In this document: in pieces, positions 1 to 64,000 of the stretch
Numbering within the stretch: the stretch's first letter is position 1
How the letters are laid out: each line of letters begins with the position of its first letter
Source: a virus
IMG/VR virus record: IMGVR_UViG_3300027970_000012
Span: 1-64,000 of that record
Strand: one strand, 5' to 3'
DNA: 64,000 nt
The notes under the pieces: model-generated
Databases searched by the model: none
The model's input: only the letters and a program-made list of their open reading frames with translations
What the model was told of the DNA's origin: nothing
Position numbers and translations under genes: made by a program

Positions 1-668
1 TCAAAGTCTTCACCAAATGAGGTAGGATTCTTTTTCAAATACTTTGCGGCTTCTCCTTCACCCTGAAGTTTAGCAAGCAACATCTTAGCTTTAGTTTTAG
101 CTTTCTTGCTGAGCTTAGGCTTGTCTGAACAAGATTTAGCTTCTTCTAGAATTTCAATCGCCCAATCTATGCTCATATTTTCGGCAATCACAGAAGCGTC
201 TTCTACACACTCTGCAAATTCACTATCAATCAAATGTGCAAGAATGTCTTCATAATCTTCACTACGAATGGACTTGAGTAGCTTATTTGCTGTTGAACCT
301 AGAGTATCCTTCCTAAGCCTAGGATGAAGCCTACGAGTGGCTTCAGGAGCATCTTCCTTAGGAGTAGGTGCGGTAGTTCCCATCGCTCTCTCAGAGCGTC
401 TGGAAGGTCTTCCAGTCTCTTTGGCGATAATGGAATCTGCAGCCTTTTCTAGTGCTTCAGCCTTCTTTTCTTCTCTTCTTGCTTTCGCCTTCTGACTTGC
501 TCTTTTGCTGGAAGTCATGACTTCACCAGCATCTTCCATTTCCTTTACTCTAGCCCAACGTGCAGCGAGTCTAGCGTCTCTCTGAGCTTTAGTTTCTTCT
601 GAAAATGCTTCTGCAGATTCAGTGAGATTTTCACTATACATTGATTGATATAGGTCATGAATCTCCAT
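1..668 (-). CDS. Putative internal head protein, partial (runs off window; not in ORF track)
   Basis: ATG at 668 reads MEIHDLYQSMYSENLTESAEAFSEE... open to position 1; contains DYEDILAHLIDSEFAECVEDASVIAENMSIDW, similar to the C-terminal module of 4678..5418; late promoter at 732-738. Confidence 0.75.
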   Translation of the reverse strand, partial: MEIHDLYQSMYSENLTESAEAFSEETKAQRDARLAARWARVKEMEDAGEVMTSSKRASQKAKARREEKKAEALEKAADSIIAKETGRPSRRSERAMGTTAPTPKEDAPEATRRLHPRLRKDTLGSTANKLLKSIRSEDYEDILAHLIDSEFAECVEDASVIAENMSIDWAIEILEEAKSCSDKPKLSKKAKTKAKMLLAKLQGEGEAAKYLKKNPTSFGEDF

Positions 669-731
669 ACTAATTTTATTGGAGGAACCGAATTCTAGAT
701 TACTCATTTAATTAAAACTATACTTTAGTAT

Positions 732-738
732 TATTTAT
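732..738 (-). promoter_or_regulatory. gp55-type late promoter (ATAAATA)
   Basis: ATAAATA on minus strand upstream of ORF starting at 668. Confidence 0.55.
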
Positions 739-1229
739 CATTTCTCACATTCTGTCTTTTCCGTCCATACACCACGAATACCCATAGCACCACCCAATTG
801 ACTTTGCGCTACGCTCTCATCTGGTGAACATTCATAGTAAATAGCATCTTTGACTATAAGTTTTTGAGTTGCTGTATATTTGGACTTTTCAATTTCTTTC
901 AATATAACTGTATTTTTCATATTTGGAACATAGTTTCTTTTTTCTTGTTTCTCATATTCACGTAAAGCTTGGTCTACATCAATCTTAACTTTAAAGTTTA
1001 ATAGCTCAGGGTCTGTTATCATCTGCTGGTCAATTTGTCGTCTTACTTCAGGTAATCCAATATTAAATTTGATTCCAAGAGCTTTTTCAATTTGATAGAA
1101 CTTTTTCCAAAAATCAGTATACGAAAGATTTACTCCACACTTAGAAAGCCCGAATATAATAGAACCTACCACCAGAGTAATAGACAGAGCAGTTGTATTT
1201 TGTTTATTGAAGAATTTAGATACTTTCAT
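738..1229 (-). CDS. Hypothetical membrane-anchored protein
   Basis: 163 aa; N-terminal hydrophobic stretch ending FGLSKC (possible lipobox). Confidence 0.6.
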   Translation of the reverse strand: MKVSKFFNKQNTTALSITLVVGSIIFGLSKCGVNLSYTDFWKKFYQIEKALGIKFNIGLPEVRRQIDQQMITDPELLNFKVKIDVDQALREYEKQEKRNYVPNMKNTVILKEIEKSKYTATQKLIVKDAIYYECSPDESVAQSQLGGAMGIRGVWTEKTECEK

Positions 1230-1901
1230 TTAATCTCTGTCTATTGGTGTTAATCTACCCTTACCTTTAGCGGCTTGTTTTGATGATGAGGGCCTACCTA
1301 CTTTGGCGTATTGGTCACCATCACGATCTATTTTTCCAAATCCCATTCTTTGGTAGAGTTTACCTCTAGCATTTTTTTCTATAATCCGAGTATTTCCTTT
1401 AGAATCTTTATATGTATGGTCATTGGATGATGGGCTATTCATTACTACTGAGTGAGAAGGTAGTCTTGGCTCAACATGTCTTTTCCAAACATATTTGGCA
1501 TTACGTATCATATGTTGCTTTTCTCTATCCGACATTGTGGAGTTATTGTCACTATGACGCCAGGATATTCCATGAGTCGGTTTTCCATCGACAGAATTTT
1601 CGTCGTTAAGTTTATATATATTAAATTCAACTCCAGTTGGTCTATGATGAAATGTTACCATTGTTGTTCCGTGATTTATCTTTAAATGAGGATGAGAATG
1701 TGTCTTCAAATTTGGATTATCCGCACCATGAAAAACATTATCTTTGGTTTTCTCCCAATGTTTATTCTTTTTATATTCACTACTAAATGGCCTACTTTGC
1801 CTATTGAATGCTTTGCTACGTGGAGTTTGTCCAGAAGGTAACTTATCTGTAGGAGCGTAATATTTCTCCACAAGTAGCATAAACTCTTGAAATGTTTTCA
1901 T
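1230..1901 (-). CDS. Putative capsid-targeted internal protein, paralog A
   Basis: Starts MKTFQEFMLLVE (T4 internal-protein CTS-like); basic; NARGKLYQRMGF motif. Confidence 0.7.
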   Translation of the reverse strand: MKTFQEFMLLVEKYYAPTDKLPSGQTPRSKAFNRQSRPFSSEYKKNKHWEKTKDNVFHGADNPNLKTHSHPHLKINHGTTMVTFHHRPTGVEFNIYKLNDENSVDGKPTHGISWRHSDNNSTMSDREKQHMIRNAKYVWKRHVEPRLPSHSVVMNSPSSNDHTYKDSKGNTRIIEKNARGKLYQRMGFGKIDRDGDQYAKVGRPSSSKQAAKGKGRLTPIDRD

Positions 1902-2059
1902 GGCTTAATCGTCATACTCTACGTAATTTAATGGAGTTAATCTCTTTTTACCCTTAGCTGCTTGTTTTGGTGAAAGTGGCCTACCTACTTTAGCATGTTG
2001 ATTTCTGTGAGTCGGATCTATTTTTCCAAATCCCATTCTTTGGTAGAGCTTACCTCTAG
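1325..2059. repeat. Tandem gene duplication; 45-bp near-identical blocks at 1325-1369 and 2015-2059
   Basis: gatctatttttccaaatcccattctttggtagag(t/c)ttacctctag occurs twice with one mismatch. Confidence 0.85.
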
Positions 2060-2606
2060 TGTTTTTAAATTTAGTTCTCAACCCCCCGCTCTCATCTCTA
2101 TATGTGCTATTATTATGTTGAGGACTATTTCTAGCTAAACTATGAGAGGGTAATCTATTTTCAATATGGTCCTTCCACATTTTTTTAGCATTGGTTGCAA
2201 TTACTTGCCTTGTCTTATCACTAGCATTATGTATATTTGGATGAGTATGAGACCAACTCACCAAATGAGTTGGTTTACCATTCACATCATCTTTTTTAGT
2301 GGTTCTATATTTAATTCCAGTTTTTTTATTATAAATATCGTGATTTCCCTGATATGAATCTATCTCTAAATCTGGATGCGGCTTATTGTCCACCTCAGGA
2401 CTATCTGCACCTCGTGCAACTTCCCAATGTGTTCTACGTCTTTGAATATGTTGTCTAGTGAGTTGTCTTCTTCCTGTTTTGCTTATTGAAACAGGCCCAT
2501 AAGCTTTGGCTTTAGCCTTTTCTCTAGGGGTTTTTCCTGAAGGAAGTTTTTCATTAGGTTCATAATATTTTTCTACCAGTAATATAAACTCTTGAAAGGT
2601 TCTCAT
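1905..2606 (-). CDS. Putative capsid-targeted internal protein, paralog B
   Basis: Starts MRTFQEFILLVE; colinear with 1230..1901. Confidence 0.7.
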   Translation of the reverse strand: MRTFQEFILLVEKYYEPNEKLPSGKTPREKAKAKAYGPVSISKTGRRQLTRQHIQRRRTHWEVARGADSPEVDNKPHPDLEIDSYQGNHDIYNKKTGIKYRTTKKDDVNGKPTHLVSWSHTHPNIHNASDKTRQVIATNAKKMWKDHIENRLPSHSLARNSPQHNNSTYRDESGGLRTKFKNTRGKLYQRMGFGKIDPTHRNQHAKVGRPLSPKQAAKGKKRLTPLNYVEYDD

Positions 2607-2609
2607 AAA

Positions 2610-2984
2610 TCAACCTTCAATATATTCCTTCCAATACTCATAGGAGGTTTGTGGACGAGAGGTTTCTTCATTCGTCAGTTCACCATCAGCTTCAGTATCT
2701 TGAGTGTCTTCTTCTGGTTCATCTATTTGAATCATAGATTTCCAATATTGATAAGGAGTCATTTCAACCTCTTCTTGAAGTTCTTTCTTGGGTCTGTGCT
2801 TGTATGGAGAATTATATTGAATTTTTCGTATAGATTTTTTGATATTTCTACCTGGCTTATGATTGTCTCCAGGAGCGGCTACTGCAGTAATGGCTTCATA
2901 AATCTCTTCCCAAGTATATTCACTTAAATCATATCCTTCTTCTACTAGAGCGTCTACCCACTCATTAAATTCTTCGTAATTCAT
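2610..2984 (-). CDS. Acidic hypothetical protein, probable internal head protein
   Basis: LVEEGYDLSEYTWEEIYEA module; internal repeat TPYQYWKSMI / TSYEYWKEYI; late promoter 3007-3013. Confidence 0.65.
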   Translation of the reverse strand: MNYEEFNEWVDALVEEGYDLSEYTWEEIYEAITAVAAPGDNHKPGRNIKKSIRKIQYNSPYKHRPKKELQEEVEMTPYQYWKSMIQIDEPEEDTQDTEADGELTNEETSRPQTSYEYWKEYIEG

Positions 2985-3020
2985 TTTTTGGTATTCCTAC
3001 TAAGAGTATTTATTCAAAGT

Positions 3021-4652
3021 CTATTTTTTAGCTTGATATGACCTAGTGACGACTTCTCCAGACTTAGTTGGATGTGCTAGATGAGTTTTGATTTTTGGCG
3101 CACTTGGAGTTGAAGTTTTATGAGCTTGAAAGGCTTTATGAACCTTTACAGCATCATCATACATATGAATTTTTTTAGCATCCAATCTCTTTGCAAGATT
3201 TTTTGCAATCTCTAACTTCTTCTTACCAATATCTGGTCCTTTCATTCCTCCAGTGTAATGAATTTTATTCTGTGGAACTTTAAGTCCGTGCTTTTTGAAT
3301 TGTGAATGAAATTCTTTTGGGTCATCAAACTTTGCACGAGCAGTAATTAAATGAACATTATGCCCTCTTGCCTCTTTTCTCTTAATATCCTTCACTACTC
3401 TCTTGTTTGGAGAGGAAGTTTCTTTAAATTTTTTAGCACTTCTGAATTCACTAAAATCATAATCGTGGCCTGGAGCCAATTTATGAGTATTGAATTCTTG
3501 ATTGGTTAAACTCTGAACTCTCTTTCCAGAAGAGTCCTTTACGTGAACCTGCACATTTGGTCTGTTACCCTTTCCGTGAGTAAAAATTGTTTCGTCCACA
3601 TCATAAGCGTGAACAGTTCTCTTTGGACGAGTTCCTCTTGATTTTTCTTGTAGATACCCAAATGCTTCTTTAAGTTTCGCACTGGGCAAAGAATAAATTC
3701 TTTCCAATGATTTTCTATTTTTTCCCAGCTCAACATTCTGTTTGGAGACTTTTTTCTTTTCCTGTGCAGCAAGCTTTTTAAGATTTGGGTCTTCATTTTC
3801 ACCACCACGCATATGTACTCCAATCTCAGCTACTCTTTTAGCTCTATTAGAGAGTTCCATTGCCTTACGGTCTGCATTGAGACCTGATGCTACATTTGCA
3901 CCCGACACTAGATTTGAAATTTTATTTAGAGAACGATTTGCTCTTTTATTATTAAAATTTTGAAATTTCTCAGAAAGATAATTCTGCATAGCTTCAAAAT
4001 CTTCTTTCGCCAAGTATCCATTGGACCAAAACTCATCCCACTTTCTTTTTGCAGCCTGAGCATGACCTCTTGAAGATGGAGTAAATCCAGGAATATTAGA
4101 CCTAATTCTACGAACTGGTTGTGAGAAAGATGCTCTAGGAGTATGAGTTTTTGAAACTCTCTTAATTGGTGCTCTTACAATATGATACTTTGGAACTTCA
4201 GGTAGAGGCTTTACTGCATCCTCTTCCTCTCTTCTTTCAATTCTATCTTTTTTTGAAAGTGCTCTCTTCGGATTTCCAGAACGAAACGCAACTTTTACTC
4301 CTTTGGGTAGGTTATTACTTCCCGCACTTGGAGAATATTGAGCATTTCCAACTTTTTCTAAATTCTTATAACGTTCTCTATGAGAAAGATACTCACTTTT
4401 AGAAACGCCTTCATCCAAGTCAAAAGCTTCTCCAATCTTACTCTTAGAGAAGAAATCTACAATCTTTCTTTCTTTCCGTGCTTTTGGTGAAGCTGATTCT
4501 TCTCTGCGCTGCTTTCTCTTTGCTAAAATCTCTTCTGCTTTTTGTTGAAAGGATTTTTGACCAGAAATATCTGGATGATTAGATGCACGTGCCTCTAAGA
4601 ACAATTCAACAAAAACATCATAATTTTTTGGATAACTACTCATTGATATCAA
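3021..4652 (-). CDS. Multi-segment protein with C-terminal HAD-family phosphatase
   Basis: HAD motifs HAYDVDETIF, LITAR, MYDD in the last ~200 aa; repeated acidic L-x-E linkers upstream. Confidence 0.7.
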   Translation of the reverse strand: MISMSSYPKNYDVFVELFLEARASNHPDISGQKSFQQKAEEILAKRKQRREESASPKARKERKIVDFFSKSKIGEAFDLDEGVSKSEYLSHRERYKNLEKVGNAQYSPSAGSNNLPKGVKVAFRSGNPKRALSKKDRIERREEEDAVKPLPEVPKYHIVRAPIKRVSKTHTPRASFSQPVRRIRSNIPGFTPSSRGHAQAAKRKWDEFWSNGYLAKEDFEAMQNYLSEKFQNFNNKRANRSLNKISNLVSGANVASGLNADRKAMELSNRAKRVAEIGVHMRGGENEDPNLKKLAAQEKKKVSKQNVELGKNRKSLERIYSLPSAKLKEAFGYLQEKSRGTRPKRTVHAYDVDETIFTHGKGNRPNVQVHVKDSSGKRVQSLTNQEFNTHKLAPGHDYDFSEFRSAKKFKETSSPNKRVVKDIKRKEARGHNVHLITARAKFDDPKEFHSQFKKHGLKVPQNKIHYTGGMKGPDIGKKKLEIAKNLAKRLDAKKIHMYDDAVKVHKAFQAHKTSTPSAPKIKTHLAHPTKSGEVVTRSYQAKK

Positions 4653-4661
4653 TCCTTTTTA

Positions 4662-4679
4662 GATATTTATATAAATATC
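4662..4679. promoter_or_regulatory. Palindromic late promoter (TATAAATA on both strands)
   Basis: Perfect 18-bp palindrome gatatttatataaatatc. Confidence 0.6.
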
Positions 4680-5418
4680 AAGCTTCTTGAGTAGTATAAT
4701 TATCAACTATACTAGATTTCCAAGCTTCACTCATATTCGTCATAATAGCTAGAGCAGACTCTACAGAATTCACATAACCTTCATCTAGAAGATGGTCTAG
4801 AATTATATCATACGCATCTACAGATTCCTTGGTAGGAATAGGTCTATTCATTAAAGGATTTGGAGTCTTAGGCCTATTTGCTAACGATGGATTTGCGAGT
4901 GCCCAAGTAGATTTACCTGTTGCTTCTGCACCCTTAACATCTCCAACTTTAATTTGAGATTTATAGACGGAGGTTCCACCCTGAATCTTCTGTTGAGTTG
5001 TTGCGTTCGCAGAAGAAGAATTAGAAGCTGCAGTGGGCTTAGGTGCGGTTGGCTTGATTGCAGGCGTAGAAATAGGCTTAGAGGCTTGTGGTTTAGCTAC
5101 TGGAGTAGGTCTTACTACCGAAGTTGGTCTTGTAGCTACAGGTTTAGGAGCTTGTGAGTTAACTGTCGGAGTTGGTGTAGTTGCGAATGTTTTTTGTACT
5201 GGCGCCCCAACACGACTACCAGCATATCCTGTGGCGTTTGGAGCTATCTTATATGATGGTGGATTTATTCTTTTTCCAGAGTTGGGTGCAACTGTTGCTC
5301 TTTGCTTAGCTGCTGCGGCATAACCAGGAAGAACGGCACCAGCTTCATTTATAGAAGACTCATCAGAATATACTTGACCATATGCTTCGTATAAATTCTG
5401 TAGATTGATATGGTCCAT
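4678..5418 (-). CDS. Pro/Thr/Ala-rich putative internal head protein
   Basis: N-terminal LYEAYGQVYSDESSINEA; C-terminal YDIILDHLLDEGYVNSVESALAIMTNMSEAW; TATAAATA at 5445-5452. Confidence 0.7.
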   Translation of the reverse strand: MDHINLQNLYEAYGQVYSDESSINEAGAVLPGYAAAAKQRATVAPNSGKRINPPSYKIAPNATGYAGSRVGAPVQKTFATTPTPTVNSQAPKPVATRPTSVVRPTPVAKPQASKPISTPAIKPTAPKPTAASNSSSANATTQQKIQGGTSVYKSQIKVGDVKGAEATGKSTWALANPSLANRPKTPNPLMNRPIPTKESVDAYDIILDHLLDEGYVNSVESALAIMTNMSEAWKSSIVDNYTTQEA

Positions 5419-5447
5419 TTTAATTACTATAGCTACCTATGAGTTAT

Positions 5448-5693
5448 TTATATAATATCTAAAATATCACAAAATTCTCTAAAGGTTTTCTTTGTTCCTT
5501 CACGAGTTTTCAACCATTCATCTGGAGTCTTTCCCTCATTCGCATTCTTAAATCCATAATGTAATTCTTTTGCAGTAAGAGAATACTTCTTCATTAGTAT
5601 TCTCATTGCAGAATCAATGGAATCATATGTTGGATTCGGAAGTTTCTCTAAACTTCGTTTCAACTCAGTAATGATTTTGAAATCAATCTTCAT
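5448..5693 (-). CDS. Hypothetical protein with CTS-like motif at the C terminus
   Basis: 81 aa ending KKTFREFCDILDII. Confidence 0.6.
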   Translation of the reverse strand: MKIDFKIITELKRSLEKLPNPTYDSIDSAMRILMKKYSLTAKELHYGFKNANEGKTPDEWLKTREGTKKTFREFCDILDII

Positions 5694-5967
5694 CTTTTAC
5701 TTTCTTCTTCTTTTTCTTCTTTTTAACTGGAGTTCCTGCAAGACCGTTCTCTCTCATCTTCTGTAGAAATCTTGATGTTCTACTTCCTCTACTTTCCTCT
5801 TCATCACCTAAGGGACCAAGAGTATCTTTTGAATGCTGACGAAACATATCATCAGCATACGATTCATTGTGATTCATAATCGCTTCCAACAGATAATTAA
5901 CTTCATTCAACTCTAGTCTTTTTTTTCTTCTATTTAAAATTTCGTCTATGTTTTGCATAACATTCAA
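5683..5967 (-). CDS. Hypothetical protein, Lys-rich tail
   Basis: 94 aa ORF behind late promoter at 5987-5993. Confidence 0.55.
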   Translation of the reverse strand: MNVMQNIDEILNRRKKRLELNEVNYLLEAIMNHNESYADDMFRQHSKDTLGPLGDEEESRGSRTSRFLQKMRENGLAGTPVKKKKKKKKVKDED

Positions 5968-6005
5968 AGATTTGAACCTTTAGATGTATTTATGTTCTCA
6001 TTAAA

Positions 6006-8120
6006 CTACAATTTAAAGTTTACAAAGGTATCAGTGTCAATATCTTGTTTGATTGCTCCTACTAAATACGAAATTTTTTCAGTCTCCTGTGGGCTTTCTT
6101 GAACTTCCTTACTATTCAACCAATGTGAAGTCCAGGGTAAAGGATTATTCTTTGCGGGAATATCAAACATAGGAGCTAATCCAATTGCCTTTCTTCTACG
6201 ATTTGCAATCCAATCCACGTAATTGAAAAGTAATTTGTCGTTCAATCCAATCATACTTCCATCACGAAACAGATACTGTGCCCATCGTTTTTCTTCATTC
6301 ACAGCAAGTTCAAACATTTTATCTACATAATGTTTCTCTTCCTGAATGATTCCAAGCATTTCTGGGTCATCTCCCTGCCTCCATTTAGTGAGAATTTTTT
6401 GTGTGAGATTTAAATGACAATTTCCAGATACAATGACTTTATTCTCATAACGAACAACTAACATTCCACTGGGAACGGAGACACAGAATACATCTCCATC
6501 ATAGTTATAAGTTGAAGTTGTTTTTGGTTTGGCTCCAGCGCAATAGTAATCTCTATCTTGAATGATGGTTATGCGATGAACATTCTTATATCTATCCTGT
6601 CTATGGTCTATTTGAATACCTCTATGTGCTCTTCTTCCAGAAAGAGCGGCAATGGCTTGAACCATATCAGCTACATCTGAATTTGTAGTAGAGAAATAAA
6701 TGTTAGAATAATCTCCATTTCTTAGATGACCATCCCAGTGAGAAAGCTCTTCTAGAAATTCAATACACCAAGCGCCACCAACTTCTTCTAGATTAACCCA
6801 AGAGAAATCCTTAACAACATCGTGCTCTATAGGAACCCATACAGTATACACGTAAGAAATTTTATCATTATGTATAAATTCTATTTTCGTATGTCTAAAT
6901 TGAATCTGCTCTAGAATATGGTCCAGCCTATCAATTTTTCTGGGTTTTGTAAGAGTAAAAGTTGTAATATTACACCCATTGAATTTTCCATTTCTGAGGT
7001 CTTTATTCTGTATTGACCCATCTGCCTGCAGAGCAATTTTAAATCTTTCAACATATGAAAGTTCGGCTCTACCACCAGTTTTAACCCCAGAAGCAATAAA
7101 ATGTTTCAAAAAAGAAGAATTAAATTCTTCCGCAGTATTTTCTTTAATGTCTCTAGTGATGCTATCTCTCCAGATAATTCTATGGTCTGGGGTGACTACC
7201 TGTTTGAAGTGTCCTTTGATATTGGAGAACTCATACACTAAACCAGAATGAGGTTTTTTAGTGTAATGTAATGGATGCACAAATTCAATTGAACCATTCG
7301 TATTATATTGAGCCACTTTTTCTGTCTGGTCTAGGTCCTCAAATTTCTTCCATCCAATTGGTGTTAAAACTTCAGTTCCTTTCACAAAACAGCTTTCATC
7401 ACGCGAAATCAGTGAGATAATCTTGGCCGAACCTTCCATCAGTTTTAGCTCACCAAAAGCGAAACTACAGGCGAAGCTCACATAAAAGCGAATTCCTTCA
7501 AGAATATTCACATTCATAATTGCCCGATATAGCTTCCGTTTCAGTTCTATTCTTGTGGATAATCCGACATCAATTCCTTCATTCGCAAATCTCCACATAT
7601 TTGTAGAGCCATATTGTTGAGCATAATTGATAAAGTCATTATAGGACTCAGTTACTGATGCCGCTCTCTCTAGAATCATCTCATCATGAATGATAGTATC
7701 AAATACTTCTGTTGGATTTGCATATACATTTTTGATGATATGAGTATATGAGCGACTATGAATCATCTCAAAGAACTCCCAGGCAGTCATCGCAGCTTCC
7801 AATTCAGGAAGAGAGCAATAAGGAATGAATGCCATTCCTGGTCCTCTTCCTTGAACGCTATCTAATAGAATTTGATACTTTAGATTTGAAGTGAATATAT
7901 GCTTCTGTTCTGGGCGAAGAGTCATATAATCAGATTTATCTTTCTGTAAAGAAATCTCCTCGGGTCTCCAGAAGAAACTCAATTGTTGTTGAGTGAGTTT
8001 TTCAAATTCTGGGTATTTGAATGTGTCATATCTTTGAACTCCTAGAGGAGCCCCAAAGAACATAGGTGATTTAGTCGTATCAATATCCTCGGTATTAAAT
8101 ACCGTCATTCCATTTATCAT
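6006..8120 (-). CDS. nrdB: Ribonucleotide reductase class Ia beta subunit, intein-containing
   Basis: FFWRPEEI, LLDSVQGR, EMIHSRSY, LEGIRFYVSF, RDES/CHL, PQETEKISY. Confidence 0.96.
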   Translation of the reverse strand: MINGMTVFNTEDIDTTKSPMFFGAPLGVQRYDTFKYPEFEKLTQQQLSFFWRPEEISLQKDKSDYMTLRPEQKHIFTSNLKYQILLDSVQGRGPGMAFIPYCSLPELEAAMTAWEFFEMIHSRSYTHIIKNVYANPTEVFDTIIHDEMILERAASVTESYNDFINYAQQYGSTNMWRFANEGIDVGLSTRIELKRKLYRAIMNVNILEGIRFYVSFACSFAFGELKLMEGSAKIISLISRDESCFVKGTEVLTPIGWKKFEDLDQTEKVAQYNTNGSIEFVHPLHYTKKPHSGLVYEFSNIKGHFKQVVTPDHRIIWRDSITRDIKENTAEEFNSSFLKHFIASGVKTGGRAELSYVERFKIALQADGSIQNKDLRNGKFNGCNITTFTLTKPRKIDRLDHILEQIQFRHTKIEFIHNDKISYVYTVWVPIEHDVVKDFSWVNLEEVGGAWCIEFLEELSHWDGHLRNGDYSNIYFSTTNSDVADMVQAIAALSGRRAHRGIQIDHRQDRYKNVHRITIIQDRDYYCAGAKPKTTSTYNYDGDVFCVSVPSGMLVVRYENKVIVSGNCHLNLTQKILTKWRQGDDPEMLGIIQEEKHYVDKMFELAVNEEKRWAQYLFRDGSMIGLNDKLLFNYVDWIANRRRKAIGLAPMFDIPAKNNPLPWTSHWLNSKEVQESPQETEKISYLVGAIKQDIDTDTFVNFKL
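6420..7391 (-). mobile_element. NrdB intein (324 aa) with LAGLIDADG endonuclease
   Basis: RDES|CFVKGTEVLTPIGW...VTPDHRI...DVFCVSVPSG...VIVSGN|C; IALQADGS and LSHWDGH blocks. Confidence 0.93.
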
Positions 8121-8129
8121 AATATTACC

Positions 8130-9218
8130 TTAAATTGAACAGCTATCACAAGTTTCATCTTGTGAGTTTAAAATTTCATCAATCAAATTTTGAGTTTCAT
8201 CCTTCGCAGAGGAATCAGTTTTTCCATCATATGTGTTTTGATAGTAAGCAGTTTTATGTCCTTTAGCATATGCGGAAAGAAAATCATTTACAATCACGCT
8301 CATTGGAACTTCATTATTTGGATAGTGCTCTGGATTGTAATTCCAATTTGCACTAATAGCTTGGTCAAAGAACTTCTGAATCATCGCAACAATATTAAAG
8401 TATCCCTCATTGGATTTAATATCCCACAATAGAGTATAATTATTTTTGAGTGTATTATACTGTGGGACGATTTGCTTAATAGGTCCTTTCTTTGATTGTT
8501 TGATGGATAGATAACCTCTAGGAGGCTCAATTCCATTTGTAGCATTAGAGGTCACACTAGATGACTCACTGGGAAGAATGCAAGTAAGAGTATTATTTCT
8601 CAGGCCATATTGAATGATACTCTGACGTAATTCTTCCCAATCGTGTTGATATGAGACCTCGCAGATATCATCAATTTCTTTTTTGTAGGTGTCTATGGGT
8701 AGAATTCCCTGAGAATATTTGGACTGATAAAAATCAGAACAAACTCCCTTCTCCTTAGCTAATTGATTTGAAGCCTTAAGTAGGTAATATTGAATACTTT
8801 CCGCAAGACCGTGAACTGCTTTCCAAGCTTCTGGGTCTTCATATTTGAATCCTAGTTTTGCAAGATAATGTGCAAGCCCAATAACCCCTATTCCTAAAGT
8901 TCTTCCTCCTTTTGCAGAAAGTTCAGCAGCTCTAATTGGATAGGACTGATAATCAATCAATTCGTCTAAAGACCTGACACACAAATCACACAATTCTTCA
9001 AGTTCTTCATCAGACTTAATTTTACCTACGTTTAAAGCTTTTAGAATACACAATGCAATTCTTCCGTTCTCATCTTCAAGACTTTGAATAGGTTTTGTTA
9101 GAAGAGTTATTTCTGTACAATTATGAATTAAGATATCATTCGCAAAGAAATTATGATTATCCTCCACAGTAATATCATATACTGGAATTTCGTTTTCAAG
9201 ATGTTCAATTTTTAGCAT
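8130..9218 (-). CDS. nrdA: NrdA C-terminal fragment fused to split-intein C part (9120..9218, 33 aa)
   Basis: MLKIEHLENEIPVYDITVEDNHNFFANDILIHN|CTEI; then ILPSESSS, ATNGIEPP, KTAYYQNT and terminal CDSC. Confidence 0.95.
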   Translation of the reverse strand: MLKIEHLENEIPVYDITVEDNHNFFANDILIHNCTEITLLTKPIQSLEDENGRIALCILKALNVGKIKSDEELEELCDLCVRSLDELIDYQSYPIRAAELSAKGGRTLGIGVIGLAHYLAKLGFKYEDPEAWKAVHGLAESIQYYLLKASNQLAKEKGVCSDFYQSKYSQGILPIDTYKKEIDDICEVSYQHDWEELRQSIIQYGLRNNTLTCILPSESSSVTSNATNGIEPPRGYLSIKQSKKGPIKQIVPQYNTLKNNYTLLWDIKSNEGYFNIVAMIQKFFDQAISANWNYNPEHYPNNEVPMSVIVNDFLSAYAKGHKTAYYQNTYDGKTDSSAKDETQNLIDEILNSQDETCDSCSI

Positions 9219-9865
9219 TTTTTTCTAGTTCGGTTAAGATAATTCGTCTGTGTCTATAATATGGATTGTAACTCAATCCTGTTTTTTCTTCAAGTATTTT
9301 AGAATAATTTATATACTTCCCACCAAATCTATTTTTTGAAAAGTGTTTTGGAAAAGTCAAATTTAAATGAGTTATCGCAAACTCTCTCAATACCATAATC
9401 CCAGGAATAAACTTATATATTTTAATAAATTTTATTCCTATTTCAATTAAATCCTCATCAGTTAATCCATTCCAATTTGGATTAGAATACCCAGTTGAGT
9501 TGAGTGTTAATGAATTAAACCAATTGTCCTGGACTTCTTTAGAACATCTGGGAATCATCCACCCGCCTGTTCCACCTAAAGTTGCATTATAACCTTTTTT
9601 AGTATTACTTTCAAAAAGTTTAATAAAATGGATTTCTTTTTCGTTTATGATATTAACATTCTCAGTTTGGTAAGTTTCAATAATGGATAAATCCCAACAA
9701 TCTTCACCATATTTTCTAATTGCGGAATGAAATCTAAATTTAGAGCCATTTCTTGCACAAGAGAGGTGCCGATTCCATCTATGTGATAGAGAATATTCAG
9801 TTTTTCCTATGTAGCATTTACTATTTTTTTAAATTTGTGATTTTATAAATGATGTGAGTTTTCAT
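9205..9865 (-). pseudogene. GIY-YIG homing endonuclease between the nrdA halves, 1-nt frameshift in an A7 run
   Basis: ATG 9865 MKTHIIYKITNLKK-stop; removing one A at 9824-9830 gives ...NSKCYIGKT...FHSAIRKYG...GYNATLGGTGG open into ORF 9205..9558. Confidence 0.88.
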
Positions 9866-9866
9866 T

Positions 9867-9920
9867 ATATTAAGTGTAATCTCACGGCTAGTTATAATAT
9901 ATAGAGATTACACTTAATAT
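9867..9920 (-). promoter_or_regulatory. 17-bp perfect hairpin abutting the endonuclease start codon
   Basis: ATATTAAGTGTAATCTC-N20-GAGATTACACTTAATAT, ending 1 nt before ATG 9865. Confidence 0.75.
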
Positions 9921-11545
9921 CAATTGATTATTAATTCATCAGTTTCAACCAAATCTTTTACCATCACATATCCACGATTTTTCGTAAATACTTTGTGTCC
10001 TGGTGTGGCTACGATACTCTTACCCGTTTCTTCATCAGTAATTCTCATTACTTCTGATTTCGGAGAAGTCTGTGCAAATGCAGTGATTTGTTTCCATTCT
10101 AAAATATCACTTTTTATGTTATAAGAAAGGACTTTTATATTAGAGTAGCTATTCATAAATTTCGGCAAATCCTGAATTTCAATTCTATCCCACTCATCCT
10201 CATCAAGTAATACTTCTATTTTAGTATCACCAGAAACGCATAAATTGCTCATTGCAACTTGTTCTATAAATGAACTGTGAGAGTTGCAGTGGTCTATATT
10301 CATAATATAGATTCTACCAGTTTCCGCTCTTTCTTTGAGTAAGTCAAGAATCAGTTTTTGTGCCCCAACAACTTTTCTTGGAATGGTGAGGTCTTTTTCA
10401 TATTTTGTATAGAGTTCATCAAACTCGGGCATTCCGAATACATCATATAGACCAGGAACATTCTGAGGAGAGAAGAGTGTGATTTCTGCATTCTGAATGA
10501 ATCGTTCGTAGAATATCTTGGACAACTGAATGCCGTAATCCAACTTTCGGGCACGATTTTCCTCAGTTCCTTTGTTGTTCTTAAGAACGAGAACTTCCTC
10601 AATTTCAGTATGCCAAATTGGAAAATAAACCGTAGCGCTGCCTTGACGAATTCCACCTTGATGACAAGATTTGAGAGAGCTTTCAAATTTCTTCAGAAAT
10701 GGAATGATACCCGTTGATAGAACTTCTCCATTCCGAATCTTACTATTGATTGCACGTAGTCTTCCGATATTCAATCCAATTCCAGCTCTACCCGCCACAT
10801 ACTTCATCATCGCGCCATCAGAAGCAATGATGCTGTCTAGAGTATCGTCTACATCAATGAGAGTGCAGGAGGCAAATTGCCGAGATGGAGTTCTCACTCC
10901 CGCCATAATAGGAGTAGGAATATTAATTTTATGTTTGGAGACCGCATCATAATATCTCTTCACATAATCCATACGAATTGTTGAATTATAGTTTGAGAAC
11001 ATAGTCAGTGCAATCATCATATATGCAAACTGAGGCGTTTCGTATAGCGTTGATGTGCTTCGGTCTTGAACCAAATACTTATCTACGACTTGACGTAGAC
11101 CAGCATAAGTGAAGAGATAATCTCTATGATGGTCAATATATTCTCCAAGAGCATTTAGTTCTTGCTCAGTATACTTCTCAAGAACTTCCTTATCGTATAC
11201 ACCCAAATTTACACAATTTTGAATGTGTTCGTAGAATTTAGGATGGTCCTTAAGTCTACCATAGATTTTCTTACGAATAGAAAACAGTAGAAGTCTTGCT
11301 GCAACGTATTGATAGTTTGGAGAATCCAAAGAAATCAAATCGGATGCAGATTTGATGAGAATTTCCTGAATATCTGAGGTAGTAATTCCATCATACAATT
11401 GTATTCCTGAAGAAATTTCAACTTGCGATGCAGATACTCCAGATAATCCAAAGCAGGCTTCATCCACCATTCTATGAATTTTATCTAACAGGAGTATCTC
11501 ATCCTCTCCACTGCGCTTCTTAACTCTAATTTCTTTGTTGCTCAT
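9920..11545 (-). CDS. nrdA: NrdA N-terminal fragment fused to split-intein N part (9923..10240, 106 aa)
   Basis: ATP cone VKKRSG, PTPIMAGVRT, QFASCTLI, MSNL|CVSGDTKI...ATPGHKVFTKNRGY; likely start 11545 (ORF track gives 11575). Confidence 0.95.
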   Translation of the reverse strand: MSNKEIRVKKRSGEDEILLLDKIHRMVDEACFGLSGVSASQVEISSGIQLYDGITTSDIQEILIKSASDLISLDSPNYQYVAARLLLFSIRKKIYGRLKDHPKFYEHIQNCVNLGVYDKEVLEKYTEQELNALGEYIDHHRDYLFTYAGLRQVVDKYLVQDRSTSTLYETPQFAYMMIALTMFSNYNSTIRMDYVKRYYDAVSKHKINIPTPIMAGVRTPSRQFASCTLIDVDDTLDSIIASDGAMMKYVAGRAGIGLNIGRLRAINSKIRNGEVLSTGIIPFLKKFESSLKSCHQGGIRQGSATVYFPIWHTEIEEVLVLKNNKGTEENRARKLDYGIQLSKIFYERFIQNAEITLFSPQNVPGLYDVFGMPEFDELYTKYEKDLTIPRKVVGAQKLILDLLKERAETGRIYIMNIDHCNSHSSFIEQVAMSNLCVSGDTKIEVLLDEDEWDRIEIQDLPKFMNSYSNIKVLSYNIKSDILEWKQITAFAQTSPKSEVMRITDEETGKSIVATPGHKVFTKNRGYVMVKDLVETDELIIN

Positions 11546-11559
11546 AATTGATTTGACTC

Positions 11560-12552
11560 CTAAATTCTTTTCCAACCTATCATTTTAGCTTTTGCCGCTA
11601 ATCCACGAAAAGTATTATCTTTAATAATATTTTCTGGAGATAATCCTGCAATTATCATATCATTCACATCTTTATACTCCAAATTTTTTGGCCAAACTAC
11701 AATAGAGTCTCCTGATTCTATTGTAGTTTCCATACGATGAACAATGTGTTTATTTCTTCTTTCATTATCATATACATAAACAAAATTACAATCTTTAAAC
11801 TTATGTAAAGTTTTGATATTCAAATCAGCTCCTACCATAGCTATAGAATTTGGTATAAACATACTATCAAATGGCCCTTCCAAAACATATATTGGAGAAT
11901 TCACATTCACATTGTCCAATCCATAAATCTTCGGTAGTTCATTATTTAGAATTACGGTGATGTACTTCACTGTAGAATTTTTGGACAGTGCTCTACCCTG
12001 AAATCCGAAGATTTGATTTTCATATATGAGTGGAATTACAATTCTACTCTCTTCATAATCTGTAGTCTCAAATGTGTGTATTTGAGAATTAGTCCACTTC
12101 TTAAAACTTTCACAGAAGTATAATTGATTCCATTTTGATTTGGGGATTTTTCTAGATTCAATATACTTTCGGGCAATATGAGTTTCGGATAACTCTGAAA
12201 TCGTGAGTAAATCAAAATACTTTTTACTAAATGTGGGTTTCTTTTTTGGTGGAGATGAAACTAATTTTAATGTTTTTGAACCTTTATTCTTAAACTTCTC
12301 AAAAACATATCTATCATATATCGATTTGTCTATGTCCTTCAGTACCATAGATATATTACAAGATTTTCCGCAATTATGACATTTATAATTATATGTGTCT
12401 TTCACTGGATATAAATATCCTCGCGCTTTGTTTTTATATCTTTCACTGTCTCCACAATAAAAACATCTAAAATTGTAGGTGTTACCTTTTTTTATAAATT
12501 TAAGTAGTTGTGGTGAAATTTCGGCAATATACTTTTCCTCAATAAATGACAT
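11560..12552 (-). CDS. g61: DNA primase gp61
   Basis: Zn finger CFYCGDS...CHNCG; TOPRIM EGPFDS, YDNE, KDVND. Confidence 0.95.
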   Translation of the reverse strand: MSFIEEKYIAEISPQLLKFIKKGNTYNFRCFYCGDSERYKNKARGYLYPVKDTYNYKCHNCGKSCNISMVLKDIDKSIYDRYVFEKFKNKGSKTLKLVSSPPKKKPTFSKKYFDLLTISELSETHIARKYIESRKIPKSKWNQLYFCESFKKWTNSQIHTFETTDYEESRIVIPLIYENQIFGFQGRALSKNSTVKYITVILNNELPKIYGLDNVNVNSPIYVLEGPFDSMFIPNSIAMVGADLNIKTLHKFKDCNFVYVYDNERRNKHIVHRMETTIESGDSIVVWPKNLEYKDVNDMIIAGLSPENIIKDNTFRGLAAKAKMIGWKRI

Positions 12553-12575
12553 GAATTAAGTGGCTGTGAGAACTA

Positions 12576-12604
12576 AGTTTAAAACGAAGTTAAAATTTGG
12601 TCAA
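12576..12604 (-). promoter_or_regulatory. sigma70-type early promoter for g61-nrd
   Basis: TTGACC-N17-TAAACT. Confidence 0.6.
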
Positions 12605-12611
12605 GATTTAA

Positions 12612-12821
12612 TCATTTCTGAGTAAAGGACCTTCTGTATAAGGCTTTATATGGCGGAGGTAGTCTACGATATTTCTTTTTTCTTAGGTCCACTGGAGGTA
12701 AATCACCTTCTTTACCTGAGAGTCCATTAATTCCTCCAGCACCAACGGAATTGGTAGGACCACCTTCTTCTTTTAAATGTTTAATGAGTTCTATGATGAA
12801 TTGTAGCGATTTCTTCTTCAT
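12612..12821 (-). CDS. Small T4-like conserved hypothetical protein
   Basis: LKEEGGPTNSVG motif; overlaps upstream gene by ATGA. Confidence 0.65.
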   Translation of the reverse strand: MKKKSLQFIIELIKHLKEEGGPTNSVGAGGINGLSGKEGDLPPVDLRKKKYRRLPPPYKALYRRSFTQK

Positions 12822-13189
12822 AATTCTCGTAATAGCTTAAGAAAATATATATCCACTGGTATATCATTCAATATCGTTTTGGGGTATTCTGGAAATTTCC
12901 CCAAATACAATATTGTAGTTTTTATGAGAGACCAATATTGAGATTCGGTTTTATAAAATAATAGTGGCGTGGCCGCCTCACCAAATACATTATATAAAAT
13001 CAAAAAATGATTAATCAATAGTTTAATATTAACTCTATTATCTAAAATATATTTCTTAAGAAGTTTTTTAATCAACTTGAATCTCTTCAAATCTTCATAA
13101 AAATCTTCTTTGGTTACAGATTGCGGATTTTCATAATATTTTATAGCAAATAATAAATGGTTATCTTCATTCAAATCATCAAAAGTCAT
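12818..13189 (-). CDS. Conserved T4-like hypothetical protein
   Basis: LLFAIKYYENP...EDLKRFK...LINH..ILYNVFG pattern, usual upstream of g61. Confidence 0.75.
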   Translation of the reverse strand: MTFDDLNEDNHLLFAIKYYENPQSVTKEDFYEDLKRFKLIKKLLKKYILDNRVNIKLLINHFLILYNVFGEAATPLLFYKTESQYWSLIKTTILYLGKFPEYPKTILNDIPVDIYFLKLLREL

Positions 13190-13719
13190 GTATTTGGAAA
13201 TATAAAGTTGTCTGGGGCATCCCCTGTAATTGAATTTGATGCAACAAAAACTTCATTCTTGACTCTTAGATTTCCATTGCAATCTATATAGGTCATAATT
13301 CCTACCCATCCTGCGTGAGTCACTGCATATCTGGTTGTAGATGCAACCGAAGCTTCAGTTTCATCAACTCCATATACTATTGCAGTGTAGGTTGTACTCA
13401 CTCCAACCTGATAATTAGAGTTAAGTGTTCCAGATATAGGAAGTTCACTAATTGTGTATGATGTTGTAGCAATTCCAACTCCACTCAAATTTGATGTGGA
13501 TGCAATAGAAAGTTGAGTAGTGCTTGCAATACCCACAATCACAGCATCTCCGAAGAAGTTGGAAGTACCACCAAGTCTACCAAATCTAATTACATTACCA
13601 GTTGCTGCAGCACCAACCTGCCCAAATGAAGTTCCCGCTCCAGTCACAGTTAATGTGGTGTAGTTTAAACTCACCGTTCCGTTGGAACCTTTAGCGTCAA
13701 TATTTCCCCAGAGAGCCAT
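13186..13719 (-). CDS. Virion structural protein (conserved in cyanophages)
   Basis: MALWG start; YGVDETEA, HAGWVG, RVKNEV motifs; late promoter 13754-13760. Confidence 0.65.
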   Translation of the reverse strand: MALWGNIDAKGSNGTVSLNYTTLTVTGAGTSFGQVGAAATGNVIRFGRLGGTSNFFGDAVIVGIASTTQLSIASTSNLSGVGIATTSYTISELPISGTLNSNYQVGVSTTYTAIVYGVDETEASVASTTRYAVTHAGWVGIMTYIDCNGNLRVKNEVFVASNSITGDAPDNFIFPNT

Positions 13720-13785
13720 TTAATCTTCCTCGTTATCTTACAATTTGTATGAGTATTTATGATAAATTTGATATCACGAAATAAT

Positions 13786-13814
13786 AAAAAGAGAAAGAGA
13801 ACTCTCTTTCTCTT
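13786..13814 (-). terminator. Rho-independent terminator
   Basis: aaagagaaagag-aa-ctctctttctcttt inverted repeat followed by a T run on the minus strand. Confidence 0.6.
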
Positions 13815-13833
13815 TGAATGTGATAAACCTAAC

Positions 13834-14016
13834 TCACATTGGTTTGGTAGGTAGCAATTTTTCTCTTACTAATGCAACTAGCTCGTCATCTACTCTATTA
13901 TCAGTAGTTTTGACGTATTTTGTAAGCAATTCAATAAGAAATAGTTTAACAGATTCAGTGTTCCAGAACATAACAACCAAATTTTCACCAAGTGATAAAA
14001 GTAGATTTTTTTTCAT
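13834..14016 (-). CDS. Small hypothetical protein
   Basis: MKKNLLLSLGE...TDNRVDDELVALVREKLL; late promoter 14041-14047. Confidence 0.6.
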   Translation of the reverse strand: MKKNLLLSLGENLVVMFWNTESVKLFLIELLTKYVKTTDNRVDDELVALVREKLLPTKPM

Positions 14017-14060
14017 TGTGTTCTCGCCGTGATTCATAAGTATTTATGTTTTGGAGGAAG

Positions 14061-15425
14061 TCACCATTTCCAAATATCACTCCAATATGCGGCAGAGCTT
14101 TTACCTTTCTTAATGTTTTTACTATGTCTGGATTTAAATCTTTCTCTTCTATTTTTATATGCCTCACTTTCACCTTCTTTTTTTGGAGAACCCTTAACTC
14201 CTTTCTGACCAAACCGAATTAATTTTTCTTCTTCATTTTCACAAGACTTAACTACGTGAGATTTACCAGTTGTATTATTTCCAACTGGGTCGGATTTTGG
14301 CTTGTTGCAATCTAAATTAGACTTATCATACTTTGCTTCTTCTAATTTTTTTCGATTTCTTGCTGGATGATTCACTCTACCGTGGTCCAAGTTTTTAGTG
14401 GCCTTTTCTTTTCTTTTCATCATTCGGTCCATCAACTGCATTCCTGGACCCTCTATATGACCAGACCTCACAAAGTTTTTTGGAGACTGCGCCAAATTAG
14501 CAGCAAATGCAACGCTTAATATCGCATTTGCTAGATGGTCTCTTTTTCTGGCCTCAATTAGAAGCTTCCTTTTCATCACTTGTTCTATTCTGGTCAGAGC
14601 TTCCTGAAGTGAATCTGAACTTAATTCTTCTTTAATATTAGGATTAATGATAATTTTATTTTTACCTTTCATAATGTCTACGGTATAATCTATACCCTTT
14701 TCTTTCTTTTTCTTTTTATCATCAACTTCATAGAGTAATTCCTCTCTCCAACAGGAATATATTTCAGAAACTTGTCCCTTTCCCAGATACTTTCCTTGAG
14801 ATACTGCAGTTCTCTTTTCTCTACCACTCATTTGTGATGGTGCAGAAGGAAGAAGTCTTTTAGACTGCGACATTGCAGAAGTGGTTGCAGATTTAAATTT
14901 CTGAATTTTAGATTTTCTAAATTTATCTAAATCATTCGCTCTAGCAGTCTCGGCTTCTTTATCTCTTTCAGATTGCTGGTCTTTTCTTTTTTGATATTCC
15001 TTTTTTCCTATAGAAAATGCTGTACCTACAGCGTGTTTGCCGATACTTGCAAGATTTCCAAGTGCTTTTTTATAAGCAGTTGGGTCTTTGTCGGTATCAT
15101 TTATGGTTTGAGTCTGAATTCCAGAAGATTGATTTCCTTGAGCTGCTCTGCGAGCTTCTCTATCTTTTCTCTGTAGTTCAAGCTCTCTATACTTTTTAAT
15201 AGATTGCTTTTTTTGCCATTCTAATCTATCTCTCTTATGTACAAGAGTATTTTGCTTTTGTTCGTAGTCTAATCTTCTTGCACGTTCACGATTCTTTTCA
15301 CGAGCAGACCTAAGTGCTTCTGGAGTTTTAAGACTATCTGAAACATCAGGGTCATTCTCAAATGCCTGACTTACTCTTTTCTCTAAATCCTTGGTTCTTG
15401 AACTTACTTCTGTAATCTGAGTCAT
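14061..15425 (-). CDS. Charged multi-segment protein, probable processed internal head polyprotein
   Basis: Repeated (L/I)-x-E sites (QITEV, LLYEV, SLQEA, LLIEA, KLEEA); C-terminal RFGQKG...RRERFKSRH...SAAYWS domain. Confidence 0.65.
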   Translation of the reverse strand: MTQITEVSSRTKDLEKRVSQAFENDPDVSDSLKTPEALRSAREKNRERARRLDYEQKQNTLVHKRDRLEWQKKQSIKKYRELELQRKDREARRAAQGNQSSGIQTQTINDTDKDPTAYKKALGNLASIGKHAVGTAFSIGKKEYQKRKDQQSERDKEAETARANDLDKFRKSKIQKFKSATTSAMSQSKRLLPSAPSQMSGREKRTAVSQGKYLGKGQVSEIYSCWREELLYEVDDKKKKKEKGIDYTVDIMKGKNKIIINPNIKEELSSDSLQEALTRIEQVMKRKLLIEARKRDHLANAILSVAFAANLAQSPKNFVRSGHIEGPGMQLMDRMMKRKEKATKNLDHGRVNHPARNRKKLEEAKYDKSNLDCNKPKSDPVGNNTTGKSHVVKSCENEEEKLIRFGQKGVKGSPKKEGESEAYKNRRERFKSRHSKNIKKGKSSAAYWSDIWKW

Positions 15426-16633
15426 TGAAGCTTACCTAACTGCAACATTCGCCTTATCTTATTTATTGATTTGGGGACAGTTTCTTTAATTCTAACATTA
15501 GTATAAGACTTTGTTGGTTGACCTGGAGTGAGGCTTTGTAGAAACTTCCGATACTTATCCGTTCCCACCTCATATACCTCTTCATTGAATAGATGCACAT
15601 TCTGTAGCCAAGATTTAAACATCATTCCATCTTCCGTCACACAAATTAAATAATTGGTTCCTCTTCTCGTGACTTCTCCCACCAATCCAGTATTCAGATT
15701 CTCAACAATGGAACCTACTGGATACAAATTATTAACTTTATAATTATATCTCAACATTTCCATATCTAATTCTGGAGCAATTTTCCATAACTCCAGAGAT
15801 TCTTTCTGCTGACCTCTACTCATAGAATCAACCACCGAATTAAACAATTCTTCTTTATCTGCTCTCTTCATTGGAGCAGGCAGACTAGAGAAAAATGCTT
15901 GAGCGTTTCCTTCTGCGGCTGAAGTTCTCAGTGCAGCAGAAGACCCAGTTCCACCAGTATCACTGTCTGGGTCCTTTCCTGGAGCTGCAAGGACTTCAAT
16001 ATTAGCGAATTGGTAGTCCTGCCCTTCTCCCTTATGAGCTAATGACTGAAACTCTCCTAGCCTATCTGCACCCACAACTAATCTTACATCTTGATATCCA
16101 TCATTTCCTAATGCAGTTAATACATCAAAGATAGTTTTTGATTCATCATTATCCAAAATATAATCTGCATAATCAGGATACATCATTTGCATATATTGAA
16201 TCTTAAGACTTGGGTTTAGAGGATTTGTTCCAGCATCTTGAACTCTACTTGGATATATTCGGAAGTCATAATTATTTTCCGTTGCTTTAGACATTCCAAA
16301 TTTACACATATTCTCGTGATTTTTTGCAGGAGGATTAAATCTTCCTACAACAACTACAACACCCTTTGCAGATTTTGGAACGGGTGAAGCTGCTGCCTTT
16401 GTAGATTGAGTTTTTTGAACTTGTTGTTTAGGTTGACGTTGAGACTTTTGTTCTTGCTCTGCTCCTTGTCTACCCGAGAAAATCTTAAGTTCTCCACCAA
16501 TAGTTTTAGCTACCAGCTTACCTGAATTATCATAATAATCTCCGTGGCCATTGCTTCTCCAACCTCTCTGCCTTGCTTGCGTAGATGCTTGAGTTTCTCT
16601 GGCTTCACATATAAATTGTATAAAAGTTTTCAT
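15422..16633 (-). CDS. Cytidylyltransferase-like (HIGH superfamily) protein with CTS-like leader
   Basis: MKTFIQFICEA leader; GRFNPPAKNH, NPL, VVGADR, SSAALR motifs; late promoter 16651-16657. Confidence 0.85.
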   Translation of the reverse strand: MKTFIQFICEARETQASTQARQRGWRSNGHGDYYDNSGKLVAKTIGGELKIFSGRQGAEQEQKSQRQPKQQVQKTQSTKAAASPVPKSAKGVVVVVGRFNPPAKNHENMCKFGMSKATENNYDFRIYPSRVQDAGTNPLNPSLKIQYMQMMYPDYADYILDNDESKTIFDVLTALGNDGYQDVRLVVGADRLGEFQSLAHKGEGQDYQFANIEVLAAPGKDPDSDTGGTGSSAALRTSAAEGNAQAFFSSLPAPMKRADKEELFNSVVDSMSRGQQKESLELWKIAPELDMEMLRYNYKVNNLYPVGSIVENLNTGLVGEVTRRGTNYLICVTEDGMMFKSWLQNVHLFNEEVYEVGTDKYRKFLQSLTPGQPTKSYTNVRIKETVPKSINKIRRMLQLGKLQ

Positions 16634-16664
16634 TTAACAGGGTTTTTAAGTATTTATTCAATTC

Positions 16665-17756
16665 TTAAAGTTTACATTCAAGATACTTCTTTTTTCTCAA
16701 TATGTCTCCATTCATTGCGTGATTCCGATTTACAAATTGAACTGATAAATTCTTATATGGATACATAGCTGTAGAATTACTGTCTTCAGCTGGGTCCTTT
16801 GACCTTAACGTAGTGTCGTATATAACCATATACACTTCTGGCCTGAGTGCAACCGTATCTGGTGGATGATTTCTTTTATATATTTTCTCAGCTTCCATAT
16901 ATATGAAAAGCGAGTCCTCGTCACTATGTTCTTCTTTACCATTTATAATAATATAATCCGCGAAATTATCTTTCATACCAAAACAATAATAGTTAATTTC
17001 ACTGTCCGTAGCTGGAGTTCGTATTCCCATAATTCCTTCTGGAAAGATTACTTTGTTACGGTCAGTAGGGTCAAGAGAAATCAAGCCCGTTGCAACGGCC
17101 TTATCTATCAATTTTTTGGGTCTAGCTGAGTGTAAAGTGTGATAAGTTCCTGCACTTCCCCAAGAAAAGAAATTACTTTGTTTTAATGATATTCTAACTT
17201 TTTTTAGTTTTGTTTGAATTGTTACATCAGATTTACTACTTTTCCCCGCAGCATCATCTATGGATATAATTGGGCCAATTCCAATTTTTTTCTTATTTAC
17301 ACTCCATATTGTAAGTGTAACATTATGATATTTTTCAAATAATAAATACGAAAACTCTTTTAAATCAGATTTGAGTTCCGTTAATTTTAGTAGTTTGTCT
17401 ACTATTACTGAATGAAAGTATAGTTCATATGCTCTTCCTGGATTTAGGATGGATGAACGTTTTCCAACTGGACATTGCGTATATACTTCTCCCGTTCCAG
17501 TATTCTTACCAACCACTCGTATCTTTTTTATATTTCCGTCAGTGGATTCTTTAAATTTAGAAAGTGGATATTTAGAAACTAACGCTGCATAAATTTTTTT
17601 ATGTAATTCTGGACCATTTTTTAAAATCTTCGGAATGACCCATATCGTGTCCTTTTTTTTGTATATTAGATTATCTGACTTAGGTGCCAATTTTTGAACT
17701 ATTTCTAAAATTTTATATGGGTCAGCTAGAGTATGTCTTACGATTGGTGGAGCCAT
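16665..17756 (-). CDS. Hypothetical protein, possible PD-(D/E)XK nuclease
   Basis: GRAYE helix and KSDVTI...RISLKQ; likely start 17756, since ATAAATA at 17780-17786 overlaps the ORF-track start. Confidence 0.5.
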   Translation of the reverse strand: MAPPIVRHTLADPYKILEIVQKLAPKSDNLIYKKKDTIWVIPKILKNGPELHKKIYAALVSKYPLSKFKESTDGNIKKIRVVGKNTGTGEVYTQCPVGKRSSILNPGRAYELYFHSVIVDKLLKLTELKSDLKEFSYLLFEKYHNVTLTIWSVNKKKIGIGPIISIDDAAGKSSKSDVTIQTKLKKVRISLKQSNFFSWGSAGTYHTLHSARPKKLIDKAVATGLISLDPTDRNKVIFPEGIMGIRTPATDSEINYYCFGMKDNFADYIIINGKEEHSDEDSLFIYMEAEKIYKRNHPPDTVALRPEVYMVIYDTTLRSKDPAEDSNSTAMYPYKNLSVQFVNRNHAMNGDILRKKKYLECKL

Positions 17757-17796
17757 AAATTCAAGAGTATACCATATGATATTTATCATATATCAT

Positions 17797-17818
17797 AAAA
17801 AAGAGGCTTTCGCCTCTT
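17797..17818 (-). terminator. Rho-independent terminator after mazG
   Basis: AAGAGGC-GAAA-GCCTCTT-TTTT. Confidence 0.85.
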
Positions 17819-17823
17819 AAATA

Positions 17824-18228
17824 TCAAACGTCTCCTGTTACTCGGTTTTCAGAAAAATATGAATCAAAAGTTCCACTTGGATATCTTGCAGAAAGTTTTT
17901 CAACGTTCATAGCAAAGGCATCATCTATAGTCATTCCTAAAGCCTCACATGCTAATGCGATATAAAATAAAATATCTCCAATTTCACGCTTCATATGAAA
18001 TACATTTTCTGCGTTATATGGCTTTCCCTGAAAGAGAATCTTCTTGACTACTTCTGCGTATTCTCCAGCTTCTGCACAAATTCCAGTGTATGAAGTCATC
18101 AACTTTGGAACATTCACTCCAAGTTCATTTAATTCATTCATTCGTTCTATCAGAGCATCATAGTTTGAGGATGGTTTAGAGGTTATACTAGCTACAAATC
18201 TACTATAATCTTGAGTGCTTACATTCAT
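17824..18228 (-). CDS. mazG: MazG-like nucleotide pyrophosphohydrolase
   Basis: EAGEYAEVVKK, REIGDILFY, NVEKLSARYP. Confidence 0.92.
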   Translation of the reverse strand: MNVSTQDYSRFVASITSKPSSNYDALIERMNELNELGVNVPKLMTSYTGICAEAGEYAEVVKKILFQGKPYNAENVFHMKREIGDILFYIALACEALGMTIDDAFAMNVEKLSARYPSGTFDSYFSENRVTGDV

Positions 18229-18237
18229 AAATTCACC

Positions 18238-18777
18238 TTAGTATTTAAATTTCAAAAATTTATCCATTTTATTGGATTGTTCTTCAGGATTATAGTCGGA
18301 TTCTAATTCTTCGTCAAGAGCTTCTATTTGAGCAGATTGCTCAACGTTATATAGCTTCATTTTTGTTTTGTCTATACCTACTACAAATCTCTTGAATTTA
18401 GAAACATCATTATCACGATTTCGGAGTTGTTTGAACATTACCTGTCCTAAATTAGACAACTCTTCTGTATTAATGAGAGCAACTGCAACGTCAGCAGTCA
18501 TCATAGTTCCAAAACTATTTTTTGTTAGTATGCCATTACAATAAAATAAATTATCCCCCGATACTCCGATATTAATAGTTTCCAATTCTCCTAATTCTAT
18601 AATCTCTACAATTTCATCAACATAGCTTATGTTATTGTCGGTTATTGTATCTTTCTCTTGTTTTTCTTTGTCTAATTTAATCAACAATTCCGTAAGTTCA
18701 AATAAATCTAGATTACTCAATCCAGATGAAATCATTTTTTCTGCCGTTCTAAAACATTTTAATTCTAAATTATCCAT
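18238..18777 (-). CDS. g41: gp41 helicase C-terminal fragment fused to split-intein C part (18517..18777, 87 aa)
   Basis: ...ETINIGVSGDNLFYCNGILTKN|SFGTMMTAD...KQLRNR...FVVGIDKTKMKLY. Confidence 0.93.
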   Translation of the reverse strand: MDNLELKCFRTAEKMISSGLSNLDLFELTELLIKLDKEKQEKDTITDNNISYVDEIVEIIELGELETINIGVSGDNLFYCNGILTKNSFGTMMTADVAVALINTEELSNLGQVMFKQLRNRDNDVSKFKRFVVGIDKTKMKLYNVEQSAQIEALDEELESDYNPEEQSNKMDKFLKFKY

Positions 18778-18786
18778 TTATAATCT

Positions 18787-20157
18787 CTATGAAAGTGAAT
18801 TTAATTTGTCGCCAGGAGTAAGCCCAGTATTGATTGATATTCTACCCCTATTTGTTGGAAATATATGGTCCTTACTCACAATAAGTTCTTTACCACTCTT
18901 AGTCCTAATTTTAACACAATCCTTGAATTTTTTATGATGAGTCAACATAACTGTCTTATATCCATCGTGTGAAGTAATTTGGTCTCCGACACAAATATCT
19001 TGAATTTGCTTTATTGCGCCGTCTCTAAGTTCAACTTTTTCATTCACATAGATGCATTCAGAAACATCAGTCATATCTGGGTCAGAGGATGTTGATCCAC
19101 CTCTACCACTTTGAGTAGCACTCAGAATGGGAACATCATACTCTACAGCAAGTGCTCTAAGTTCTTCTGCAACACTTTTAATATAAGTGTATGAGTTAAT
19201 ATTTGAGTTCTTCTTATATCTATTAGAAGCACAAATATTCAGATAATCAATGAAGATGATGTCTGGATGAAAATGTTTCTTCAGAGCAAGTTCACTCAAA
19301 AGACTTTTGAAGTGCCCAACGTGACCACATCCAGTTGGATATTCTTTAACAATAAACTTCCCGTGAGTTTTTTGAGCCAATTTAATAATTCTAGACTCAA
19401 ATTTTTCTTTCGGAATACTACTCAGTTCGGAGATATTCACATTCAGTAGATTTGAGTCTATTCTCTGAGCGACTTTCTCCTCCGACATTTCTAGACTAAT
19501 GTAGAGAACATTCTTACCCTGAGCTAGAAATGAGCTTGCAAAAGAACACATTGACAATGACTTGCCCGCATTAGGAGCAGACATAATCAGGAATAGGGTT
19601 TTCTTAGAGAGACCACCACCTGTAATTTTATTGAAGTAATCTATATCAAATGGAAGCTTATCCTCTTTACGAGTATAATATTCAAATCTTCTTTCATAGT
19701 CCTCAATTAAGTCGTGACCAATATGTTCATCAAATGAGATAGATAATGCATCCTGCAGAATTCCAGGAATAGCGTCTCTATCCTTAACCTCATCTCCACC
19801 ATCTGCAATACGAATACTTTCCATCAGTGCAAGATAGATTGCTCTGTCTCTACACCATTTCTCAGTGTTATCCACTAACCATTTTAAGTCTACGTGACTA
19901 TCATCTAGACTCCTAATGTAGTTGCAGATATTCTTATATCCATCTTCATTCAAATCTGTTCTCTTTTCAGTTTCAATGAGTAGAATTTCTTTTGTTGCTA
20001 AGTCTTCATAGGAAATGATGAACTTACTAATTTCCTCAAATAATATTCTTTCGTGAGAATTATCAAAATATTCAGGATTGATAAAGGGTAATACCTTTTT
20101 ATAATAATCACTATTGAAAATTAAATTTCGGAGAATAGTGGTTTCAATTTTTTCCAT
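18787..20157 (-). CDS. g41: gp41 helicase N-terminal fragment fused to split-intein N part (18790..19056, 89 aa)
   Basis: Walker A APNAGKS, IDYLNIC, SATQ, DVSE|CIYVNEKV...SKDHIFPT. Confidence 0.95.
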   Translation of the reverse strand: MEKIETTILRNLIFNSDYYKKVLPFINPEYFDNSHERILFEEISKFIISYEDLATKEILLIETEKRTDLNEDGYKNICNYIRSLDDSHVDLKWLVDNTEKWCRDRAIYLALMESIRIADGGDEVKDRDAIPGILQDALSISFDEHIGHDLIEDYERRFEYYTRKEDKLPFDIDYFNKITGGGLSKKTLFLIMSAPNAGKSLSMCSFASSFLAQGKNVLYISLEMSEEKVAQRIDSNLLNVNISELSSIPKEKFESRIIKLAQKTHGKFIVKEYPTGCGHVGHFKSLLSELALKKHFHPDIIFIDYLNICASNRYKKNSNINSYTYIKSVAEELRALAVEYDVPILSATQSGRGGSTSSDPDMTDVSECIYVNEKVELRDGAIKQIQDICVGDQITSHDGYKTVMLTHHKKFKDCVKIRTKSGKELIVSKDHIFPTNRGRISINTGLTPGDKLNSLS

Positions 20158-20714
20158 TATTTGTAATGCAGATACGTGCTTAGAATATATTTTGAATTGG
20201 AATTAGGCTCAAGTCCTCTATGTGGGAACATCCACATAGGAGGAAATATAATCAGAGTTCCTCTTTTGGGAACAACAGTAAGGTCTATAAATTCGGTTTG
20301 TCCTCCAGCTTCAACATCATTGAGATACCACATAAATGCAAGAAATCTACGAGCAGTTTCATAATCTTGAACATCTACGTGTGTATCAAAAGCTTCATTC
20401 TCTTCTGGAGAGTATCTCTTAATTCTGTAGTGTTCAAAAGCGTGACTCTCTGGAAATACACCTTTGTTCATAAATTCGTAATATGAATCTCTATACTCCA
20501 AAGTTTTTTGAATCAGATAGTTCTGAACATTATTTACCTCTTCCGATAATTCTCGGTTTTCGGTTAAATTGAATTGCGTGAAATTGGGTCTTCTATCGTT
20601 CTCAATTTTTTCTTGAAATTCAAATTGAGTATCAAATAGATTTACGAGAAAGTCGCATACATTTGGCTCCAAAGCTTCTTCATGTATTTGTATTAAATCA
20701 TTTAATTCAACCAT
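20157..20714 (-). CDS. 2OG-Fe(II) oxygenase
   Basis: HVD, WYLNDVEAGGQTEF, FPH, KY motifs; likely start MVELND at 20714. Confidence 0.9.
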   Translation of the reverse strand: MVELNDLIQIHEEALEPNVCDFLVNLFDTQFEFQEKIENDRRPNFTQFNLTENRELSEEVNNVQNYLIQKTLEYRDSYYEFMNKGVFPESHAFEHYRIKRYSPEENEAFDTHVDVQDYETARRFLAFMWYLNDVEAGGQTEFIDLTVVPKRGTLIIFPPMWMFPHRGLEPNSNSKYILSTYLHYK

Positions 20715-22164
20715 ATGCAAACTCCGATTTTGCTGCTTCATTCAATGCTTCTAGAATTTCTGGAGTAAAATACTTTTCTGGATTACCGTAAATGGTTTTT
20801 CCATATTGAGTAGTTCCATCTGAAACTTTATACCGAGTTCCAACTTTTTCAAAAATATTATATTTTTCTGCTAATTCCAGAAGTCCGTAGTATCTATCCA
20901 ATCCTCTTTCGTCATAATATAGTCTCATTTCAACTTCTTGATTTTCTTTACTCAATCTAGATTTAAATGTTTTAGCTTTGAGAATAACTCCAACTACATC
21001 AGTTCCGTCTTTTTCCTTAGATTTAGAAAGTTCTAATATTGTAGAAGAGGAATAGATAAGCCCAGTTCCGCCACTTTGGACCTGAGGAGGTCCATATCCA
21101 CCCACATTAGCATATAGGTGATTAGTCACAATCATCGGAATCTTAGCCTGTCCGAGCTTCAGAGTTAACATCCTAAAGCAAGCCTTGATGAGTGCAGCTT
21201 TAGTCATATCCTTTGTATCTTTTTCTAACAAAGTATCATTAATTTCTTTATTCGTAGACAACATTCCTAGACTATCCAATACAAAAATACAAGAATTTCT
21301 TGCTTGTTCTGGAGTCTTAAGATATAAATCTACTGCTTTGAGTGCTTTGGTTCGGAAATCTTCAATCGTGACTACATTCAATACAATCACCCGAGCTAAA
21401 TCTATACCTCTACTTGCTAATAGGGATTTTGTTACTGCGGACTCAGTATCAAAATATAGACAATACCCTGTGGGATTGGCTTCTAGAAAATTCTTTACTG
21501 TTGCTAATGCGAACCACGTATTATGATGATAAATTCCAGATTTCGGATTACTAATATACCAATGTGGGGCATCTATTGAAATATCATACACACTCTCAAT
21601 TCCCAATGGTGTTTTTTCTACAACTACTTTTTTACCATATGTAGACATAATTTCTTTGGCATCAATTGCCGATACTTCAATTCCAGTATGGTAATCACAA
21701 AAATTATGATTAACTGAGCATTCAAATGTATCTTCGCCATCAAAATCTAGACGAATCACCTCGTTATTATGTTTAGTTACAACTTCATTAATTCTAGTAA
21801 ATCCAGTTGGGGTTCTAACATAAATTTCATCAGCTACTTCATATGGAACCTCGTGTTCTCCACTCCCATACAATTTATATAATTGCTCATATGTTAATTC
21901 AGATTCAATCAGGTCTTCATTTGCATATATTGTAATTTTTTCCGAGCCTCTAGCGCATTTCCCAGTTCCAGAAAGTCCAGAATATGCAGTAATTTTATTT
22001 CCAGATACTCCACCAAAGATACTTCCCGATACCAGAGCATTTAAAATATACGAACCAGTATCCACATACGTTTCTGTCTCATCAATATCTTTAGCTAATT
22101 GTGTATACTCTCCGCCAATTTCCTTCACTAAATCTGAAAGAAAATTTAAATTTTGTTCCGTCAT
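20707..22164 (-). CDS. uvsX: UvsX recombinase with mini-intein
   Basis: DTGSYILNALVSG, GLSGTGK/T, FDTE, LDSLGML, TNH, SGGTG. Confidence 0.95.
   Translation of the reverse strand: MTEQNLNFLSDLVKEIGGEYTQLAKDIDETETYVDTGSYILNALVSGSIFGGVSGNKITAYSGLSGTGKCARGSEKITIYANEDLIESELTYEQLYKLYGSGEHEVPYEVADEIYVRTPTGFTRINEVVTKHNNEVIRLDFDGEDTFECSVNHNFCDYHTGIEVSAIDAKEIMSTYGKKVVVEKTPLGIESVYDISIDAPHWYISNPKSGIYHHNTWFALATVKNFLEANPTGYCLYFDTESAVTKSLLASRGIDLARVIVLNVVTIEDFRTKALKAVDLYLKTPEQARNSCIFVLDSLGMLSTNKEINDTLLEKDTKDMTKAALIKACFRMLTLKLGQAKIPMIVTNHLYANVGGYGPPQVQSGGTGLIYSSSTILELSKSKEKDGTDVVGVILKAKTFKSRLSKENQEVEMRLYYDERGLDRYYGLLELAEKYNIFEKVGTRYKVSDGTTQYGKTIYGNPEKYFTPEILEALNEAAKSEFAYG
21520..21957 (-). mobile_element. 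UvsX mini-intein (146 aa) in Walker A
   Basis: GTGK|CARGSEKI...CSVNHNF...VYDISID...IYHHN|TWF; no endonuclease domain. Confidence 0.92.
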
Positions 22165-22186
22165 AATATTCTTTAAGTTATACTAA

Positions 22187-22215
22187 ATTATATACCATTT
22201 CTAAAGTTCCGTCAA
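22187..22215 (-). promoter_or_regulatory. sigma70-type early promoter for uvsX
   Basis: TTGACG-N17-TATAAT. Confidence 0.8.
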
Positions 22216-22224
22216 AATTTTAAA

Positions 22225-24717
22225 TTAGGCATAAAATTTTGCAAGATTTACTCTTCTTTCTGGTGCCCATCCAATTGCATCTAAAATGTTAGTTAATGGA
22301 GACAAAAAGGATTTATCAAATTGAGTTTGATAATCAATATAATTATCTAAGTTAAATTCTTTTGGACAAGTCTGAATAAACGCAATGGTATTCTGACGAA
22401 TTGGATTGGGCAACTTAAGATAGCAAAATTTAATCTTTTCACCATTCTGAATTCGTTGATATTTTTGAGTAAGTCCCAACTCCCGAATATAATGATTGAA
22501 GAGCAATACTCCACGAATTTGCATTGGTGTGCCCTTCTTGAAAATAGTAAGATTTGATTTATATACATCCAATTTATTTACACTTCTGGGAAAAGAAATA
22601 TCCTCAATGGGTAATTGTATAAATTCAGATTTACATTTACTAATATAATTCACCATATCATTTTCAGTACCACTCATCATAATGGGAATGGCGTTCTTAA
22701 TCATTTTACGACACACCTGAGGAGTAGATGACTTAATCGCTTCCAATCCCTTAATCTTAATCTTAGGCGATGCATACCTAACTCCCTCATTGTCCCAGAC
22801 ATTTAGAATATACCTTTTCTTAGCAGTCCAGATTCCTCTATCGGATATGGTTTCTCTTTTCATATAAAGAGTGTTTCTATAGGCATTAGTGTATTGAGAA
22901 AATTCTTCAAAACAAGCAGTAATGAATTCTTGAAGCTTAATATCACATATTTTATCTAGAAAATTGATGGCAGTTTCTTTATCTGGTGGAGTTCCTTTAA
23001 ATATAGTTTGAATTACGGGTCCGAGGTTCAAAAAAACACTATCCGTGTCCATAGATATGGCGAAATCCACATCTTTCTTTCCTACAATTTTATTTAAGTA
23101 TTGATTGAGCTTGGATTCAATCCATTTAATCACAGTTTGTCCAGAAAATGTAATGGCTTTTGCATTATCCAATCTATAGTATCTAAATCCAGGATTTCCC
23201 AATGCTCCATATAAACTGTTCAGACAGATTTTCAAGTTGAGTTGAATATTATGATATTCCGTAATGAGATTTGATAGTTGTGGAGTGGGATTTATTTCAT
23301 ATTCCTTTTCAGCCTCAATCATTTTTGCCTTGTATAATTTTCTCTTTGTGAACATTTCGTCCACCAATTCTGGGAAAAATCCAAGAATGTCTTTTCTATA
23401 CATACATCCATTCGGGCATATCGCATAATCAGAATATGATTCGGTATCAATTCTTTTATGTAGAATGTTCTCAATGCTCGCTTGAGGATGCTTCGTCTCC
23501 ACTAAAGTTTCTGGACTCAAATTATACATCATAATCAATGACGGATAAAGTGAAGCAAGGTCAAAACTTACAACATATTCATACATTCCAGGAATAGGTT
23601 CCTTTACATATGCTCCTTCAAATTTCTCATCCTTTTCTACAGTATTTCTAGGTGGAATTGCAATATTCTTAGCCTTTAGATAATTGTATGTGATAGCATC
23701 CCACATTCTTACTTGAAAAAACACATCAGAGAAGTTGACTTTGGCGTTATAAGCCATCATCACACAAAGTTCCATCAATTTCATCTTTGATTCCAACTTA
23801 TCTACAAGAATAGTATCTTGAAGATTATATGAAATGAATTTTTGCCAATTCCGAGTATAAAATTCTTTGAAAGTTTCGTACTCAGAGTGGTCTAATTTGG
23901 TTTCCTCCAATTCAACTTCACCAATATAACCTAAAGCATAACTTTCTCTATTCACATATGTAAATTTTTTATATAAGTCTAGATAGTCAACAATAGAAAT
24001 TCCGACGATATCCGCAAGAACAGATACTTTTCCAGAAAATTCAATTTCTTTTGTGCGAACATCTTCCCAAGGAGAAAGCCTCTTAACTTCACCTCCAACG
24101 ATTTTACCAAACCTTCCAATCAAATATGGGAAGTCGTAAAGTGCTATGTTCCATCCAGTTACAATATCTGGGTAATTTCTCTCCCAAAACTCTATAAATT
24201 TATAAAATAAGTCAACTTCACCATCACACAAAACATAAGTAACATTTGGATTTTCATTTACATAAGGCTTCACTCCAAAGCAAGTAATCTGCTTCGTGTT
24301 CATATTATGAAGACAAATGGATAGAATTTCTTCATTACATTCTAATGGGCTCGGAAAGCCATATTCAGAAGAAACCTCAATATCAATTGTGTAAATTAGC
24401 AGTTTGGTTATATCATATTCAATTTTAGGTTCAGAATAAGTTTCTGAAATATATTGAAAAGTATAATTCTCCATTCCATAGATTTCAAATCCATCAACTT
24501 CCTTATACTTCTTATAGAATTCTCTACAATCCCGAATCGTTCCTGGGTTGATTTCTCTTACATAACTTCCATCTAATGTTTTATAATCTGTCTTAGCTTT
24601 ACTTGGAAGATAGAGTGTAGGAAGAAATTCAACTTCCGTTGAAAAATGTTCTCCATCTTCATACCCACGAACTAAAATACTATCTCGTCTTTGTGATATA
24701 TTCGTATAAAATCTCAA
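22225..24717 (-). CDS. g43: Family B DNA polymerase gp43
   Basis: DIEV exonuclease, SFDLASLYPS, KICLNSLYG, MDTDS, KKRY. Confidence 0.97.
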   Translation of the reverse strand: MRFYTNISQRRDSILVRGYEDGEHFSTEVEFLPTLYLPSKAKTDYKTLDGSYVREINPGTIRDCREFYKKYKEVDGFEIYGMENYTFQYISETYSEPKIEYDITKLLIYTIDIEVSSEYGFPSPLECNEEILSICLHNMNTKQITCFGVKPYVNENPNVTYVLCDGEVDLFYKFIEFWERNYPDIVTGWNIALYDFPYLIGRFGKIVGGEVKRLSPWEDVRTKEIEFSGKVSVLADIVGISIVDYLDLYKKFTYVNRESYALGYIGEVELEETKLDHSEYETFKEFYTRNWQKFISYNLQDTILVDKLESKMKLMELCVMMAYNAKVNFSDVFFQVRMWDAITYNYLKAKNIAIPPRNTVEKDEKFEGAYVKEPIPGMYEYVVSFDLASLYPSLIMMYNLSPETLVETKHPQASIENILHKRIDTESYSDYAICPNGCMYRKDILGFFPELVDEMFTKRKLYKAKMIEAEKEYEINPTPQLSNLITEYHNIQLNLKICLNSLYGALGNPGFRYYRLDNAKAITFSGQTVIKWIESKLNQYLNKIVGKKDVDFAISMDTDSVFLNLGPVIQTIFKGTPPDKETAINFLDKICDIKLQEFITACFEEFSQYTNAYRNTLYMKRETISDRGIWTAKKRYILNVWDNEGVRYASPKIKIKGLEAIKSSTPQVCRKMIKNAIPIMMSGTENDMVNYISKCKSEFIQLPIEDISFPRSVNKLDVYKSNLTIFKKGTPMQIRGVLLFNHYIRELGLTQKYQRIQNGEKIKFCYLKLPNPIRQNTIAFIQTCPKEFNLDNYIDYQTQFDKSFLSPLTNILDAIGWAPERRVNLAKFYA

Positions 24718-25034
24718 TTAGATTCCTCCTCAGATTCTTGTTCTGGTGCAGCCTCCACTACTTCTGGTTCTTTCTCTTCAATCTTAGTTGCCGTTAAGTA
24801 TTTCTTAGTTAACATTTCATTGGGAGTAAACATAGTGAAAATATCATTACTCTTAAACGAAAATACTGTTTGGTCCGTAAGAACCCCCAGATATGGATAA
24901 AGTTTATCTCCCAGGTCTACTTTATATGGGAAATGCATTTCAAAATCTGGGTCGTCATAATCTTCTGCAACCACTTTAATTACATTATTTGAAACCAAAA
25001 TGTTTCCATTCTTGAATACTACTGCTTGAATCAT
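24714..25034 (-). CDS. Conserved hypothetical protein upstream of g43
   Basis: 106 aa, acidic tail, usual position between hsp20 and g43. Confidence 0.65.
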   Translation of the reverse strand: MIQAVVFKNGNILVSNNVIKVVAEDYDDPDFEMHFPYKVDLGDKLYPYLGVLTDQTVFSFKSNDIFTMFTPNEMLTKKYLTATKIEEKEPEVVEAAPEQESEEESN

Positions 25035-25055
25035 AACTTTTCCTCAATATCATTT

Positions 25056-25084
25056 ATTCTAATACAAAAAAACGTCCTCGTCAA
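25056..25084 (-). promoter_or_regulatory. sigma70-type promoter overlapping the hsp20 terminator
   Basis: TTGACG-N17-TAGAAT. Confidence 0.75.
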
Positions 25085-25105
25085 ATAAAAGTTCAACGAG
25101 GACGT
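25066..25105 (-). terminator. Rho-independent terminator after hsp20
   Basis: ACGTCCTCGTT-loop-GACGAGGACGT followed by T6. Confidence 0.75.
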
Positions 25106-25125
25106 GCATCAATTTAATTTAAATT

Positions 25126-25557
25126 TCATACAATATTATATACTTGTTTTCTCTGATGTTCTGGAACTACAGTAGTGATTTCTACCGAAAGTAATCCATC
25201 AGAGAATCTCACTTCATTCACTCTCACTTCATCGCTTATAGTCCAGGACCTTCTGAAACTTCTATTTGCGATTCCATTGTAATGATATTTTTCATCTACG
25301 GTTGTAGACTTACTTCCTTCAATGACCAATTGATTTTTCTCGGTATACACAGAAATTTCATCTTTATGAAATCCTGCTACTGCAAGGTCCAATCTCTTTC
25401 TTCCTTCTCCTGAATCTACTAGATTATATGGAGGATAGTTTGATGTTGAATATCCTTCCGTCAGCCTATCAAACCAGGGGTCTAATCCAATTGTAAATCT
25501 GTCAATATCTTCTAGAATTTTTGAGATATTTCCAGTGTTGTATCTTGTAAGTAACAT
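25126..25557 (-). CDS. hsp20: Small heat shock protein
   Basis: NYPPYNL, LAVAGF, GIANRSFRRSW, DGLL, VPEH; SD AAGGAG. Confidence 0.93.
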   Translation of the reverse strand: MLLTRYNTGNISKILEDIDRFTIGLDPWFDRLTEGYSTSNYPPYNLVDSGEGRKRLDLAVAGFHKDEISVYTEKNQLVIEGSKSTTVDEKYHYNGIANRSFRRSWTISDEVRVNEVRFSDGLLSVEITTVVPEHQRKQVYNIV

Positions 25558-25695
25558 AGTTGATTCTCCTTAATAAGCGAGTGTATATTGTGAGCCCATT
25601 CGGCACTCATAGAAAGAGTTGAACTCCAACTCTTTCACTATATTTACACAACTATTGAGAATTTGCAAGAGTTATTGAAGTGGGAATACCCGAAC

Positions 25696-26133
25696 TTATT
25701 CTGAAACTTCAGTTTCGCTCTTTTTTCCGATTGTATACTTTGAAACTAAATTATATTCGCTCTTATCTTTATGAGGAATCACTTTAATTTGATTCATTGG
25801 GCAGATTTCTTGAAACTTATCTGGCTCTACAATTTTTACCAATCCCCAATCTTGAAGAAGAAATGCAATTCGGTTTCTTCTTTGAACATCATTCAGAGTT
25901 AAATTATTATACTTACCGTCAAGTAAAAAGAGTTCCTTAAAACTCACTAGATAATACTTACTCTTCTTGTGTAGAATATGCACGGATTGATATAGAGTTT
26001 GGTCTTTCTTAGACAACACTCCAATGCGAGAAAGAGTTTCCTTTACCTTGAGAAAATCATCTGGCTCAGAGAGCTTAATTTCAAGCATTGATTCCAAGGA
26101 CCAATCAACTTTGTTTTCATTCATAGTATTCAT
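25696..26133 (-). CDS. regA: Translational repressor RegA
   Basis: PDDFLKVKETLSRIG, LYQSVHILHK, FKELFLLDGK. Confidence 0.95.
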   Translation of the reverse strand: MNTMNENKVDWSLESMLEIKLSEPDDFLKVKETLSRIGVLSKKDQTLYQSVHILHKKSKYYLVSFKELFLLDGKYNNLTLNDVQRRNRIAFLLQDWGLVKIVEPDKFQEICPMNQIKVIPHKDKSEYNLVSKYTIGKKSETEVSE

Positions 26134-26138
26134 TGTAT

Positions 26139-26516
26139 TTAAATTTCACCAGTTTGTGATGTTTTCATTATATAGGTAATTTGGTCTTTTGTTAGCACTT
26201 CTAAAGCTTGTTGAGCCTTGTCGTTATTATAACCAAAATAGGATTTTATTGTATCTAGGTTGTCTATATTCAACTTTTTTACCCAGAATCTAGGTCTTTT
26301 TCTTTTCCGAATAGAATTAAATAGAAAGCTATATTGAATATCTTTATCTAAGAAATGTCTGAAATTCATCTCATTACATAATAGTAGACAATCAAGTTGA
26401 TGAGACAGAGCCTTATTTACAATATAGGGATTGTAGTTCTTTCGTGGGTCCTGTGAAGTTAAGTCTTCTTTAGTTTCAGAGATACTTGTTACCCAATCAA
26501 ATGGATTTGTGGTCAT
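26139..26516 (-). CDS. g62: Clamp loader small subunit gp62
   Basis: YNPYIVNKALS, NEMN, IRKRKR, YFGYNNDKA. Confidence 0.92.
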   Translation of the reverse strand: MTTNPFDWVTSISETKEDLTSQDPRKNYNPYIVNKALSHQLDCLLLCNEMNFRHFLDKDIQYSFLFNSIRKRKRPRFWVKKLNIDNLDTIKSYFGYNNDKAQQALEVLTKDQITYIMKTSQTGEI

Positions 26517-27454
26517 TTGAACTTACACTCAGACATAATTTCAATCAAACAGGCAAGTAGATTAATTTCAGTATCCGCGACAAAGGAATTCTTATATTGA
26601 TAGTCTGCAATATGAATAATTGCAATGGGTAGAGTTTCTGGTAGCAGTGCTAGACTTAATCCATCATATAGTTGACGATAGACTTTTATTACGTCATTAT
26701 CGGTATTTTGACTTGTCCACTTTTTAACTTCTCTGAAGTCTCTTTCCTTCATATGAGTTAGAAGTTCATCAATATTCTTTTGTGAATTTGCCGCAATAGA
26801 GCCTAAATCTAATTTCCCAGAAGAAGAATATCTCTGAAGTTCATTAAGAGTTCGTCGGAAATCTGGAAAGTGTTTCTGAATGAGTTCAACTAAAATTTTA
26901 TCTTCATACTCAATTTCTTCTAACTGAAGAATATTCTTCAATCTTTGAAAGAATTCCATCGCAAGCTTTGGTCTATCTTGTGCGGGAATAGTAAAGTCTA
27001 GAACTGATGCTCTAGAGTGAAGTGGTGGAAGTATTTTATTCTTATAATTACAGGTAAAAATGAATGAGCAATTCTTCTGTAGCTTCTCAATTGCTCCACG
27101 CAAAGCAAGTTGTGCATCATGAGTTACATTATCGGCCTCATCAATGAGCAGAATCTTCTTTCCTGTGTTCACCAGAGAAATTGTAGAGGCATAAGACTGA
27201 ACTTTATTACGAATGGTATCAATGAATCTTCCTTCCTCCGAACCATTAATCATCATAAAATCCAGCTTCATTTCATTCGCTAGAGCTTTAATGGTTGACG
27301 TTTTTCCAATTCCAGGAGGTCCAGATAGAATTATATTTGGAACTTCTTTAGTATCCCGAATATGAAGAAAGAAATCCTTCAGCTCTTTTGGTAAAATACA
27401 GTCATCAATAGTCTTTGGAGCATACTTCTCCACAAATAGAAAATCTTCGCGCAT
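26513..27454 (-). CDS. g44: Clamp loader large subunit gp44
   Basis: EKYAP, GPPGIGKT, IDEAD, FPDFRR. Confidence 0.95.
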   Translation of the reverse strand: MREDFLFVEKYAPKTIDDCILPKELKDFFLHIRDTKEVPNIILSGPPGIGKTSTIKALANEMKLDFMMINGSEEGRFIDTIRNKVQSYASTISLVNTGKKILLIDEADNVTHDAQLALRGAIEKLQKNCSFIFTCNYKNKILPPLHSRASVLDFTIPAQDRPKLAMEFFQRLKNILQLEEIEYEDKILVELIQKHFPDFRRTLNELQRYSSSGKLDLGSIAANSQKNIDELLTHMKERDFREVKKWTSQNTDNDVIKVYRQLYDGLSLALLPETLPIAIIHIADYQYKNSFVADTEINLLACLIEIMSECKFK

Positions 27455-27507
27455 AATAATTTAATCTCACTTCTATACTGTAATTTAACCTAATATGATT
27501 GTAAAGA

Positions 27508-28380
27508 TTATAAATCTTCTATGTCCCTAAATCCTAAGAAAACAGGATGCCTAGGCAATTCCTTCACTCCGTGAGCAAAATACTTATATTTTACCAATTT
27601 ACCAATATAATATTCTTGATTCTCCCAAATCTCATTCCGCACTTCATCATTTAGTCCAGAACCAATACTGAACTCCAATCCAGATGTATTTCTAACCCAG
27701 AGTGCTCCAGCAGTTCCTGTAGCTACCATTCCATCAAGTGCTGACGAACGTTTAGTTCGCCCAAAGTTATCCTTCTCCGCGAGATTTTGATTACTCAGTT
27801 TTTCTTCAATTCCTAAGATAACTGCTTCATCATCTAGAAATCTCTTTACTTTGAGTAGAATATTATCATTTACAGTGGACCTACCGAACTTATATGTTCC
27901 CATTGGGTCACGAAGCATTACTCCCTCATATCCAGCCTCTAAACAAATTTGCTCATATGCATTCAATTCTTCAAGTGTCTTTATACTAATTCCAGATAGT
28001 ATTTGATATTCAAATGGAATATCAAGTTTAGGAAGATTAGGCATTCTAAGATAAAATGGAAGAATTTCCGTGTCGGATGGGTCAACGTAATCAAAAATCC
28101 ACATTTTAAAATTAGGTTCTCCCTCAATGGTCATAATTCCAGAAGTTGAGTCCTGAAAGTTATTTCCACAAGTCAGTTCTCCATCAATACCCTCTGGTAA
28201 AAATATTCGCAGTAGTTCCTGAATATAAACGTTCCTTATAGGTTTGAATGTTCTAGATACAGCTTGCCCGTCAATCATCAAGGTTCTAATTCCATCAATC
28301 TTAGGAGTAGCAATATAAGGAAATTTCGCTTTATTTGGGTCAAATTTTCCCGCTAATAGTGGCTTGGTTATTCTAGGCAC
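27508..28380 (-). CDS. Minimal ATP-dependent DNA ligase (Chlorella-virus type)
   Basis: ATPKIDGIR, DGEL, FDYV, EGVMLR, LLKVK, PRHPVFLGFR. Confidence 0.93.
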   Translation of the reverse strand: MPRITKPLLAGKFDPNKAKFPYIATPKIDGIRTLMIDGQAVSRTFKPIRNVYIQELLRIFLPEGIDGELTCGNNFQDSTSGIMTIEGEPNFKMWIFDYVDPSDTEILPFYLRMPNLPKLDIPFEYQILSGISIKTLEELNAYEQICLEAGYEGVMLRDPMGTYKFGRSTVNDNILLKVKRFLDDEAVILGIEEKLSNQNLAEKDNFGRTKRSSALDGMVATGTAGALWVRNTSGLEFSIGSGLNDEVRNEIWENQEYYIGKLVKYKYFAHGVKELPRHPVFLGFRDIEDL

Positions 28381-28924
28381 TGTTAGTTTCTATCCAATCA
28401 GGTTTTCTATGCGGGGCACGAACATAATCGGTCGCTGCCCAAGGTTTTGATGCAATGTATCTTTTATATGCCTCAAATGTGGAGATAGATTCATCATATT
28501 TAAGCTCATCGGGCATAGCTCGTGTAAATTCGTTTAGCTCACATAAATGAGGAATTCGATTTGGCCGCATTCCAATATTAGTCTCAAAAATATTGTATGC
28601 AACAATTAGTGTGTCTAAGCAACCGTGAGAGCGTCCGTATCTCCTATCAAATTCATCACATAATCCAAACCCATGCATTATCAGCCAAGCAAGATTATTT
28701 ACATTTCTTGCTGCCCATACTGTGCAAGGATGATTGCGAAATGCACCTCTTTCGGTTTTATATGGAGTTCTATCTTTTTTAGGTATGGTTCCCCAATCAA
28801 AATACCACTTGGAATACACAAGTGCAATCATTTGACATGTCTCAATCCCCATTTTACATATATGAGAGTCAGGAAGTACATTAGCACTATCAATTGGATT
28901 TGATGAGGTCACAAAAATATTCAT
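28373..28924 (-). CDS. Pyrimidine-dimer DNA glycosylase-like protein
   Basis: MNIFVT...HICKMGIETCQM...NHPCTVWA...RRYG family pattern. Confidence 0.6.
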   Translation of the reverse strand: MNIFVTSSNPIDSANVLPDSHICKMGIETCQMIALVYSKWYFDWGTIPKKDRTPYKTERGAFRNHPCTVWAARNVNNLAWLIMHGFGLCDEFDRRYGRSHGCLDTLIVAYNIFETNIGMRPNRIPHLCELNEFTRAMPDELKYDESISTFEAYKRYIASKPWAATDYVRAPHRKPDWIETNSA

Positions 28925-28942
28925 AATAAAATAAATTCAAAG

Positions 28943-29245
28943 TTATGATAAAGAAAGTGCAAGTTCAATTGCACTTTTAGCTGATGGTAGAGTTGGCCAG
29001 CCTAAATGTAAATTAGCTACATTAAGCTCTTTTTCTGAGGGCCTTCTCATTTGAAATCCAATTAAGTCATCATCAGGAGAACAATTCCACTGAAAGCTAA
29101 TGGGACGAATAAAATAAATTCCAGCGTGAGCAACTACAATGTCCTGTAGGTCAACAAATCCTAATCCACGTAATGCACACTCAAGCTTAAGAGAGTAGCA
29201 TCCATCAATTACTTTAAGTCTACTCGGCATTTGATGTAAAAGCAA
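28943..29245 (-). CDS. Hypothetical protein
   Basis: ORF in operon behind promoter 29635-29663. Confidence 0.6.
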   Translation of the reverse strand: MLLHQMPSRLKVIDGCYSLKLECALRGLGFVDLQDIVVAHAGIYFIRPISFQWNCSPDDDLIGFQMRRPSEKELNVANLHLGWPTLPSAKSAIELALSLS

Positions 29246-29267
29246 GATTTGAAATATTTATTTCAAC

Positions 29268-29549
29268 TCACCAAATAACATCAAAAAGTGGAGGGTCCGT
29301 CCCTGTTAAAATAAATACAATAGCTTCACCTAATTTAAACCCTTCTGAGCTTGAAAACATAAACGTAAGCGGCCATCCGTGTTTACATTCCCAACCACCT
29401 TGACCATAAAAATAAATTAGAGCTGCCCGAGTAGCTAACAGTTCCAACCAATTATCTTGATATGATACTGCAGAAGGTGCTCTAAATTGTACTGGGGAAT
29501 CCTCTTCGGTGTGGACTTCTTTAATTTTATAGTAAAATTTCTTTTCCAT
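29268..29549 (-). CDS. Hypothetical protein
   Basis: 93 aa, GGWECKHGWPLTF. Confidence 0.6.
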   Translation of the reverse strand: MEKKFYYKIKEVHTEEDSPVQFRAPSAVSYQDNWLELLATRAALIYFYGQGGWECKHGWPLTFMFSSSEGFKLGEAIVFILTGTDPPLFDVIW

Positions 29550-29634
29550 ATACTTTAATATGTGGGTAGTGGCTTCAAATCTGGGTCTAATTCAAGAGCA
29601 ATAGCAAACATACTCATTTAGCTTCACTTCGTTC

Positions 29635-29663
29635 ATCCTAGCAGGACTACGAACTCAAGTCAA
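29635..29663 (-). promoter_or_regulatory. sigma70-type early promoter
   Basis: TTGACT-N17-TAGGAT with TGn extension. Confidence 0.7.
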
Positions 29664-29799
29664 GTCTTCCCAATTTGTATTTCTCATTCCCTAGTTCAAT
29701 AATATTCTCTCCATTCTCAGATAAAGCTATCTGTAGTTACTTTCTTAATTTTACATCTGCAAGAATTTCTTTCATTCTATCTGAAATATGAGCTTTCAT
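29647..29799 (-). pseudogene. Small ORF interrupted by in-frame TAA
   Basis: MKAHISDRMKEILADVKLRK*LQIALSENGENIIELGNEKYKLGRLDLSS*; stop at 29737-29739. Confidence 0.5.
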
Positions 29800-29801
29800 A
29801 A

Positions 29802-30506
29802 TTAATACTTCTCTATGGAATACATTCCATTCTTTTCCACAATTGCGGAACAGATATCGCACCAATCACCACAACACATATAAGTGATTGTATCAAATCT
29901 TCTAATATTTGGAACGTGAATGTGCCCACAAATGATTCCATCGTATTTTTCATCTCGTTGAGCACAATATGATGCTATATCAGTCTCATATTGCTGAATA
30001 TATTTTCTTCCGCGAATACTATTCTTAAGTAGACTAATCAGTGAAAACTTCAAATATTTTTCTAAGAAGATATTCAGTGGAGTCACAAATTCATAACCCT
30101 TATTGAAGAGTAATTGCTTCCAGGACCCAGAAGAATACTCAGAATACTTGTCACCATGAACACATAGGAATTTATGTCCAGTTGAATCTATATGAACATA
30201 TTCGTTCACTATATTCAGATTTTTGTACTCAAACTTAGCATATCTACGAATCTGAGCCTCGTGATTTCCTAGAATATAAACTACTTCCGTTCCAGTTTTC
30301 ATTAAATTTAATATCTGATGAATGCACTCAGTATGTTCTCTTCTCCATCTTGTGTTATATTTCTCCATACAGTAGATGTCTACAATATCACCTACTAGCA
30401 CCAATTTTTTAGTTTTGAGTTCCTTTAAAAACTTAAGAAGTTTTTTTGTATTACATCGGTCAGTTCCCAAATGTGAATCTGATATAAAGACTGTATCATA
30501 TTTCAT
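29802..30506 (-). CDS. Calcineurin-like metallophosphoesterase (LpxH/YbbF-like)
   Basis: DSHLG, GDIVD, GNHE, HGD, GHIH, GDW. Confidence 0.88.
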   Translation of the reverse strand: MKYDTVFISDSHLGTDRCNTKKLLKFLKELKTKKLVLVGDIVDIYCMEKYNTRWRREHTECIHQILNLMKTGTEVVYILGNHEAQIRRYAKFEYKNLNIVNEYVHIDSTGHKFLCVHGDKYSEYSSGSWKQLLFNKGYEFVTPLNIFLEKYLKFSLISLLKNSIRGRKYIQQYETDIASYCAQRDEKYDGIICGHIHVPNIRRFDTITYMCCGDWCDICSAIVEKNGMYSIEKY

Positions 30507-31108
30507 AAAATACTGGCTTTTATGTATTTAGTTTTCGGTCTGGCCTGGACCAGAGTAAGTATTTCTACATTTTCAATGTATCGTTTAGCAGTTTCATGAC
30601 GAGTTTCCCCAGGGTACTTACGGGCCACTTGCATAATCAAATCTAAGTATAATGCTTTGTAATCTTTGGTATCTACTGAAGATTCTTTTGATTCAATTAA
30701 CATTGCTTTCGTATTTTGTGGCGAGACTGGAGTAGTCAATACTTTACTCCATTTTTCATAAAGTTCTTCCTTGGTCAAGTGAGTTAGGCCCGTCTCACTC
30801 GTATCTATACATGACATTATTGCCGCGCTTCTTAATCTCTGCTCTCGTGCGAACATGGCACACATCTCTAGACTTTCTCTTCCTTTATCACTCAAAAGAA
30901 CGTCTAGAATATCAACAGACGATACTCCAGAAGAATCTATAGTAACTTTAGGATGATTACGTTTATATTCTTTACGTTCCCATAAGTATTGTTTATATTT
31001 TAATTTAGTTTTTTTAAAAAATTCACCATAACAACAATACCTCTTCTTTTTTGTATGAAAATGCCCAGTAATCATCCGTATCCTCATTATAATATACTTT
31101 AACTCCAT
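30503..31108 (-). CDS. Mosaic hypothetical protein, start uncertain
   Basis: Open frame; N terminus overlaps upstream gene by about 85 nt; alternative ATG at 31029 needs a -1 shift. Confidence 0.55.
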   Translation of the reverse strand: MELKYIIMRIRMITGHFHTKKKRYCCYGEFFKKTKLKYKQYLWERKEYKRNHPKVTIDSSGVSSVDILDVLLSDKGRESLEMCAMFAREQRLRSAAIMSCIDTSETGLTHLTKEELYEKWSKVLTTPVSPQNTKAMLIESKESSVDTKDYKALYLDLIMQVARKYPGETRHETAKRYIENVEILTLVQARPKTKYIKASIL

Positions 31109-31241
31109 CTCCTAACTCATTAACTAGAGAATTTATTTTAGTTACTTCTATCTCATTCTCAAATTGATAAAAATTGCCAATTACGACTTCCATATCTTCT
31201 GAATGCTTTTGGAGTTCTTCAATTAGTGCCTTGAGTTTCAT
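31023..31241 (-). CDS. Small hypothetical phage protein
   Basis: MKLKALIEELQKHSEDMEVVI, a common phage N terminus. Confidence 0.65.
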   Translation of the reverse strand: MKLKALIEELQKHSEDMEVVIGNFYQFENEIEVTKINSLVNELGDGVKVYYNEDTDDYWAFSYKKEEVLLLW

Positions 31242-31253
31242 TCATATTTCCTT

Positions 31254-31619
31254 CTAATGCTTTTTGTTGAAGCTTGAATGATGGTTCCATATATATTTCT
31301 TAAATCTATCTACTATACCCTGACGAACATACCTATCCAGAAGAACAGAGCCGCAATTTGGAGGCATTTCACCCAAAGTATTTTCATAATGATGAACAAA
31401 TAGAGGTTTCCAATGTAGATGATGTTGCATTAAAGCCTCTTTATTTACTTTAATTTTATACTCTAATTCTGGAATTAAGCCATCATTTACGAGGCTACGT
31501 TCCTCAATCTGAATCGCATCGACATCGTCAAAAATATTATATCATGGTATATGAATACCTTCTTTATCTAACTGCTCTTTAACGGAGTCACTAATGTAGA
31601 AGTCTTGATATAGAGTCAT
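31254..31619 (-). pseudogene. ORF interrupted by in-frame TGA
   Basis: MTLYQDFYISDSVKEQLDKEGIHIP*YNIFDD...EALMQHHLHWKPLF...NKKH*; TGA at 31542-31544. Confidence 0.55.
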
Positions 31620-31659
31620 TTTACTTACACTAAAATTAAATTATATAGAAAGAAGTATA

Positions 31660-32358
31660 TTATGTCAAGTGATTGAGGTTGATAAATGACAACACATCCT
31701 CAATTGGTAAAATATCAGTAAGATGTTCGGTCATTCCCCGACCCATGCTCATTTCAGTTAATGGTGACTTGTATTGAGAAAACTCCTTCAAAACTTTCTT
31801 TTCTAAATTCCATATATCTATAGATTTTCCTGACCACTCTCCAATAAGCTCAGACGTTTCCTTTTTACGATATAGCCAACCTTTATATGACCTACCTATT
31901 TTATAATTACCATTGTGAAGTTTTATAAAGTAAAGTTTATCTGGTCTCTCATTATCTTTTGGTCTCTGAAATCCAGACCAAGGTTGCCCATTAGCTGTTA
32001 TTCTTTTTCTTGCTTGGGAATACTTCTCAAGTGTTTCCTTACTATATGGAGTTGAATTTTTTACTCCTTCGGGTCTCCCACCAACTCCAGGACACTTTTT
32101 ACCCTTGTTCCAGGGTGATTTTTGGTGAGCAGGATTATTTTTTCCAAGTTTTGCCTTTCTACCACAACAAGTTTTACTGGTCTTCATACCGCAAACTAGT
32201 ATTTCTCGTTCACCAGAACATTCACAATATACCTTTATCCTTTCTCTTTTTGTATGAGTTCTATTTTCGCCCCTATATTCCAATTTCCTATTTTCACAAA
32301 GCTTATTTAGTATATCAAATGTGTAAGTTCCTTTCATAAAACTCTCATAAGTTTCCAC
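31660..32358 (-). CDS. Free-standing putative homing endonuclease downstream of psbA
   Basis: CECSG..CC Zn-like motif, NUMOD-like GKNNP/PWNKGKK/YSKETLEKYS, C-terminal LYFIK...YKIGRS...LEKKV...TE (GIY-YIG/T5orf172-like); TATAAATA at 32362-32369. Confidence 0.7.
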   Translation of the reverse strand: METYESFMKGTYTFDILNKLCENRKLEYRGENRTHTKRERIKVYCECSGEREILVCGMKTSKTCCGRKAKLGKNNPAHQKSPWNKGKKCPGVGGRPEGVKNSTPYSKETLEKYSQARKRITANGQPWSGFQRPKDNERPDKLYFIKLHNGNYKIGRSYKGWLYRKKETSELIGEWSGKSIDIWNLEKKVLKEFSQYKSPLTEMSMGRGMTEHLTDILPIEDVLSFINLNHLT

Positions 32359-32370
32359 TAGTATTTATAT

Positions 32371-32394
32371 AAAAGGAGCCCACGTGGGCTCCTT
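32371..32394 (-). terminator. Terminator after psbA
   Basis: Palindrome AAGGAGCCCACGTGGGCTCCTT followed by TT, 7 nt after the stop. Confidence 0.8.
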
Positions 32395-32401
32395 ATGAGC
32401 A

Positions 32402-34575
32402 TTACCCAATTGCTGGAGCAGTAAGGGCAATAGAGGTTTCCTTGGTCATAGCAAGGTCTAAAGGAAAATTATGGGCATTCTTATATTTCTTTAGGTTTCT
32501 GGTATTACTACCAGGATTGGACTATATCATCATCATTTCTGATGCCGGACGCTTAAACCTGTTATTAAGAAAACTATATTCCTCAGGTAGTCTCTGAACC
32601 TTTCTTAGATGTATCTAAGACTTGGCTGCTGATTACCCACTTAGGGTTTCCAGCAATTCATCCGATTTAAAGAGCGCAATACCCAAATCTACGCTCGTGC
32701 ATAACTTCCAGTCCCAAGTTTGCCCGATTAAGAACATCAGCCCAGGTATTAATAACGCGGCCCTGATGGTCTAAAATACTCTGATTGAAATTTAGTCCGT
32801 TCAAATTGAACCCAGACATAAAAATACCAGCAGCGGCAAACCATATCCCGATGACAGGTAGAGCAGCCATTACAAAATGCAGTGAACGACTATTGTTAAA
32901 CGATGCATATTGAAACAATAATCTCCCCAGATATCCATGTGCGGAAACTAAATTATAAGTTTCCTGCTCCTGTCCGAACTTATAACCATAGTTCTGGCTC
33001 TCATTCTCTGTTGTTTCTCTAACAAGAGAGCTAGTGACCAATGAACCATGAACTGAACTGACCAGGGCTCCCCCGAATACACCAATAACTCCAAGTTGAT
33101 GAAACGGATTCATAAGAATATTATGTTCAGCCTGAACACTTTACCCAAACTTTCGTAAGGGAGTGGACTATATCATCACCCCATAATGGGGGCAGGGCGC
33201 TTATTCTGGTTATTAAGAGGACTAAACCTCTCCAGTAGTCTCTGAACCTTTTGGAGGTGTACCTCCAACTTGGATGCTGATTTCCATATTATATTGTTCT
33301 TTTAAAAATTGAATAAATTGTTCTTTTGTATTATTACCATACCCATATTTATTGTGAAATTCTTTATGAATTTGCTTTGTTAAAAGAATTCCATTAGTAA
33401 TATCATATCTTAAATCTGGATATGCGTTCCAACCATATAAATGGTGGACCACTAAATCTTTTTTAGACCCGGTGACGCAACAATAACGTCCAACTCTTTT
33501 CCTGACGGCGTTTATCCAAATATAATAATCTGTTGAGGGATTATGAAAATCTCTACTTAATGTACCTTTGAAAGCTGGGTGATGTTTTCCATATACACCT
33601 TTCAAAGAACCTTTTCGCCCAGTTGCCTTTTTACTTAATTTTTGTCTAGTTTGTACAGAAACAAATTTATTAGTATGCAATTCAGAAATTCTTTTCTTTT
33701 TGCAATGTGGGCAACCTGTTTTAGGTGAGTTTTTATAAGACGCTAAAGATGTTTCAAATTCATTATTACAAGTAAAACAAAGAAACTTTATTTTACTTTT
33801 AACGCAAGTATACCCGTCCATAGAAATTAATTTATGATTTCTAGATTCGGCAATATTTTGAATATGCTCAAAAGAAAGTGGTTTACTCATTTAATATCAT
33901 ACTAACATATTTTATTTATATTAGCACAATATTGAAAGACTGCAAATATAACTTAGGGTTCCAGCAGTTCACCCTATTTAGCCAAGGAAATTACTTTCCA
34001 GGAGTGCCTCAAACTGACACTAACATAAAATTAAATTGACCAGAAATTCCTAGAGGAAATCCATCAGAAAACGAACCTTGTGAAATAGGATAGGCTAGAA
34101 AAATTGCAGTTGCAGCAGCTACGGGAGCAGAATATGCAACAAAAATAAATGGACGCATTCCCAATCGGTATGATAATTCCCATTCACGACCCATATAAGC
34201 ATAAATGGCAATCATAAAATGGAAAACAATGAGCTGATATTCACCACCATTATAAAGCCATTCATCAAGAGACTGTGCTTCCCAGATTGGATATAGATGC
34301 AATCCAATAGCATTGGAACTAGGAATTATGGATGCTGTAATTATATTATTTCCATACATTAAAGAGCCAGAGACCGCCTCCCTAATACCATCCAAATCAG
34401 TTGGTGGTGCGGCAATGAACCCCAAAATAAAGCAAGTAGTAGCAACTAAAGCTGTCGGAATCATCAGAACTCCAAACCAACCGATATACAATCTATTATC
34501 AGTTGAGGTTATCCAGGAACAAAATCGTTCCCAGAGATTTTCGCCAGAACGGCGTGTAGCAATTGTAGAAGTCAT
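32402..34575 (-). CDS. psbA: Photosystem II D1, three exons (34575-34017, 33136-32691, 32479-32402), 360 aa
   Basis: Exons join in frame as ...FMLV-F-QAEHN... and ...[15 protein letters not shown]... Confidence 0.97.
32480..32690 (-). mobile_element. Group I intron 2 in psbA (211 nt, no ORF), between R334 and N335
   Basis: 5' exon ends in U, intron ends in G; P1 GAGCGU/GCGCUC with U-G; P10 UGGGUAUU/AAUGCCCA; core AAUUGCUGGAAA, AAUCAGCAGCC, UUCAGAGACUA, GAUAUAGUCC. Confidence 0.95.
33137..34016 (-). mobile_element. Group I intron 1 in psbA (880 nt) within the F186 codon, carrying an HNH gene
   Basis: P1 AGUGU|C...GGCACU with U-G; terminal G; core AACUGCUGGAA, AAUCAGCAUCC, UUCAGAGACUA, GAUAUAGUCC. 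Confidence 0.93.
33222..33890 (-). CDS. Intron-encoded HNH homing endonuclease
   Basis: CFTC...CPHC Zn finger, NUMOD3-like segment, VVHHL...NGILL...HKEFH; late promoter 33914-33921. Confidence 0.9.
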   Translation of the reverse strand: MSKPLSFEHIQNIAESRNHKLISMDGYTCVKSKIKFLCFTCNNEFETSLASYKNSPKTGCPHCKKKRISELHTNKFVSVQTRQKLSKKATGRKGSLKGVYGKHHPAFKGTLSRDFHNPSTDYYIWINAVRKRVGRYCCVTGSKKDLVVHHLYGWNAYPDLRYDITNGILLTKQIHKEFHNKYGYGNNTKEQFIQFLKEQYNMEISIQVGGTPPKGSETTGEV

Positions 34576-34589
34576 AAGTTAACAAGTAA

Positions 34590-34705
34590 AATGTGTTCAG
34601 GGGAATGAACAATACAGTATTTTCACGCTACCCTCAGGCGTGAATATGAGAGACGTATTTGAATTGCTCATAAGTCTCGGTGAAGCAATAGAAGCCTTTG
34701 TCAGC
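34590..34705 (-). ncRNA. Structured psbA 5' leader, PhotoRC-II-like
   Basis: CCGAGAC...AAAUACGUCUCUCAUA, hairpin UUCACGC-CUGAGGGUA-GCGUGAA, downstream UGUUCA-UUCCCC-UGAACA; family call from recall. Confidence 0.55.
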
Positions 34706-34714
34706 CTTCCAACA

Positions 34715-34749
34715 TATTTATACTAGCAGATGTTACGTTTTGTTACAAT
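34715..34749 (-). promoter_or_regulatory. Composite psbA promoter: host-type -35/-10, late box and HLR1-like direct repeat
   Basis: TTGTAA-N17-TAGTAT; TATAAATA 34715-34722; plus-strand GTTACGTT-TT-GTTACAAT 34732-34749. Confidence 0.6.
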
Positions 34750-34761
34750 GAGTAGAATTAC

Positions 34762-35466
34762 TCAGTCCTTCCGCAACCGATAAGGAATTGTGATTTCCTG
34801 CCATCTATTTTCTATTAGATTCAAGTATGAATCTTTACTACAGGTTCCCCAAGGATAATATCCCAATGACCATCCATCATTCACTTCTACTAAAAGCAAA
34901 TCTGCATCTTTAGTATGACCAACATCAAGACTATACCCAATGGGAGAATCTTTGTAATCTTGAACAATTTGATTCACTTTAGATACATCAATTGTATCAT
35001 TCGGGCCATCATCATACTGTGAGTATCCTAAAATTTTATTTTCAAGAACATAAAATCTAAATTCAGAGGTGAATTCTACTGGGTCAGATACCCACACTGA
35101 AGTGTCTGAATGTATTTCTAACTCTAATTCAGACTTAATATCTCCAGTAAAAGATTTATTTTCTTTTGGTTTAACGAAAAGATGGTCTTCTACTTCTCCA
35201 AATACAGAACTCCAAACATTTCGGTTTAAGTATTTCTGTAAAGACTTTGGATAGTTGATTGGCTTAGGGCAGGTAATGTTCATTACTTCAAAATACTTCT
35301 GAACATACTCAACCGAGCCAATGGGTATGGGTAGATATTCCCCGATGGATTTTGCATCCAAATCTTCATAAGAAATATAAGAGAAGCTATCACTTGCACT
35401 AGAAATAACTACAAATTTTTCTGTGGGTAATATATCTCCTGGCTGTAAAATATAACTAGACATCAT
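34762..35466 (-). CDS. ATP-grasp domain protein (R2K/DUF4343-like)
   Basis: PIGSVEYV, LFVKP, EFRFYV, SLDVG, LVEVNDGWSLG. Confidence 0.8.
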   Translation of the reverse strand: MMSSYILQPGDILPTEKFVVISSASDSFSYISYEDLDAKSIGEYLPIPIGSVEYVQKYFEVMNITCPKPINYPKSLQKYLNRNVWSSVFGEVEDHLFVKPKENKSFTGDIKSELELEIHSDTSVWVSDPVEFTSEFRFYVLENKILGYSQYDDGPNDTIDVSKVNQIVQDYKDSPIGYSLDVGHTKDADLLLVEVNDGWSLGYYPWGTCSKDSYLNLIENRWQEITIPYRLRKD

Positions 35467-35473
35467 CTACTCC

Positions 35474-36142
35474 TCAAAACTCAAAACTACTATCACTGTC
35501 TAATCCAATCCAGTATGTTAAATCATGATTTTGATTTCTAAATTCTGCTATCAATTCTTTAGAAACATTTACAATATAATTCCCAGGAATGATTTTAACA
35601 TTCTCAATTTTAAAATTAAGAGAGAAGTCATCATTAGTTTCGCCTACCAATACTGCAACTTCATTTGAGGACGAGTTTTCTTTATCTCTCACCTTCACAT
35701 TAATCTCACCATTCTCTCCTACAATAGATAGGTCAGGAAGAGAAAAAATATTGGAAGATTTTACAAGTTTTTCATATTGTTCGGTAGTCAACTCAAAAGA
35801 AACATCGGTTGAAGGAAGTTTGATGTCTCTATCTTCTGGATAGAAAATTAGAGACGGGTCAGTTAATCTATATGTAATTTTATGCCTGCCTTCTTTAATG
35901 ATTACACAATTATTCTTACTAAAATCTAAACTTGGTTGGTCATAAATCTTGAGCCCATTCAAAAATTGATTTAGGTCATAGAGTGCAAAAGAAGTTTCAA
36001 ATTCATCTCCAATCTTAGCCTTAGCAGCAATATTTCCAGAAACAGAGATAGTTCTGAGAACATTTCCTTCCCGAATATAAATGCTAGAATTGATTGCTGA
36101 GAAATTTCTCAGAATTGCAATTGTATTTGGAGAAATATTCAT
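35474..36142 (-). CDS. g45: Sliding clamp gp45
   Basis: LRNFSAINSSI, FALYDLNQFL, FKIENVKIIPGNY. Confidence 0.95.
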   Translation of the reverse strand: MNISPNTIAILRNFSAINSSIYIREGNVLRTISVSGNIAAKAKIGDEFETSFALYDLNQFLNGLKIYDQPSLDFSKNNCVIIKEGRHKITYRLTDPSLIFYPEDRDIKLPSTDVSFELTTEQYEKLVKSSNIFSLPDLSIVGENGEINVKVRDKENSSSNEVAVLVGETNDDFSLNFKIENVKIIPGNYIVNVSKELIAEFRNQNHDLTYWIGLDSDSSFEF

Positions 36143-36561
36143 AGTGGCTTAAACTCATCAAGGCCATTTTCAAGTCTAGAGTAATGCTCATCGAAATGCA
36201 ACAACAACATTGCATAATGAATCACCTTCATAATATCTTTTTTATTTCTCCCATTTTTCTCCCCATAACGAGAAGCATACTTAAGAATGGATGCTTGACA
36301 AAATGGTACTGCGAGATTCTTCACTCCCATAAGGTCTATAGTTTGGATATTCCTATCTTCAGTATCTGTCCCAGTGTAATGCCCACTATAAGTTGAAATT
36401 ACGTAATCTTTAATATCCTTAAGAATTTTGTCCTCACTATACTTCCACATTGGAATATAAAATTCATTTGATATAGTGGGAGGTGCAGTATAATACTGTG
36501 AGCTTGTTCCCGAAAGTAAGATATCTGGGTTAGGATAGTCTCCTATTGAGGCTTCGGTCAT
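36139..36561 (-). CDS. Conserved hypothetical protein (DUF3310-like)
   Basis: TYSGHY, ILKYASRYGEKNG...DIMKVIHY. Confidence 0.7.
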   Translation of the reverse strand: MTEASIGDYPNPDILLSGTSSQYYTAPPTISNEFYIPMWKYSEDKILKDIKDYVISTYSGHYTGTDTEDRNIQTIDLMGVKNLAVPFCQASILKYASRYGEKNGRNKKDIMKVIHYAMLLLHFDEHYSRLENGLDEFKPL

Positions 36562-36583
36562 AATTTATCGTCGTAGTTAGTGT

Positions 36584-36612
36584 ATTTTACACAGTATTCA
36601 CCGCTAAGTCAA
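36584..36612 (-). promoter_or_regulatory. sigma70-type early promoter
   Basis: TTGACT-N17-TAAAAT with TGn. Confidence 0.75.
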
Positions 36613-38316
36613 GATTTTAGAGAACCCATTTACCTTCTTAACTTCTAAAACTCTTTGAAATTTATCTTCAAATCCTTCTCGGTGAGAGATTACAAAGATA
36701 TTGGAATTCACGATTACATAATTAATAATCTTAAGAAAGTCATCAATACCTGTTGCATCTAGAGAGGAGTCTAAAGTTTCATCAAAAAAGATAAGATTAC
36801 AATTTGCACAATTCTTTAATCTACAAATTTCTCTCCAGGATAGAATAGTTGCAAGATTGATTCTTTGCTTCTCTCCTTCTGAGAATGAGCTATATGAAAA
36901 TCCTTCGTGTAGTGGAGTATTGATATTCTCTTTAAATTCCTCATCCAAATTAAAATTAATATACATATCCATCAACTGTAAATATTTGTTAATTTGCTGA
37001 TTGATAATTGGAATATACTGTTTGATAATCTTCGCCTTCACTCCATCATCACGAAAGAGTAGATTAGAAAACTCAAAATAGTATAGTGCTTCCTGCGCCT
37101 TCTTATGCTGTGCTTCAAGTTTAGAGTGAGTCTTAAGTAAATCAAGTAATGTCGCCTCCTCAGAGCTTTGTGTGTCTAAACTGTGCCGAATTTCATCAAT
37201 CTCCTGTTCTAACTCACGAATCTGTTTATTTACAATTCCAGTTTCATTCCGAATGTTTGATAGTTTGGAATTGAGTTGAGATATATTTGAGTTAATTTCA
37301 TTAACTCTGCTTTGATTTTTTTCCTGTTCTTGAATTGTAAGCAACAGTTCTTGATGTCCAGAGGAAATTGTCTCAAATTCAGAATTTAGTTCTTTAATTT
37401 TATTTTGAGTAAAGTCAACTTGTAGGTCCTGTTTGCAAGTTGGACAAGTTGATTCCGAATGAAAGAATTCACGTTCTTTCATCAGATTTTCTAATTTTTG
37501 AGACAACTTACCTTCTAAGGATATAAATTTGTTGAGTGATGATGAAGAAAATGTGATTTCGGATAGAGAAGTTTGAACGAACTCAAGTTCAGTAAGAAGA
37601 TTTTGTGAATTGGAGTCTAGTTCATCTCTATTCAAAATTAGTTGTTCAATTCTACTTTCTTTATCTTCAATTAACTTCAATCCATTTTGCTTGAGTTGTG
37701 AGATGAAGTTTCTCTGCATTCCTATCTTTTCAGATGTAGAAGTTTTAGCTACTTCAAATTCTTTTAACTTTAATGAAATATTTTTAACTTTAGTCTTAAG
37801 AATGGAACTCATTGTGGAGAAGATTTTAATGTCCAACAATTCTTCCACCAAATCTCTTCGGTCTGCAGCAGAGAGCTGCATAAAGGGAATGTAGTTATTA
37901 CTTCCTAGAACAACAACTTGCATAAACGTCTTATACGTCATCTTGAGAATGTTAATCTCCAGATACTTTTGTTGGTCTTTCACTGCAGAAAGCTCATCCT
38001 GCAGCACATCATTGATATAAATTTGAAAAATATTTGGAGCAATACCTCTTCTTATCAAGTATTCTTTACCATCTATTGAAAACTCAACTTCAACCAGACA
38101 ATCTTTTTTATTCACAGTATTAACTAACTGCTTCTTTACCGTTCCCCGATTTGACTTACCATAAAGTCCAAAAATTAAAGCAGTAATAATTAGGCTTTTA
38201 CCTTGGCCAGAATTTCCTCGGATAAGTGTGGTTGAATTTAAATTAAAATCTATCTCTGTGAACTGATTTCCTGATGAAAGAATATTTTTATATCTAAGTT
38301 TTTTTATGAGCAGCAT
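36604..38316 (-). CDS. g46: Recombination ATPase gp46 (Rad50-like)
   Basis: GNSGQGKS, CPTC hook, FSEGEK, FFDETLDSSLD, ISH. Confidence 0.96.
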   Translation of the reverse strand: MLLIKKLRYKNILSSGNQFTEIDFNLNSTTLIRGNSGQGKSLIITALIFGLYGKSNRGTVKKQLVNTVNKKDCLVEVEFSIDGKEYLIRRGIAPNIFQIYINDVLQDELSAVKDQQKYLEINILKMTYKTFMQVVVLGSNNYIPFMQLSAADRRDLVEELLDIKIFSTMSSILKTKVKNISLKLKEFEVAKTSTSEKIGMQRNFISQLKQNGLKLIEDKESRIEQLILNRDELDSNSQNLLTELEFVQTSLSEITFSSSSLNKFISLEGKLSQKLENLMKEREFFHSESTCPTCKQDLQVDFTQNKIKELNSEFETISSGHQELLLTIQEQEKNQSRVNEINSNISQLNSKLSNIRNETGIVNKQIRELEQEIDEIRHSLDTQSSEEATLLDLLKTHSKLEAQHKKAQEALYYFEFSNLLFRDDGVKAKIIKQYIPIINQQINKYLQLMDMYINFNLDEEFKENINTPLHEGFSYSSFSEGEKQRINLATILSWREICRLKNCANCNLIFFDETLDSSLDATGIDDFLKIINYVIVNSNIFVISHREGFEDKFQRVLEVKKVNGFSKILT

Positions 38317-38572
38317 CTTGTTTGGGTGGAATCACAACATCATCTTTTCCGATAATCACATAATTATAATTATACATCTCACAGGTTTTCGTTGCAATAT
38401 CATTTGCAACCTCTACTACGTGAAGCTCAGGATAATCATCTGCTTCAAGTAGTCCAGCGTATCTTTCTGCATCATCATATTCCTCAAAGAAGTATATCAC
38501 TTTGTCTCCATATTTGTCAAGTACGCAGAAGGCTCCTTCTCTAGCTTCCTCTGTAAGATTTAAAATAAACAA
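38294..38572 (-). CDS. Conserved cyanophage hypothetical protein
   Basis: FEEYDDAERYAGLLEADDYP...DVVIPP. Confidence 0.7.
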   Translation of the reverse strand: MFILNLTEEAREGAFCVLDKYGDKVIYFFEEYDDAERYAGLLEADDYPELHVVEVANDIATKTCEMYNYNYVIIGKDDVVIPPKQDAAHKKT

Positions 38573-38576
38573 CGTA

Positions 38577-39623
38577 TCATACCTCCAATTCTAACGCTTC
38601 TTTATAGACATCAAGAATCACTTTCTTAACAAATTCTTTATTTAAACTGAAATCTGAATTATCAATATATTTATGTAAAATTGATAAAGTGTCTTCAATT
38701 TCAATTTCTGAAATATCTACTTCAGTATCATCATATGTTTCCGTATTCACGATTTTTAAATCAATAATATCCAACTCAAGTAATTTTGAAACTAGTGAAT
38801 TATATTGAGATTCATTTGTCTTTTTATTAACGACTAATTTTAGATATTTTCCCGATAATTCTGCTGAATCATAATCTTCAATTGCACTATCGCTATAGTG
38901 AACTTTCTTATATAACTCATGAGGATTTTTGATGAACTCTAAATCATATGTCCTCAGATTGAAAATATTAAATCCTCGTTCATCATTCACATCTCCCCAG
39001 AACATCTGATATGGATTTCCTAGATAATGCAATTTACCATTATTACTTCGGGTATGAAAATGCCCAGAGAATACTCTATCAAATTTATTGAATAAATTTC
39101 CATCTAATCCAGTAGTGCATATTTGACCTGGAAATAGAGTAAATCCCGATACTTCTAGATGCCCAAATGCTAATTTAGCTTCCGTAGCTTGCATTAGTCT
39201 AAATGTTTCCTCTTGATTATCCTTACAAATCCAAGGAATAAAGAATATTTCCACTCCGTCAATAATATAAGTAGAGGGTTTTGTAATGGGAATCACGTTA
39301 TCATAATCACGAAGAAGTGTGTCTATTGCATTGTGCTGATTCGTTGATTTTAGCTGTGTGTCGTGATTACCACAGATTTGGTACACTGTTATCCCCAGAG
39401 ATTTAAACCTGTCGTAGACGTGCTCCTGAGCCCACCTGAGGCCCCAATAATCAATGCCCTTTCTATTGTCAAACGCATCTCCCAAATGAATAACGGTTTT
39501 AATATTCCTCTCAATCAATTCTGGAAAAAATACATTTTCATAAAACTTTTGAAAGTAATTATGAAAGATTTGATTTGAATTTTTAAACGAAATATGAGTA
39601 TCTGTTATACATCCAATGTTCAT
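38577..39623 (-). CDS. g47: Recombination nuclease gp47 (Mre11-like)
   Basis: TDTH, LGDAFD, GNHD, GHLE, SGHFH. Confidence 0.96.
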   Translation of the reverse strand: MNIGCITDTHISFKNSNQIFHNYFQKFYENVFFPELIERNIKTVIHLGDAFDNRKGIDYWGLRWAQEHVYDRFKSLGITVYQICGNHDTQLKSTNQHNAIDTLLRDYDNVIPITKPSTYIIDGVEIFFIPWICKDNQEETFRLMQATEAKLAFGHLEVSGFTLFPGQICTTGLDGNLFNKFDRVFSGHFHTRSNNGKLHYLGNPYQMFWGDVNDERGFNIFNLRTYDLEFIKNPHELYKKVHYSDSAIEDYDSAELSGKYLKLVVNKKTNESQYNSLVSKLLELDIIDLKIVNTETYDDTEVDISEIEIEDTLSILHKYIDNSDFSLNKEFVKKVILDVYKEALELEV

Positions 39624-39625
39624 AA

Positions 39626-40114
39626 TTAAGAATACTTCGTCTGAACTGCATCCTTTATTGAGTTGTAATCTGAGCTGGAAAAGTTTTCATCTGCAGTGAA
39701 CACTTCATCAAATTGACTACGTTCAATAATTTTATCTTTAATCTCCATTTGCTTTTTCTCTCTTCCTATTCTTCTCAGAAAAGCATAATAACAAATCTGT
39801 GTAAAGTATGCAAATGGATTCATCTTACCTCCAGTTTTAGGACTGGTGTAATCTGGGTCAAAATTATGAATATAAGTTAGTTGATTTTCAACCGCATCCG
39901 ATACCATATCATCCCGATATTGATAATTGCAGAAATTGGGTCGGTATGATAAATGCGTTGCTATTTTTAGAAAACAACTTCCCAAATACTTAGATACAAC
40001 AGGCTTATCTGTGCCTGCTTCCTTCGCACGAGTACACAGAATCTTATACTCCACAAGAGCTTGATAGAATTCTTTATTATTTACGTAATGCTCGGTCTTT
40101 TCTCTTTTTGCCAT
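39626..40114 (-). CDS. g55: Late-transcription sigma factor gp55
   Basis: HYVNNKEF, LSYRPNF, NPFAYFTQICYYAFLRRI. Confidence 0.96.
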   Translation of the reverse strand: MAKREKTEHYVNNKEFYQALVEYKILCTRAKEAGTDKPVVSKYLGSCFLKIATHLSYRPNFCNYQYRDDMVSDAVENQLTYIHNFDPDYTSPKTGGKMNPFAYFTQICYYAFLRRIGREKKQMEIKDKIIERSQFDEVFTADENFSSSDYNSIKDAVQTKYS

Positions 40115-40127
40115 TTTAAAAAATATT

Positions 40128-40156
40128 AATATACAAAACTATATCATATTCGTCAA
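40128..40156 (-). promoter_or_regulatory. sigma70-type promoter for g55
   Basis: TTGACG-N17-TATATT. Confidence 0.65.
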
Positions 40157-40178
40157 TCAATGTATAGAATTGAATTTC

Positions 40179-40206
40179 TTGACTTAACTTTCAGAACTGC
40201 TATAAT
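40179..40206 (+). promoter_or_regulatory. Plus-strand sigma70-type promoter with no sense ORF downstream
   Basis: TTGACT-N16-TATAAT with TGn. Confidence 0.55.
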
Positions 40207-40246
40207 AAATCTGTTGGTTTCAAGCCTATCTAGAACTTATAGAGTA

Positions 40247-40651
40247 CTAGAGTGTTGGTTCAGGAGTTGAGTTATAAGACTTCTCTAGTCTTTCTCTTGC
40301 GTCTGAGACTGTAGCAACGTATCCCATATCAGAATTGAGTTTAGTTCTACTCGTTACTTTATTGTGCTCCCTAGTGTATCTCTGATGCATCTGAATGAGA
40401 GTTTCATCCTTAACCTGAGTCATTGTGATGATTTTATCTCTATTGATGATAAATGTGGTGTCCAATGTTAATTTCATCCACGGTGTAACTTGTGCAATAG
40501 GCCCTCCAAGTTTAGGAGAAAATCTAGTTTCAACAAAAATTGGATGGTCTAATACAACTAAGACTTCATCATTCTCTTCAAATCCACATACTTTAGAAAA
40601 TATTTCCTCTCCTGAGACTAATTTTAGTGACGCATAAAACTCTTCATTCAT
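40247..40651 (-). CDS. Conserved Sm-like hypothetical protein
   Basis: LKLVSGEEIFS...PWM; usual between uvsW and g55. Confidence 0.7.
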   Translation of the reverse strand: MNEEFYASLKLVSGEEIFSKVCGFEENDEVLVVLDHPIFVETRFSPKLGGPIAQVTPWMKLTLDTTFIINRDKIITMTQVKDETLIQMHQRYTREHNKVTSRTKLNSDMGYVATVSDARERLEKSYNSTPEPTL

Positions 40652-42128
40652 TTGGCTTCTCCTGAAATTTTATTTTATGAATTTGATAATTAAAATTCTC
40701 TTCATTATAAATTTTAACTCTTTCTATCAAGTGATTTAATGTATAGTTTTTTCGGTTTTGATTAGACATATCATCTGCAATATCATATAAGATTGCTTTA
40801 TTCTTTGTATCTGATTTTCTTAGAACTCTTCCAATACTTTGTAGATTTCTTATTTTGGATTTAAATGGACTGGCGAAAATTAAATTATTCAAATTTTTAA
40901 TTGAAATTCCAGTGCTAAAAACTCCATATGAAGCTACAATGATTGCATTATTCTGAGTTTCAGTGATTTCTCTTATATGCTCTCTATGTTCAGTATCAAC
41001 TCCACCGTGAACAAAAAATACTTTTCGTTCATCATTTATAACTGAACTATTTATTAAATCAAAGAGAATTTGTCCGTGAGTTTCTACTCTTGAAAATAGA
41101 ATTAATGTATTTCCAGTTAAGTCTAAGGTTAAGTTTTTAATAAATTGATTTCGTTTTTCGTGAGTGATAATGTATTGAACTTCATCCTCATAAGTTTCAA
41201 AGGATTTCTTACCGTGTTCCAAAATTAAAATATTAATTTGAAGCTTAGCAATGGTTCCTTTATGCATAAGTTCATCAGTACGAATCACCTTATACACAGG
41301 CCCAAATAGACCTTCTAGTGTCCAGATATGAACCTTCTCTGGTTGAGTTGTTCCCGTCATACCAAATCTATATTTCACATCGCACATCTTATGTAAAATT
41401 CCACAAATAGACGCAGATTTTGCTGTGTGTGCCTCGTCTACAATCACTACATCAAATTGCTCAAAGTAAGATTTTGACATATCAGAAATACTCTGATACG
41501 TTGAAATCATCACAGAATCATTCGTATCTTTGGCTCTTCCTCCATACACTCTATGAATTGGAATGTTTTCATCCCAACCATAATTCATAAAGTCTTTATA
41601 CCCCTGTTCTATCAAAGAAGTTGTGGGACATATGATGAGAACTCTCAATCCTTGTTCTACGTAATATCGTGTGATACAGTATGATATGATAGTTTTTCCA
41701 GATGATGTAGGAGAAACTAACAATTTCCGATTATGTCTAAGTGCCTGATATACTGCTTCAATTTGATATTCACGAACTTCAAAACTTGGATTCAGAATTC
41801 TTTTAATGTATGTTTCTACTCCAGCTTCAGAAATCATCTCATTTTCATCATATGGAAGACCATAGAATTTGCTATCCTCAAATTCATATGAGAAATCACA
41901 AATCTTAATCTTTTCTATGAGTTTATCTAAAAGCCCAATATAAAGTTCTCCAGTATGTGTGGAGAGCATTCGCACTTTTCCATCCCAATGCTTATACCTA
42001 GAGCTTTTCATAAATTTGGCTTCTGGAACTTCAAACTCAAAGTATGGGGCGAGTTCATATAAAATATGTGGCTCACAATGAAGCTTTAGATAAACTTCAT
42101 TTTTCTTCTTAATGATAATGTCACTCAT
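40644..42128 (-). CDS. uvsW: UvsW helicase
   Basis: SPTSSGKT, VDEAH, GMTGT, QSIGRVLR. Confidence 0.96.
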   Translation of the reverse strand: MSDIIIKKKNEVYLKLHCEPHILYELAPYFEFEVPEAKFMKSSRYKHWDGKVRMLSTHTGELYIGLLDKLIEKIKICDFSYEFEDSKFYGLPYDENEMISEAGVETYIKRILNPSFEVREYQIEAVYQALRHNRKLLVSPTSSGKTIISYCITRYYVEQGLRVLIICPTTSLIEQGYKDFMNYGWDENIPIHRVYGGRAKDTNDSVMISTYQSISDMSKSYFEQFDVVIVDEAHTAKSASICGILHKMCDVKYRFGMTGTTQPEKVHIWTLEGLFGPVYKVIRTDELMHKGTIAKLQINILILEHGKKSFETYEDEVQYIITHEKRNQFIKNLTLDLTGNTLILFSRVETHGQILFDLINSSVINDERKVFFVHGGVDTEHREHIREITETQNNAIIVASYGVFSTGISIKNLNNLIFASPFKSKIRNLQSIGRVLRKSDTKNKAILYDIADDMSNQNRKNYTLNHLIERVKIYNEENFNYQIHKIKFQEKPNE

Positions 42129-42129
42129 A

Positions 42130-42558
42130 TTAACTAAATCCTGCTTGGAATTTCATTACGTCTATGCTATTCTTGATTTGAAAGCTTCGGTTCTCAATAT
42201 TCTTAATAATGCTTTCCAAAAATTTCAACATAATATTATAGTATTGAAGTTTCGAATTTGACCGAATCAATTCAGCATCAGAATCCATATACTTATCTAG
42301 GTCTGATTTTAATACTTTGTAATCAAATGGATTTTCTTTATAGACTTCTGGACTAGCTTTTCCAGAATAATACAGCCATTTTTCTTTATGTAGTTCTGCG
42401 CAATTTGCCTCCTCTTTAATGCGAAGAAGATATAAATTATTGTATATTTGAAAATATTTTGAATGTAATAGTGGTATTCTAATACTCTCTAGATGAAGAT
42501 TATCTGGGTCAATGATACTATCTTCACGCCACTGAGTTTCAATTTCAGATAAATTCAT
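42130..42558 (-). CDS. uvsY: UvsY recombination mediator
   Basis: IPLLHSKY, WLYYSGKA, RSFQIKNSI; promoter TTGAAA-N17-TATAAT at 42581-42609. Confidence 0.92.
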   Translation of the reverse strand: MNLSEIETQWREDSIIDPDNLHLESIRIPLLHSKYFQIYNNLYLLRIKEEANCAELHKEKWLYYSGKASPEVYKENPFDYKVLKSDLDKYMDSDAELIRSNSKLQYYNIMLKFLESIIKNIENRSFQIKNSIDVMKFQAGFS

Positions 42559-42589
42559 AATATTCTGACCTTAAACTCATATTATATCA

Positions 42590-43138
42590 TCAATTCTCAA
42601 TTCTTTCAATATCATAGATGGTATATTTAAACACTGCCTGAGCCTCTAGATATGTGATATCAGTTTCTTTAGTATTAAATTCTGGAGCAGATAAGGAAAC
42701 TGGAAATAAATCTTTGAAGTTTACTTGAATATTTGGTCTATAATTGCTATTGTAAATGATGAGAGTTCCATCACTCATTCCTGAGATTGCAGTTTGTTTT
42801 CCTGTATTATACTCCTCAGAGTCCAATAAGTCTTGATACTGCCGAGCAGACTCTGGAAAGCCAAATTGAGTTAACCAAGTATGATTTTCAATATAATTGT
42901 CCATATTCTCATCAATCATATATTTGATAACTAAGTCATCAAATGATAGAGTTTCTCCTGGAATGGGAATATTTTTCAGATATGTTGCTTGTATTGCTAC
43001 TCCTAAATTGATTCCTGGAATCTGAGCTTGATTGCAAAAGAAATCTAATTTTGGTTTTTTTGATAGAATGAATTTGAATCCAGTTGGAGATAGAAAATTC
43101 TTGTTTTCAATCTGACCTCCCCAAGAAAAACTAGACAT
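42590..43138 (-). CDS. g3: Tail completion protein gp3
   Basis: NFLSPTGFKF, IPGINLG, DENMDNY, FPVSLS; follows g23. Confidence 0.88.
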   Translation of the reverse strand: MSSFSWGGQIENKNFLSPTGFKFILSKKPKLDFFCNQAQIPGINLGVAIQATYLKNIPIPGETLSFDDLVIKYMIDENMDNYIENHTWLTQFGFPESARQYQDLLDSEEYNTGKQTAISGMSDGTLIIYNSNYRPNIQVNFKDLFPVSLSAPEFNTKETDITYLEAQAVFKYTIYDIERIEN

Positions 43139-43181
43139 AGTATAAAATTCGTAGTATAGTATTTAGAGAACAGGCCTAAGA

Positions 43182-44690
43182 ATGTCCATTAAATTACTAC
43201 CTCTCATACAAGCACATTGGGAGAAGTCTAAATTTATATCGTTATCAAAAAATTTAAGTCTGGTCAACTTAATTAAAGCCGAAACGAGCTTCTTAGATAA
43301 AATCTACTCTCAAATTTCATTAAGAACCCGAGCATATGTAATACAAAACCAAATCACTTTAGCTACACTACCCAAATGTAAGTGTGAATGTGGAAAATAC
43401 GCAGGAATCAATCATACAAATCCCGAATTAGGATTTCGCTTATATTATAATGTAACTTGCTCTCGTAGAAATAAAACTATAGATAAAGAGATTCTCAAGA
43501 AGCTTGATGATTATCAATTTTTATATGATGAGAAAATAACAAAAAACAAGTCTATAGAACAAATTGCTTCCGAAAATAACGTTTCCATCACTCCAGTAGT
43601 TAAATATTTGAAAAAATATGAACTATATCAACTAAATGATGCAAGAAGAAGAAACAATAAGGCAAATATAGTTCTTGAAGATAAGAAAGAATTGGAGTTA
43701 TTATATGCTACCAATACAATGGAGAACATTGCTGAAACTCTAGGAACTACGAAAGGAACTGTTTCCCGATGGTTTAAAGTTCATGCCATTTCAGCAAAGC
43801 CTACAAATTCATACGAGAGAAAAATCAAAAGAGTCTCAGGAGAGGAGATGGAACTCTACGATTACATAAAGAGTATATCTTCATATGAAGTATTTCAATC
43901 TAATCGCTCAATTCTAAATGGAAAAGAATTAGATATCTACATTCCAGATAAAAACTTAGCAATTGAATATAATGGTCTTTATAGTCATTATTATAGACCT
44001 TGGGAAGACTCCTCAGGATTAAGAAAGGATAGTAGTTATCATTTATGGAAAACTGAGGAATGTGCAAAACAGAATATACAATTACTACAATTCTATAGCG
44101 ATGAATGGAAATTTAAAAAATCAATCGTACAAAATATCATAACGTCTAAACTCGGACTCAATGATAGAATTTATGCAAGAAAATGTGAAATAGTATTAGT
44201 GGACACATATACTAAAAATGAATTTCTAAATGAATATCATATTCAGGGTGAAGATAAGAGTTCAATAAAGTTAGGTCTTACATATGAAAATACTCTAGTT
44301 GCGATTATGACTTTTGCTAAATCTAGATTTAATTCAAATTATACTTGGGAACTAACTCGGTTTTGTGTGAAAGGAGGAACTAGTGTGATTGGTGGATTTA
44401 GTAAATTATTAAAAAGCTTTACAAATGAGCACGGAACTTCTATTATATCTTATGCGGATAGAAGATATTCAAATGGAAATGTCTATGAAACAAATGGATT
44501 CAATTTAATTGCGACAAATAAGCCATCATATTATTATGTGGATAAGAATCATCTTCGTAGAATAAATCGTATGAGATTTCAGAGAAAATATATTGGTGCT
44601 TATGACTGTACCGAATATGAAAAAGCTAGAGAACTGGGATATGAAAAAATCTGGGATTGTGGAACCTTAAGATACGGATTTTCCCAATAA
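43182..44690 (+). CDS. Hef-like homing endonuclease, antisense between g23 and g3
   Basis: Tandem HTH repeats; ELDIYIPDKNLAIEYNGLYSH...KTEEC...QFYSDEW nuclease; IYARKC...SYADRRYS...WDCG tail; the only long plus-strand gene. Confidence 0.85.
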   Translation: MSIKLLPLIQAHWEKSKFISLSKNLSLVNLIKAETSFLDKIYSQISLRTRAYVIQNQITLATLPKCKCECGKYAGINHTNPELGFRLYYNVTCSRRNKTIDKEILKKLDDYQFLYDEKITKNKSIEQIASENNVSITPVVKYLKKYELYQLNDARRRNNKANIVLEDKKELELLYATNTMENIAETLGTTKGTVSRWFKVHAISAKPTNSYERKIKRVSGEEMELYDYIKSISSYEVFQSNRSILNGKELDIYIPDKNLAIEYNGLYSHYYRPWEDSSGLRKDSSYHLWKTEECAKQNIQLLQFYSDEWKFKKSIVQNIITSKLGLNDRIYARKCEIVLVDTYTKNEFLNEYHIQGEDKSSIKLGLTYENTLVAIMTFAKSRFNSNYTWELTRFCVKGGTSVIGGFSKLLKSFTNEHGTSIISYADRRYSNGNVYETNGFNLIATNKPSYYYVDKNHLRRINRMRFQRKYIGAYDCTEYEKARELGYEKIWDCGTLRYGFSQ

Positions 44691-44712
44691 AAAAGGAACC
44701 TTTCGGCTCCTT
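44689..44712 (-). terminator. Rho-independent terminator after g23
   Basis: AAGGAGCC-GAAA-GGTTCCTT-TTTT. Confidence 0.88.
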
Positions 44713-44737
44713 AAACATTCCAACCAAAGATTGGGTA

Positions 44738-46129
44738 TCACATAAGATTCTTAATAAGAGTTCTCTTGTAATATCTATTAGTATTAACTTGAAGTCTACC
44801 CAGTCCTTGGTCAGTACCTTCGGCAAAAGGATTAGCTACGATACCGTATCTAGTCTTGAAGCCGATTTTTGGTTGGAAGCTCCTTTCACCAACAGCACGA
44901 ACCATTTGTAGAGGAACGTAAGGGCAGTAGAAAAGTCCAGCATCATAAGGATTTGGACCCTTATAACCAACGACGTAGTATTGATATTGGTTGGTATAAC
45001 CGTTTGCAGCATAAGGGTCAATAAAGACCTTAAACTTACCGTTTAGAGTACCCGCGAAAGTATTACCAGTATCATCTACCTGCATATTGGAGTTCAAAGC
45101 AGGAGTATAATCTAGAATACCAGCGTGAGTTAGAGAAGAAGCAACGTCTGCGGAACACAGAACGATGTTACCCTTTCCTCTACGAGTCCTTTGAGCAATG
45201 CTGTTAGCGTCACGTTCAATTTGGAAAATCATTCCTTTGAACTTCTCAACGGACCAACGACCATTGGAGTCAACGTCAAGGTCAAATACACCTTGAGTAG
45301 CGACGTTCTGTTGTGCGCCAGGCTCAGCAATCTTATAGATTGTTCTGATGACTTCACGGTTGATTTCGGCAAGAATTTCGCTTGAAAGAATGTTTGCAAG
45401 CTCAGCTTCTGCATTCAGTCCGTGAATAGCCTTCAAGTCCTGAGCAAGCTCAAGGCTGTATTCGGCTTTCAGAGCACGGCTCTTAGCAGTCACTGAAATT
45501 CTTTCAATGCTGAGTGCCATTTCAGCAAATTGGTCTCCAGCATTGGTGCCATCACCAAGATTTTCTGCGTCCCCAGTGTTCATACCTTGACCTAGGTTAT
45601 AAGCTCCTAGAGGTGATGCAGTTGGGTTAAGAAGACCAGGGTTAGAACCTACTTGAGATGTAGTACCAAGACCAGCAGCGGCGCTAGAGAAACCAGTTAG
45701 AGATTTTCCTGCGTTCTGTCCTGAGAATGCGGTATTTACTTCATTATAGAATGCTTCTGGACCAGATTGATTGACATAACGGCTTCTCATTGCGAAGATA
45801 AGGCTTACAGGGCCGCTCATTGGTTGAACGCCAGCCAAATCATAAGCAACAAGATTAGGCATTGAACGTCTAATCATAGAGATTAGAACGGGGTCAAAAC
45901 CTGCTACTGGACCTGCGGCAGCAGAGCCGTAGCTAAATCCACCAGTTCCCGCAGAAACAGTTGGAGATTCGGATAGAAACTCACTCTCTTCACGAAGAGC
46001 TTGTTCTTGATTTTCTAACAGGATAGCAGTAACCGCCCTACGATGTGAATCTTTGATAGGTTCTAGACCGTTATAGTCTAGTAAGGGAGCCCACTTTTCC
46101 TGCAGTTGTTCGGAATTGAACATTTGCAT
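44738..46129 (-). CDS. g23: Major capsid protein gp23
   Basis: EKWAPLL, GVQPMSGP, AKSRALKAEYS, AEINRE, FQPKIGFKTRYG. Confidence 0.98.
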   Translation of the reverse strand: MQMFNSEQLQEKWAPLLDYNGLEPIKDSHRRAVTAILLENQEQALREESEFLSESPTVSAGTGGFSYGSAAAGPVAGFDPVLISMIRRSMPNLVAYDLAGVQPMSGPVSLIFAMRSRYVNQSGPEAFYNEVNTAFSGQNAGKSLTGFSSAAAGLGTTSQVGSNPGLLNPTASPLGAYNLGQGMNTGDAENLGDGTNAGDQFAEMALSIERISVTAKSRALKAEYSLELAQDLKAIHGLNAEAELANILSSEILAEINREVIRTIYKIAEPGAQQNVATQGVFDLDVDSNGRWSVEKFKGMIFQIERDANSIAQRTRRGKGNIVLCSADVASSLTHAGILDYTPALNSNMQVDDTGNTFAGTLNGKFKVFIDPYAANGYTNQYQYYVVGYKGPNPYDAGLFYCPYVPLQMVRAVGERSFQPKIGFKTRYGIVANPFAEGTDQGLGRLQVNTNRYYKRTLIKNLM

Positions 46130-46183
46130 TTGAATTTACCTCTAATTAAAATTTTGGTTTAGTTTGATTTTATGATATATAAA

Positions 46184-47467
46184 TCACTTTTTTGAAACAC
46201 GCTCAAGAGCACTCATATAAACTCCCATTGTTCCACTTGGAATGGAATATGGAGTATATTCTGTAGAATCTTCTACAAGATAGTCCTGGCCATTTCTCTG
46301 AGTTCTAGTAGTTGTGGTGGGGAAATAAGATTCCTTGAGTGCAACTAGTTTCTCACGATATTCTTCTTCACTATCAAACTCAACACTTTCCACAAGAGAA
46401 GCAAGCTTATCTTTCTGAGAAAGCGCAAGGCCCTCAGAAATTTCACTAAAGATTACATCAGTTACTGATTCTGCTAGTCTTTTGTTGAGAGAAACATTTC
46501 TCTCTATTTGTTCGTTGAGTTTATTCTCCATCTCGTCAAGTTTATCAGTCATTGCCTCTAGCACATCATATCTATCTTCAGGAATTGTTACATAGTGATT
46601 TTCAAAAAGTTCCTTGAGGTTCACAAGGAAACTCTCGGTCATTTCGGCACGAAGTCCGTTTTCTATAGCTAGAGCATTTTCTTCAATCCATTCTTGAGCA
46701 ACATACTCAAGATATGAATCTACTCTTTCGGTTAAAGCCTCAGTGATAACTTCAATCTCTTCGGCTAGTTGTTCTTCATATTGAAGAATGACTGCTTCTT
46801 CAATTTGTTCTGTTCTGGAATTCAGAGCAGCTTCAAATACAGTCTTGGCTTTAAATCTAAATTCTTCGGAGAGTTCTTCGCCTGAAAGAAGAGCATCTAC
46901 ATCTTCTTCAATCTGAGATTCAATTTCTTCAATCTGTTCTTGAACTTCTTCTTTCTTTTTATCAGACTTCTTGGACTTCTTAAACTCTTTAGGAGTTTCT
47001 TCATCCTCGTCATCTTCTTCATCGTCATCGGACTTAGAGGATTCGTCATCTTCTTCATCGTCATCATCAGACTTGGAAGATTCTTCTAATCTAGGCTCAT
47101 CTTCGTCATCTTCTAAATCAGATTCGTAATATTCATCATCTTCTAAATCTTCTTCATCTAAGTCTTCCTTTACAGCACCCTTAGGTAAGGACTTCATTGA
47201 GTCTGCTTTACCAGCTCCACGATTTACAACATCTCTAACTTGAGCTAGAACTGCCGATGCATCTTTCAGCTTGGCGCTATCATTATCAGGCTTGTAATTA
47301 TCAGGTGTTGGACCACCTAGGTCTTCCCAACTGGCCGTCTGACCATCGGGAATATTTTTGGTAAGTTTAGGAAGTGGTTCTGCAGGTTTTGCTCCAGAGT
47401 TCACAACATTTTTTACGTGCTTTGTGCCTACTTCCATTTCTTGTAGATTTTTTCTTCCACGAGGCAT
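46184..47467 (-). CDS. g22: Prohead core scaffold gp22
   Basis: DLGGPTP, LSEEFRFKAKTVFEAA, YVAQEW; TATAAATA at 47507-47514. Confidence 0.93.
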   Translation of the reverse strand: MPRGRKNLQEMEVGTKHVKNVVNSGAKPAEPLPKLTKNIPDGQTASWEDLGGPTPDNYKPDNDSAKLKDASAVLAQVRDVVNRGAGKADSMKSLPKGAVKEDLDEEDLEDDEYYESDLEDDEDEPRLEESSKSDDDDEEDDESSKSDDDEEDDEDEETPKEFKKSKKSDKKKEEVQEQIEEIESQIEEDVDALLSGEELSEEFRFKAKTVFEAALNSRTEQIEEAVILQYEEQLAEEIEVITEALTERVDSYLEYVAQEWIEENALAIENGLRAEMTESFLVNLKELFENHYVTIPEDRYDVLEAMTDKLDEMENKLNEQIERNVSLNKRLAESVTDVIFSEISEGLALSQKDKLASLVESVEFDSEEEYREKLVALKESYFPTTTTRTQRNGQDYLVEDSTEYTPYSIPSGTMGVYMSALERVSKK

Positions 47468-47532
47468 TTTGATTCTCCGAAAAACTTAAATTTGTATTTC
47501 TGTATATATTTATATTTTTTAGTTTTTGTGCT

Positions 47533-48012
47533 TTATTTTGGTTCTCTTAAACCTTTTGGACCTTTTTCATAATACTTATCTCTATGGACATTATTTTTAG
47601 CCTCGAATTTAGGTCTATCAATATATTTAATTGACACCCATCTTGGGGGTCTTCCTGCTCTTGAAGTTCTCCTTAGTCCATCAGACTTTCTACCGTGCTT
47701 AGATTCACTGGGCATTCTTGGCTCTTGACTAAAATAAAAATTGTGTCTACCAAGAGCATAATCTCTTTCGTCTTTATGTTCTATATTCTTATTCCTTTTA
47801 GAGTTCTTTTCTTGACTGTGAGCTAAATGTAGTTTCCCATATCTTTCTAAATCTCTATGACTTGGAGTGGAATTAGGATTCTCTATTTCCAATGAAATTC
47901 TTTTGGCTCTATTCTTTTCTCTAGGAGTCCAGCCACTCGCTAATCTACTGTTCCAGGGAACCTTCTTTTCAAGTAGGATACATTCTTCAATAAACTGAAA
48001 ATAGGTTTTCAG
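47533..48012 (-). CDS. CTS-bearing putative internal protein with CTG start
   Basis: Frame extends upstream of the called TTG (47892) to CTG AAA ACC TAT: (M)KTYFQFIEECILLEKK...SGWTPREK; late promoter 48028-48034. Confidence 0.6.
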   Translation of the reverse strand: MKTYFQFIEECILLEKKVPWNSRLASGWTPREKNRAKRISLEIENPNSTPSHRDLERYGKLHLAHSQEKNSKRNKNIEHKDERDYALGRHNFYFSQEPRMPSESKHGRKSDGLRRTSRAGRPPRWVSIKYIDRPKFEAKNNVHRDKYYEKGPKGLREPK

Positions 48013-48030
48013 TTTAGTCTTTTTATATAT

Positions 48031-48351
48031 TTATGAGAATTCACCCAATGCTCTCTGTTTTCTCAACTTTTTAGAATTTTTAGTTGGTGTTGGAGGATTA
48101 GTTTTTCTTTCTTCTGGACTTAATCTATATGTTGGTTCTCAGAATTTATCTTTTCTATCTCTACTACGCTGCAAATTATCAGATTCCTTATTTGGTTCCA
48201 ATCTAGCTCTAGACTTTTGAAGTAAATTATGATATGCCCACCACTTTTCGGATCTTTTTTCTACTGAACCACCTCTTAAAATATCAACAGCTCTATCTAC
48301 AATTCTTTGAGTAGTGGAGCTTTCAAGCATAAATTGTTTGAAAGTTTTCGT
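48031..48351 (-). pseudogene. CTS-bearing ORF with ACG start and internal TGA
   Basis: ACG AAA ACT TTC AAA CAA TTT ATG CTT GAA = (M)KTFKQFMLE; TGA at 48139-48141 followed in frame by EPTYRL...KKLRKQRALGEFS*. Confidence 0.55.
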
Positions 48352-48354
48352 GAC

Positions 48355-49008
48355 TCAGATTAAACGAAGATAGTTTTCAAAGTGTTCTAGTTTTCTTTCT
48401 TCGGTAAGTCTTCTACCAATCACATCTCTTTCAATCACTTGCTTGATGTTCTGTGCAATCCATTCTTGCTTTTTGCTATCATACAACCAACTTACTCCTT
48501 CATATATCCCCTCTACAAATGCAGATGGTGCAGATGGGTCGTGAACAATATCCGCAGCAGTAGAAAGCATAAAGTCTTCACTTACTCTATTGAAACCCTC
48601 ATTTGTAGGAACTAAAGAACCAACTCCACGAGAAGAAACTCCAAGTTTGACTCCTTCTTCATAAAGTCCAGCAGCAATCTTACCTAAAGGTAATGTAGTT
48701 AAAATCTTAGCTTTTCCAATAAAATTATTTCCATTTTCCTTCAATGAAATAATCTTATGTGAAACTCTATCTAAGTTGATGGTGGGAGTTGGTGAGTGCC
48801 CAAGTTCTCCAACAGCTCTACCTTTACTCAAATAATTCTCAACATAAGTATTTACTCCTCTTCTCAGAGTGTTCATTGGATAGATTCTTTTGTTTCTATT
48901 GCAGACATCTCCCTGAAGAAATACTCCTTCAATATAAAGATTCTTCTTACCGTTAACCTCCTCAACGATAACTTTTACATTTTCAGCTTCTTCTGTGATG
49001 AGTTTCAT
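48355..49008 (-). CDS. g21: Prohead protease gp21
   Basis: MKLITE, NRNKRIYP, GELGHS, GVSSRGVGS, DIVHDPSAP. Confidence 0.96.
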   Translation of the reverse strand: MKLITEEAENVKVIVEEVNGKKNLYIEGVFLQGDVCNRNKRIYPMNTLRRGVNTYVENYLSKGRAVGELGHSPTPTINLDRVSHKIISLKENGNNFIGKAKILTTLPLGKIAAGLYEEGVKLGVSSRGVGSLVPTNEGFNRVSEDFMLSTAADIVHDPSAPSAFVEGIYEGVSWLYDSKKQEWIAQNIKQVIERDVIGRRLTEERKLEHFENYLRLI

Positions 49009-49010
49009 TT

Positions 49011-49571
49011 TTATGAATACGAGTTTACTTGAATTTCTGTGATATGAATCCGACTGGCTCCAGACCCAGCATTATATGCAGCTACACGAGTAACTTTCCT
49101 CAATTCACCATTAGGAGTAGTAATGATACCTACAAAAGCGGAGGTATTCCAATTCAATGTAAGTCTTGTATTCATAAAACTATCATAAGACATTCTCTCA
49201 TCTACTGTTGCAACAGTAGCAAATGTAGTGTTTAGTCCAGCAGGAGAAGCACCAGTAAGAGCAACAGAGTCACCAACATTAAATCCATTTCCAGTTCCTT
49301 CTGGAAAAATTACAGTTGTAGTTGCTCCAGTAAGAATTCCCACAAAATTCTTAGAACCCCACTCTTGCTTTAGAACAACATCTGTTCCACCAGGAACCCA
49401 CAAACTGGTTGTTGAGTTAACTCCTGGATTTGCTCCTACTTCAATGTATGTGTGTTGAGTAGGTGCAATTCTCAAATATCCAGTTTTCATTGCAATAGGA
49501 ACAGAAGTAGACACTCCATCCACAGTGGGAACATCTACAGCCGTAACATTTTGAACTATTTTAAACGCCAT
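49011..49571 (-). CDS. Conserved structural hypothetical protein
   Basis: Beta-rich, ends ITEIQV; between g20 and g21; late promoter 49594-49600. Confidence 0.65.
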   Translation of the reverse strand: MAFKIVQNVTAVDVPTVDGVSTSVPIAMKTGYLRIAPTQHTYIEVGANPGVNSTTSLWVPGGTDVVLKQEWGSKNFVGILTGATTTVIFPEGTGNGFNVGDSVALTGASPAGLNTTFATVATVDERMSYDSFMNTRLTLNWNTSAFVGIITTPNGELRKVTRVAAYNAGSGASRIHITEIQVNSYS

Positions 49572-49611
49572 TATAATATAACACTATATGAGTTATTTAT
49601 GAAAGTTCTAA

Positions 49612-49773
49612 TCACTCAGAATCTTCGTCATCTGAGCTAAATACTGAATTTGCAACATAAGGTTGTAGTTCAGAAATTGTATTTGCAGCTTTGGTATAAA
49701 GAATTTCCTTAATTTTATCACTAATATCTGATGGATTTCCATCAGTTGCAATCATCGTTACTAGGTCTTCCAT
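49612..49773 (-). CDS. Small acidic protein at the gp67 position (not in ORF track)
   Basis: MEDLVTMIATDGNPSDISDKIKEILYTKAANTISELQPYVANSVFSSDDEDSE*. Confidence 0.7.
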   Translation of the reverse strand: MEDLVTMIATDGNPSDISDKIKEILYTKAANTISELQPYVANSVFSSDDEDSE

Positions 49774-49800
49774 AATTTTTAAATATTGTTTCAGTATTAT

Positions 49801-51468
49801 TTAGATTTCTCCAGGTTCTATGTTTGCAGTAGATACTCCAGGCTCTTTTACTGGCTTACCTAAAGTATCTACATTTCCAGGAGGAGCACCTTCTGGAGGA
49901 ACATCCATTTGTTGAGCCAGCATATCTGCGGGATTCATAATGAGCCCAGCTTCAATTTCATCTTTAATCTGCTTATCAATTTGAACAACTTCGTCATCAG
50001 TTTGCTGTAGAATATTTTGTCTAATATATTTAATTGAAAAATACTTACCTAGATATGGGTCCATTGCAGCAACAACACCCAATTTATCATTCATAATTTC
50101 ATTCTTCTTCAATTCAGAAAAATGATTATCATAAAGATAGTCAAATTGTATATGGTCAGATAACGATGACCAATCTTCTGTACTTACGACATTCTTAAGA
50201 ATAAGTTGAGTTTTCAGCATATCTAAGAACATATATGAAAATCTCTTACGCAATCTTCCTACAAATCGTGTAAATTTTAATTCATCTCGTAGAATTTCAG
50301 AAGACCTACCTAAGTTGAATCCACCACCCGCATCTAATCTTGTGGACGGAACTCCTAGAGACTTATAAAGTTTCTTTTGAAAATATTCAATGTCCGCAAG
50401 TTCTCCAAGATTCTGTCCACCAGGAAGAGTACCTACTTCTGTTCCTCTACCACCTTCTCTTCGGGGAAGCCAATAATCTTCCATCATCGCCATATATTTC
50501 TTGTCGTCTTTAATTTCTCCAGTATCTGCATTATAGACCAATCTATTGCGATATCTGTTCATTACATCTCGCATATATTGTTCTGCCTTTATCTTAGGTA
50601 GATTTCCAACGTCAATATAGAAAAGTCTCTTTTCACTCGCACGAGAAAGACGATAGATTACAATGCTATCCTCAATCATTCTTAGTTGATTTAGAGATTT
50701 AATTGCCTTATGAAGATAGGATAGGACTGTCTGCTTATTTCTATCCACAAGCCCAGAAGTTACCGAAACTACGCTATCATTGGTCAATTTGATTGAATTC
50801 TTTTCGGAAGTGAAGCTTGTCCGAATTGCAGAATTACCTAGAGACGATGAGTTTGCATTGGGGTCGTACTGATAAAATTCCTCAATCTCTGGATTCAGAA
50901 TTGCACTATTGAGGTCTTCTTGAGTAATGCGAATATTTTGTGACTTCTCTTTTTTTATTCTTCTGATGTACTTAATTTTAAGTGGGTCTATGTATCGCAG
51001 CTCTTTAATTCCCTCGGACGGGGCAGCTAAGTCAATCACTTTATGATAATATAGTTTTCCATCTACATACCAATTTCGGAAGATTTCATGAGCCTTCTTA
51101 TCAAAGTCCATAATTTCTTTGATATATTTAAATTCCTGACGAATTCTATCCTTCAGTTTATCCGTAGCAGGAAGATTTGTTAAGTCAATTTGAACAGGAC
51201 TATCATTTAAATCTGATACAATAGCCTCATTTACAATGTCTTCTATTGCACTGTCGCATTCTGGATGAAGCGACATTTCTCTATATCTTTGTATTAAATC
51301 TGCTTCTGTTTTATATACGCCATCAATGTCTACATACTGTCCGTGAAATCCACTACCTACAAAATAATCAGATTGGTCCTCATTATTCTTTGGAACTGGA
51401 GATAATATCTTACTCTTTTTATTATTATCTCCAGATGAATCAATCTGAAATCCAAATAATTTAGCCAT
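49801..51468 (-). CDS. g20: Portal protein gp20
   Basis: FRNWYVDG, YLHKAIK, FYIDVGNLPK, EDYWLPRREGGRGTE. Confidence 0.98.
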   Translation of the reverse strand: MAKLFGFQIDSSGDNNKKSKILSPVPKNNEDQSDYFVGSGFHGQYVDIDGVYKTEADLIQRYREMSLHPECDSAIEDIVNEAIVSDLNDSPVQIDLTNLPATDKLKDRIRQEFKYIKEIMDFDKKAHEIFRNWYVDGKLYYHKVIDLAAPSEGIKELRYIDPLKIKYIRRIKKEKSQNIRITQEDLNSAILNPEIEEFYQYDPNANSSSLGNSAIRTSFTSEKNSIKLTNDSVVSVTSGLVDRNKQTVLSYLHKAIKSLNQLRMIEDSIVIYRLSRASEKRLFYIDVGNLPKIKAEQYMRDVMNRYRNRLVYNADTGEIKDDKKYMAMMEDYWLPRREGGRGTEVGTLPGGQNLGELADIEYFQKKLYKSLGVPSTRLDAGGGFNLGRSSEILRDELKFTRFVGRLRKRFSYMFLDMLKTQLILKNVVSTEDWSSLSDHIQFDYLYDNHFSELKKNEIMNDKLGVVAAMDPYLGKYFSIKYIRQNILQQTDDEVVQIDKQIKDEIEAGLIMNPADMLAQQMDVPPEGAPPGNVDTLGKPVKEPGVSTANIEPGEI

Positions 51469-51496
51469 TCACAAACTCAAAGTTAACTCAGTTTAT

Positions 51497-52147
51497 TTAG
51501 GTAGTTTCCGAAGTTCCCAGCATACTTGTAGAAGAATTCTCTTCAAATGTATCCCACCACTGATATTGTAGAGTTACTTGGAATTCTTGAATCTGGTCTG
51601 TGCTATCATAAGATAAGTCAATAGGACTAATATCAGATGGGAAGCAACCATAGAATTTATAGGTCTTCAATACAGGCATATTTGCCGAAGTTGAAGGTAG
51701 AGATGCACCAGTTGCACCACCCTGATTTACAACTCCTCTTCCAAGTTGATACACCAACATTTCTCTTTGATATGCAGCAGGAGTAATAACGCCAGCATTA
51801 TCGTCGTGACGATTCATGAAGTTGCTCCACTTCTCAAATGCATTACGAATCTTGAAATTGGTATCGTTAATAACTGTAATAGTCCAAGGTTCAAAGGTTC
51901 TATCTCCAGCAACTTTCAGAGTTCTTCCACGAAATGGAACTCCGATTGAAGAAATGGTAGAACCAGGAATTTGTGAACCCTTAACCATAATTCTAAAATC
52001 TAGGTCAGGTGTAATACCAATTTCTGGGAAATTGAGTACACATTCAAACAGATTCGCTCTTGCTCCACCACCAACTAACCTAGCTTTAAAGTCGTTGATA
52101 GTTCTCTCTGAGTACTGGGGTAAATTTGATGTTGCTTCGTTAGCCAT
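51497..52147 (-). CDS. g19: Tail tube protein gp19
   Basis: GGARANLF, VPFRGR, AGDRTFEPWTIT. Confidence 0.96.
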   Translation of the reverse strand: MANEATSNLPQYSERTINDFKARLVGGGARANLFECVLNFPEIGITPDLDFRIMVKGSQIPGSTISSIGVPFRGRTLKVAGDRTFEPWTITVINDTNFKIRNAFEKWSNFMNRHDDNAGVITPAAYQREMLVYQLGRGVVNQGGATGASLPSTSANMPVLKTYKFYGCFPSDISPIDLSYDSTDQIQEFQVTLQYQWWDTFEENSSTSMLGTSETT

Positions 52148-52166
52148 TGGTTATTCCTCTAGTAAA

Positions 52167-54317
52167 TTAAACGCTTCCTACAACTTCGGAGAATGAAACT
52201 CCTGTTTTTGTAGCCACAAAAGTCAGTCCTACAAAATTGATAGACCTGTTTGGTTTGATATAAATATCAGCCTTGAATTCATTTGCATCAATCACATCAG
52301 GAGTGTTGTTTGACTCATCACATACCAATATAAATTCTGAAATTCCACGTTTTGCTCTTACATCTCTTAGATAAGGCTCAACAATATTAATGAAGTTAGT
52401 TCTTGTGATAGAATCGTTAAATTCAAATAACTGGGCTCTGGCAGCCTGCTCAATAGATTGTTCTAAAGTTAAGAATAACATTCTCACGTTGATTCTATCA
52501 AAGGCTGATGGGTATGCTAGACCTGTCTTATCTCCAAAAAGAATATATCCAGAACCTGCAGAAGAGATGATAGGATTGATTCTGTTTGAATATAGTGAAT
52601 CTCTTTGAGTTTTTGTTGGATTGTAAGCTAGTTTGATGATATTGTTGATAGTTCCTCTGGTGCTTCCAGCAGGAGAATACCAAGGATAGCTGTTTATAGA
52701 AGTTCTTACAATTGCTCCTGCAACATCAGAATTACAAGGAATATATACAAACTTGCTATTGAAACGGTCTAGAGTATACTTATATCCACTATCAAAGATT
52801 ACATAAGAAGAAGATTTGATAGGAGAGAAGAACTGTAGAATGGCGTTTGTTTGAGTAGTACTATTATTACTTCCCACTACACTAGACTTGTATGGAGAAA
52901 CAACAGCAATACAGTCTTTTCTAGACTCTGCAATGTTGATAAGTTCATTTGCCTTTGCTTGAGCATCATAAATTGTTGGTCCACCAGATGGTCCACCCAA
53001 AATAAAGTTAATAGAACTTGCTTCTACATTTAGAAAGAGTCTATATGACGTAATAATATCTTGTGTACTGACTGAGTATCCACCAAGGAAATTCACTCCG
53101 CTATAATCTGTTCCTCCAACTAAGTTATAAAGTCGTGAGCCGATTACGTTGTAGGATTTATCTTGAACCGCAGTTCCCCAAGGACTTGAAGTTAGACTAT
53201 AAGTATTTCCACTCAGTTGAGTGATATCTGAAACTCTTCCTGCTTCTGGGAATCCAACAAAGACATAGTTTGAATTCTGATTTACAAATTCTTTATAGTA
53301 GATGGGTTGAGATGGTGAAATTCGGGCATCAATACCTTTGGATAGTCCAGTGAATTTTTCAAGAACGTTTCCAGATACTCCACTAATTACACCAGTATCA
53401 TCTACAACTACAACGTGAACCTCATCACTCTTTGCATTTCTTTCTAGAGCATATTGAGAAGTTCCAGGCTTTGGTGCAATGGATTTCCAATAGATAATTC
53501 CATTCTTGAGTGATATAACTTGATTATCATACCAGTCTTGAATAGCTCCAGAACTTACAGTGGTGACTACAGTTCCTGCAGTTCCAGTAACAGTCAGTGC
53601 AGTAGTGGTGGGTGCAACTAAAGAGGATACCACAGAGCTGTAGTTGTAGTTAATATCAACTTCTTGACCAGCACTTGGAACTCTGCTGATAACTTTAATA
53701 TCAAAGGAACTATTACCAATACCCGTAATTAGTCCTCTGACGTAGCCAGTGAATGTGCCCACAGTACCATCAGCTTGTAGGTATTGTGTAGCAGTTTTGG
53801 TTTGTGTGACCGCAAGACCTACCTGAATACCACTTGTGGAAATTCCAGTTACAGTTTGGTCTGCTGCAGCATCAATTACACAAACTTTCAGGTCATTTGC
53901 CCAGGAACCAGGATTTCTTGCAGAAAATACCCAATCCACATCATTGATACGATTGCTTTGATAATCTTCGTATGAAGTGATTTTTAACGAAATGGAAGTA
54001 TTTGCAATTGTAACATTAGAGTTAATCAGTGCAGAAGGATTTCCAGTAACATCGCTTCTTACAACATTCAGTGCTCCACCATAAGATAGGTAGTTAGATG
54101 CAGACAACCAGTATTCATATTGGTCTTCTGATGTTTGTGGTTTTCCAAAAATATCTAATAATTCTTGTTCTGACTGAATGATGGTTGGAACATTTACTGG
54201 ACCCTTCTGAAATGGACCGACAATGGCTCCAACATTCTGTCTACTTGAAACAATATTTCCTCGTGTTAAATCAACCTCTCTTATATTCACACCAGGAGAT
54301 ACCAAATTGATAGCCAT
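52167..54317 (-). CDS. g18: Tail sheath protein gp18
   Basis: SPGVNIREVD, WYSPAG, FDRINVR, YIKPNRSINF; likely start MAINL at 54317. Confidence 0.97.
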   Translation of the reverse strand: MAINLVSPGVNIREVDLTRGNIVSSRQNVGAIVGPFQKGPVNVPTIIQSEQELLDIFGKPQTSEDQYEYWLSASNYLSYGGALNVVRSDVTGNPSALINSNVTIANTSISLKITSYEDYQSNRINDVDWVFSARNPGSWANDLKVCVIDAAADQTVTGISTSGIQVGLAVTQTKTATQYLQADGTVGTFTGYVRGLITGIGNSSFDIKVISRVPSAGQEVDINYNYSSVVSSLVAPTTTALTVTGTAGTVVTTVSSGAIQDWYDNQVISLKNGIIYWKSIAPKPGTSQYALERNAKSDEVHVVVVDDTGVISGVSGNVLEKFTGLSKGIDARISPSQPIYYKEFVNQNSNYVFVGFPEAGRVSDITQLSGNTYSLTSSPWGTAVQDKSYNVIGSRLYNLVGGTDYSGVNFLGGYSVSTQDIITSYRLFLNVEASSINFILGGPSGGPTIYDAQAKANELINIAESRKDCIAVVSPYKSSVVGSNNSTTQTNAILQFFSPIKSSSYVIFDSGYKYTLDRFNSKFVYIPCNSDVAGAIVRTSINSYPWYSPAGSTRGTINNIIKLAYNPTKTQRDSLYSNRINPIISSAGSGYILFGDKTGLAYPSAFDRINVRMLFLTLEQSIEQAARAQLFEFNDSITRTNFINIVEPYLRDVRAKRGISEFILVCDESNNTPDVIDANEFKADIYIKPNRSINFVGLTFVATKTGVSFSEVVGSV

Positions 54318-54407
54318 ATGTTTTCCTCTGAACCAAAGTCTCATTTCCTAGTAGTATTTAGGAAAATTGATTTTTATCAGACCAGTTGTGTTAAATTATA
54401 CAAAAAT

Positions 54408-55655
54408 TTATCCCATATAAAATTCGGACGAAACATCTCCATACTCATCTAAATTCCATACTTCCATCGGCATATTTTCTGTATTCGCCATCATCCAAAC
54501 ATCTCCAGTTTCTTTTTCAACTGTAATTTCATCATCATTCTCTAATCCAGTATTAATAAATCCAAATGGAGCCATATCTTGTTCAATCTGCTCCTTCTGT
54601 TCAAGATACATTCTCTTACGAATGTCATTGTTGGTAATTTCTTTGAAGTATTCCTGAACAACTAACCAAGAGAAAATTACGATACACATACAAAGGTCAT
54701 CATTCGTTCCAATTTCAGCTTGATATGAATTATTTTTGGATATGAATGTAGTTAACTCACTAATAATATCAAAGTCTTCAATGATAAGTTTATTGTCCTC
54801 AATGATGGTTTTCATATTAGAACAACCCACTCTCTTTACTTGCTTGGACATTTTGATTCCTAACTGTGAGGTCTTACCCGAAAATCCTTGTCCAACTAAT
54901 TGTCCAGCTCTACCTCTCATAGAACACATTAGAAGATTTTCATACTCAAGTTCATATTGTAAGTCTTTGGCTACTTGGTCTCCTACACTTGCGATTTCAA
55001 TGAGAACATAAGCTTTGTTATATGAATTTGCTACCTTATAAATGATATCTGGAAGAAGTAGTGGCTTAAGTTCATTATTTTTATACTTTGCAACAATCTT
55101 GTATGGAATATTTGTGATGTCGTATATGATGAATGCGTGATAATCCTTACCCGTTCCTTCTGAAACGTCCACAGTCATAATGTAATTGTGTTCCTCTATA
55201 GGAGGTTCATACACATCAAGTCCTTCAGACCGAGTAATTGGGTCGTTGTATATTAGGTTTTGTAGTTTTGATGAGGTAATGAGCGTATCAACAGAACCTA
55301 GGAAACTACAGTTGTGTGATACTATATTGTTAGAATAATAAAGATGGTCTTCTCCAGAGTTGACAATATCAAATAATTCTACTTCTTTCTTAATGGTTCG
55401 GTATGATTTGAGAAATGTTCCACCATTCTTGGTAAAAACTTCTGTTGTCTTATTTAAATTCTTAGCTTTGACAATACCATCTATTGTAGAGAGTGGATGG
55501 TCCAAAGAGCACTTGAGTTCATTTCCGTCTTCAAATATTAAATGAATATATTTGTTCTTCTTAATCTTATTGACGCCCAGAAAAGATTGAAATCCATTTG
55601 GAGTTGAGATTTTAATCTTTTTATGATTTAATACTATGGTTTCTGGAAGCTTCAT
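54408..55655 (-). CDS. g17: Terminase large subunit C fragment (nuclease) fused to split-intein C part (55311..55655, 115 aa)
   Basis: MKLPET...STPNGF...CSLDHPL...LFDIVN...YYSNNIVSHN|CSFLGSVDTLI; VDVSEG and NDDLCM nuclease motifs. Confidence 0.95.
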   Translation of the reverse strand: MKLPETIVLNHKKIKISTPNGFQSFLGVNKIKKNKYIHLIFEDGNELKCSLDHPLSTIDGIVKAKNLNKTTEVFTKNGGTFLKSYRTIKKEVELFDIVNSGEDHLYYSNNIVSHNCSFLGSVDTLITSSKLQNLIYNDPITRSEGLDVYEPPIEEHNYIMTVDVSEGTGKDYHAFIIYDITNIPYKIVAKYKNNELKPLLLPDIIYKVANSYNKAYVLIEIASVGDQVAKDLQYELEYENLLMCSMRGRAGQLVGQGFSGKTSQLGIKMSKQVKRVGCSNMKTIIEDNKLIIEDFDIISELTTFISKNNSYQAEIGTNDDLCMCIVIFSWLVVQEYFKEITNNDIRKRMYLEQKEQIEQDMAPFGFINTGLENDDEITVEKETGDVWMMANTENMPMEVWNLDEYGDVSSEFYMG

Positions 55656-55680
55656 TCAGTTAGGAACTTTATACATCTAT

Positions 55681-55800
55681 TTAATGTTTCTTGTTTATAT
55701 GAGTTCTGGTCTTAAATCCATATTTTTCTGCTATTTGTTGATGAGTCATATTTAGATTATGATAATCAAATTCAATCTGTTCCTTGGTTGGATAGTTCAT
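55681..55800 (-). pseudogene. Internally deleted homing endonuclease relic between the g17 halves
   Basis: MNYPTKEQIEFDYHNLNMTHQQIAEKYGFKTR HTH start; another frame ends KQETLNRCIKFLTE* overlapping ATG 55655. Confidence 0.65.
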
Positions 55801-58800
55801 TATAAAGTTCACCTATGGTGGTTTCAACTACAATACCATTAACCATTATATTTATCAAGGTTTCAGGTAGGAACGATTCAAATTCCTGATTCCATTGCTC
55901 TAAGCTCGTATTTGCGATACTTTGCTGCTTAAATTTCTCGTCTCTACCTGGAACCTCACTCCAATGAACCTCAGTTGGAACATATTCATTCTTACCACGT
56001 ATGGCGTCATTCCAAAATCTATAAAAGGTATTCATTCCTTTAGGGGTTTGGTGGCCTAAAAAGTTGTTGTATAATACCGAGTGCGCCCAAGAATCATCAG
56101 CAATATCGGGTAGAGAAACATCAAAAACTTCATTCTCACTTAATTTAATATCTTTAATTTCTAACCAAATCATATTTTCGTTCACATTATCATCAAAGAA
56201 TCTTTTAATATTTTCATTAGAGCATAACTCTTCTTTATTTTCTAATAGAAGTTGTCTAGAATAATTTTTAAATTCCTTATGCCTTCTTCCCAATGAAGGC
56301 ATTCCATTTTCAGCTAGAATTACTGCAGAATTTGGAATAATATCGGTTCTACTTCCAACTCTAGTTGAAGCTTTCAATAGATTGATTCTTTCTAATTTTC
56401 TTGGTAGAGAGAACCCAATTTGAGAGAAATATTCAAATGCATATTTACCGACTATTTCAATATCAAAATGAGTTGAACTAACTTTAACTCTTTCTGAAGG
56501 TCCAGAAGTAGCTATATAAATGCTACCTAGTATGCCCATATTAGCTAATAATAATTGAACTTGACGAATTAACTCTCTTGAAGTTGAAGTATATTTAACT
56601 CTTCCTTTATTATCAATACCTCCATCACCATCAAACATCCCTCTTAATAGAGCTGTAATGTTAGATTTAGACCAGGACAACACTTTATCTGGCAGTGTTT
56701 TTACTCCAGCTTTATTTGTAATATCAAATCCTAGTTCTTTAAGAAAATCTACAAGTTGCTTTGAATTGATGACATAATGTACATCATCAATCTTTTTATA
56801 TGGAACATTTAGAGTATTCAAACAATATGAAATATCGTCACCACAACTGATTACAATTTGTCCACCAGTAATATTGTGAGTATTCTTGGATACACAGTCT
56901 CGCGCATATCCCTCTGCAACATAAAGCCCGACAAAATATGCAATGTCTTCAGTTATATAATCACAACAAAATGTGTCAATACATTTTCCCTGTTCTGGAT
57001 GAAATCCGATGTAATCTTCATTTCCAAAAACTTGATGATTATATTTTATGGCTAAATAATCGCCTACTTTTAGATGTTTACTCTCTACGTAATTATACTC
57101 ATTGTTGTGAAACGCCCAAAGTTTATGAGTTTGAGAGCATTCTAATGTTTCATACCGAGTGGTTATAATATTTGTAGAAGAAGCTTGATGATTAACAATA
57201 ATATCACTGGTATAGAACTTATTCTTACCCATTACAGTATACTCTGGAACTTGATAAGCACCTGTTTTGGAGATATCAATAAGCCTCTCAATTTTTCTGT
57301 ATCCTTTATTTGTAAGAAGATAGGTATCTTTTGATACACAAGAAACCATAATTACCTTGGTGTACTTACCAGAAGTAATCGTAGGATATACAGAACTAAA
57401 AAACTCGTCTGCAATTTGATTCGGAATGAACGCAAATTCGTCCAGGAAGATTACATTATATGAACCTCCTCGGACGGCAGAACCAGAAGTAGAAGATGCA
57501 ATAATTTTTGAACCATTGTCCAGTTCTAGAGAAGCCTTATTCCAAATCTTAACTCCATGTTGCATCCATTTGGGTAGATTCTCATAGGCAAGCTTTAGTC
57601 TACCTAAAATATCTTTTGCAGTTTGAGCTTTGTTAGCTAGAATGGCGACATTAACATTATCATTGAATATGATATAGTGAAGTAGATATGAGATAGCTGT
57701 AGTCGTATTATGAGTAGGAATGAATGTTCTTCCACATAGAAATAAGTGAGTTTCACTATCTACTTGAATACACGCTACAGGAACACTCTCCACTTTTTCT
57801 ATATTTTGTATATAATGTCTGGTATTCTGTGGCCTACTTTTTCTCTCAAAATTTATTAAATTTAATTTTCTTGGAAGATTGAAAATACACTCCTTACTAG
57901 CAAATCTGATGGTATAGTACCAACATTGATTAATGAGTCTTCTACTTACTCTAGACTTTATTCCTAATGTAGCTAATAGTTCAACAACCTGAAGAATAAG
58001 CTCATAATTTTTTTGATAAAATTCAAATGATTGAGTTTTTGTAATTGACCCATCAGAATCCATCAGTCCTCTCAACAATTCCAATCTCTGGTCTACTGAT
58101 GCTCGTAGATATTCTTGAGGAATATGTTTATTTTTCAATAAACTATTTTCTTCCAATTCTTTATTTAACCCACGACACTTGAACCGAATACAATTCTTAT
58201 AGACTGTCTCCTGTTCAACATCAATTTTAGTTTTATAAAATTCATAATCATCTTTATGGGCAACGATTCTCCCCTCGTGAGACGAACCATCACCTAACCA
58301 AAGACCAAGAAGATATGGGTCTATTGGTAAATCTTTGGGAGTTCCGACCATTGGTTTGGAGCATTCAATATAAAATGCGCCAGCCACACCTTTTCCTCTT
58401 TTGTTGTTGGCTTTTTCAGAGTATCTTAAATACATTTCATTTGTATTGATAACTCTCTTTCCAGCAGTCCAATAAGAACTATTTACTTCCCACAGATGTT
58501 CTGCATCGGCAATAATTTCTTCACCATTATCAAAGTATATTTTATAACATTGATGATTTAACATCGTTTCTGTTTTAAATGTTACAGAAACTGGATTCCC
58601 ATTTGGAGCAAGTACCCTATCTCCGACCTGGATATCCCCAATTGTAGTCCATCCTTCAGGAGTTGGTATTGGAGTATCTAACGATAATGGCTTACCAACC
58701 TGGCGTGGTAATTTACAAATATTGAATCTATGTTGATGAAACTTCTTAATGAGTTTCTCTTGAAACTTATATAATTTAAATGGAATGAGACCTTCATCAA

Positions 58801-58951
58801 GGCTCACAATTTTAATATAATTTCTTGCAAAATATACTGGGTCCTTCTTACACTTAATGAACTCCTGAATATTTTCTGCAGTGAATTCAATGGATATATT
58901 TGCTCTCTTTAGAAGAGGATTACCAGAGTAAATTTCATTGGCGGCAGCCAT
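55772..58951 (-). CDS. g17: Terminase large subunit N fragment (ATPase) with two cis inteins and split-intein N part (55775..55876, 34 aa)
   Basis: YSGNPLLK, PRQVGK/T, FLDEFAF, VS/TPKG, HWSEVPGRD, QEFE|SFLPET. Confidence 0.96.
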   Translation of the reverse strand: MAAANEIYSGNPLLKRANISIEFTAENIQEFIKCKKDPVYFARNYIKIVSLDEGLIPFKLYKFQEKLIKKFHQHRFNICKLPRQVGKPLSLDTPIPTPEGWTTIGDIQVGDRVLAPNGNPVSVTFKTETMLNHQCYKIYFDNGEEIIADAEHLWEVNSSYWTAGKRVINTNEMYLRYSEKANNKRGKGVAGAFYIECSKPMVGTPKDLPIDPYLLGLWLGDGSSHEGRIVAHKDDYEFYKTKIDVEQETVYKNCIRFKCRGLNKELEENSLLKNKHIPQEYLRASVDQRLELLRGLMDSDGSITKTQSFEFYQKNYELILQVVELLATLGIKSRVSRRLINQCWYYTIRFASKECIFNLPRKLNLINFERKSRPQNTRHYIQNIEKVESVPVACIQVDSETHLFLCGRTFIPTHNTTTAISYLLHYIIFNDNVNVAILANKAQTAKDILGRLKLAYENLPKWMQHGVKIWNKASLELDNGSKIIASSTSGSAVRGGSYNVIFLDEFAFIPNQIADEFFSSVYPTITSGKYTKVIMVSCVSKDTYLLTNKGYRKIERLIDISKTGAYQVPEYTVMGKNKFYTSDIIVNHQASSTNIITTRYETLECSQTHKLWAFHNNEYNYVESKHLKVGDYLAIKYNHQVFGNEDYIGFHPEQGKCIDTFCCDYITEDIAYFVGLYVAEGYARDCVSKNTHNITGGQIVISCGDDISYCLNTLNVPYKKIDDVHYVINSKQLVDFLKELGFDITNKAGVKTLPDKVLSWSKSNITALLRGMFDGDGGIDNKGRVKYTSTSRELIRQVQLLLANMGILGSIYIATSGPSERVKVSSTHFDIEIVGKYAFEYFSQIGFSLPRKLERINLLKASTRVGSRTDIIPNSAVILAENGMPSLGRRHKEFKNYSRQLLLENKEELCSNENIKRFFDDNVNENMIWLEIKDIKLSENEVFDVSLPDIADDSWAHSVLYNNFLGHQTPKGMNTFYRFWNDAIRGKNEYVPTEVHWSEVPGRDEKFKQQSIANTSLEQWNQEFESFLPETLINIMVNGIVVETTIGELYNELSNQGTD
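56048..57340 (-). mobile_element. gp17 intein b (431 aa), LAGLIDADG, C-terminal Gln
   Basis: MVS|CVSKDT...CSQTHKL...GLYVAEG...LRGMFDGDG...VFDVSL...FLGHQ|TPKG. Confidence 0.93.
57707..58690 (-). mobile_element. gp17 intein a (328 aa), class 3, Pro1, LAGLIDADG
   Basis: VGK|PLSLDTPIPTPEGW...ADAEHLW...LGLWLGDG...LRGLMDSDG...VACIQV...IPTHN|TTT. Confidence 0.93.
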
Positions 58952-58957
58952 AATACT

Positions 58958-59134
58958 TTATATTGGTTTGATACTACTCATTGTCTCTAGAGTAGATAGG
59001 TGCAACTTTATATAGGATTTGAATAAAGACTTCAATGTGTCTACATTTTCGCATTTATCAATCTCTCTACACAGACAGATAAATTCAAATTGCTTACTCA
59101 AATCTTTTAATTCAATTCCATCAGAATTCGGCAT
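58958..59134 (-). CDS. Small helical protein, NblA-like (not in ORF track)
   Basis: MPNSDGIELKDLSKQFEFICLCREIDKCENVDTLKSLFKSYIKLHLSTLETMSSIKPI*; start overlaps the upstream stop. Confidence 0.55.
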   Translation of the reverse strand: MPNSDGIELKDLSKQFEFICLCREIDKCENVDTLKSLFKSYIKLHLSTLETMSSIKPI

Positions 59135-59601
59135 CAAGTATCTCCATATAAAAATAAGGGTTTCGTGGGGTCGTGTTCACTTGGACTGAACTTCAATACT
59201 CTTGCTTCAGGGTATATCTTATTAATTTGATGAGACATTTCTGCTTTAGTAGGTCTAGAAAATCCAGAAACAAAAATTTGAAGAGTCCTAGGAATTCCTC
59301 TCCAAGTAAACAGTATATGATAAGTGTTTCCAGTTTTCTGTAGCCGTGTATACGATTCTGACATAGGAGATTCTATTGTTTCTAATTTATCATAATAATT
59401 TGGAATTTCATCTACATGTTGAGCAGCTATTGTGAGTGCTAATCTATTGTTGGTAGTATGCTCTTTTTCAATCTTATGTCCTTTATTTAGTTGTTTTTGA
59501 ATAAATTTTACGGACACCCCATACTTTTTAGCCAATTGCTCAGGAGTTTTTGATGATTTTATTGAGCGTAAAATCTTTGAAAGTTCTTTGTATGATTTCA
59601 T
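59134..59601 (-). CDS. Hypothetical protein with CTS-like start
   Basis: MKSYKEL; KGHKIEKEHT...QHVDEIPNYYDKL domain; MSE linker. Confidence 0.65.
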   Translation of the reverse strand: MKSYKELSKILRSIKSSKTPEQLAKKYGVSVKFIQKQLNKGHKIEKEHTTNNRLALTIAAQHVDEIPNYYDKLETIESPMSESYTRLQKTGNTYHILFTWRGIPRTLQIFVSGFSRPTKAEMSHQINKIYPEARVLKFSPSEHDPTKPLFLYGDT

Positions 59602-60020
59602 TTCATGCTTTCCTTCAGGAACTTCTGTAGTTCTGCAGTAGAACCCACAAAAAGAGCATTCGTGGTATTCTGAGTAACTTTAGTAGTAGATTCTTCTTTT
59701 ATTTTCTTGAGTTTTTGCTGATTGTCCAACAGCTTATCAGACAAATCTCCAACAGTTTTGAGTAGCTGCCCGACGACTTCAAAATCTCTAGCTTTTTCAG
59801 ATTCAATTGCAGTATTCAACATTTCATATGTTGCAATCGTTCCTAATTCAATCAATTCGTGAATTGTAGTTCTCGCTGAAGAACTATCTCCATCGTGAAT
59901 TTCAGGAGTAATCTTTAGTGGAATGGATTTCTTTGGTCTCTTGACAATAGTTTTCTGAGACTCCTCTCTTTCAACCTCAATGCCTAGTGCATCATCTATG
60001 GGGGAAAAGCTGTCCATCAT
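59598..60020 (-). CDS. g16: Terminase small subunit gp16
   Basis: ARDFEVVGQLLK, NALFVGSTAELQKFLK. Confidence 0.92.
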   Translation of the reverse strand: MMDSFSPIDDALGIEVEREESQKTIVKRPKKSIPLKITPEIHDGDSSSARTTIHELIELGTIATYEMLNTAIESEKARDFEVVGQLLKTVGDLSDKLLDNQQKLKKIKEESTTKVTQNTTNALFVGSTAELQKFLKESMK

Positions 60021-61072
60021 ATGTCTACTCCTTTTCTAGGACTATATATGAGCCCATCACCAAAATCAAAAGTTTCCTCATTGAAATCATACTCATCTTC
60101 CAGAGGAATCAGAGCATCATCCTCTGTATTGATAACATTAATCACATCTCCTTCCTCGTGGTCAGATGAAGTCGTGTTATTTTGTGCTCGTGTTACGGTA
60201 AGAGAATTTCCATCTATATTCGTGATATACATAACTTCATTATTCAGTTGAATATAGGTATTCAATGCAAGAAAAGTTGCATCTGAAACTGTGAATTTTG
60301 TAATTTTAGAAGTAATATTCTGTGAAATATTGGTAGTTTCATCCGAATTGTAATCTTGAATTGCTTTGGGCGTGACTACATATCTTCTTTGACGAGAGGC
60401 ATTGATTCTATTTGTATCGGTATAATAATCAACTTGAACTTTTTTGATGACATTTCCAGTATCATCCGTATCAATAGGACCAAAGAAATATATTTTAGCA
60501 ATAAAGTTTAGTGTGGTTTGTATAAATCTTCTGGTTGTGAAATCACCTTCATAGTCATCCTCAAATTGTGAGACACTATTTAATACCAATGGAACATCTC
60601 TTGTCTCACCTATAGAGGAAGCCAACTTTACGGTTAAATTGAATTCTGGTCTGAAGTAAGGAAGAATCTGTTCTATAATTTGAAACATATCATCATTATA
60701 CTTGGTTGCAATACTCAATTCAAACGGCAGATTATATGGAATGGGCATATAAATTTGCTTTGGATTATGATTTGGTCCTACCGTAGTATTGAAAGTTTGA
60801 AGAGTGGAAGACTTTCTGGAGGCATCATATTGCAACTGTCCAATTTCAAAGGACATTCTAGGTAATGTAATTGCAACACGATTTCTAAAATCAGGCTTCT
60901 GCTCTAATCTCGCAAGAAATTTCTGAATTGGCCCATAGGCAATGGGAACTTTAATATAGCTAAAATCTTCGTTTTCACCATCTTGATGCCGAATATAGAT
61001 ATCATTAAATAATGTTCCGAATGCAGCGGAAGTTCTTCTTATGATTTCGTGATAGTAGAAATTTCCAGTCAT
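60017..61072 (-). CDS. g15: Tail sheath stabiliser gp15
   Basis: YHEIIRR, VPIAYGP, LPRMSFE, EQILPYFRP, DDYEGDF. Confidence 0.95.
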   Translation of the reverse strand: MTGNFYYHEIIRRTSAAFGTLFNDIYIRHQDGENEDFSYIKVPIAYGPIQKFLARLEQKPDFRNRVAITLPRMSFEIGQLQYDASRKSSTLQTFNTTVGPNHNPKQIYMPIPYNLPFELSIATKYNDDMFQIIEQILPYFRPEFNLTVKLASSIGETRDVPLVLNSVSQFEDDYEGDFTTRRFIQTTLNFIAKIYFFGPIDTDDTGNVIKKVQVDYYTDTNRINASRQRRYVVTPKAIQDYNSDETTNISQNITSKITKFTVSDATFLALNTYIQLNNEVMYITNIDGNSLTVTRAQNNTTSSDHEEGDVINVINTEDDALIPLEDEYDFNEETFDFGDGLIYSPRKGVDI

Positions 61073-61096
61073 AATAGCTACACGCCCACATTATAT

Positions 61097-62476
61097 TTAG
61101 AAAATACCGAAAGGATTGCTTTCCGTGAAGTCTAGAATTGTATCTGACTCAGTTTGAATCTCCTCATTTGAGGCAAATGCATCATCTACATCAAATGCAT
61201 CTACTGAATATAAATTGTAATTTGCCTCACTTCCAGATATAATTTCTCCGATAGCAAAGTTTCCATTTAGAATTCCAACTTTAAGAATACGACTAGTGTA
61301 ATTCCAATCTTTCACATAAGCACTTGTTCCACTGGATACTCCACGAATAATTTCATTGTAAATATAATTTCCTTCTGAGATTGAATCTGGAGGAGCAATT
61401 GTAATTGCTGGTGAGGCAGTATATCCAGAGCCTGCATTTATATATCGCAGTTGAGAAATTTGACCTGATGAATTTCTGACCGCAACAATTTGAGCATTAT
61501 TTCCAGTTGGAGAGGATGTGACTCCAACAGATGGAGCTGTGGAATATTGATTTCCAGAATTACCAATAGAGATTGGTCCAGGTATTCCTGTGGAGATAAT
61601 TGTGGTGGCTATGAATCCAGAACCAGAAGTAGATGCTATGGAAATTTTTGGAGGAATCGTATATCCAATTCCTGGATTGATAATTAAAATCTTATCTATG
61701 GTAGACTCAAAATTCTTTGAGGTCATAATAGCTACAGCAGTAGCTCGTTCTCCTACTGTTGGTTTCTGTATGGTAATGGTTGGTGTGGACTTATATCCAT
61801 ATCCACCATTTAGAATATCAACATACGATACCGATTTACCCGAAGGAATACTATACTGAATTGCAGCTAATTCTACTGCAGCAGTCGCTGATGCTGCAGT
61901 AGAATCCATCATTCTTAATGTTGTAGTGTATCCAAAATCTTTAATTGTTTCATCCACTTCTATAATACCAGTATCAATAATCTCATCTTCATATTCAAAT
62001 AGCTCACATTTAAATTCAAATACATATAAATTATTCAACTGATAGAACGGTGATTTTGGCTCAACAAATTTGATTTCAAATAATGCATTATCTAAAGGAA
62101 AATAAATCAAATCACCTTCTTGTGGCCTGGTGGTTAATTTTATATTGTCTTCATTTGTTATAAATGGTAGTATAAAAGTTTCAAATCTTTCTTTAGATAT
62201 CACCAGAGTAATTTCATCTGTACTACGAATTCCAAATTTGGAAAGAATATCACCTTGACCGCCAAATCCATCAGTAGTTTTTAAGTATGCCTCTAAATGA
62301 AAGCCTTCATCAAATTTCGATACTAAAAGTTCTTTAATAATTTGCTTTTCAGTAATAAACTTTCTCGGCATATAGATTATATCTAATCCAAACATATCAA
62401 TTTGTTCATTCACTAAACTTTGAAGTAGCTTTTGCTCGGAATTTGTTCCGTGCATAAAATATGGATTTAGAGGCAT
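61097..62476 (-). CDS. g14: Neck protein gp14
   Basis: LNPYF, YMPR, LSKFG, RPQEGDLIYFP, DFTESNPFG. Confidence 0.95.
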   Translation of the reverse strand: MPLNPYFMHGTNSEQKLLQSLVNEQIDMFGLDIIYMPRKFITEKQIIKELLVSKFDEGFHLEAYLKTTDGFGGQGDILSKFGIRSTDEITLVISKERFETFILPFITNEDNIKLTTRPQEGDLIYFPLDNALFEIKFVEPKSPFYQLNNLYVFEFKCELFEYEDEIIDTGIIEVDETIKDFGYTTTLRMMDSTAASATAAVELAAIQYSIPSGKSVSYVDILNGGYGYKSTPTITIQKPTVGERATAVAIMTSKNFESTIDKILIINPGIGYTIPPKISIASTSGSGFIATTIISTGIPGPISIGNSGNQYSTAPSVGVTSSPTGNNAQIVAVRNSSGQISQLRYINAGSGYTASPAITIAPPDSISEGNYIYNEIIRGVSSGTSAYVKDWNYTSRILKVGILNGNFAIGEIISGSEANYNLYSVDAFDVDDAFASNEEIQTESDTILDFTESNPFGIF

Positions 62477-62482
62477 ATTGAA

Positions 62483-63298
62483 TTATCCAGTTAGCCCCAT
62501 TGGAGGAAGTTCGTATTCATCTCTGAGTTGACGTTCAATTTCTTCTAATTCTTTTTCTCCATCAGCATATATTTTCTCACCATTCATAGTAATACCTCCT
62601 GCTAATACTGCATTATTAAATTTCGTAATGTTTTGTCCCCATTGCTTCTTAATAGATGCGGATAGATATCTCTTTAACCAATAATCGTTATATACGGCTG
62701 GATAATTTGATGGGTCTACTATTCTATAGCAGTCTATAATTAAATATGAGTCATTTGAAACTCTAGCCCAGTTAATATCTAGATATAGTCTATGTTGTTT
62801 TTTATTGAATCTAAGCTGAACATCTGGTGTTAATGTATAATTAATCTCTGCAAGATACTGCTTGGTCATAGAGTAATTCAAAATATCTATGGACCCCTGA
62901 TAATATAAATCATTTAAGAACATCTGATAGACGATATTAAACATTCCTCCAGAAACTGTAGAGGAGTCCAGTTTAAATACCATATTTACTCCCACTACAC
63001 TATCTGGAAGTGGAATGAAATTCTGTGGTTCCTCTAAAATTGCTGTAGTTACACCAGAAGAAGAGCCACCAGTTGTATATGCTGGTTGATTTTGTATGAT
63101 ATTTAATTCATTTGCTGTGAGTTTATGCTTTAAAAATACTCTTTCTATTCCATCAAAATGCCGTTCATAGAAATACTGAAGCGCATCATCAAGTCGGTCA
63201 TTTAGTTGGTCTTCATCTACGTTAACTTCCAATACGGGAGCGCCAAGCTTTCGTAGGCAATAATCTAATAATTCTTTTCTAGAAGAGGGTTGAGACAT
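62483..63298 (-). CDS. g13: Neck protein gp13
   Basis: YCLRKLGAPVLEVNV, HFDG, KKQWGQN, ELPP. Confidence 0.95.
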   Translation of the reverse strand: MSQPSSRKELLDYCLRKLGAPVLEVNVDEDQLNDRLDDALQYFYERHFDGIERVFLKHKLTANELNIIQNQPAYTTGGSSSGVTTAILEEPQNFIPLPDSVVGVNMVFKLDSSTVSGGMFNIVYQMFLNDLYYQGSIDILNYSMTKQYLAEINYTLTPDVQLRFNKKQHRLYLDINWARVSNDSYLIIDCYRIVDPSNYPAVYNDYWLKRYLSASIKKQWGQNITKFNNAVLAGGITMNGEKIYADGEKELEEIERQLRDEYELPPMGLTG

Positions 63299-63319
63299 TA
63301 TAGTGAATATATGTGAATT

Positions 63320-63673
63320 TTAATTGAATGCCGAAGTAGTGATTCCAGCCGTTAATATAGCACTTCCTTCATAAACTCTTTTTTGAGTAGTACCGACTCC
63401 AACAAGAACATCATAAACATATCTGCCAGGAGTTAAGTAGGAATTTACTGGTGCTCCTAATCCTAGTTGTAATATTCCTTCTGTATGATTAACAATTCCT
63501 ACTGTAAAATTTGCAGTAATATTTAGAGACTGTGGATGTTTTTTGAGACTCGCCCGAGCAGAATATCCAGTTAGGTTGAATGGTATATTACTACCCGAGA
63601 TTTTAATGGGTGGAAAGACCTCCACATAGTCTGAACCAATGGGAATGGTTATATTTTTAACATATATTGCCAT
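63320..63673 (-). CDS. Virion-associated Ig-like hypothetical protein
   Basis: FNLTGYS, GRYVYDV, RVYEG. Confidence 0.65.
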   Translation of the reverse strand: MAIYVKNITIPIGSDYVEVFPPIKISGSNIPFNLTGYSARASLKKHPQSLNITANFTVGIVNHTEGILQLGLGAPVNSYLTPGRYVYDVLVGVGTTQKRVYEGSAILTAGITTSAFN

Positions 63674-63695
63674 TGTTTTAACCGACGATTATAAG

Positions 63696-63896
63696 TTATT
63701 TAGTTCCATTAATTAATTCCGCTACAAGCTTCTTTAATTCTGAAATCTCAGATTTCACTTGTTCTAATTCTCTCTTTTCATTGATTCGGGTTTCTTTAAA
63801 TCTTAAATATTCTGAATACTGATTTTCATTGCAATTTATAATTGCTCCAGTTGCCTCATCTCGGTATAATCCAGAATGACCCTCTACTGGTATCAT
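63696..63896 (-). CDS. Small conserved coiled-coil protein
   Basis: VEGHSGLYRDEATGAIIN. Confidence 0.7.
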   Translation of the reverse strand: MIPVEGHSGLYRDEATGAIINCNENQYSEYLRFKETRINEKRELEQVKSEISELKKLVAELINGTK

Positions 63897-64000
63897 AACG
63901 TAGCAATAGCTCTCAGGTCACGAATCAATGGAACATTAGATTGACTAGTTCCATTCATCATAATCTTTATTTGATATCCAGTAAATTGAGGCAGAGATTT
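63893..64000 (-). CDS. C terminus of a large virion structural protein (partial)
   Basis: ...LPQFTGYQIKIMMNGTSQSNVPLIRDLRAIATL*. Confidence 0.65.
   Translation of the reverse strand, partial: KSLPQFTGYQIKIMMNGTSQSNVPLIRDLRAIATL

Follow-up and report, generated by a model that had tools for sequence, protein, structure and literature searches.

We analyzed a 64,000-nt stretch of the viral record IMGVR_UViG_3300027970_000012 (the window, positions 1 to 64,000 of that record) and found on its minus strand a lake cyanophage psbA gene that is split into three exons (34575–34017, 33136–32691 and 32479–32402). Once spliced, these give a coding sequence of 1083 nt for a D1 protein of 360 residues. 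Alignment to solved D1 chains places window residue i at standard D1 residue i−1, and standard numbering is used in the following. Exon 1 encodes M1 to V185 together with the first base of codon F186, and its translation (186 aa) matched the solved D1 chains with an E value of 8e-101. Exon 2 provides the remainder of codon F186 up to R334, and its 148 residues matched D1 residues 187–334 (E 5e-78). Exon 3 runs from N335 to a final glycine followed by TAA; it holds the A344 processing site and a 15-residue extension, and its assignment is supported by the alignment of related sequences described below. The spliced protein is colinear without gaps with the solved chains over residues 2–185 and 187–334 and across both junctions, and the Pfam family PF00124 (Photo_RC) was matched with 161 and 113 bits by exons 1 and 2, respectively (cut-off 27).

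The 5′ leader of the gene carries a full-length PhotoRC-II RNA motif (34609–34703, minus strand; Rfam RF01717, 61.9 bits at a cut-off of 39, E 4e-9). Immediately 3′ of the stop codon lies a terminator-like hairpin (32373–32394, minus strand) with a 9-bp stem and a U-rich tail (−16.7 kcal/mol, z −4.8), which was visible by direct folding and was not listed in a consensus terminator scan. The product of the exon 1 open reading frame is identical letter for letter to P0154, a protein on record from 12 contigs, and contigs from other runs showed 0 differences across 32609–34800, which together rules out an assembly artefact. After removal of two group I introns the psbA gene is intact.

Intron 1 (880 nt, 33137–34016, minus strand) interrupts codon F186 and contains an ORF of 222 codons (33222–33890, minus strand) for a protein resembling HNH homing endonucleases (Pfam HNH_2, 22.5 bits at a cut-off of 21; PHROG 1271 HNH endonuclease, 8e-11). 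Intron 2 (211 nt, 32480–32690, minus strand) lies between codons R334 and N335 and has no ORF. Both predicted introns show the features expected of group I, i.e., a covariance match, a U·G pair in P1 at the 5′ splice site and a terminal G, the latter two read from the sequence. In the P1 helix of intron 1, exon AGUGU pairs with intron GCACU, and in that of intron 2 GAGCGU pairs with GCGCUC. Intron 2 matched the Rfam model Intron_gpI with 90.5 bits (E 8e-23), and intron 1 matched it in its 3′ core only, with 32.7 bits and under the cut-off of 50, because the ORF splits the intron. Intron-less relatives read through both junctions uninterrupted, which fixes the exon boundaries. No clean joint lacking an intron was found at these splice positions among contigs of four lake runs, where the few candidates were short-sided and not usable, and no RNA run was listed as containing the stretch. 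Over 182 nt, intron 2 is 93% identical to the psbA intron of cyanophage S-PM2, which occupies the identical R334/N335 site. Intron 1 occurs at the same site in two related genes (L004 and L239), and its HNH ORF is also present in two more (L250 and L251).

The window D1 belongs to a clade of at least 51 D1 sequences from IMG/VR viral contigs and metagenomes. This clade is well delimited (support 100/99), and its stem of 0.242 is the longest internal branch among the ligand-bearing D1s of the set. Its members are 82–92% identical to the window protein, and any other D1 compared reached at most 82%; this includes 320 canonical D1s, which have a median pairwise identity of 89%. Against all 512 GenBank phage D1s, exon 1 showed 60–80% identity, with a best value of 77.9%. 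The clade is part of a viral group (100/93) that also contains S-PM2, S-CRM01 and IMG/VR contigs and lies among Cyanobiaceae D1s. A FastTree of 257 rows agrees with this placement, in trees where deep nodes are unreliable (Group 3 and rogue forms nest oddly) and intragenic recombination blurs the topology. Judged by this position, the clade is a sub-lineage of the standard (Group 4, G4) D1. The phylogenetic check proposed in the initial annotation hence puts the window in a distinct viral clade inside G4, and not with the microaerobic, far-red, rogue or ChlF forms. Within the searchable literature, where we found no description of the clade, this viral D1 lineage is previously undescribed. Neither the clade nor its residues are mentioned in a preprint on cyanophage D1 and D2 (10.64898/2026.07.15.738324), in the D1 phylogeny of Cardona 2015 (PMC4408414) or in the Lake Mendota virus time series (10.1101/2024.02.06.579183).

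All 15 residues initially listed as retained were found in the spliced D1, i.e., D61, H118, E130, Y161, D170, E189, H190, H198, H215, H272, H332, E333, H337, D342 and A344. In the clade, 27 functional residues are invariant, and throughout the lineage there is no variation in any cofactor, Mn4CaO5 or QB hydrogen-bond residue. Residues D61, E65, Y161, D170, N181, E189, H190, N298, H332, E333, R334, H337, D342 and A344 with the processing site do not vary among clade members, nor do the Mn4CaO5 ligands, the YZ–H190 pair and H198, H215, H272 and H118, all of which are present in the window. Sharon et al. in 2007 reportedly described a viral D1 signature in the D–E loop, R/K-ETT-xxx-SQ/H; this signature is found in the window, where SQ replaces the host SA after ETTxxE.

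The replacements that had been listed are likewise all real: P66A, G80A, F93L, P111E, W142F, G164S, M172F, T179Q, H195N, F211V, M214V, F255L, F274V, L275M, W278L, T286A, FMSG at 291–294, and F300L. Conservation of the replaced residues among the 320 canonical D1s was 1.00 for G164 and W142, 0.99 for P66, M214 and H195, 0.98 for T179, P111, F255 and L275, and 0.97 for F211; these figures are approximate because the canonical set was assembled from sequences similar to the query. G80 (0.88), F274 (0.83) and T286 (0.76) are more variable than had been implied. Several changes are not traits of the class: M214V (T in the clade), A213S and L288A are confined to the window, and W142F is common to a few members only.

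The diagnostic residues of the clade form two modules. On the donor side and around ChlD1 these are V157I, I160A, G164S, M172F, T179Q, L288C, S291F and A294G, and the wider lineage set around ChlD1, PD1 and YZ also takes in H195N/S and T286A. The QB pocket is marked by F211I/V, M214T (V in the window), F255L, F274V and L275M, with I248L, I259L and W278L in the wider QB-lining set. According to published values, M172 is 3.7 Å away from ChlD1 and stabilizes ChlD1* by 10 meV, and T179 hydrogen-bonds the water ligand of ChlD1 (PMC7368266). The residues that make up the QB niche include F211, F255, F274 and L275, and herbicides bound there touch M214 and F255 (PMC8398153, PMC4030317). The initial annotation was therefore correct in placing M172 and T179 near ChlD1, which both residues tune, and F211, F255 and L275 at the QB site, which M214 and F274 line as well. 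It had, however, treated the remodelling as one package, and this does not hold. Both modules were found in 51 sequences, the donor module alone in 8, the QB module alone in 4 and neither in 320; the modules are separable, each occurring alone in mosaic genes with a swapped block at about residues 196–285.

Pairwise dN/dS in the clade was 0.04–0.24 with dS near saturation, and median pN/pS was 0.10–0.12, compared with 0.08 for canonical viral D1 at equal pS (about 1.4 times). Selection is purifying and not relaxed, and it acts on both modules. These ratios and the invariant functional residues rule out a pseudogene. It is nevertheless conceivable that the divergence is mostly non-adaptive, i.e., that faster viral drift and co-conversion or hitch-hiking of exons with mobile introns have altered a D1 of ordinary behaviour. 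The introns of the clade occupy three sites (codons about 93, 186 and 334), the HNH ORF of L239 is 95% identical to that of the window where the flanking exons are just 86–88% identical, and the swapped block of the mosaic genes falls between two intron sites. The slightly elevated pN/pS and the mostly conservative nature of the replacements in size or hydrophobicity would also agree with such an origin. Against it, the diagnostic residues are fixed at 0.92–1.00 in clade members despite near-saturated synonymous sites, the changes hit sites that are 0.97–1.00 conserved elsewhere (G164, T179, M214, F255, L275), and they cluster at two cofactor pockets, not beside intron sites. We regard this explanation as rather unlikely.

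The gene lies next to genes for a gp45 clamp, a gp46-like protein and R2K ATP-grasp proteins, and the window is syntenic with the 125-kb viral record behind L239. At least 95% of the words sampled from the stretch were recovered in each of 12 lake-water runs, and 26–45% in a second freshwater study. psbD was not found in five partial genomes of the lineage (22–58% complete by CheckV). In a 91-kb record, about half a genome, there was no match to hli (PF00504) and none to PTOX (PF01786), a search in which the PTOX control matched nowhere either. The DNA signature for F172 and Q179 was present in 10 IMG/VR contigs and 14 JGI metagenome contigs.

As a rule, phages have acquired psbA from their hosts, and identities to host D1 reach up to 95% (PMC2776144). 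The window gene might accordingly be a recent copy of a D1, or of a stress isoform, from an unsampled freshwater picocyanobacterium, and would then simply replace host D1 like for like. The position of the viral group among Cyanobiaceae D1s is compatible with this, freshwater picocyanobacteria are under-sampled, and the 401 cyanobacterial genomes searched are a sample. But neither module signature occurred in any of these 401 genomes, and no cellular D1 above 79% identity was seen among the matches listed in a scan of 185,579 species, among 61 Cyanobiaceae or in 8 further genomes, the best cellular D1 among the matches listed being 79% identical. Moreover, all examined long contigs with a clade D1 are IMG/VR viral records, and the nearest sisters of the clade are also metagenome or viral D1s. 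A host copy is quite improbable on this evidence. The viral and metagenome-only clade, its fixed substitutions under purifying selection and the distance to cyanobacterial D1s support the phage-specific D1 class that had been proposed from the sequence.

That this D1 no longer takes part in water oxidation, like rogue D1 and ChlF, or blocks PSII during infection is a very remote prospect: the long stem branch, the changes near YZ and ChlD1 (G164S, H195N, T179Q) and the existence of D1 paralogues with new roles, such as L191 and L192 without ligands, would be in line with it, but clade members do not vary in the Mn ligands, Y161, H190 or A344 with the processing site, the rogue-type paralogues compared have lost ligands, and the clade lies inside G4.

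Our preferred reading, to which we give a probability of about 70%, is that the locus is the functional psbA of a T4-like lake cyanomyovirus and would encode a D1 that oxidises water and belongs to a distinct viral G4 sub-lineage, with PSII tuned for the infected cell. During infection the transcript would be spliced, and the host machinery would use the repair cycle to install the phage D1 in host PSII. There it would pair with host D2, which we infer because psbD was not found in the five partial lineage genomes, would be cleaved after A344 and should still oxidise water. Loss of the Met172 sulphur and exchange of the Thr179 hydroxyl, which hydrogen-bonds the water ligand of ChlD1, for a Gln amide should shift the site energy and redox potential of ChlD1. 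The QB head group would lose aromatic and Met contacts (F255, M214, F274, F211), which should weaken quinone and inhibitor binding and alter QB exchange or redox poise. Overall, the phage protein would not simply duplicate host D1 but adapt PSII to the infected cell. The positions of the replaced residues may point to retuned donor energetics or quinone exchange, as initially suggested. As a whole, the earlier interpretation stands with regard to a phage-specific class and needed correction for the window-only changes, the Group 3 marks, the far-red T179 and the one-package view.

More tentatively, lake cyanophages may have evolved a PSII chemistry of their own. Gln179 might replace the hydrogen bond of Thr to the water or itself ligate the ChlD1 Mg, and with Phe172, Ile157, Ala160 and Ser164 it could shift the energy and potential of the primary donor; the de-aromatised QB pocket (T/V214, L255, V274, M275) could loosen the quinone. 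Phages would exchange both as modules by recombination, possibly through exon co-conversion in intron homing. If this were true, PSII of the infected cell would differ in the energetics of charge separation and recombination, in quinone turnover and in sensitivity to QB inhibitors.

Among auxiliary metabolic genes, viral psbA is the textbook case, and it is usually seen as a near-copy of host D1 that sustains the repair cycle. The present lineage is under purifying selection and yet replaces near-invariant residues, i.e., T179 and M172, which computational work describes as ChlD1 tuners, and F255, M214 and L275 at QB. This suggests that host photochemistry is modified, and not just kept running, by some phages. 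For PSII biophysics, the lineage is a source of reaction-centre mutations that nature has already combined and tested, and it represents a freshwater cyanophage D1 diversity that the marine picture does not cover.

Compared with the standard G4 cyanophage D1s of S-PM2 and S-CRM01, the window shares the T4-like cyanomyovirus context, the PhotoRC-II leader, E130 of the high-light type, all catalytic residues and the viral branch of the tree, and with S-PM2 also the intron at R334/N335. In contrast, their PsbA proteins are only about 77% identical to the window D1 and, like that of P-SSM2, canonical at all diagnostic sites of both modules. The window has, unlike S-PM2 and S-CRM01, a second, ORF-bearing intron at codon 186, and psbD, which lies 1.2 kb downstream of psbA in S-PM2, is not found nearby.

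A80, L158 and A286 mark the Group 3 microaerobic D1′ (PMC4408414), and G80A and T286A had correctly been named as such marks. The window has A80 and A286 in common with T. elongatus PsbA2 and Synechocystis PsbA1, but it keeps F158, which leaves the Group 3 signature incomplete, and it falls into G4 in the tree; we hence rejected Group 3 membership. Three Group 3-like paralogues (L177, L183, L198) have all three marks together with Q130, where the window has E130, and none of the Group 3-like paralogues examined carries T179Q or the QB module. Position 172 is altered in Group 3 as well, PsbA2 carrying M172L and P173M (PMC7368266) where the window has F172. Far-red D1 also resembles the window in its altered ChlD1 surroundings, and the expected replacement of M172 applies there (to L), but the defining marks of far-red D1 are Y120 and T155, and the source consulted (PMC12121499) reports no T179 change. 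The window keeps F119 and A154 at the equivalent positions, which excludes it from the far-red forms, and nothing in it pointed to a chlorophyll d or f context. Membership in the rogue or ChlF forms was rejected likewise, since the window retains the Mn ligands that L191 and L192 have lost.

Herbicide-resistance alleles of D1 include F211S, F255Y and L275F, and T179H/V were made by site-directed mutagenesis in Synechocystis. Laboratory T179 mutants are said to shift the ChlD1 spectrum (Schlodder et al. in 2008). The same positions are hit in the window clade, where they form natural, multi-site and clade-fixed combinations with other residues, i.e., Q179, L255, M275 and T/V214.

Scripted splicing together with reading of the sequence placed the window psbA on the minus strand as three exons (34575–34017, 33136–32691 and 32479–32402, the last including the stop codon), separated by introns of 880 nt (34016–33137) and 211 nt (32690–32480). 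The spliced coding sequence of 1083 nt encodes 360 residues. Products of exons 1 and 2 aligned without gaps to residues 2–185 (E 8e-101) and 187–334 (E 5e-78) of solved D1 structures, and window residue i hence corresponds to standard residue i−1. Both junctions are read through uninterrupted in intron-free relatives, which supports the boundaries. In the P1 helices, exon AGUGU pairs with intron-start GCACU (intron 1) and exon GAGCGU with GCGCUC (intron 2), in each case with U at the 5′ splice site paired to G; G is also the terminal base of both introns. Intron 2 matched Rfam Intron_gpI with 90.5 bits. The 3′ core of intron 1, an intron split by an HNH ORF (33890–33222, minus strand), scored 32.7 bits, under the cut-off. 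A PhotoRC-II RNA motif (61.9 bits) lies upstream of psbA, and a hairpin (9-bp stem) and its U-rich tail follow the stop codon.

The initial annotation had listed 15 retained residues, i.e., Mn ligands, YZ and others, and substitutions from P66A to F300L; all 15 and every substitution were present in the window D1. Compared with 320 canonical D1s, a reference set skewed toward relatives of the query, the window has replaced P66, P111, W142, G164, T179, H195, F211, M214, F255 and L275, which are 0.97–1.00 conserved, while G80 (0.88), F274 (0.83) and T286 (0.76) are less conserved. Identity of the window D1 to the canonical D1s was at most 82%, against a median of 89% among these themselves, and exon 1 was 60–80% identical to 512 of 512 GenBank phage D1s.

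The window D1 is a member of a lineage, not an oddity. A protein search yielded full-length relatives at 84–88% identity (P0011, P0014, P0013 and P0021), whose clusters together hold 140 member sequences, with contigs up to 282 kb, and a DNA pattern search for F172 plus Q179 found 10 IMG/VR and 14 JGI metagenome contigs. In the main tree (IQ-TREE, LG+C20+F+G4, 87 rows), which is affected by recombination and has untrustworthy deep nodes, clade support was 100/99 and its stem (0.242) was the longest internal branch, the ligand-less rogue pair excepted. The clade nested in a viral group (100/93) with S-PM2, S-CRM01 and IMG/VR contigs, itself among Cyanobiaceae D1s; FastTree with 257 rows agreed. 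Microaerobic (G3)-like paralogues (A80, L158, A286, Q130, M172L or P173M) and rogue-type paralogues with lost ligands were both placed away from it. The best cellular D1 among the matches listed from a species-level genome collection had 79% identity, and D1s of 61 Cyanobiaceae and eight other genomes were 71–79% identical to the window. An even, phylum-wide sample of 401 cyanobacterial genomes contained neither the F172/Q179 nor the V274/M275 pattern. We rate the clade as viral D1 that derives from the standard (G4) type and carries two pocket modules, both conserved and exchangeable. One D1 gene branching in the viral group lies on a contig binned to a lake Rubrivivax (betaproteobacterial) MAG (L132/L195), probably a mis-binned cyanophage contig.

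Loss of water oxidation is very unlikely for the clade, where all Mn ligands, YZ/H190, Chl and Fe ligands, E130, S264/F265, Y246, H252, N181, N298 and R334 are invariant. Relaxed selection, for which the initial annotation had suggested a dN/dS check, was rejected: Nei-Gojobori dN/dS inside the clade was 0.04–0.24, with synonymous sites near saturation, median pN/pS at equal pS was 0.10–0.12 (0.08 for canonical viral D1), and 27 functional residues were invariant. At residues 330–338 many clade members (P0011, P0014 and others) read TIHERNSHQF, the window and canonical D1 VMHERNAHNF; the variant alters V330, M331, A336 and N338, adjoining Mn ligands H332, E333 and H337.

All D1s in the comparison set were scored at four donor-side sites, around ChlD1/PD1/YZ, and four QB sites lining the quinone pocket. 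Both modules were found in 51 D1s including the window, the donor-side set only in eight (P0013, P0135, P0163, P0164, L243, L247, L251, L252), the QB set only in four (P0017, P0023, P0081, P0117) and neither in 320. Among the D1s scored there were no donor-set intermediates; QB sites were half-scored in eight cellular-type D1s. Diagnostic changes are V58T, A100Q, P111E, V157I, I160A, G164S, M172F, T179Q, L288C, S291F and A294G on the donor side and M214T, I248L, F255L, I259L, F274V, L275M, plus F211I/V and W278L, at QB. L41A, A43V, A51G, V82I, A213S, M214V and L288A are private to the window, and W142F is common to a few members. The donor-only mosaics carry clade-type flanks around a canonical block (~196–285), which falls between the two intron sites. 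Intron presence and site differ among clade members, i.e., codons ~93 (loci L234 and L236), 186 (L004 and L239) and 334 (L235 and L239), and the intron-1 HNH ORF shares 95% identity between phages with psbA exons of 86–88% identity. Taken together, these observations make it plausible that the modules were shuffled by exon co-conversion during intron homing. In S-SRM01 (L229), psbA is interrupted close to codons 93 and 251.

The window covers the initial 64 kb of an IMG/VR record of 91,444 bases, with an estimated completeness of 48%. Its psbA has T4-like neighbours, i.e., gp45 clamp, gp46-like nuclease subunit, R2K ATP-grasp protein, phosphoesterase and pyrimidine-dimer glycosylase. The R2K-clade ATP-grasp gene (34762–35466, minus strand, 107 bits) lies between the clamp gene and psbA. 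Immediately downstream of psbA, a 232-aa ORF (31660–32358, minus strand) gave no match in Pfam and PHROG searches; it has a same-position counterpart in locus L239 (80% identity) and a partial one in L235 (49%), and may be a free-standing endonuclease. The second Photo_RC gene, psbD, was absent from the window's record and four other lineage records, 22–58% complete where beyond fragments. DNA near-identical to the window occurred in 12 lake-water metagenome runs, partially in a second freshwater study, and in no RNA run of the same search; contigs of other runs showed 0 differences in psbA. The protein P0154, on record from 12 contigs, is identical to the product of the exon-1 ORF.

Met172, at 3.7 Å from ChlD1, decreases the ChlD1 excitation energy by ~10 meV, Thr179 is hydrogen-bonded to the water that ligates ChlD1, and both residues stabilise ChlD1+ (PMC7368266). 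The QB niche is built by F211, F255, F274 and L275, with F255 a main contributor to QB-head binding; M214, like F255, contacts bound herbicides (PMC8398153, PMC4030317). Given these roles, ChlD1 energetics would be altered in clade D1 and its QB pocket would be less aromatic and looser, effects to which sequence alone gives neither direction nor size. Water oxidation is predicted to be kept.

The initial annotation had likened some changes to far-red and microaerobic D1. The defining marks of far-red D1 are Y120 and T155; it also carries M172L, with a T179 change unmentioned (PMC12121499). The window shares an altered position 172 but keeps F119 and A154 and lacks the Y120/T155 marks, and this analogy is weak. 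The likeness to G3 is partial: of its three marks, two are present and the third is absent (PMC4408414). In reviews and a 2026 preprint, cyanophage D1 is portrayed as near host D1 and within host diversity (PMC2776144; 10.64898/2026.07.15.738324); the searchable literature mentions neither the clade nor its residues for cyanophage D1.

In four lake runs, summed contig depth over the intron 2 ribozyme core (32552–32635) reached 10–40x the flanking-exon depth (e.g., 1128 vs 31 in run X5), and many short contigs there part from the window sequence on both sides; the core is hence present in many further loci or phages of these lakes. Across 182 nt, intron 2 (32480–32690), which has no ORF, shares 93% identity with the psbA intron of the marine phage S-PM2 (L228:2430–2611), which lies at the identical R334/N335 site. 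In contrast, the flanking exons of both phages are far less alike (~77% protein and ~73% DNA identity), which points to a recent spread of this intron between marine-type and freshwater phages.

Follow-up and report, generated by a model that had tools for sequence, protein, structure and literature searches.

Background

Differing inteins within one essential ATPase or polymerase have been described before. The large terminase (TerL) of Microcystis phage Mic1 carries two intein types (PMC7156551), the DnaB of Mycobacterium smegmatis holds class 3 and class 1 inteins together (PMC6195587), and the dnaE gene of Trichodesmium erythraeum is, according to work cited in PMC2874743, split and interrupted by multiple inteins. 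The prototype of the class 3 inteins, in the DnaB of mycobacteriophage Bethlehem, starts with a proline (Pro1) and possesses a WCT triplet and Thr+1 (PMC2807308). In DnaBi1, the class 3 intein of M. smegmatis, a Cys48-Cys118 disulfide stops splicing reversibly, as does zinc (PMC6195587, PMC7360933), and Cys48 is required for the splicing reaction itself (PMC6195587). Class 1 inteins ending in glutamine are likewise a published type (PMC4031507), as is the split intein GOS-TerL (37/115 aa, Ser1/Cys+1), which splices slowly and with a temperature optimum (PMC11766414).

The GOS-TerL, AceL-TerL and Cat-TerL inteins form a family that is cut just past block A, which leaves only 25-37 aa for IntN and 104-115 aa for IntC. 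Atypically split terminase inteins of this kind are reportedly the subject of Dassa 2009, Thiel 2014, and Bachmann and Mootz 2015, and in the fractured genes of Dassa et al. (2009) a free-standing homing endonuclease gene is said to lie between the two split-intein halves.

Layout of the TerL gene

The window analysed here is a stretch of 64,000 nucleotides, positions 1 to 64,000 of IMG/VR record IMGVR_UViG_3300027970_000012, from a lake-water T4-like phage. The DNA-packaging enzyme TerL of this phage is split over two ORFs, both on the minus strand, as are all features described below. ORF1 (55772..58951; 1059 aa) specifies the first three TerL exteins together with inteins a and b, followed by the N-half of the split intein c; ORF2 (54408..55655; 415 aa) specifies IntC of intein c followed by extein 4. 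The gene adjoins homologues of gp18 and gp19. In Pfam searches the two ORFs matched Terminase_6N, Terminase_6C and, twice, LAGLIDADG, and gave weak hits to intein-splicing domains. No minus-strand terminator between ORF1 and ORF2 was found in a terminator scan, and a promoter scan gave fewer promoter-like sites than shuffled sequence.

Extein 1 (58691..58951; 87 aa) ends with the Walker A residues PRQVGK. Extein 2 (57341..57706; 122 aa) corresponds to residues 167-286 of T4 gp17, Walker B included, and extein 3 (55877..56047; 57 aa) to gp17 from residue 287 onward. Extein 4 (54408..55310; 300 aa plus the stop codon) completes the ATPase domain and supplies the RNaseH-like nuclease domain. Joined by script, the four pieces (87+122+57+300) give a protein of 566 aa (64.9 kDa) that aligns colinearly with the intein-free gp17 of phage P-SSM2, exactly so at all three junctions, and that pairs a Terminase_6N ATPase with a Terminase_6C nuclease as expected of a T4-type large terminase. 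The original prediction of four extein pieces totalling 566 aa thus holds to the residue, and the alignment to an intein-free gp17 that it had proposed as a check bears out all three insertion points. The predicted splice junctions are VGK/TTT, MVS/TPK and QEFE/CSF, and the junction peptides foreseen earlier (VGKTTT, MVSTPK, QEFECSF) were reproduced from the sequence. On the solved structures of T4 gp17 (3EZK/3CPE), site a falls between K166 and T167 in Walker A, site b between T286 and T287 in the TTT coupling motif, and site c at about 353/354, close to the end of the ATPase domain.

The gene might be in decay: at least one intein would no longer splice, this TerL copy would be non-functional, and the phage would be defective or rescued by another terminase. 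The record is a fragment, and both a terminal Gln and a Ser1-to-Cys+1 transfer are inherently slow chemistries (PMC4031507, PMC11766414). Against this, all catalytic positions are intact and agree with the family consensus, and the exteins are ~70-75% identical to TerL of cultured cyanophages, with neither stops nor frameshifts. The sequence recurs in a dozen lake runs, none of them listed as RNA, with ORF2 on 12 contigs, and Terminase_6N has a single match across the 91-kb record. As the record is only ~48% complete, a second, intein-free terminase may lie elsewhere in the genome; decay of the gene is nevertheless considered very improbable.

Intein a

Intein a (57707..58690; 328 aa, ORF1 aa 88-415) starts with PLSLDT, ends with PTHN before TTT, and contains the block B motif DAEHLW and the block F motif VACIQV. 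Its key residues are Pro1, Cys48, D62xxH65, W67 (B:12), C307 (F:4), T326-H-N328 and Thr+1. Within it lies a LAGLIDADG endonuclease that has kept both of its acidic residues. The Walker A location, Pro1, block-B Trp, block-F Cys and block-G Thr had all been predicted, and together they make up the full class 3 signature: residue 1 is not a Cys, Ser or Thr nucleophile, Pro1 following directly on Walker A Lys87; the WCT triplet is complete (Trp B:12, Cys F:4, Thr G:5); and Thr+1 equals T167 of T4 gp17, in the P-loop.

For its splicing domain, phmmer gives a match to DnaBi1 of M. smegmatis, a class 3 intein of solved structure (6BS8; E = 1.5e-27), in which the WCT residues of the two inteins align. 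Across 84 unique homologues at site a (43-80% identity) there is no variation in H65, W67, C(F:4), T(G:5) or the terminal H and N; residue 1 is Ala, Ser or Pro. Intein a thus shares with the Bethlehem DnaB intein and DnaBi1 a non-nucleophilic residue 1, the WCT triplet, a DxxH block B, Thr or Ser at +1, and a position in the P-loop of an ATPase where Lys meets Thr/Ser. It differs from the class 3 DnaB inteins in its host protein, the T4-type terminase of a freshwater phage, and from DnaBi1, a mini-intein, in possessing the LAGLIDADG endonuclease.

Intein a has both Cys48, present in 83/84 site-a homologues, and Cys F:4. Redox control of intein a is plausible only by homology, because these two residues match the redox-trap pair of DnaBi1. 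The conservation of Cys48 need not reflect regulation, since this residue is needed for DnaBi1 splicing itself.

Intein b

Intein b (56048..57340; 431 aa, ORF1 aa 538-968) encloses a LAGLIDADG_3 endonuclease, starts with CVSKDT and ends with FLGHQ before TPK. Its signature residues are Cys1, a block B SQTH (S69xxH72), a block F VFDV (Asp F:4), H430-Q431 and Thr+1, in keeping with the prediction of an intein in the coupling motif ending in HQ. All the residues expected of a Gln-terminal class 1 intein are present and are conserved across 32 unique homologues, Cys1 without exception and the terminal Gln in 31/32. Like the CIV RNR and Pyrococcus abyssi PolII inteins, it has Cys1, His-Gln instead of His-Asn, and a hydroxyl +1 nucleophile; no sequence relationship to these two was detected beyond the endonuclease fold, and similarity to solved structures is confined to the endonuclease domain. 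Within the TerL coupling motif, intein b represents an allele family of its own, for which Gln is the conserved state.

Intein c and the spacer

Intein c is divided between block A and block B, IntN stopping at the stop codon of ORF1 and IntC opening ORF2. IntN (55775..55876; 34 aa, ORF1 aa 1026-1059) begins with Ser1 (SFLPET) and is cysteine-free. IntC (55311..55655; 115 aa, ORF2 aa 1-115) includes blocks B, F and G, its last residues being IVSHN before CSF; over residues 8-114 it matches the engineered consensus Cat-TerL IntC (CatC; 6DSL_B) with E = 3.3e-19. An intein split across two genes and beginning with Ser had been predicted, and the junctions QEFE/SFLPET and SHN/CSF give the Ser1/Cys+1 pair of the GOS-TerL subtype. 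A database search returned 664 hits to IntC, and among 102 unique IntC sequences the SHN/C junction is invariant or almost so. Intein c shares its split position and its host, TerL, with the GOS-TerL, AceL-TerL and Cat-TerL family; compared by length and by nucleophiles, its halves measure 34/115 aa vs 37/115 aa in GOS-TerL, with Ser1/Cys+1 in both. The sequence itself is new, being ~84% or less identical to its closest database relatives.

Relatives of this IntC are found at three or more sites in TerL. One cultured relative, the coliphage JK32, is able to propagate although its TerL is divided by an atypical intein of related type. The matches of IntC to cultured coliphages were considered as site-c splits and rejected, translation of the JK32 locus placing the split at the Walker B Glu/Cys.

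The halves of intein c are separated by just 116 nt (55656..55771), with no intact endonuclease gene of the fractured-gene kind. This spacer aligns to ~20 codons at the start and ~14 at the end of a DUF559 endonuclease gene that is intact in loci L018 and L041. It is what is left, at the 5' and 3' ends, of a free-standing Vsr-like (DUF559) homing endonuclease gene from which ~970 nt have been deleted, and the arrangement is a degenerate descendant of the fractured-gene layout.

Occurrence of the three intein types together

The view that the locus combines three distinct nucleophile schemes was right at the level of sequence signatures, each scheme being a published type. The original prediction also knew of no single protein described with all three. 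That stands for the literature, a search for a triple-intein or three-chemistry terminase having found none, and falls for sequence databases: the same triple, defined as a P-loop WCT intein plus a Gln-terminal intein plus a Ser1 split IntN, is present in at least three other 90%-identity metagenomic protein clusters (P0001, P0008, P0015). Each pairwise combination of the three types also occurs. Pectobacterium phage CB7 was examined as a precedent for a triple-intein terminase and set aside; its three inteins sit in other genes. Compared with Mic1 TerL, M. smegmatis DnaB and Trichodesmium dnaE, the present gene differs in holding three types at once, including a class 3 and an atypically split intein, and in that near-identical natural allelic variants were caught. 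A mix of cis- and trans-splicing has been reported for Trichodesmium DnaE and is likewise expected here. Judged by its residues, the three-type stack is real but not unique, all three types having been described previously.

Allelic variants and mobility

Locus L008 is 99.98% identical to the phage studied here over 4484 nt, yet carries a different intein at site a, a short-IntN split intein with a DUF559 endonuclease gene in place of intein a, and shows 7 synonymous changes within the 8 codons upstream of that site. Where intein a begins and ends, contigs from lake metagenomes break off, and the sequence at one of these loose ends continues into the L008 allele. It could be argued from this polymorphism within the same lakes, and from the contig breaks, that the assembler joined alleles of different phages into an artificial triple. 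Such a chimera is most improbable: mismatch-free unitigs span both borders of intein a by ~30 nt, one 6.6-kb contig matches 53800-57712 without a difference, and the independent cluster P0001 (66% identity) shows the identical a+b+split-c layout in one ORF.

Relatives carry a, a', b and c in every combination. Inteins a and b keep intact-looking LAGLIDADG endonucleases, and intein c is a fixed split whose free-standing endonuclease has been lost. Allelic replacement at site a, the endonuclease remnant at site c and the free combinations of elements point to selfish-element dynamics. The locus is, in all likelihood, the TerL gene of a freshwater T4-like phage colonised independently by three intein-type mobile elements at conserved sites of the ATPase domain. 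The stack is best explained as a by-product of homing into a hot-spot gene; it looks like selfish mobile DNA and not like a built-in switch.

The switch, inferred in the original prediction, would be an adaptive gate in which the three inteins have been co-opted as redox, metal or temperature sensors of splicing, TerL maturing and DNA being packaged only under permissive conditions. The homology of intein a to the disulfide- and zinc-sensitive DnaBi1, its retention of both cysteines, the slow splicing and temperature optimum of GOS-TerL, and the same proposal made earlier for the two-intein TerL of Mic1 (PMC7156551) speak for such a gate. We regard it as unlikely, as a near-identical phage (L008) has an unrelated split intein in place of intein a, among close relatives any combination of zero, one or two of these elements occurs, intein-free gp17 is functional in cultured relatives such as P-SSM2, and Cys48 is necessary for DnaBi1 splicing whether or not it also serves regulation. 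In a stricter form, a post-translational AND gate with three inputs, a fixed splicing order and differing sensitivities would delay packaging to late, reducing, high-expression conditions within the infected freshwater host; the inputs may be a redox/zinc trap of Cys48/Cys307 in intein a, slow Gln cyclisation in intein b and the temperature- and concentration-dependent trans step of intein c. This form is quite doubtful. The persistence of the endonuclease-less intein c in hundreds of lineages and the strict conservation of Cys48 are compatible with some benefit to the phage.

Predicted maturation of TerL

Active TerL would need three reactions, two in cis and one in trans, whose chemistry is drawn here from characterised homologues. 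Intein a would leave the product of ORF1 (121 kDa) by the class 3 route, which runs through a branched thioester at block F and is lost when the F:4 Cys is mutated. Here the Cys of block F would attack the Lys-Pro1 bond, after which the N-extein would pass to Thr+1 and the Asn would cyclise. Intein b would follow the class 1 route, from a Cys1 thioester to Thr+1, with cyclisation of the terminal Gln. The 34-aa IntN tail would then dock on the 115-aa IntC heading the 47-kDa ORF2 product and splice in trans, through a Ser1 oxoester to Cys+1 and cyclisation of Asn.

Significance

The locus is a new example of described intein types and reveals no new mechanism; the regulatory reading, voiced earlier for Mic1, is speculation. 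For protein engineering it supplies a new IntN from the atypical TerL family, 34 aa long, with Ser1 and without cysteine, as well as class 3 and Gln-terminal inteins that evidently coexist without cross-reaction. For intein biology it is a compact example from nature: three splicing variants, each already published, have to work before one essential enzyme is made. Comparison alleles are at hand, namely the L008 split intein at the P-loop, relatives with an intact endonuclease gene at site c, and each subset of the inteins; with them, competition between inteins, the loss of endonucleases and the cost of stacking can be tested directly.

TerL locus and insertion sites

The large terminase subunit (gp17, TerL) is encoded by two genes on the minus strand, ORF1 (58951..55772, 1059 amino acids) and ORF2 (55655..54408, 415 amino acids), directly downstream of which are homologues of the tail-sheath (gp18) and tail-tube (gp19) proteins. 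In Pfam, ORF1 contains Terminase_6N and two LAGLIDADG domains and ORF2 contains Terminase_6C, with intein-splicing matches below threshold in both. Using the intein-free gp17 of Prochlorococcus phage P-SSM2 as the reference for extein boundaries, alignment and a script gave exteins of 87, 122, 57 and 300 residues (566 residues), which reproduces exactly the numbers of the original prediction and confirms its insertion points. The predicted spliced junctions are VGK-TTT, MVS-TPK and QEFE-CSF. The exteins were matched to the solved T4 gp17 (3EZK numbering), placing site a between K166 and T167 in Walker A, site b between T286 and T287 in the TTT coupling motif, and site c close to residue 353/354, where the ATPase domain ends, so the gene boundary falls roughly between the ATPase half of TerL and the nuclease half.

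Intein a

Intein a (nt 57707-58690, minus strand, 328 amino acids) possesses Pro1, a block B of D62-x-x-H65-x-W67, Cys307 in block F, a C-terminal T326-H-N and Thr+1. Residues of this Pro1 and Trp-Cys-Thr (WCT) type are hallmarks of class 3 inteins (PMC2807308, PMC5050341), and the class 3 prototype, the mycobacteriophage Bethlehem DnaB intein (341 amino acids), likewise has Pro1 and Thr+1. The splicing domain shows homology to the solved class 3 intein DnaBi1 of M. smegmatis (6BS8; E = 1.5e-27), and the W, C and T positions of the two align; judged by its sequence signature the proposed class 3 assignment is correct. A set of 84 unique site-a inteins, taken from homologues of TerL and sharing 43-80% identity with that of the window, shows no variation at H65, W67, Cys F:4, Thr G:5, His and Asn, and both LAGLIDADG acidic residues are at least 96% conserved. 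Position 1 varies, with Ala in 76 of them, Ser in 5 and Pro in 3. Cultured phages contribute 751 records with homologues; the nearest (64% identity) is found in Synechococcus phages B3 and B23, also in TerL.

It had been suggested that splicing might act as a redox, metal or temperature gate on DNA packaging. The one concrete handle for such an adaptive gate is Cys48, which intein a and 83 of the 84 homologues retain alongside the catalytic block-F Cys; in DnaBi1 the same cysteine pair forms a reversible disulfide trap (PMC6195587), and zinc also inhibits that intein (PMC7360933). The splicing reaction of DnaBi1 depends on Cys48, however; that the residue is conserved is thus not enough to indicate regulation, and nothing found here supports the gate.

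Intein b

Intein b (nt 56048-57340, minus strand, 431 amino acids) contains Cys1, S-Q-T-H in block B, VFDV in block F (Asp at F:4), a C-terminal G-H-Q and Thr+1, bearing out the predicted HQ terminus in the coupling motif. Cys1 is invariant in 32 unique homologues and 31 of them end in Gln, so Gln is the form that selection has kept in this allele family, not a lesion. Inteins with a terminal Gln are known to splice, slowly in the case of PolII and efficiently in that of CIV RNR (PMC4031507). Relatives in cultured phages are few and remote, with at most 27% identity; they include one in TerL of Microcystis phage Mic1.

Intein c

The third intein is, as had been described, split over two genes and begins with Ser: a 34-residue N-terminal half (IntN; nt 55775-55876, minus strand) ends ORF1 and a 115-residue C-terminal half (IntC; nt 55311-55655, minus strand) begins ORF2. 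The Ser1/Cys+1 intein GOS-TerL is of similar build (37/115 residues) and splices by a class 1 pathway in which the oxoester-to-thioester transfer is uphill (PMC11766414). The IntC matches CatC, the engineered consensus atypical TerL intein (6DSL_B; E = 3e-19), and belongs to a large family (664 database matches to the IntC part of ORF2). The closing S-H-N and Cys+1 show little or no variation among 102 unique IntC sequences; across relatives an initial Ser is frequent in IntN tails, and so is an initial Cys. The first 13 codons of ORF2 (55617-55655, minus strand) specify an IntC leader, M(K/N)LP(E/D)T(V/I), at least 60% conserved in the 102 family members and resembling the IntN start (S-F-LPETLI); it may be left over from the split's origin or may stand in for the missing strand.

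At two related viral loci (L018 and L041) an intact DUF559 endonuclease gene separates IntN from IntC at site c. The 116-nt spacer of the window aligns with the first ~20 and last ~14 codons of that gene, of which ~970 nt are absent.

A different occupant of site a

The 6-kb IMG/VR contig L008 (IMGVR_UViG_3300029286_000707; 1-3506 compared with window 57707-58819) matches the window with 99.98% identity across 4484 nt on the downstream side of site a and with 100% identity across 107 nt on the upstream side. Its site a holds a 39-residue IntN with Cys1, a free-standing DUF559/Vsr-like endonuclease gene (345 amino acids) and a 115-residue IntC ending SHN-TTT, so that three genes, together with the cis intein b, encode TerL in this variant. 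Identity between the L008 IntC and that of intein c in the window is 31%. Seven synonymous differences fall in the 8 codons upstream of site a, a pattern that co-conversion or a recoded homing site would be expected to leave. Both this allele and the spacer at site c are evidence that the elements have a history as mobile DNA.

DNA of window 53800-59400 was found in ~12 lake-water metagenome runs (2019) and partly in freshwater runs (2021), which makes this a freshwater phage, although the cultured phages nearest to it are marine cyanophages. The lake contigs end at the borders of intein a, one loose end continuing into the L008 allele.

Frequency of the three-intein layout

Layouts were classified in the best 120 of the 90%-identity protein clusters related to ORF1; the search covered proteins of 582-1854 residues, so intein-free TerLs (~550-566 residues) could not turn up. 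The layouts comprised intein a alone, a with split c, b alone, b with split c, a with b, a Pro1 WCT mini-intein at site a' with b, and three cis inteins in one protein. Site a' (RQ-S/CGK), three residues upstream of site a, holds a second mini-intein family (P0007, P0008, P0011-P0015, P0017-P0019, P0021, P0028 and P0077) of 147-153 residues with Pro1 and the Trp B:12 and Cys F:4 signature, ending in THN or in TMN, TIN, TKN, HKN or QKN, sometimes with Cys+1. The protein with three contiguous inteins (P0060, 1650 residues) has an Ala1 WCT intein at site a, a site-b intein with C-terminal Ser-Asn in place of His-Gln, and a 357-residue intein inserted within the nuclease domain, at about residue 474 of the spliced reference.

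The full triple (P-loop WCT, Gln-terminal and Ser1 split IntN) recurs in P0001 (66% identical to the window protein), P0008 and P0015. It is thus rare but not unique, an uncommon yet recurring combination; no description of this triple was found in the literature searched. Trichodesmium dnaE reportedly has two cis inteins and one split intein. Split dnaE genes with multiple inteins in that organism are described by Liu and Yang 2003, as cited in PMC2874743. As further precedents for the separate ideas, M. smegmatis DnaB carries class 3 and class 1 inteins (PMC6195587), and Mic1 TerL carries two intein types, for which packaging control was suggested (PMC7156551).

That TerL is a decaying gene or an assembly chimera is unlikely, because all catalytic residues are intact, the 91-kb, roughly 48%-complete record has a single Terminase_6N match, error-free unitigs span the borders of intein a, and the independent cluster P0001 has the same layout.

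Other inteins in the window

A 704-residue NrdB-like ORF (6006-8120, minus strand) contains a contiguous intein (SRDES-CFVKGTEVL ... VIVSGN-CHLN). NrdA (8130-11575, minus strand) is a fractured gene in which an IntN (SNL-CVSGDTKIEV...) closes the upstream ORF and a 33-residue IntC (...NDILIHN-CTE) opens the downstream one; between the two is a 117-residue ORF (9205-9558) for which no Pfam family was found. The gp41 helicase (18238-20157, minus strand) is divided by a gp41-1-like split intein with no gene between the halves; its IntN starts DVSE-CIYVNEK and its IntC ends GILTKN-SFG, the penultimate His being replaced by Lys.

Significance

The observation itself is confirmed and the interpretation first placed on it is partly supported. 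Judged from sequence, the stack most likely represents three independent, splicing-competent selfish elements in one hot-spot gene, and mature TerL would need two cis reactions and one trans reaction. In the cultured Krischvirus JK32, a Shigella phage (MK962753.1; L047:760-3871), a related atypical intein splits TerL at the Walker B site (IYIDE-C), the first CDS carrying a short IntN in frame with an endonuclease-like domain of ~300 residues. JK32 propagates with this split gene, so a terminase made by trans-splicing need not prevent a phage from being viable. Each of inteins a, b and c is a new sequence of an already known intein type, and their main value is as a natural allele series and a source of new split-intein parts.
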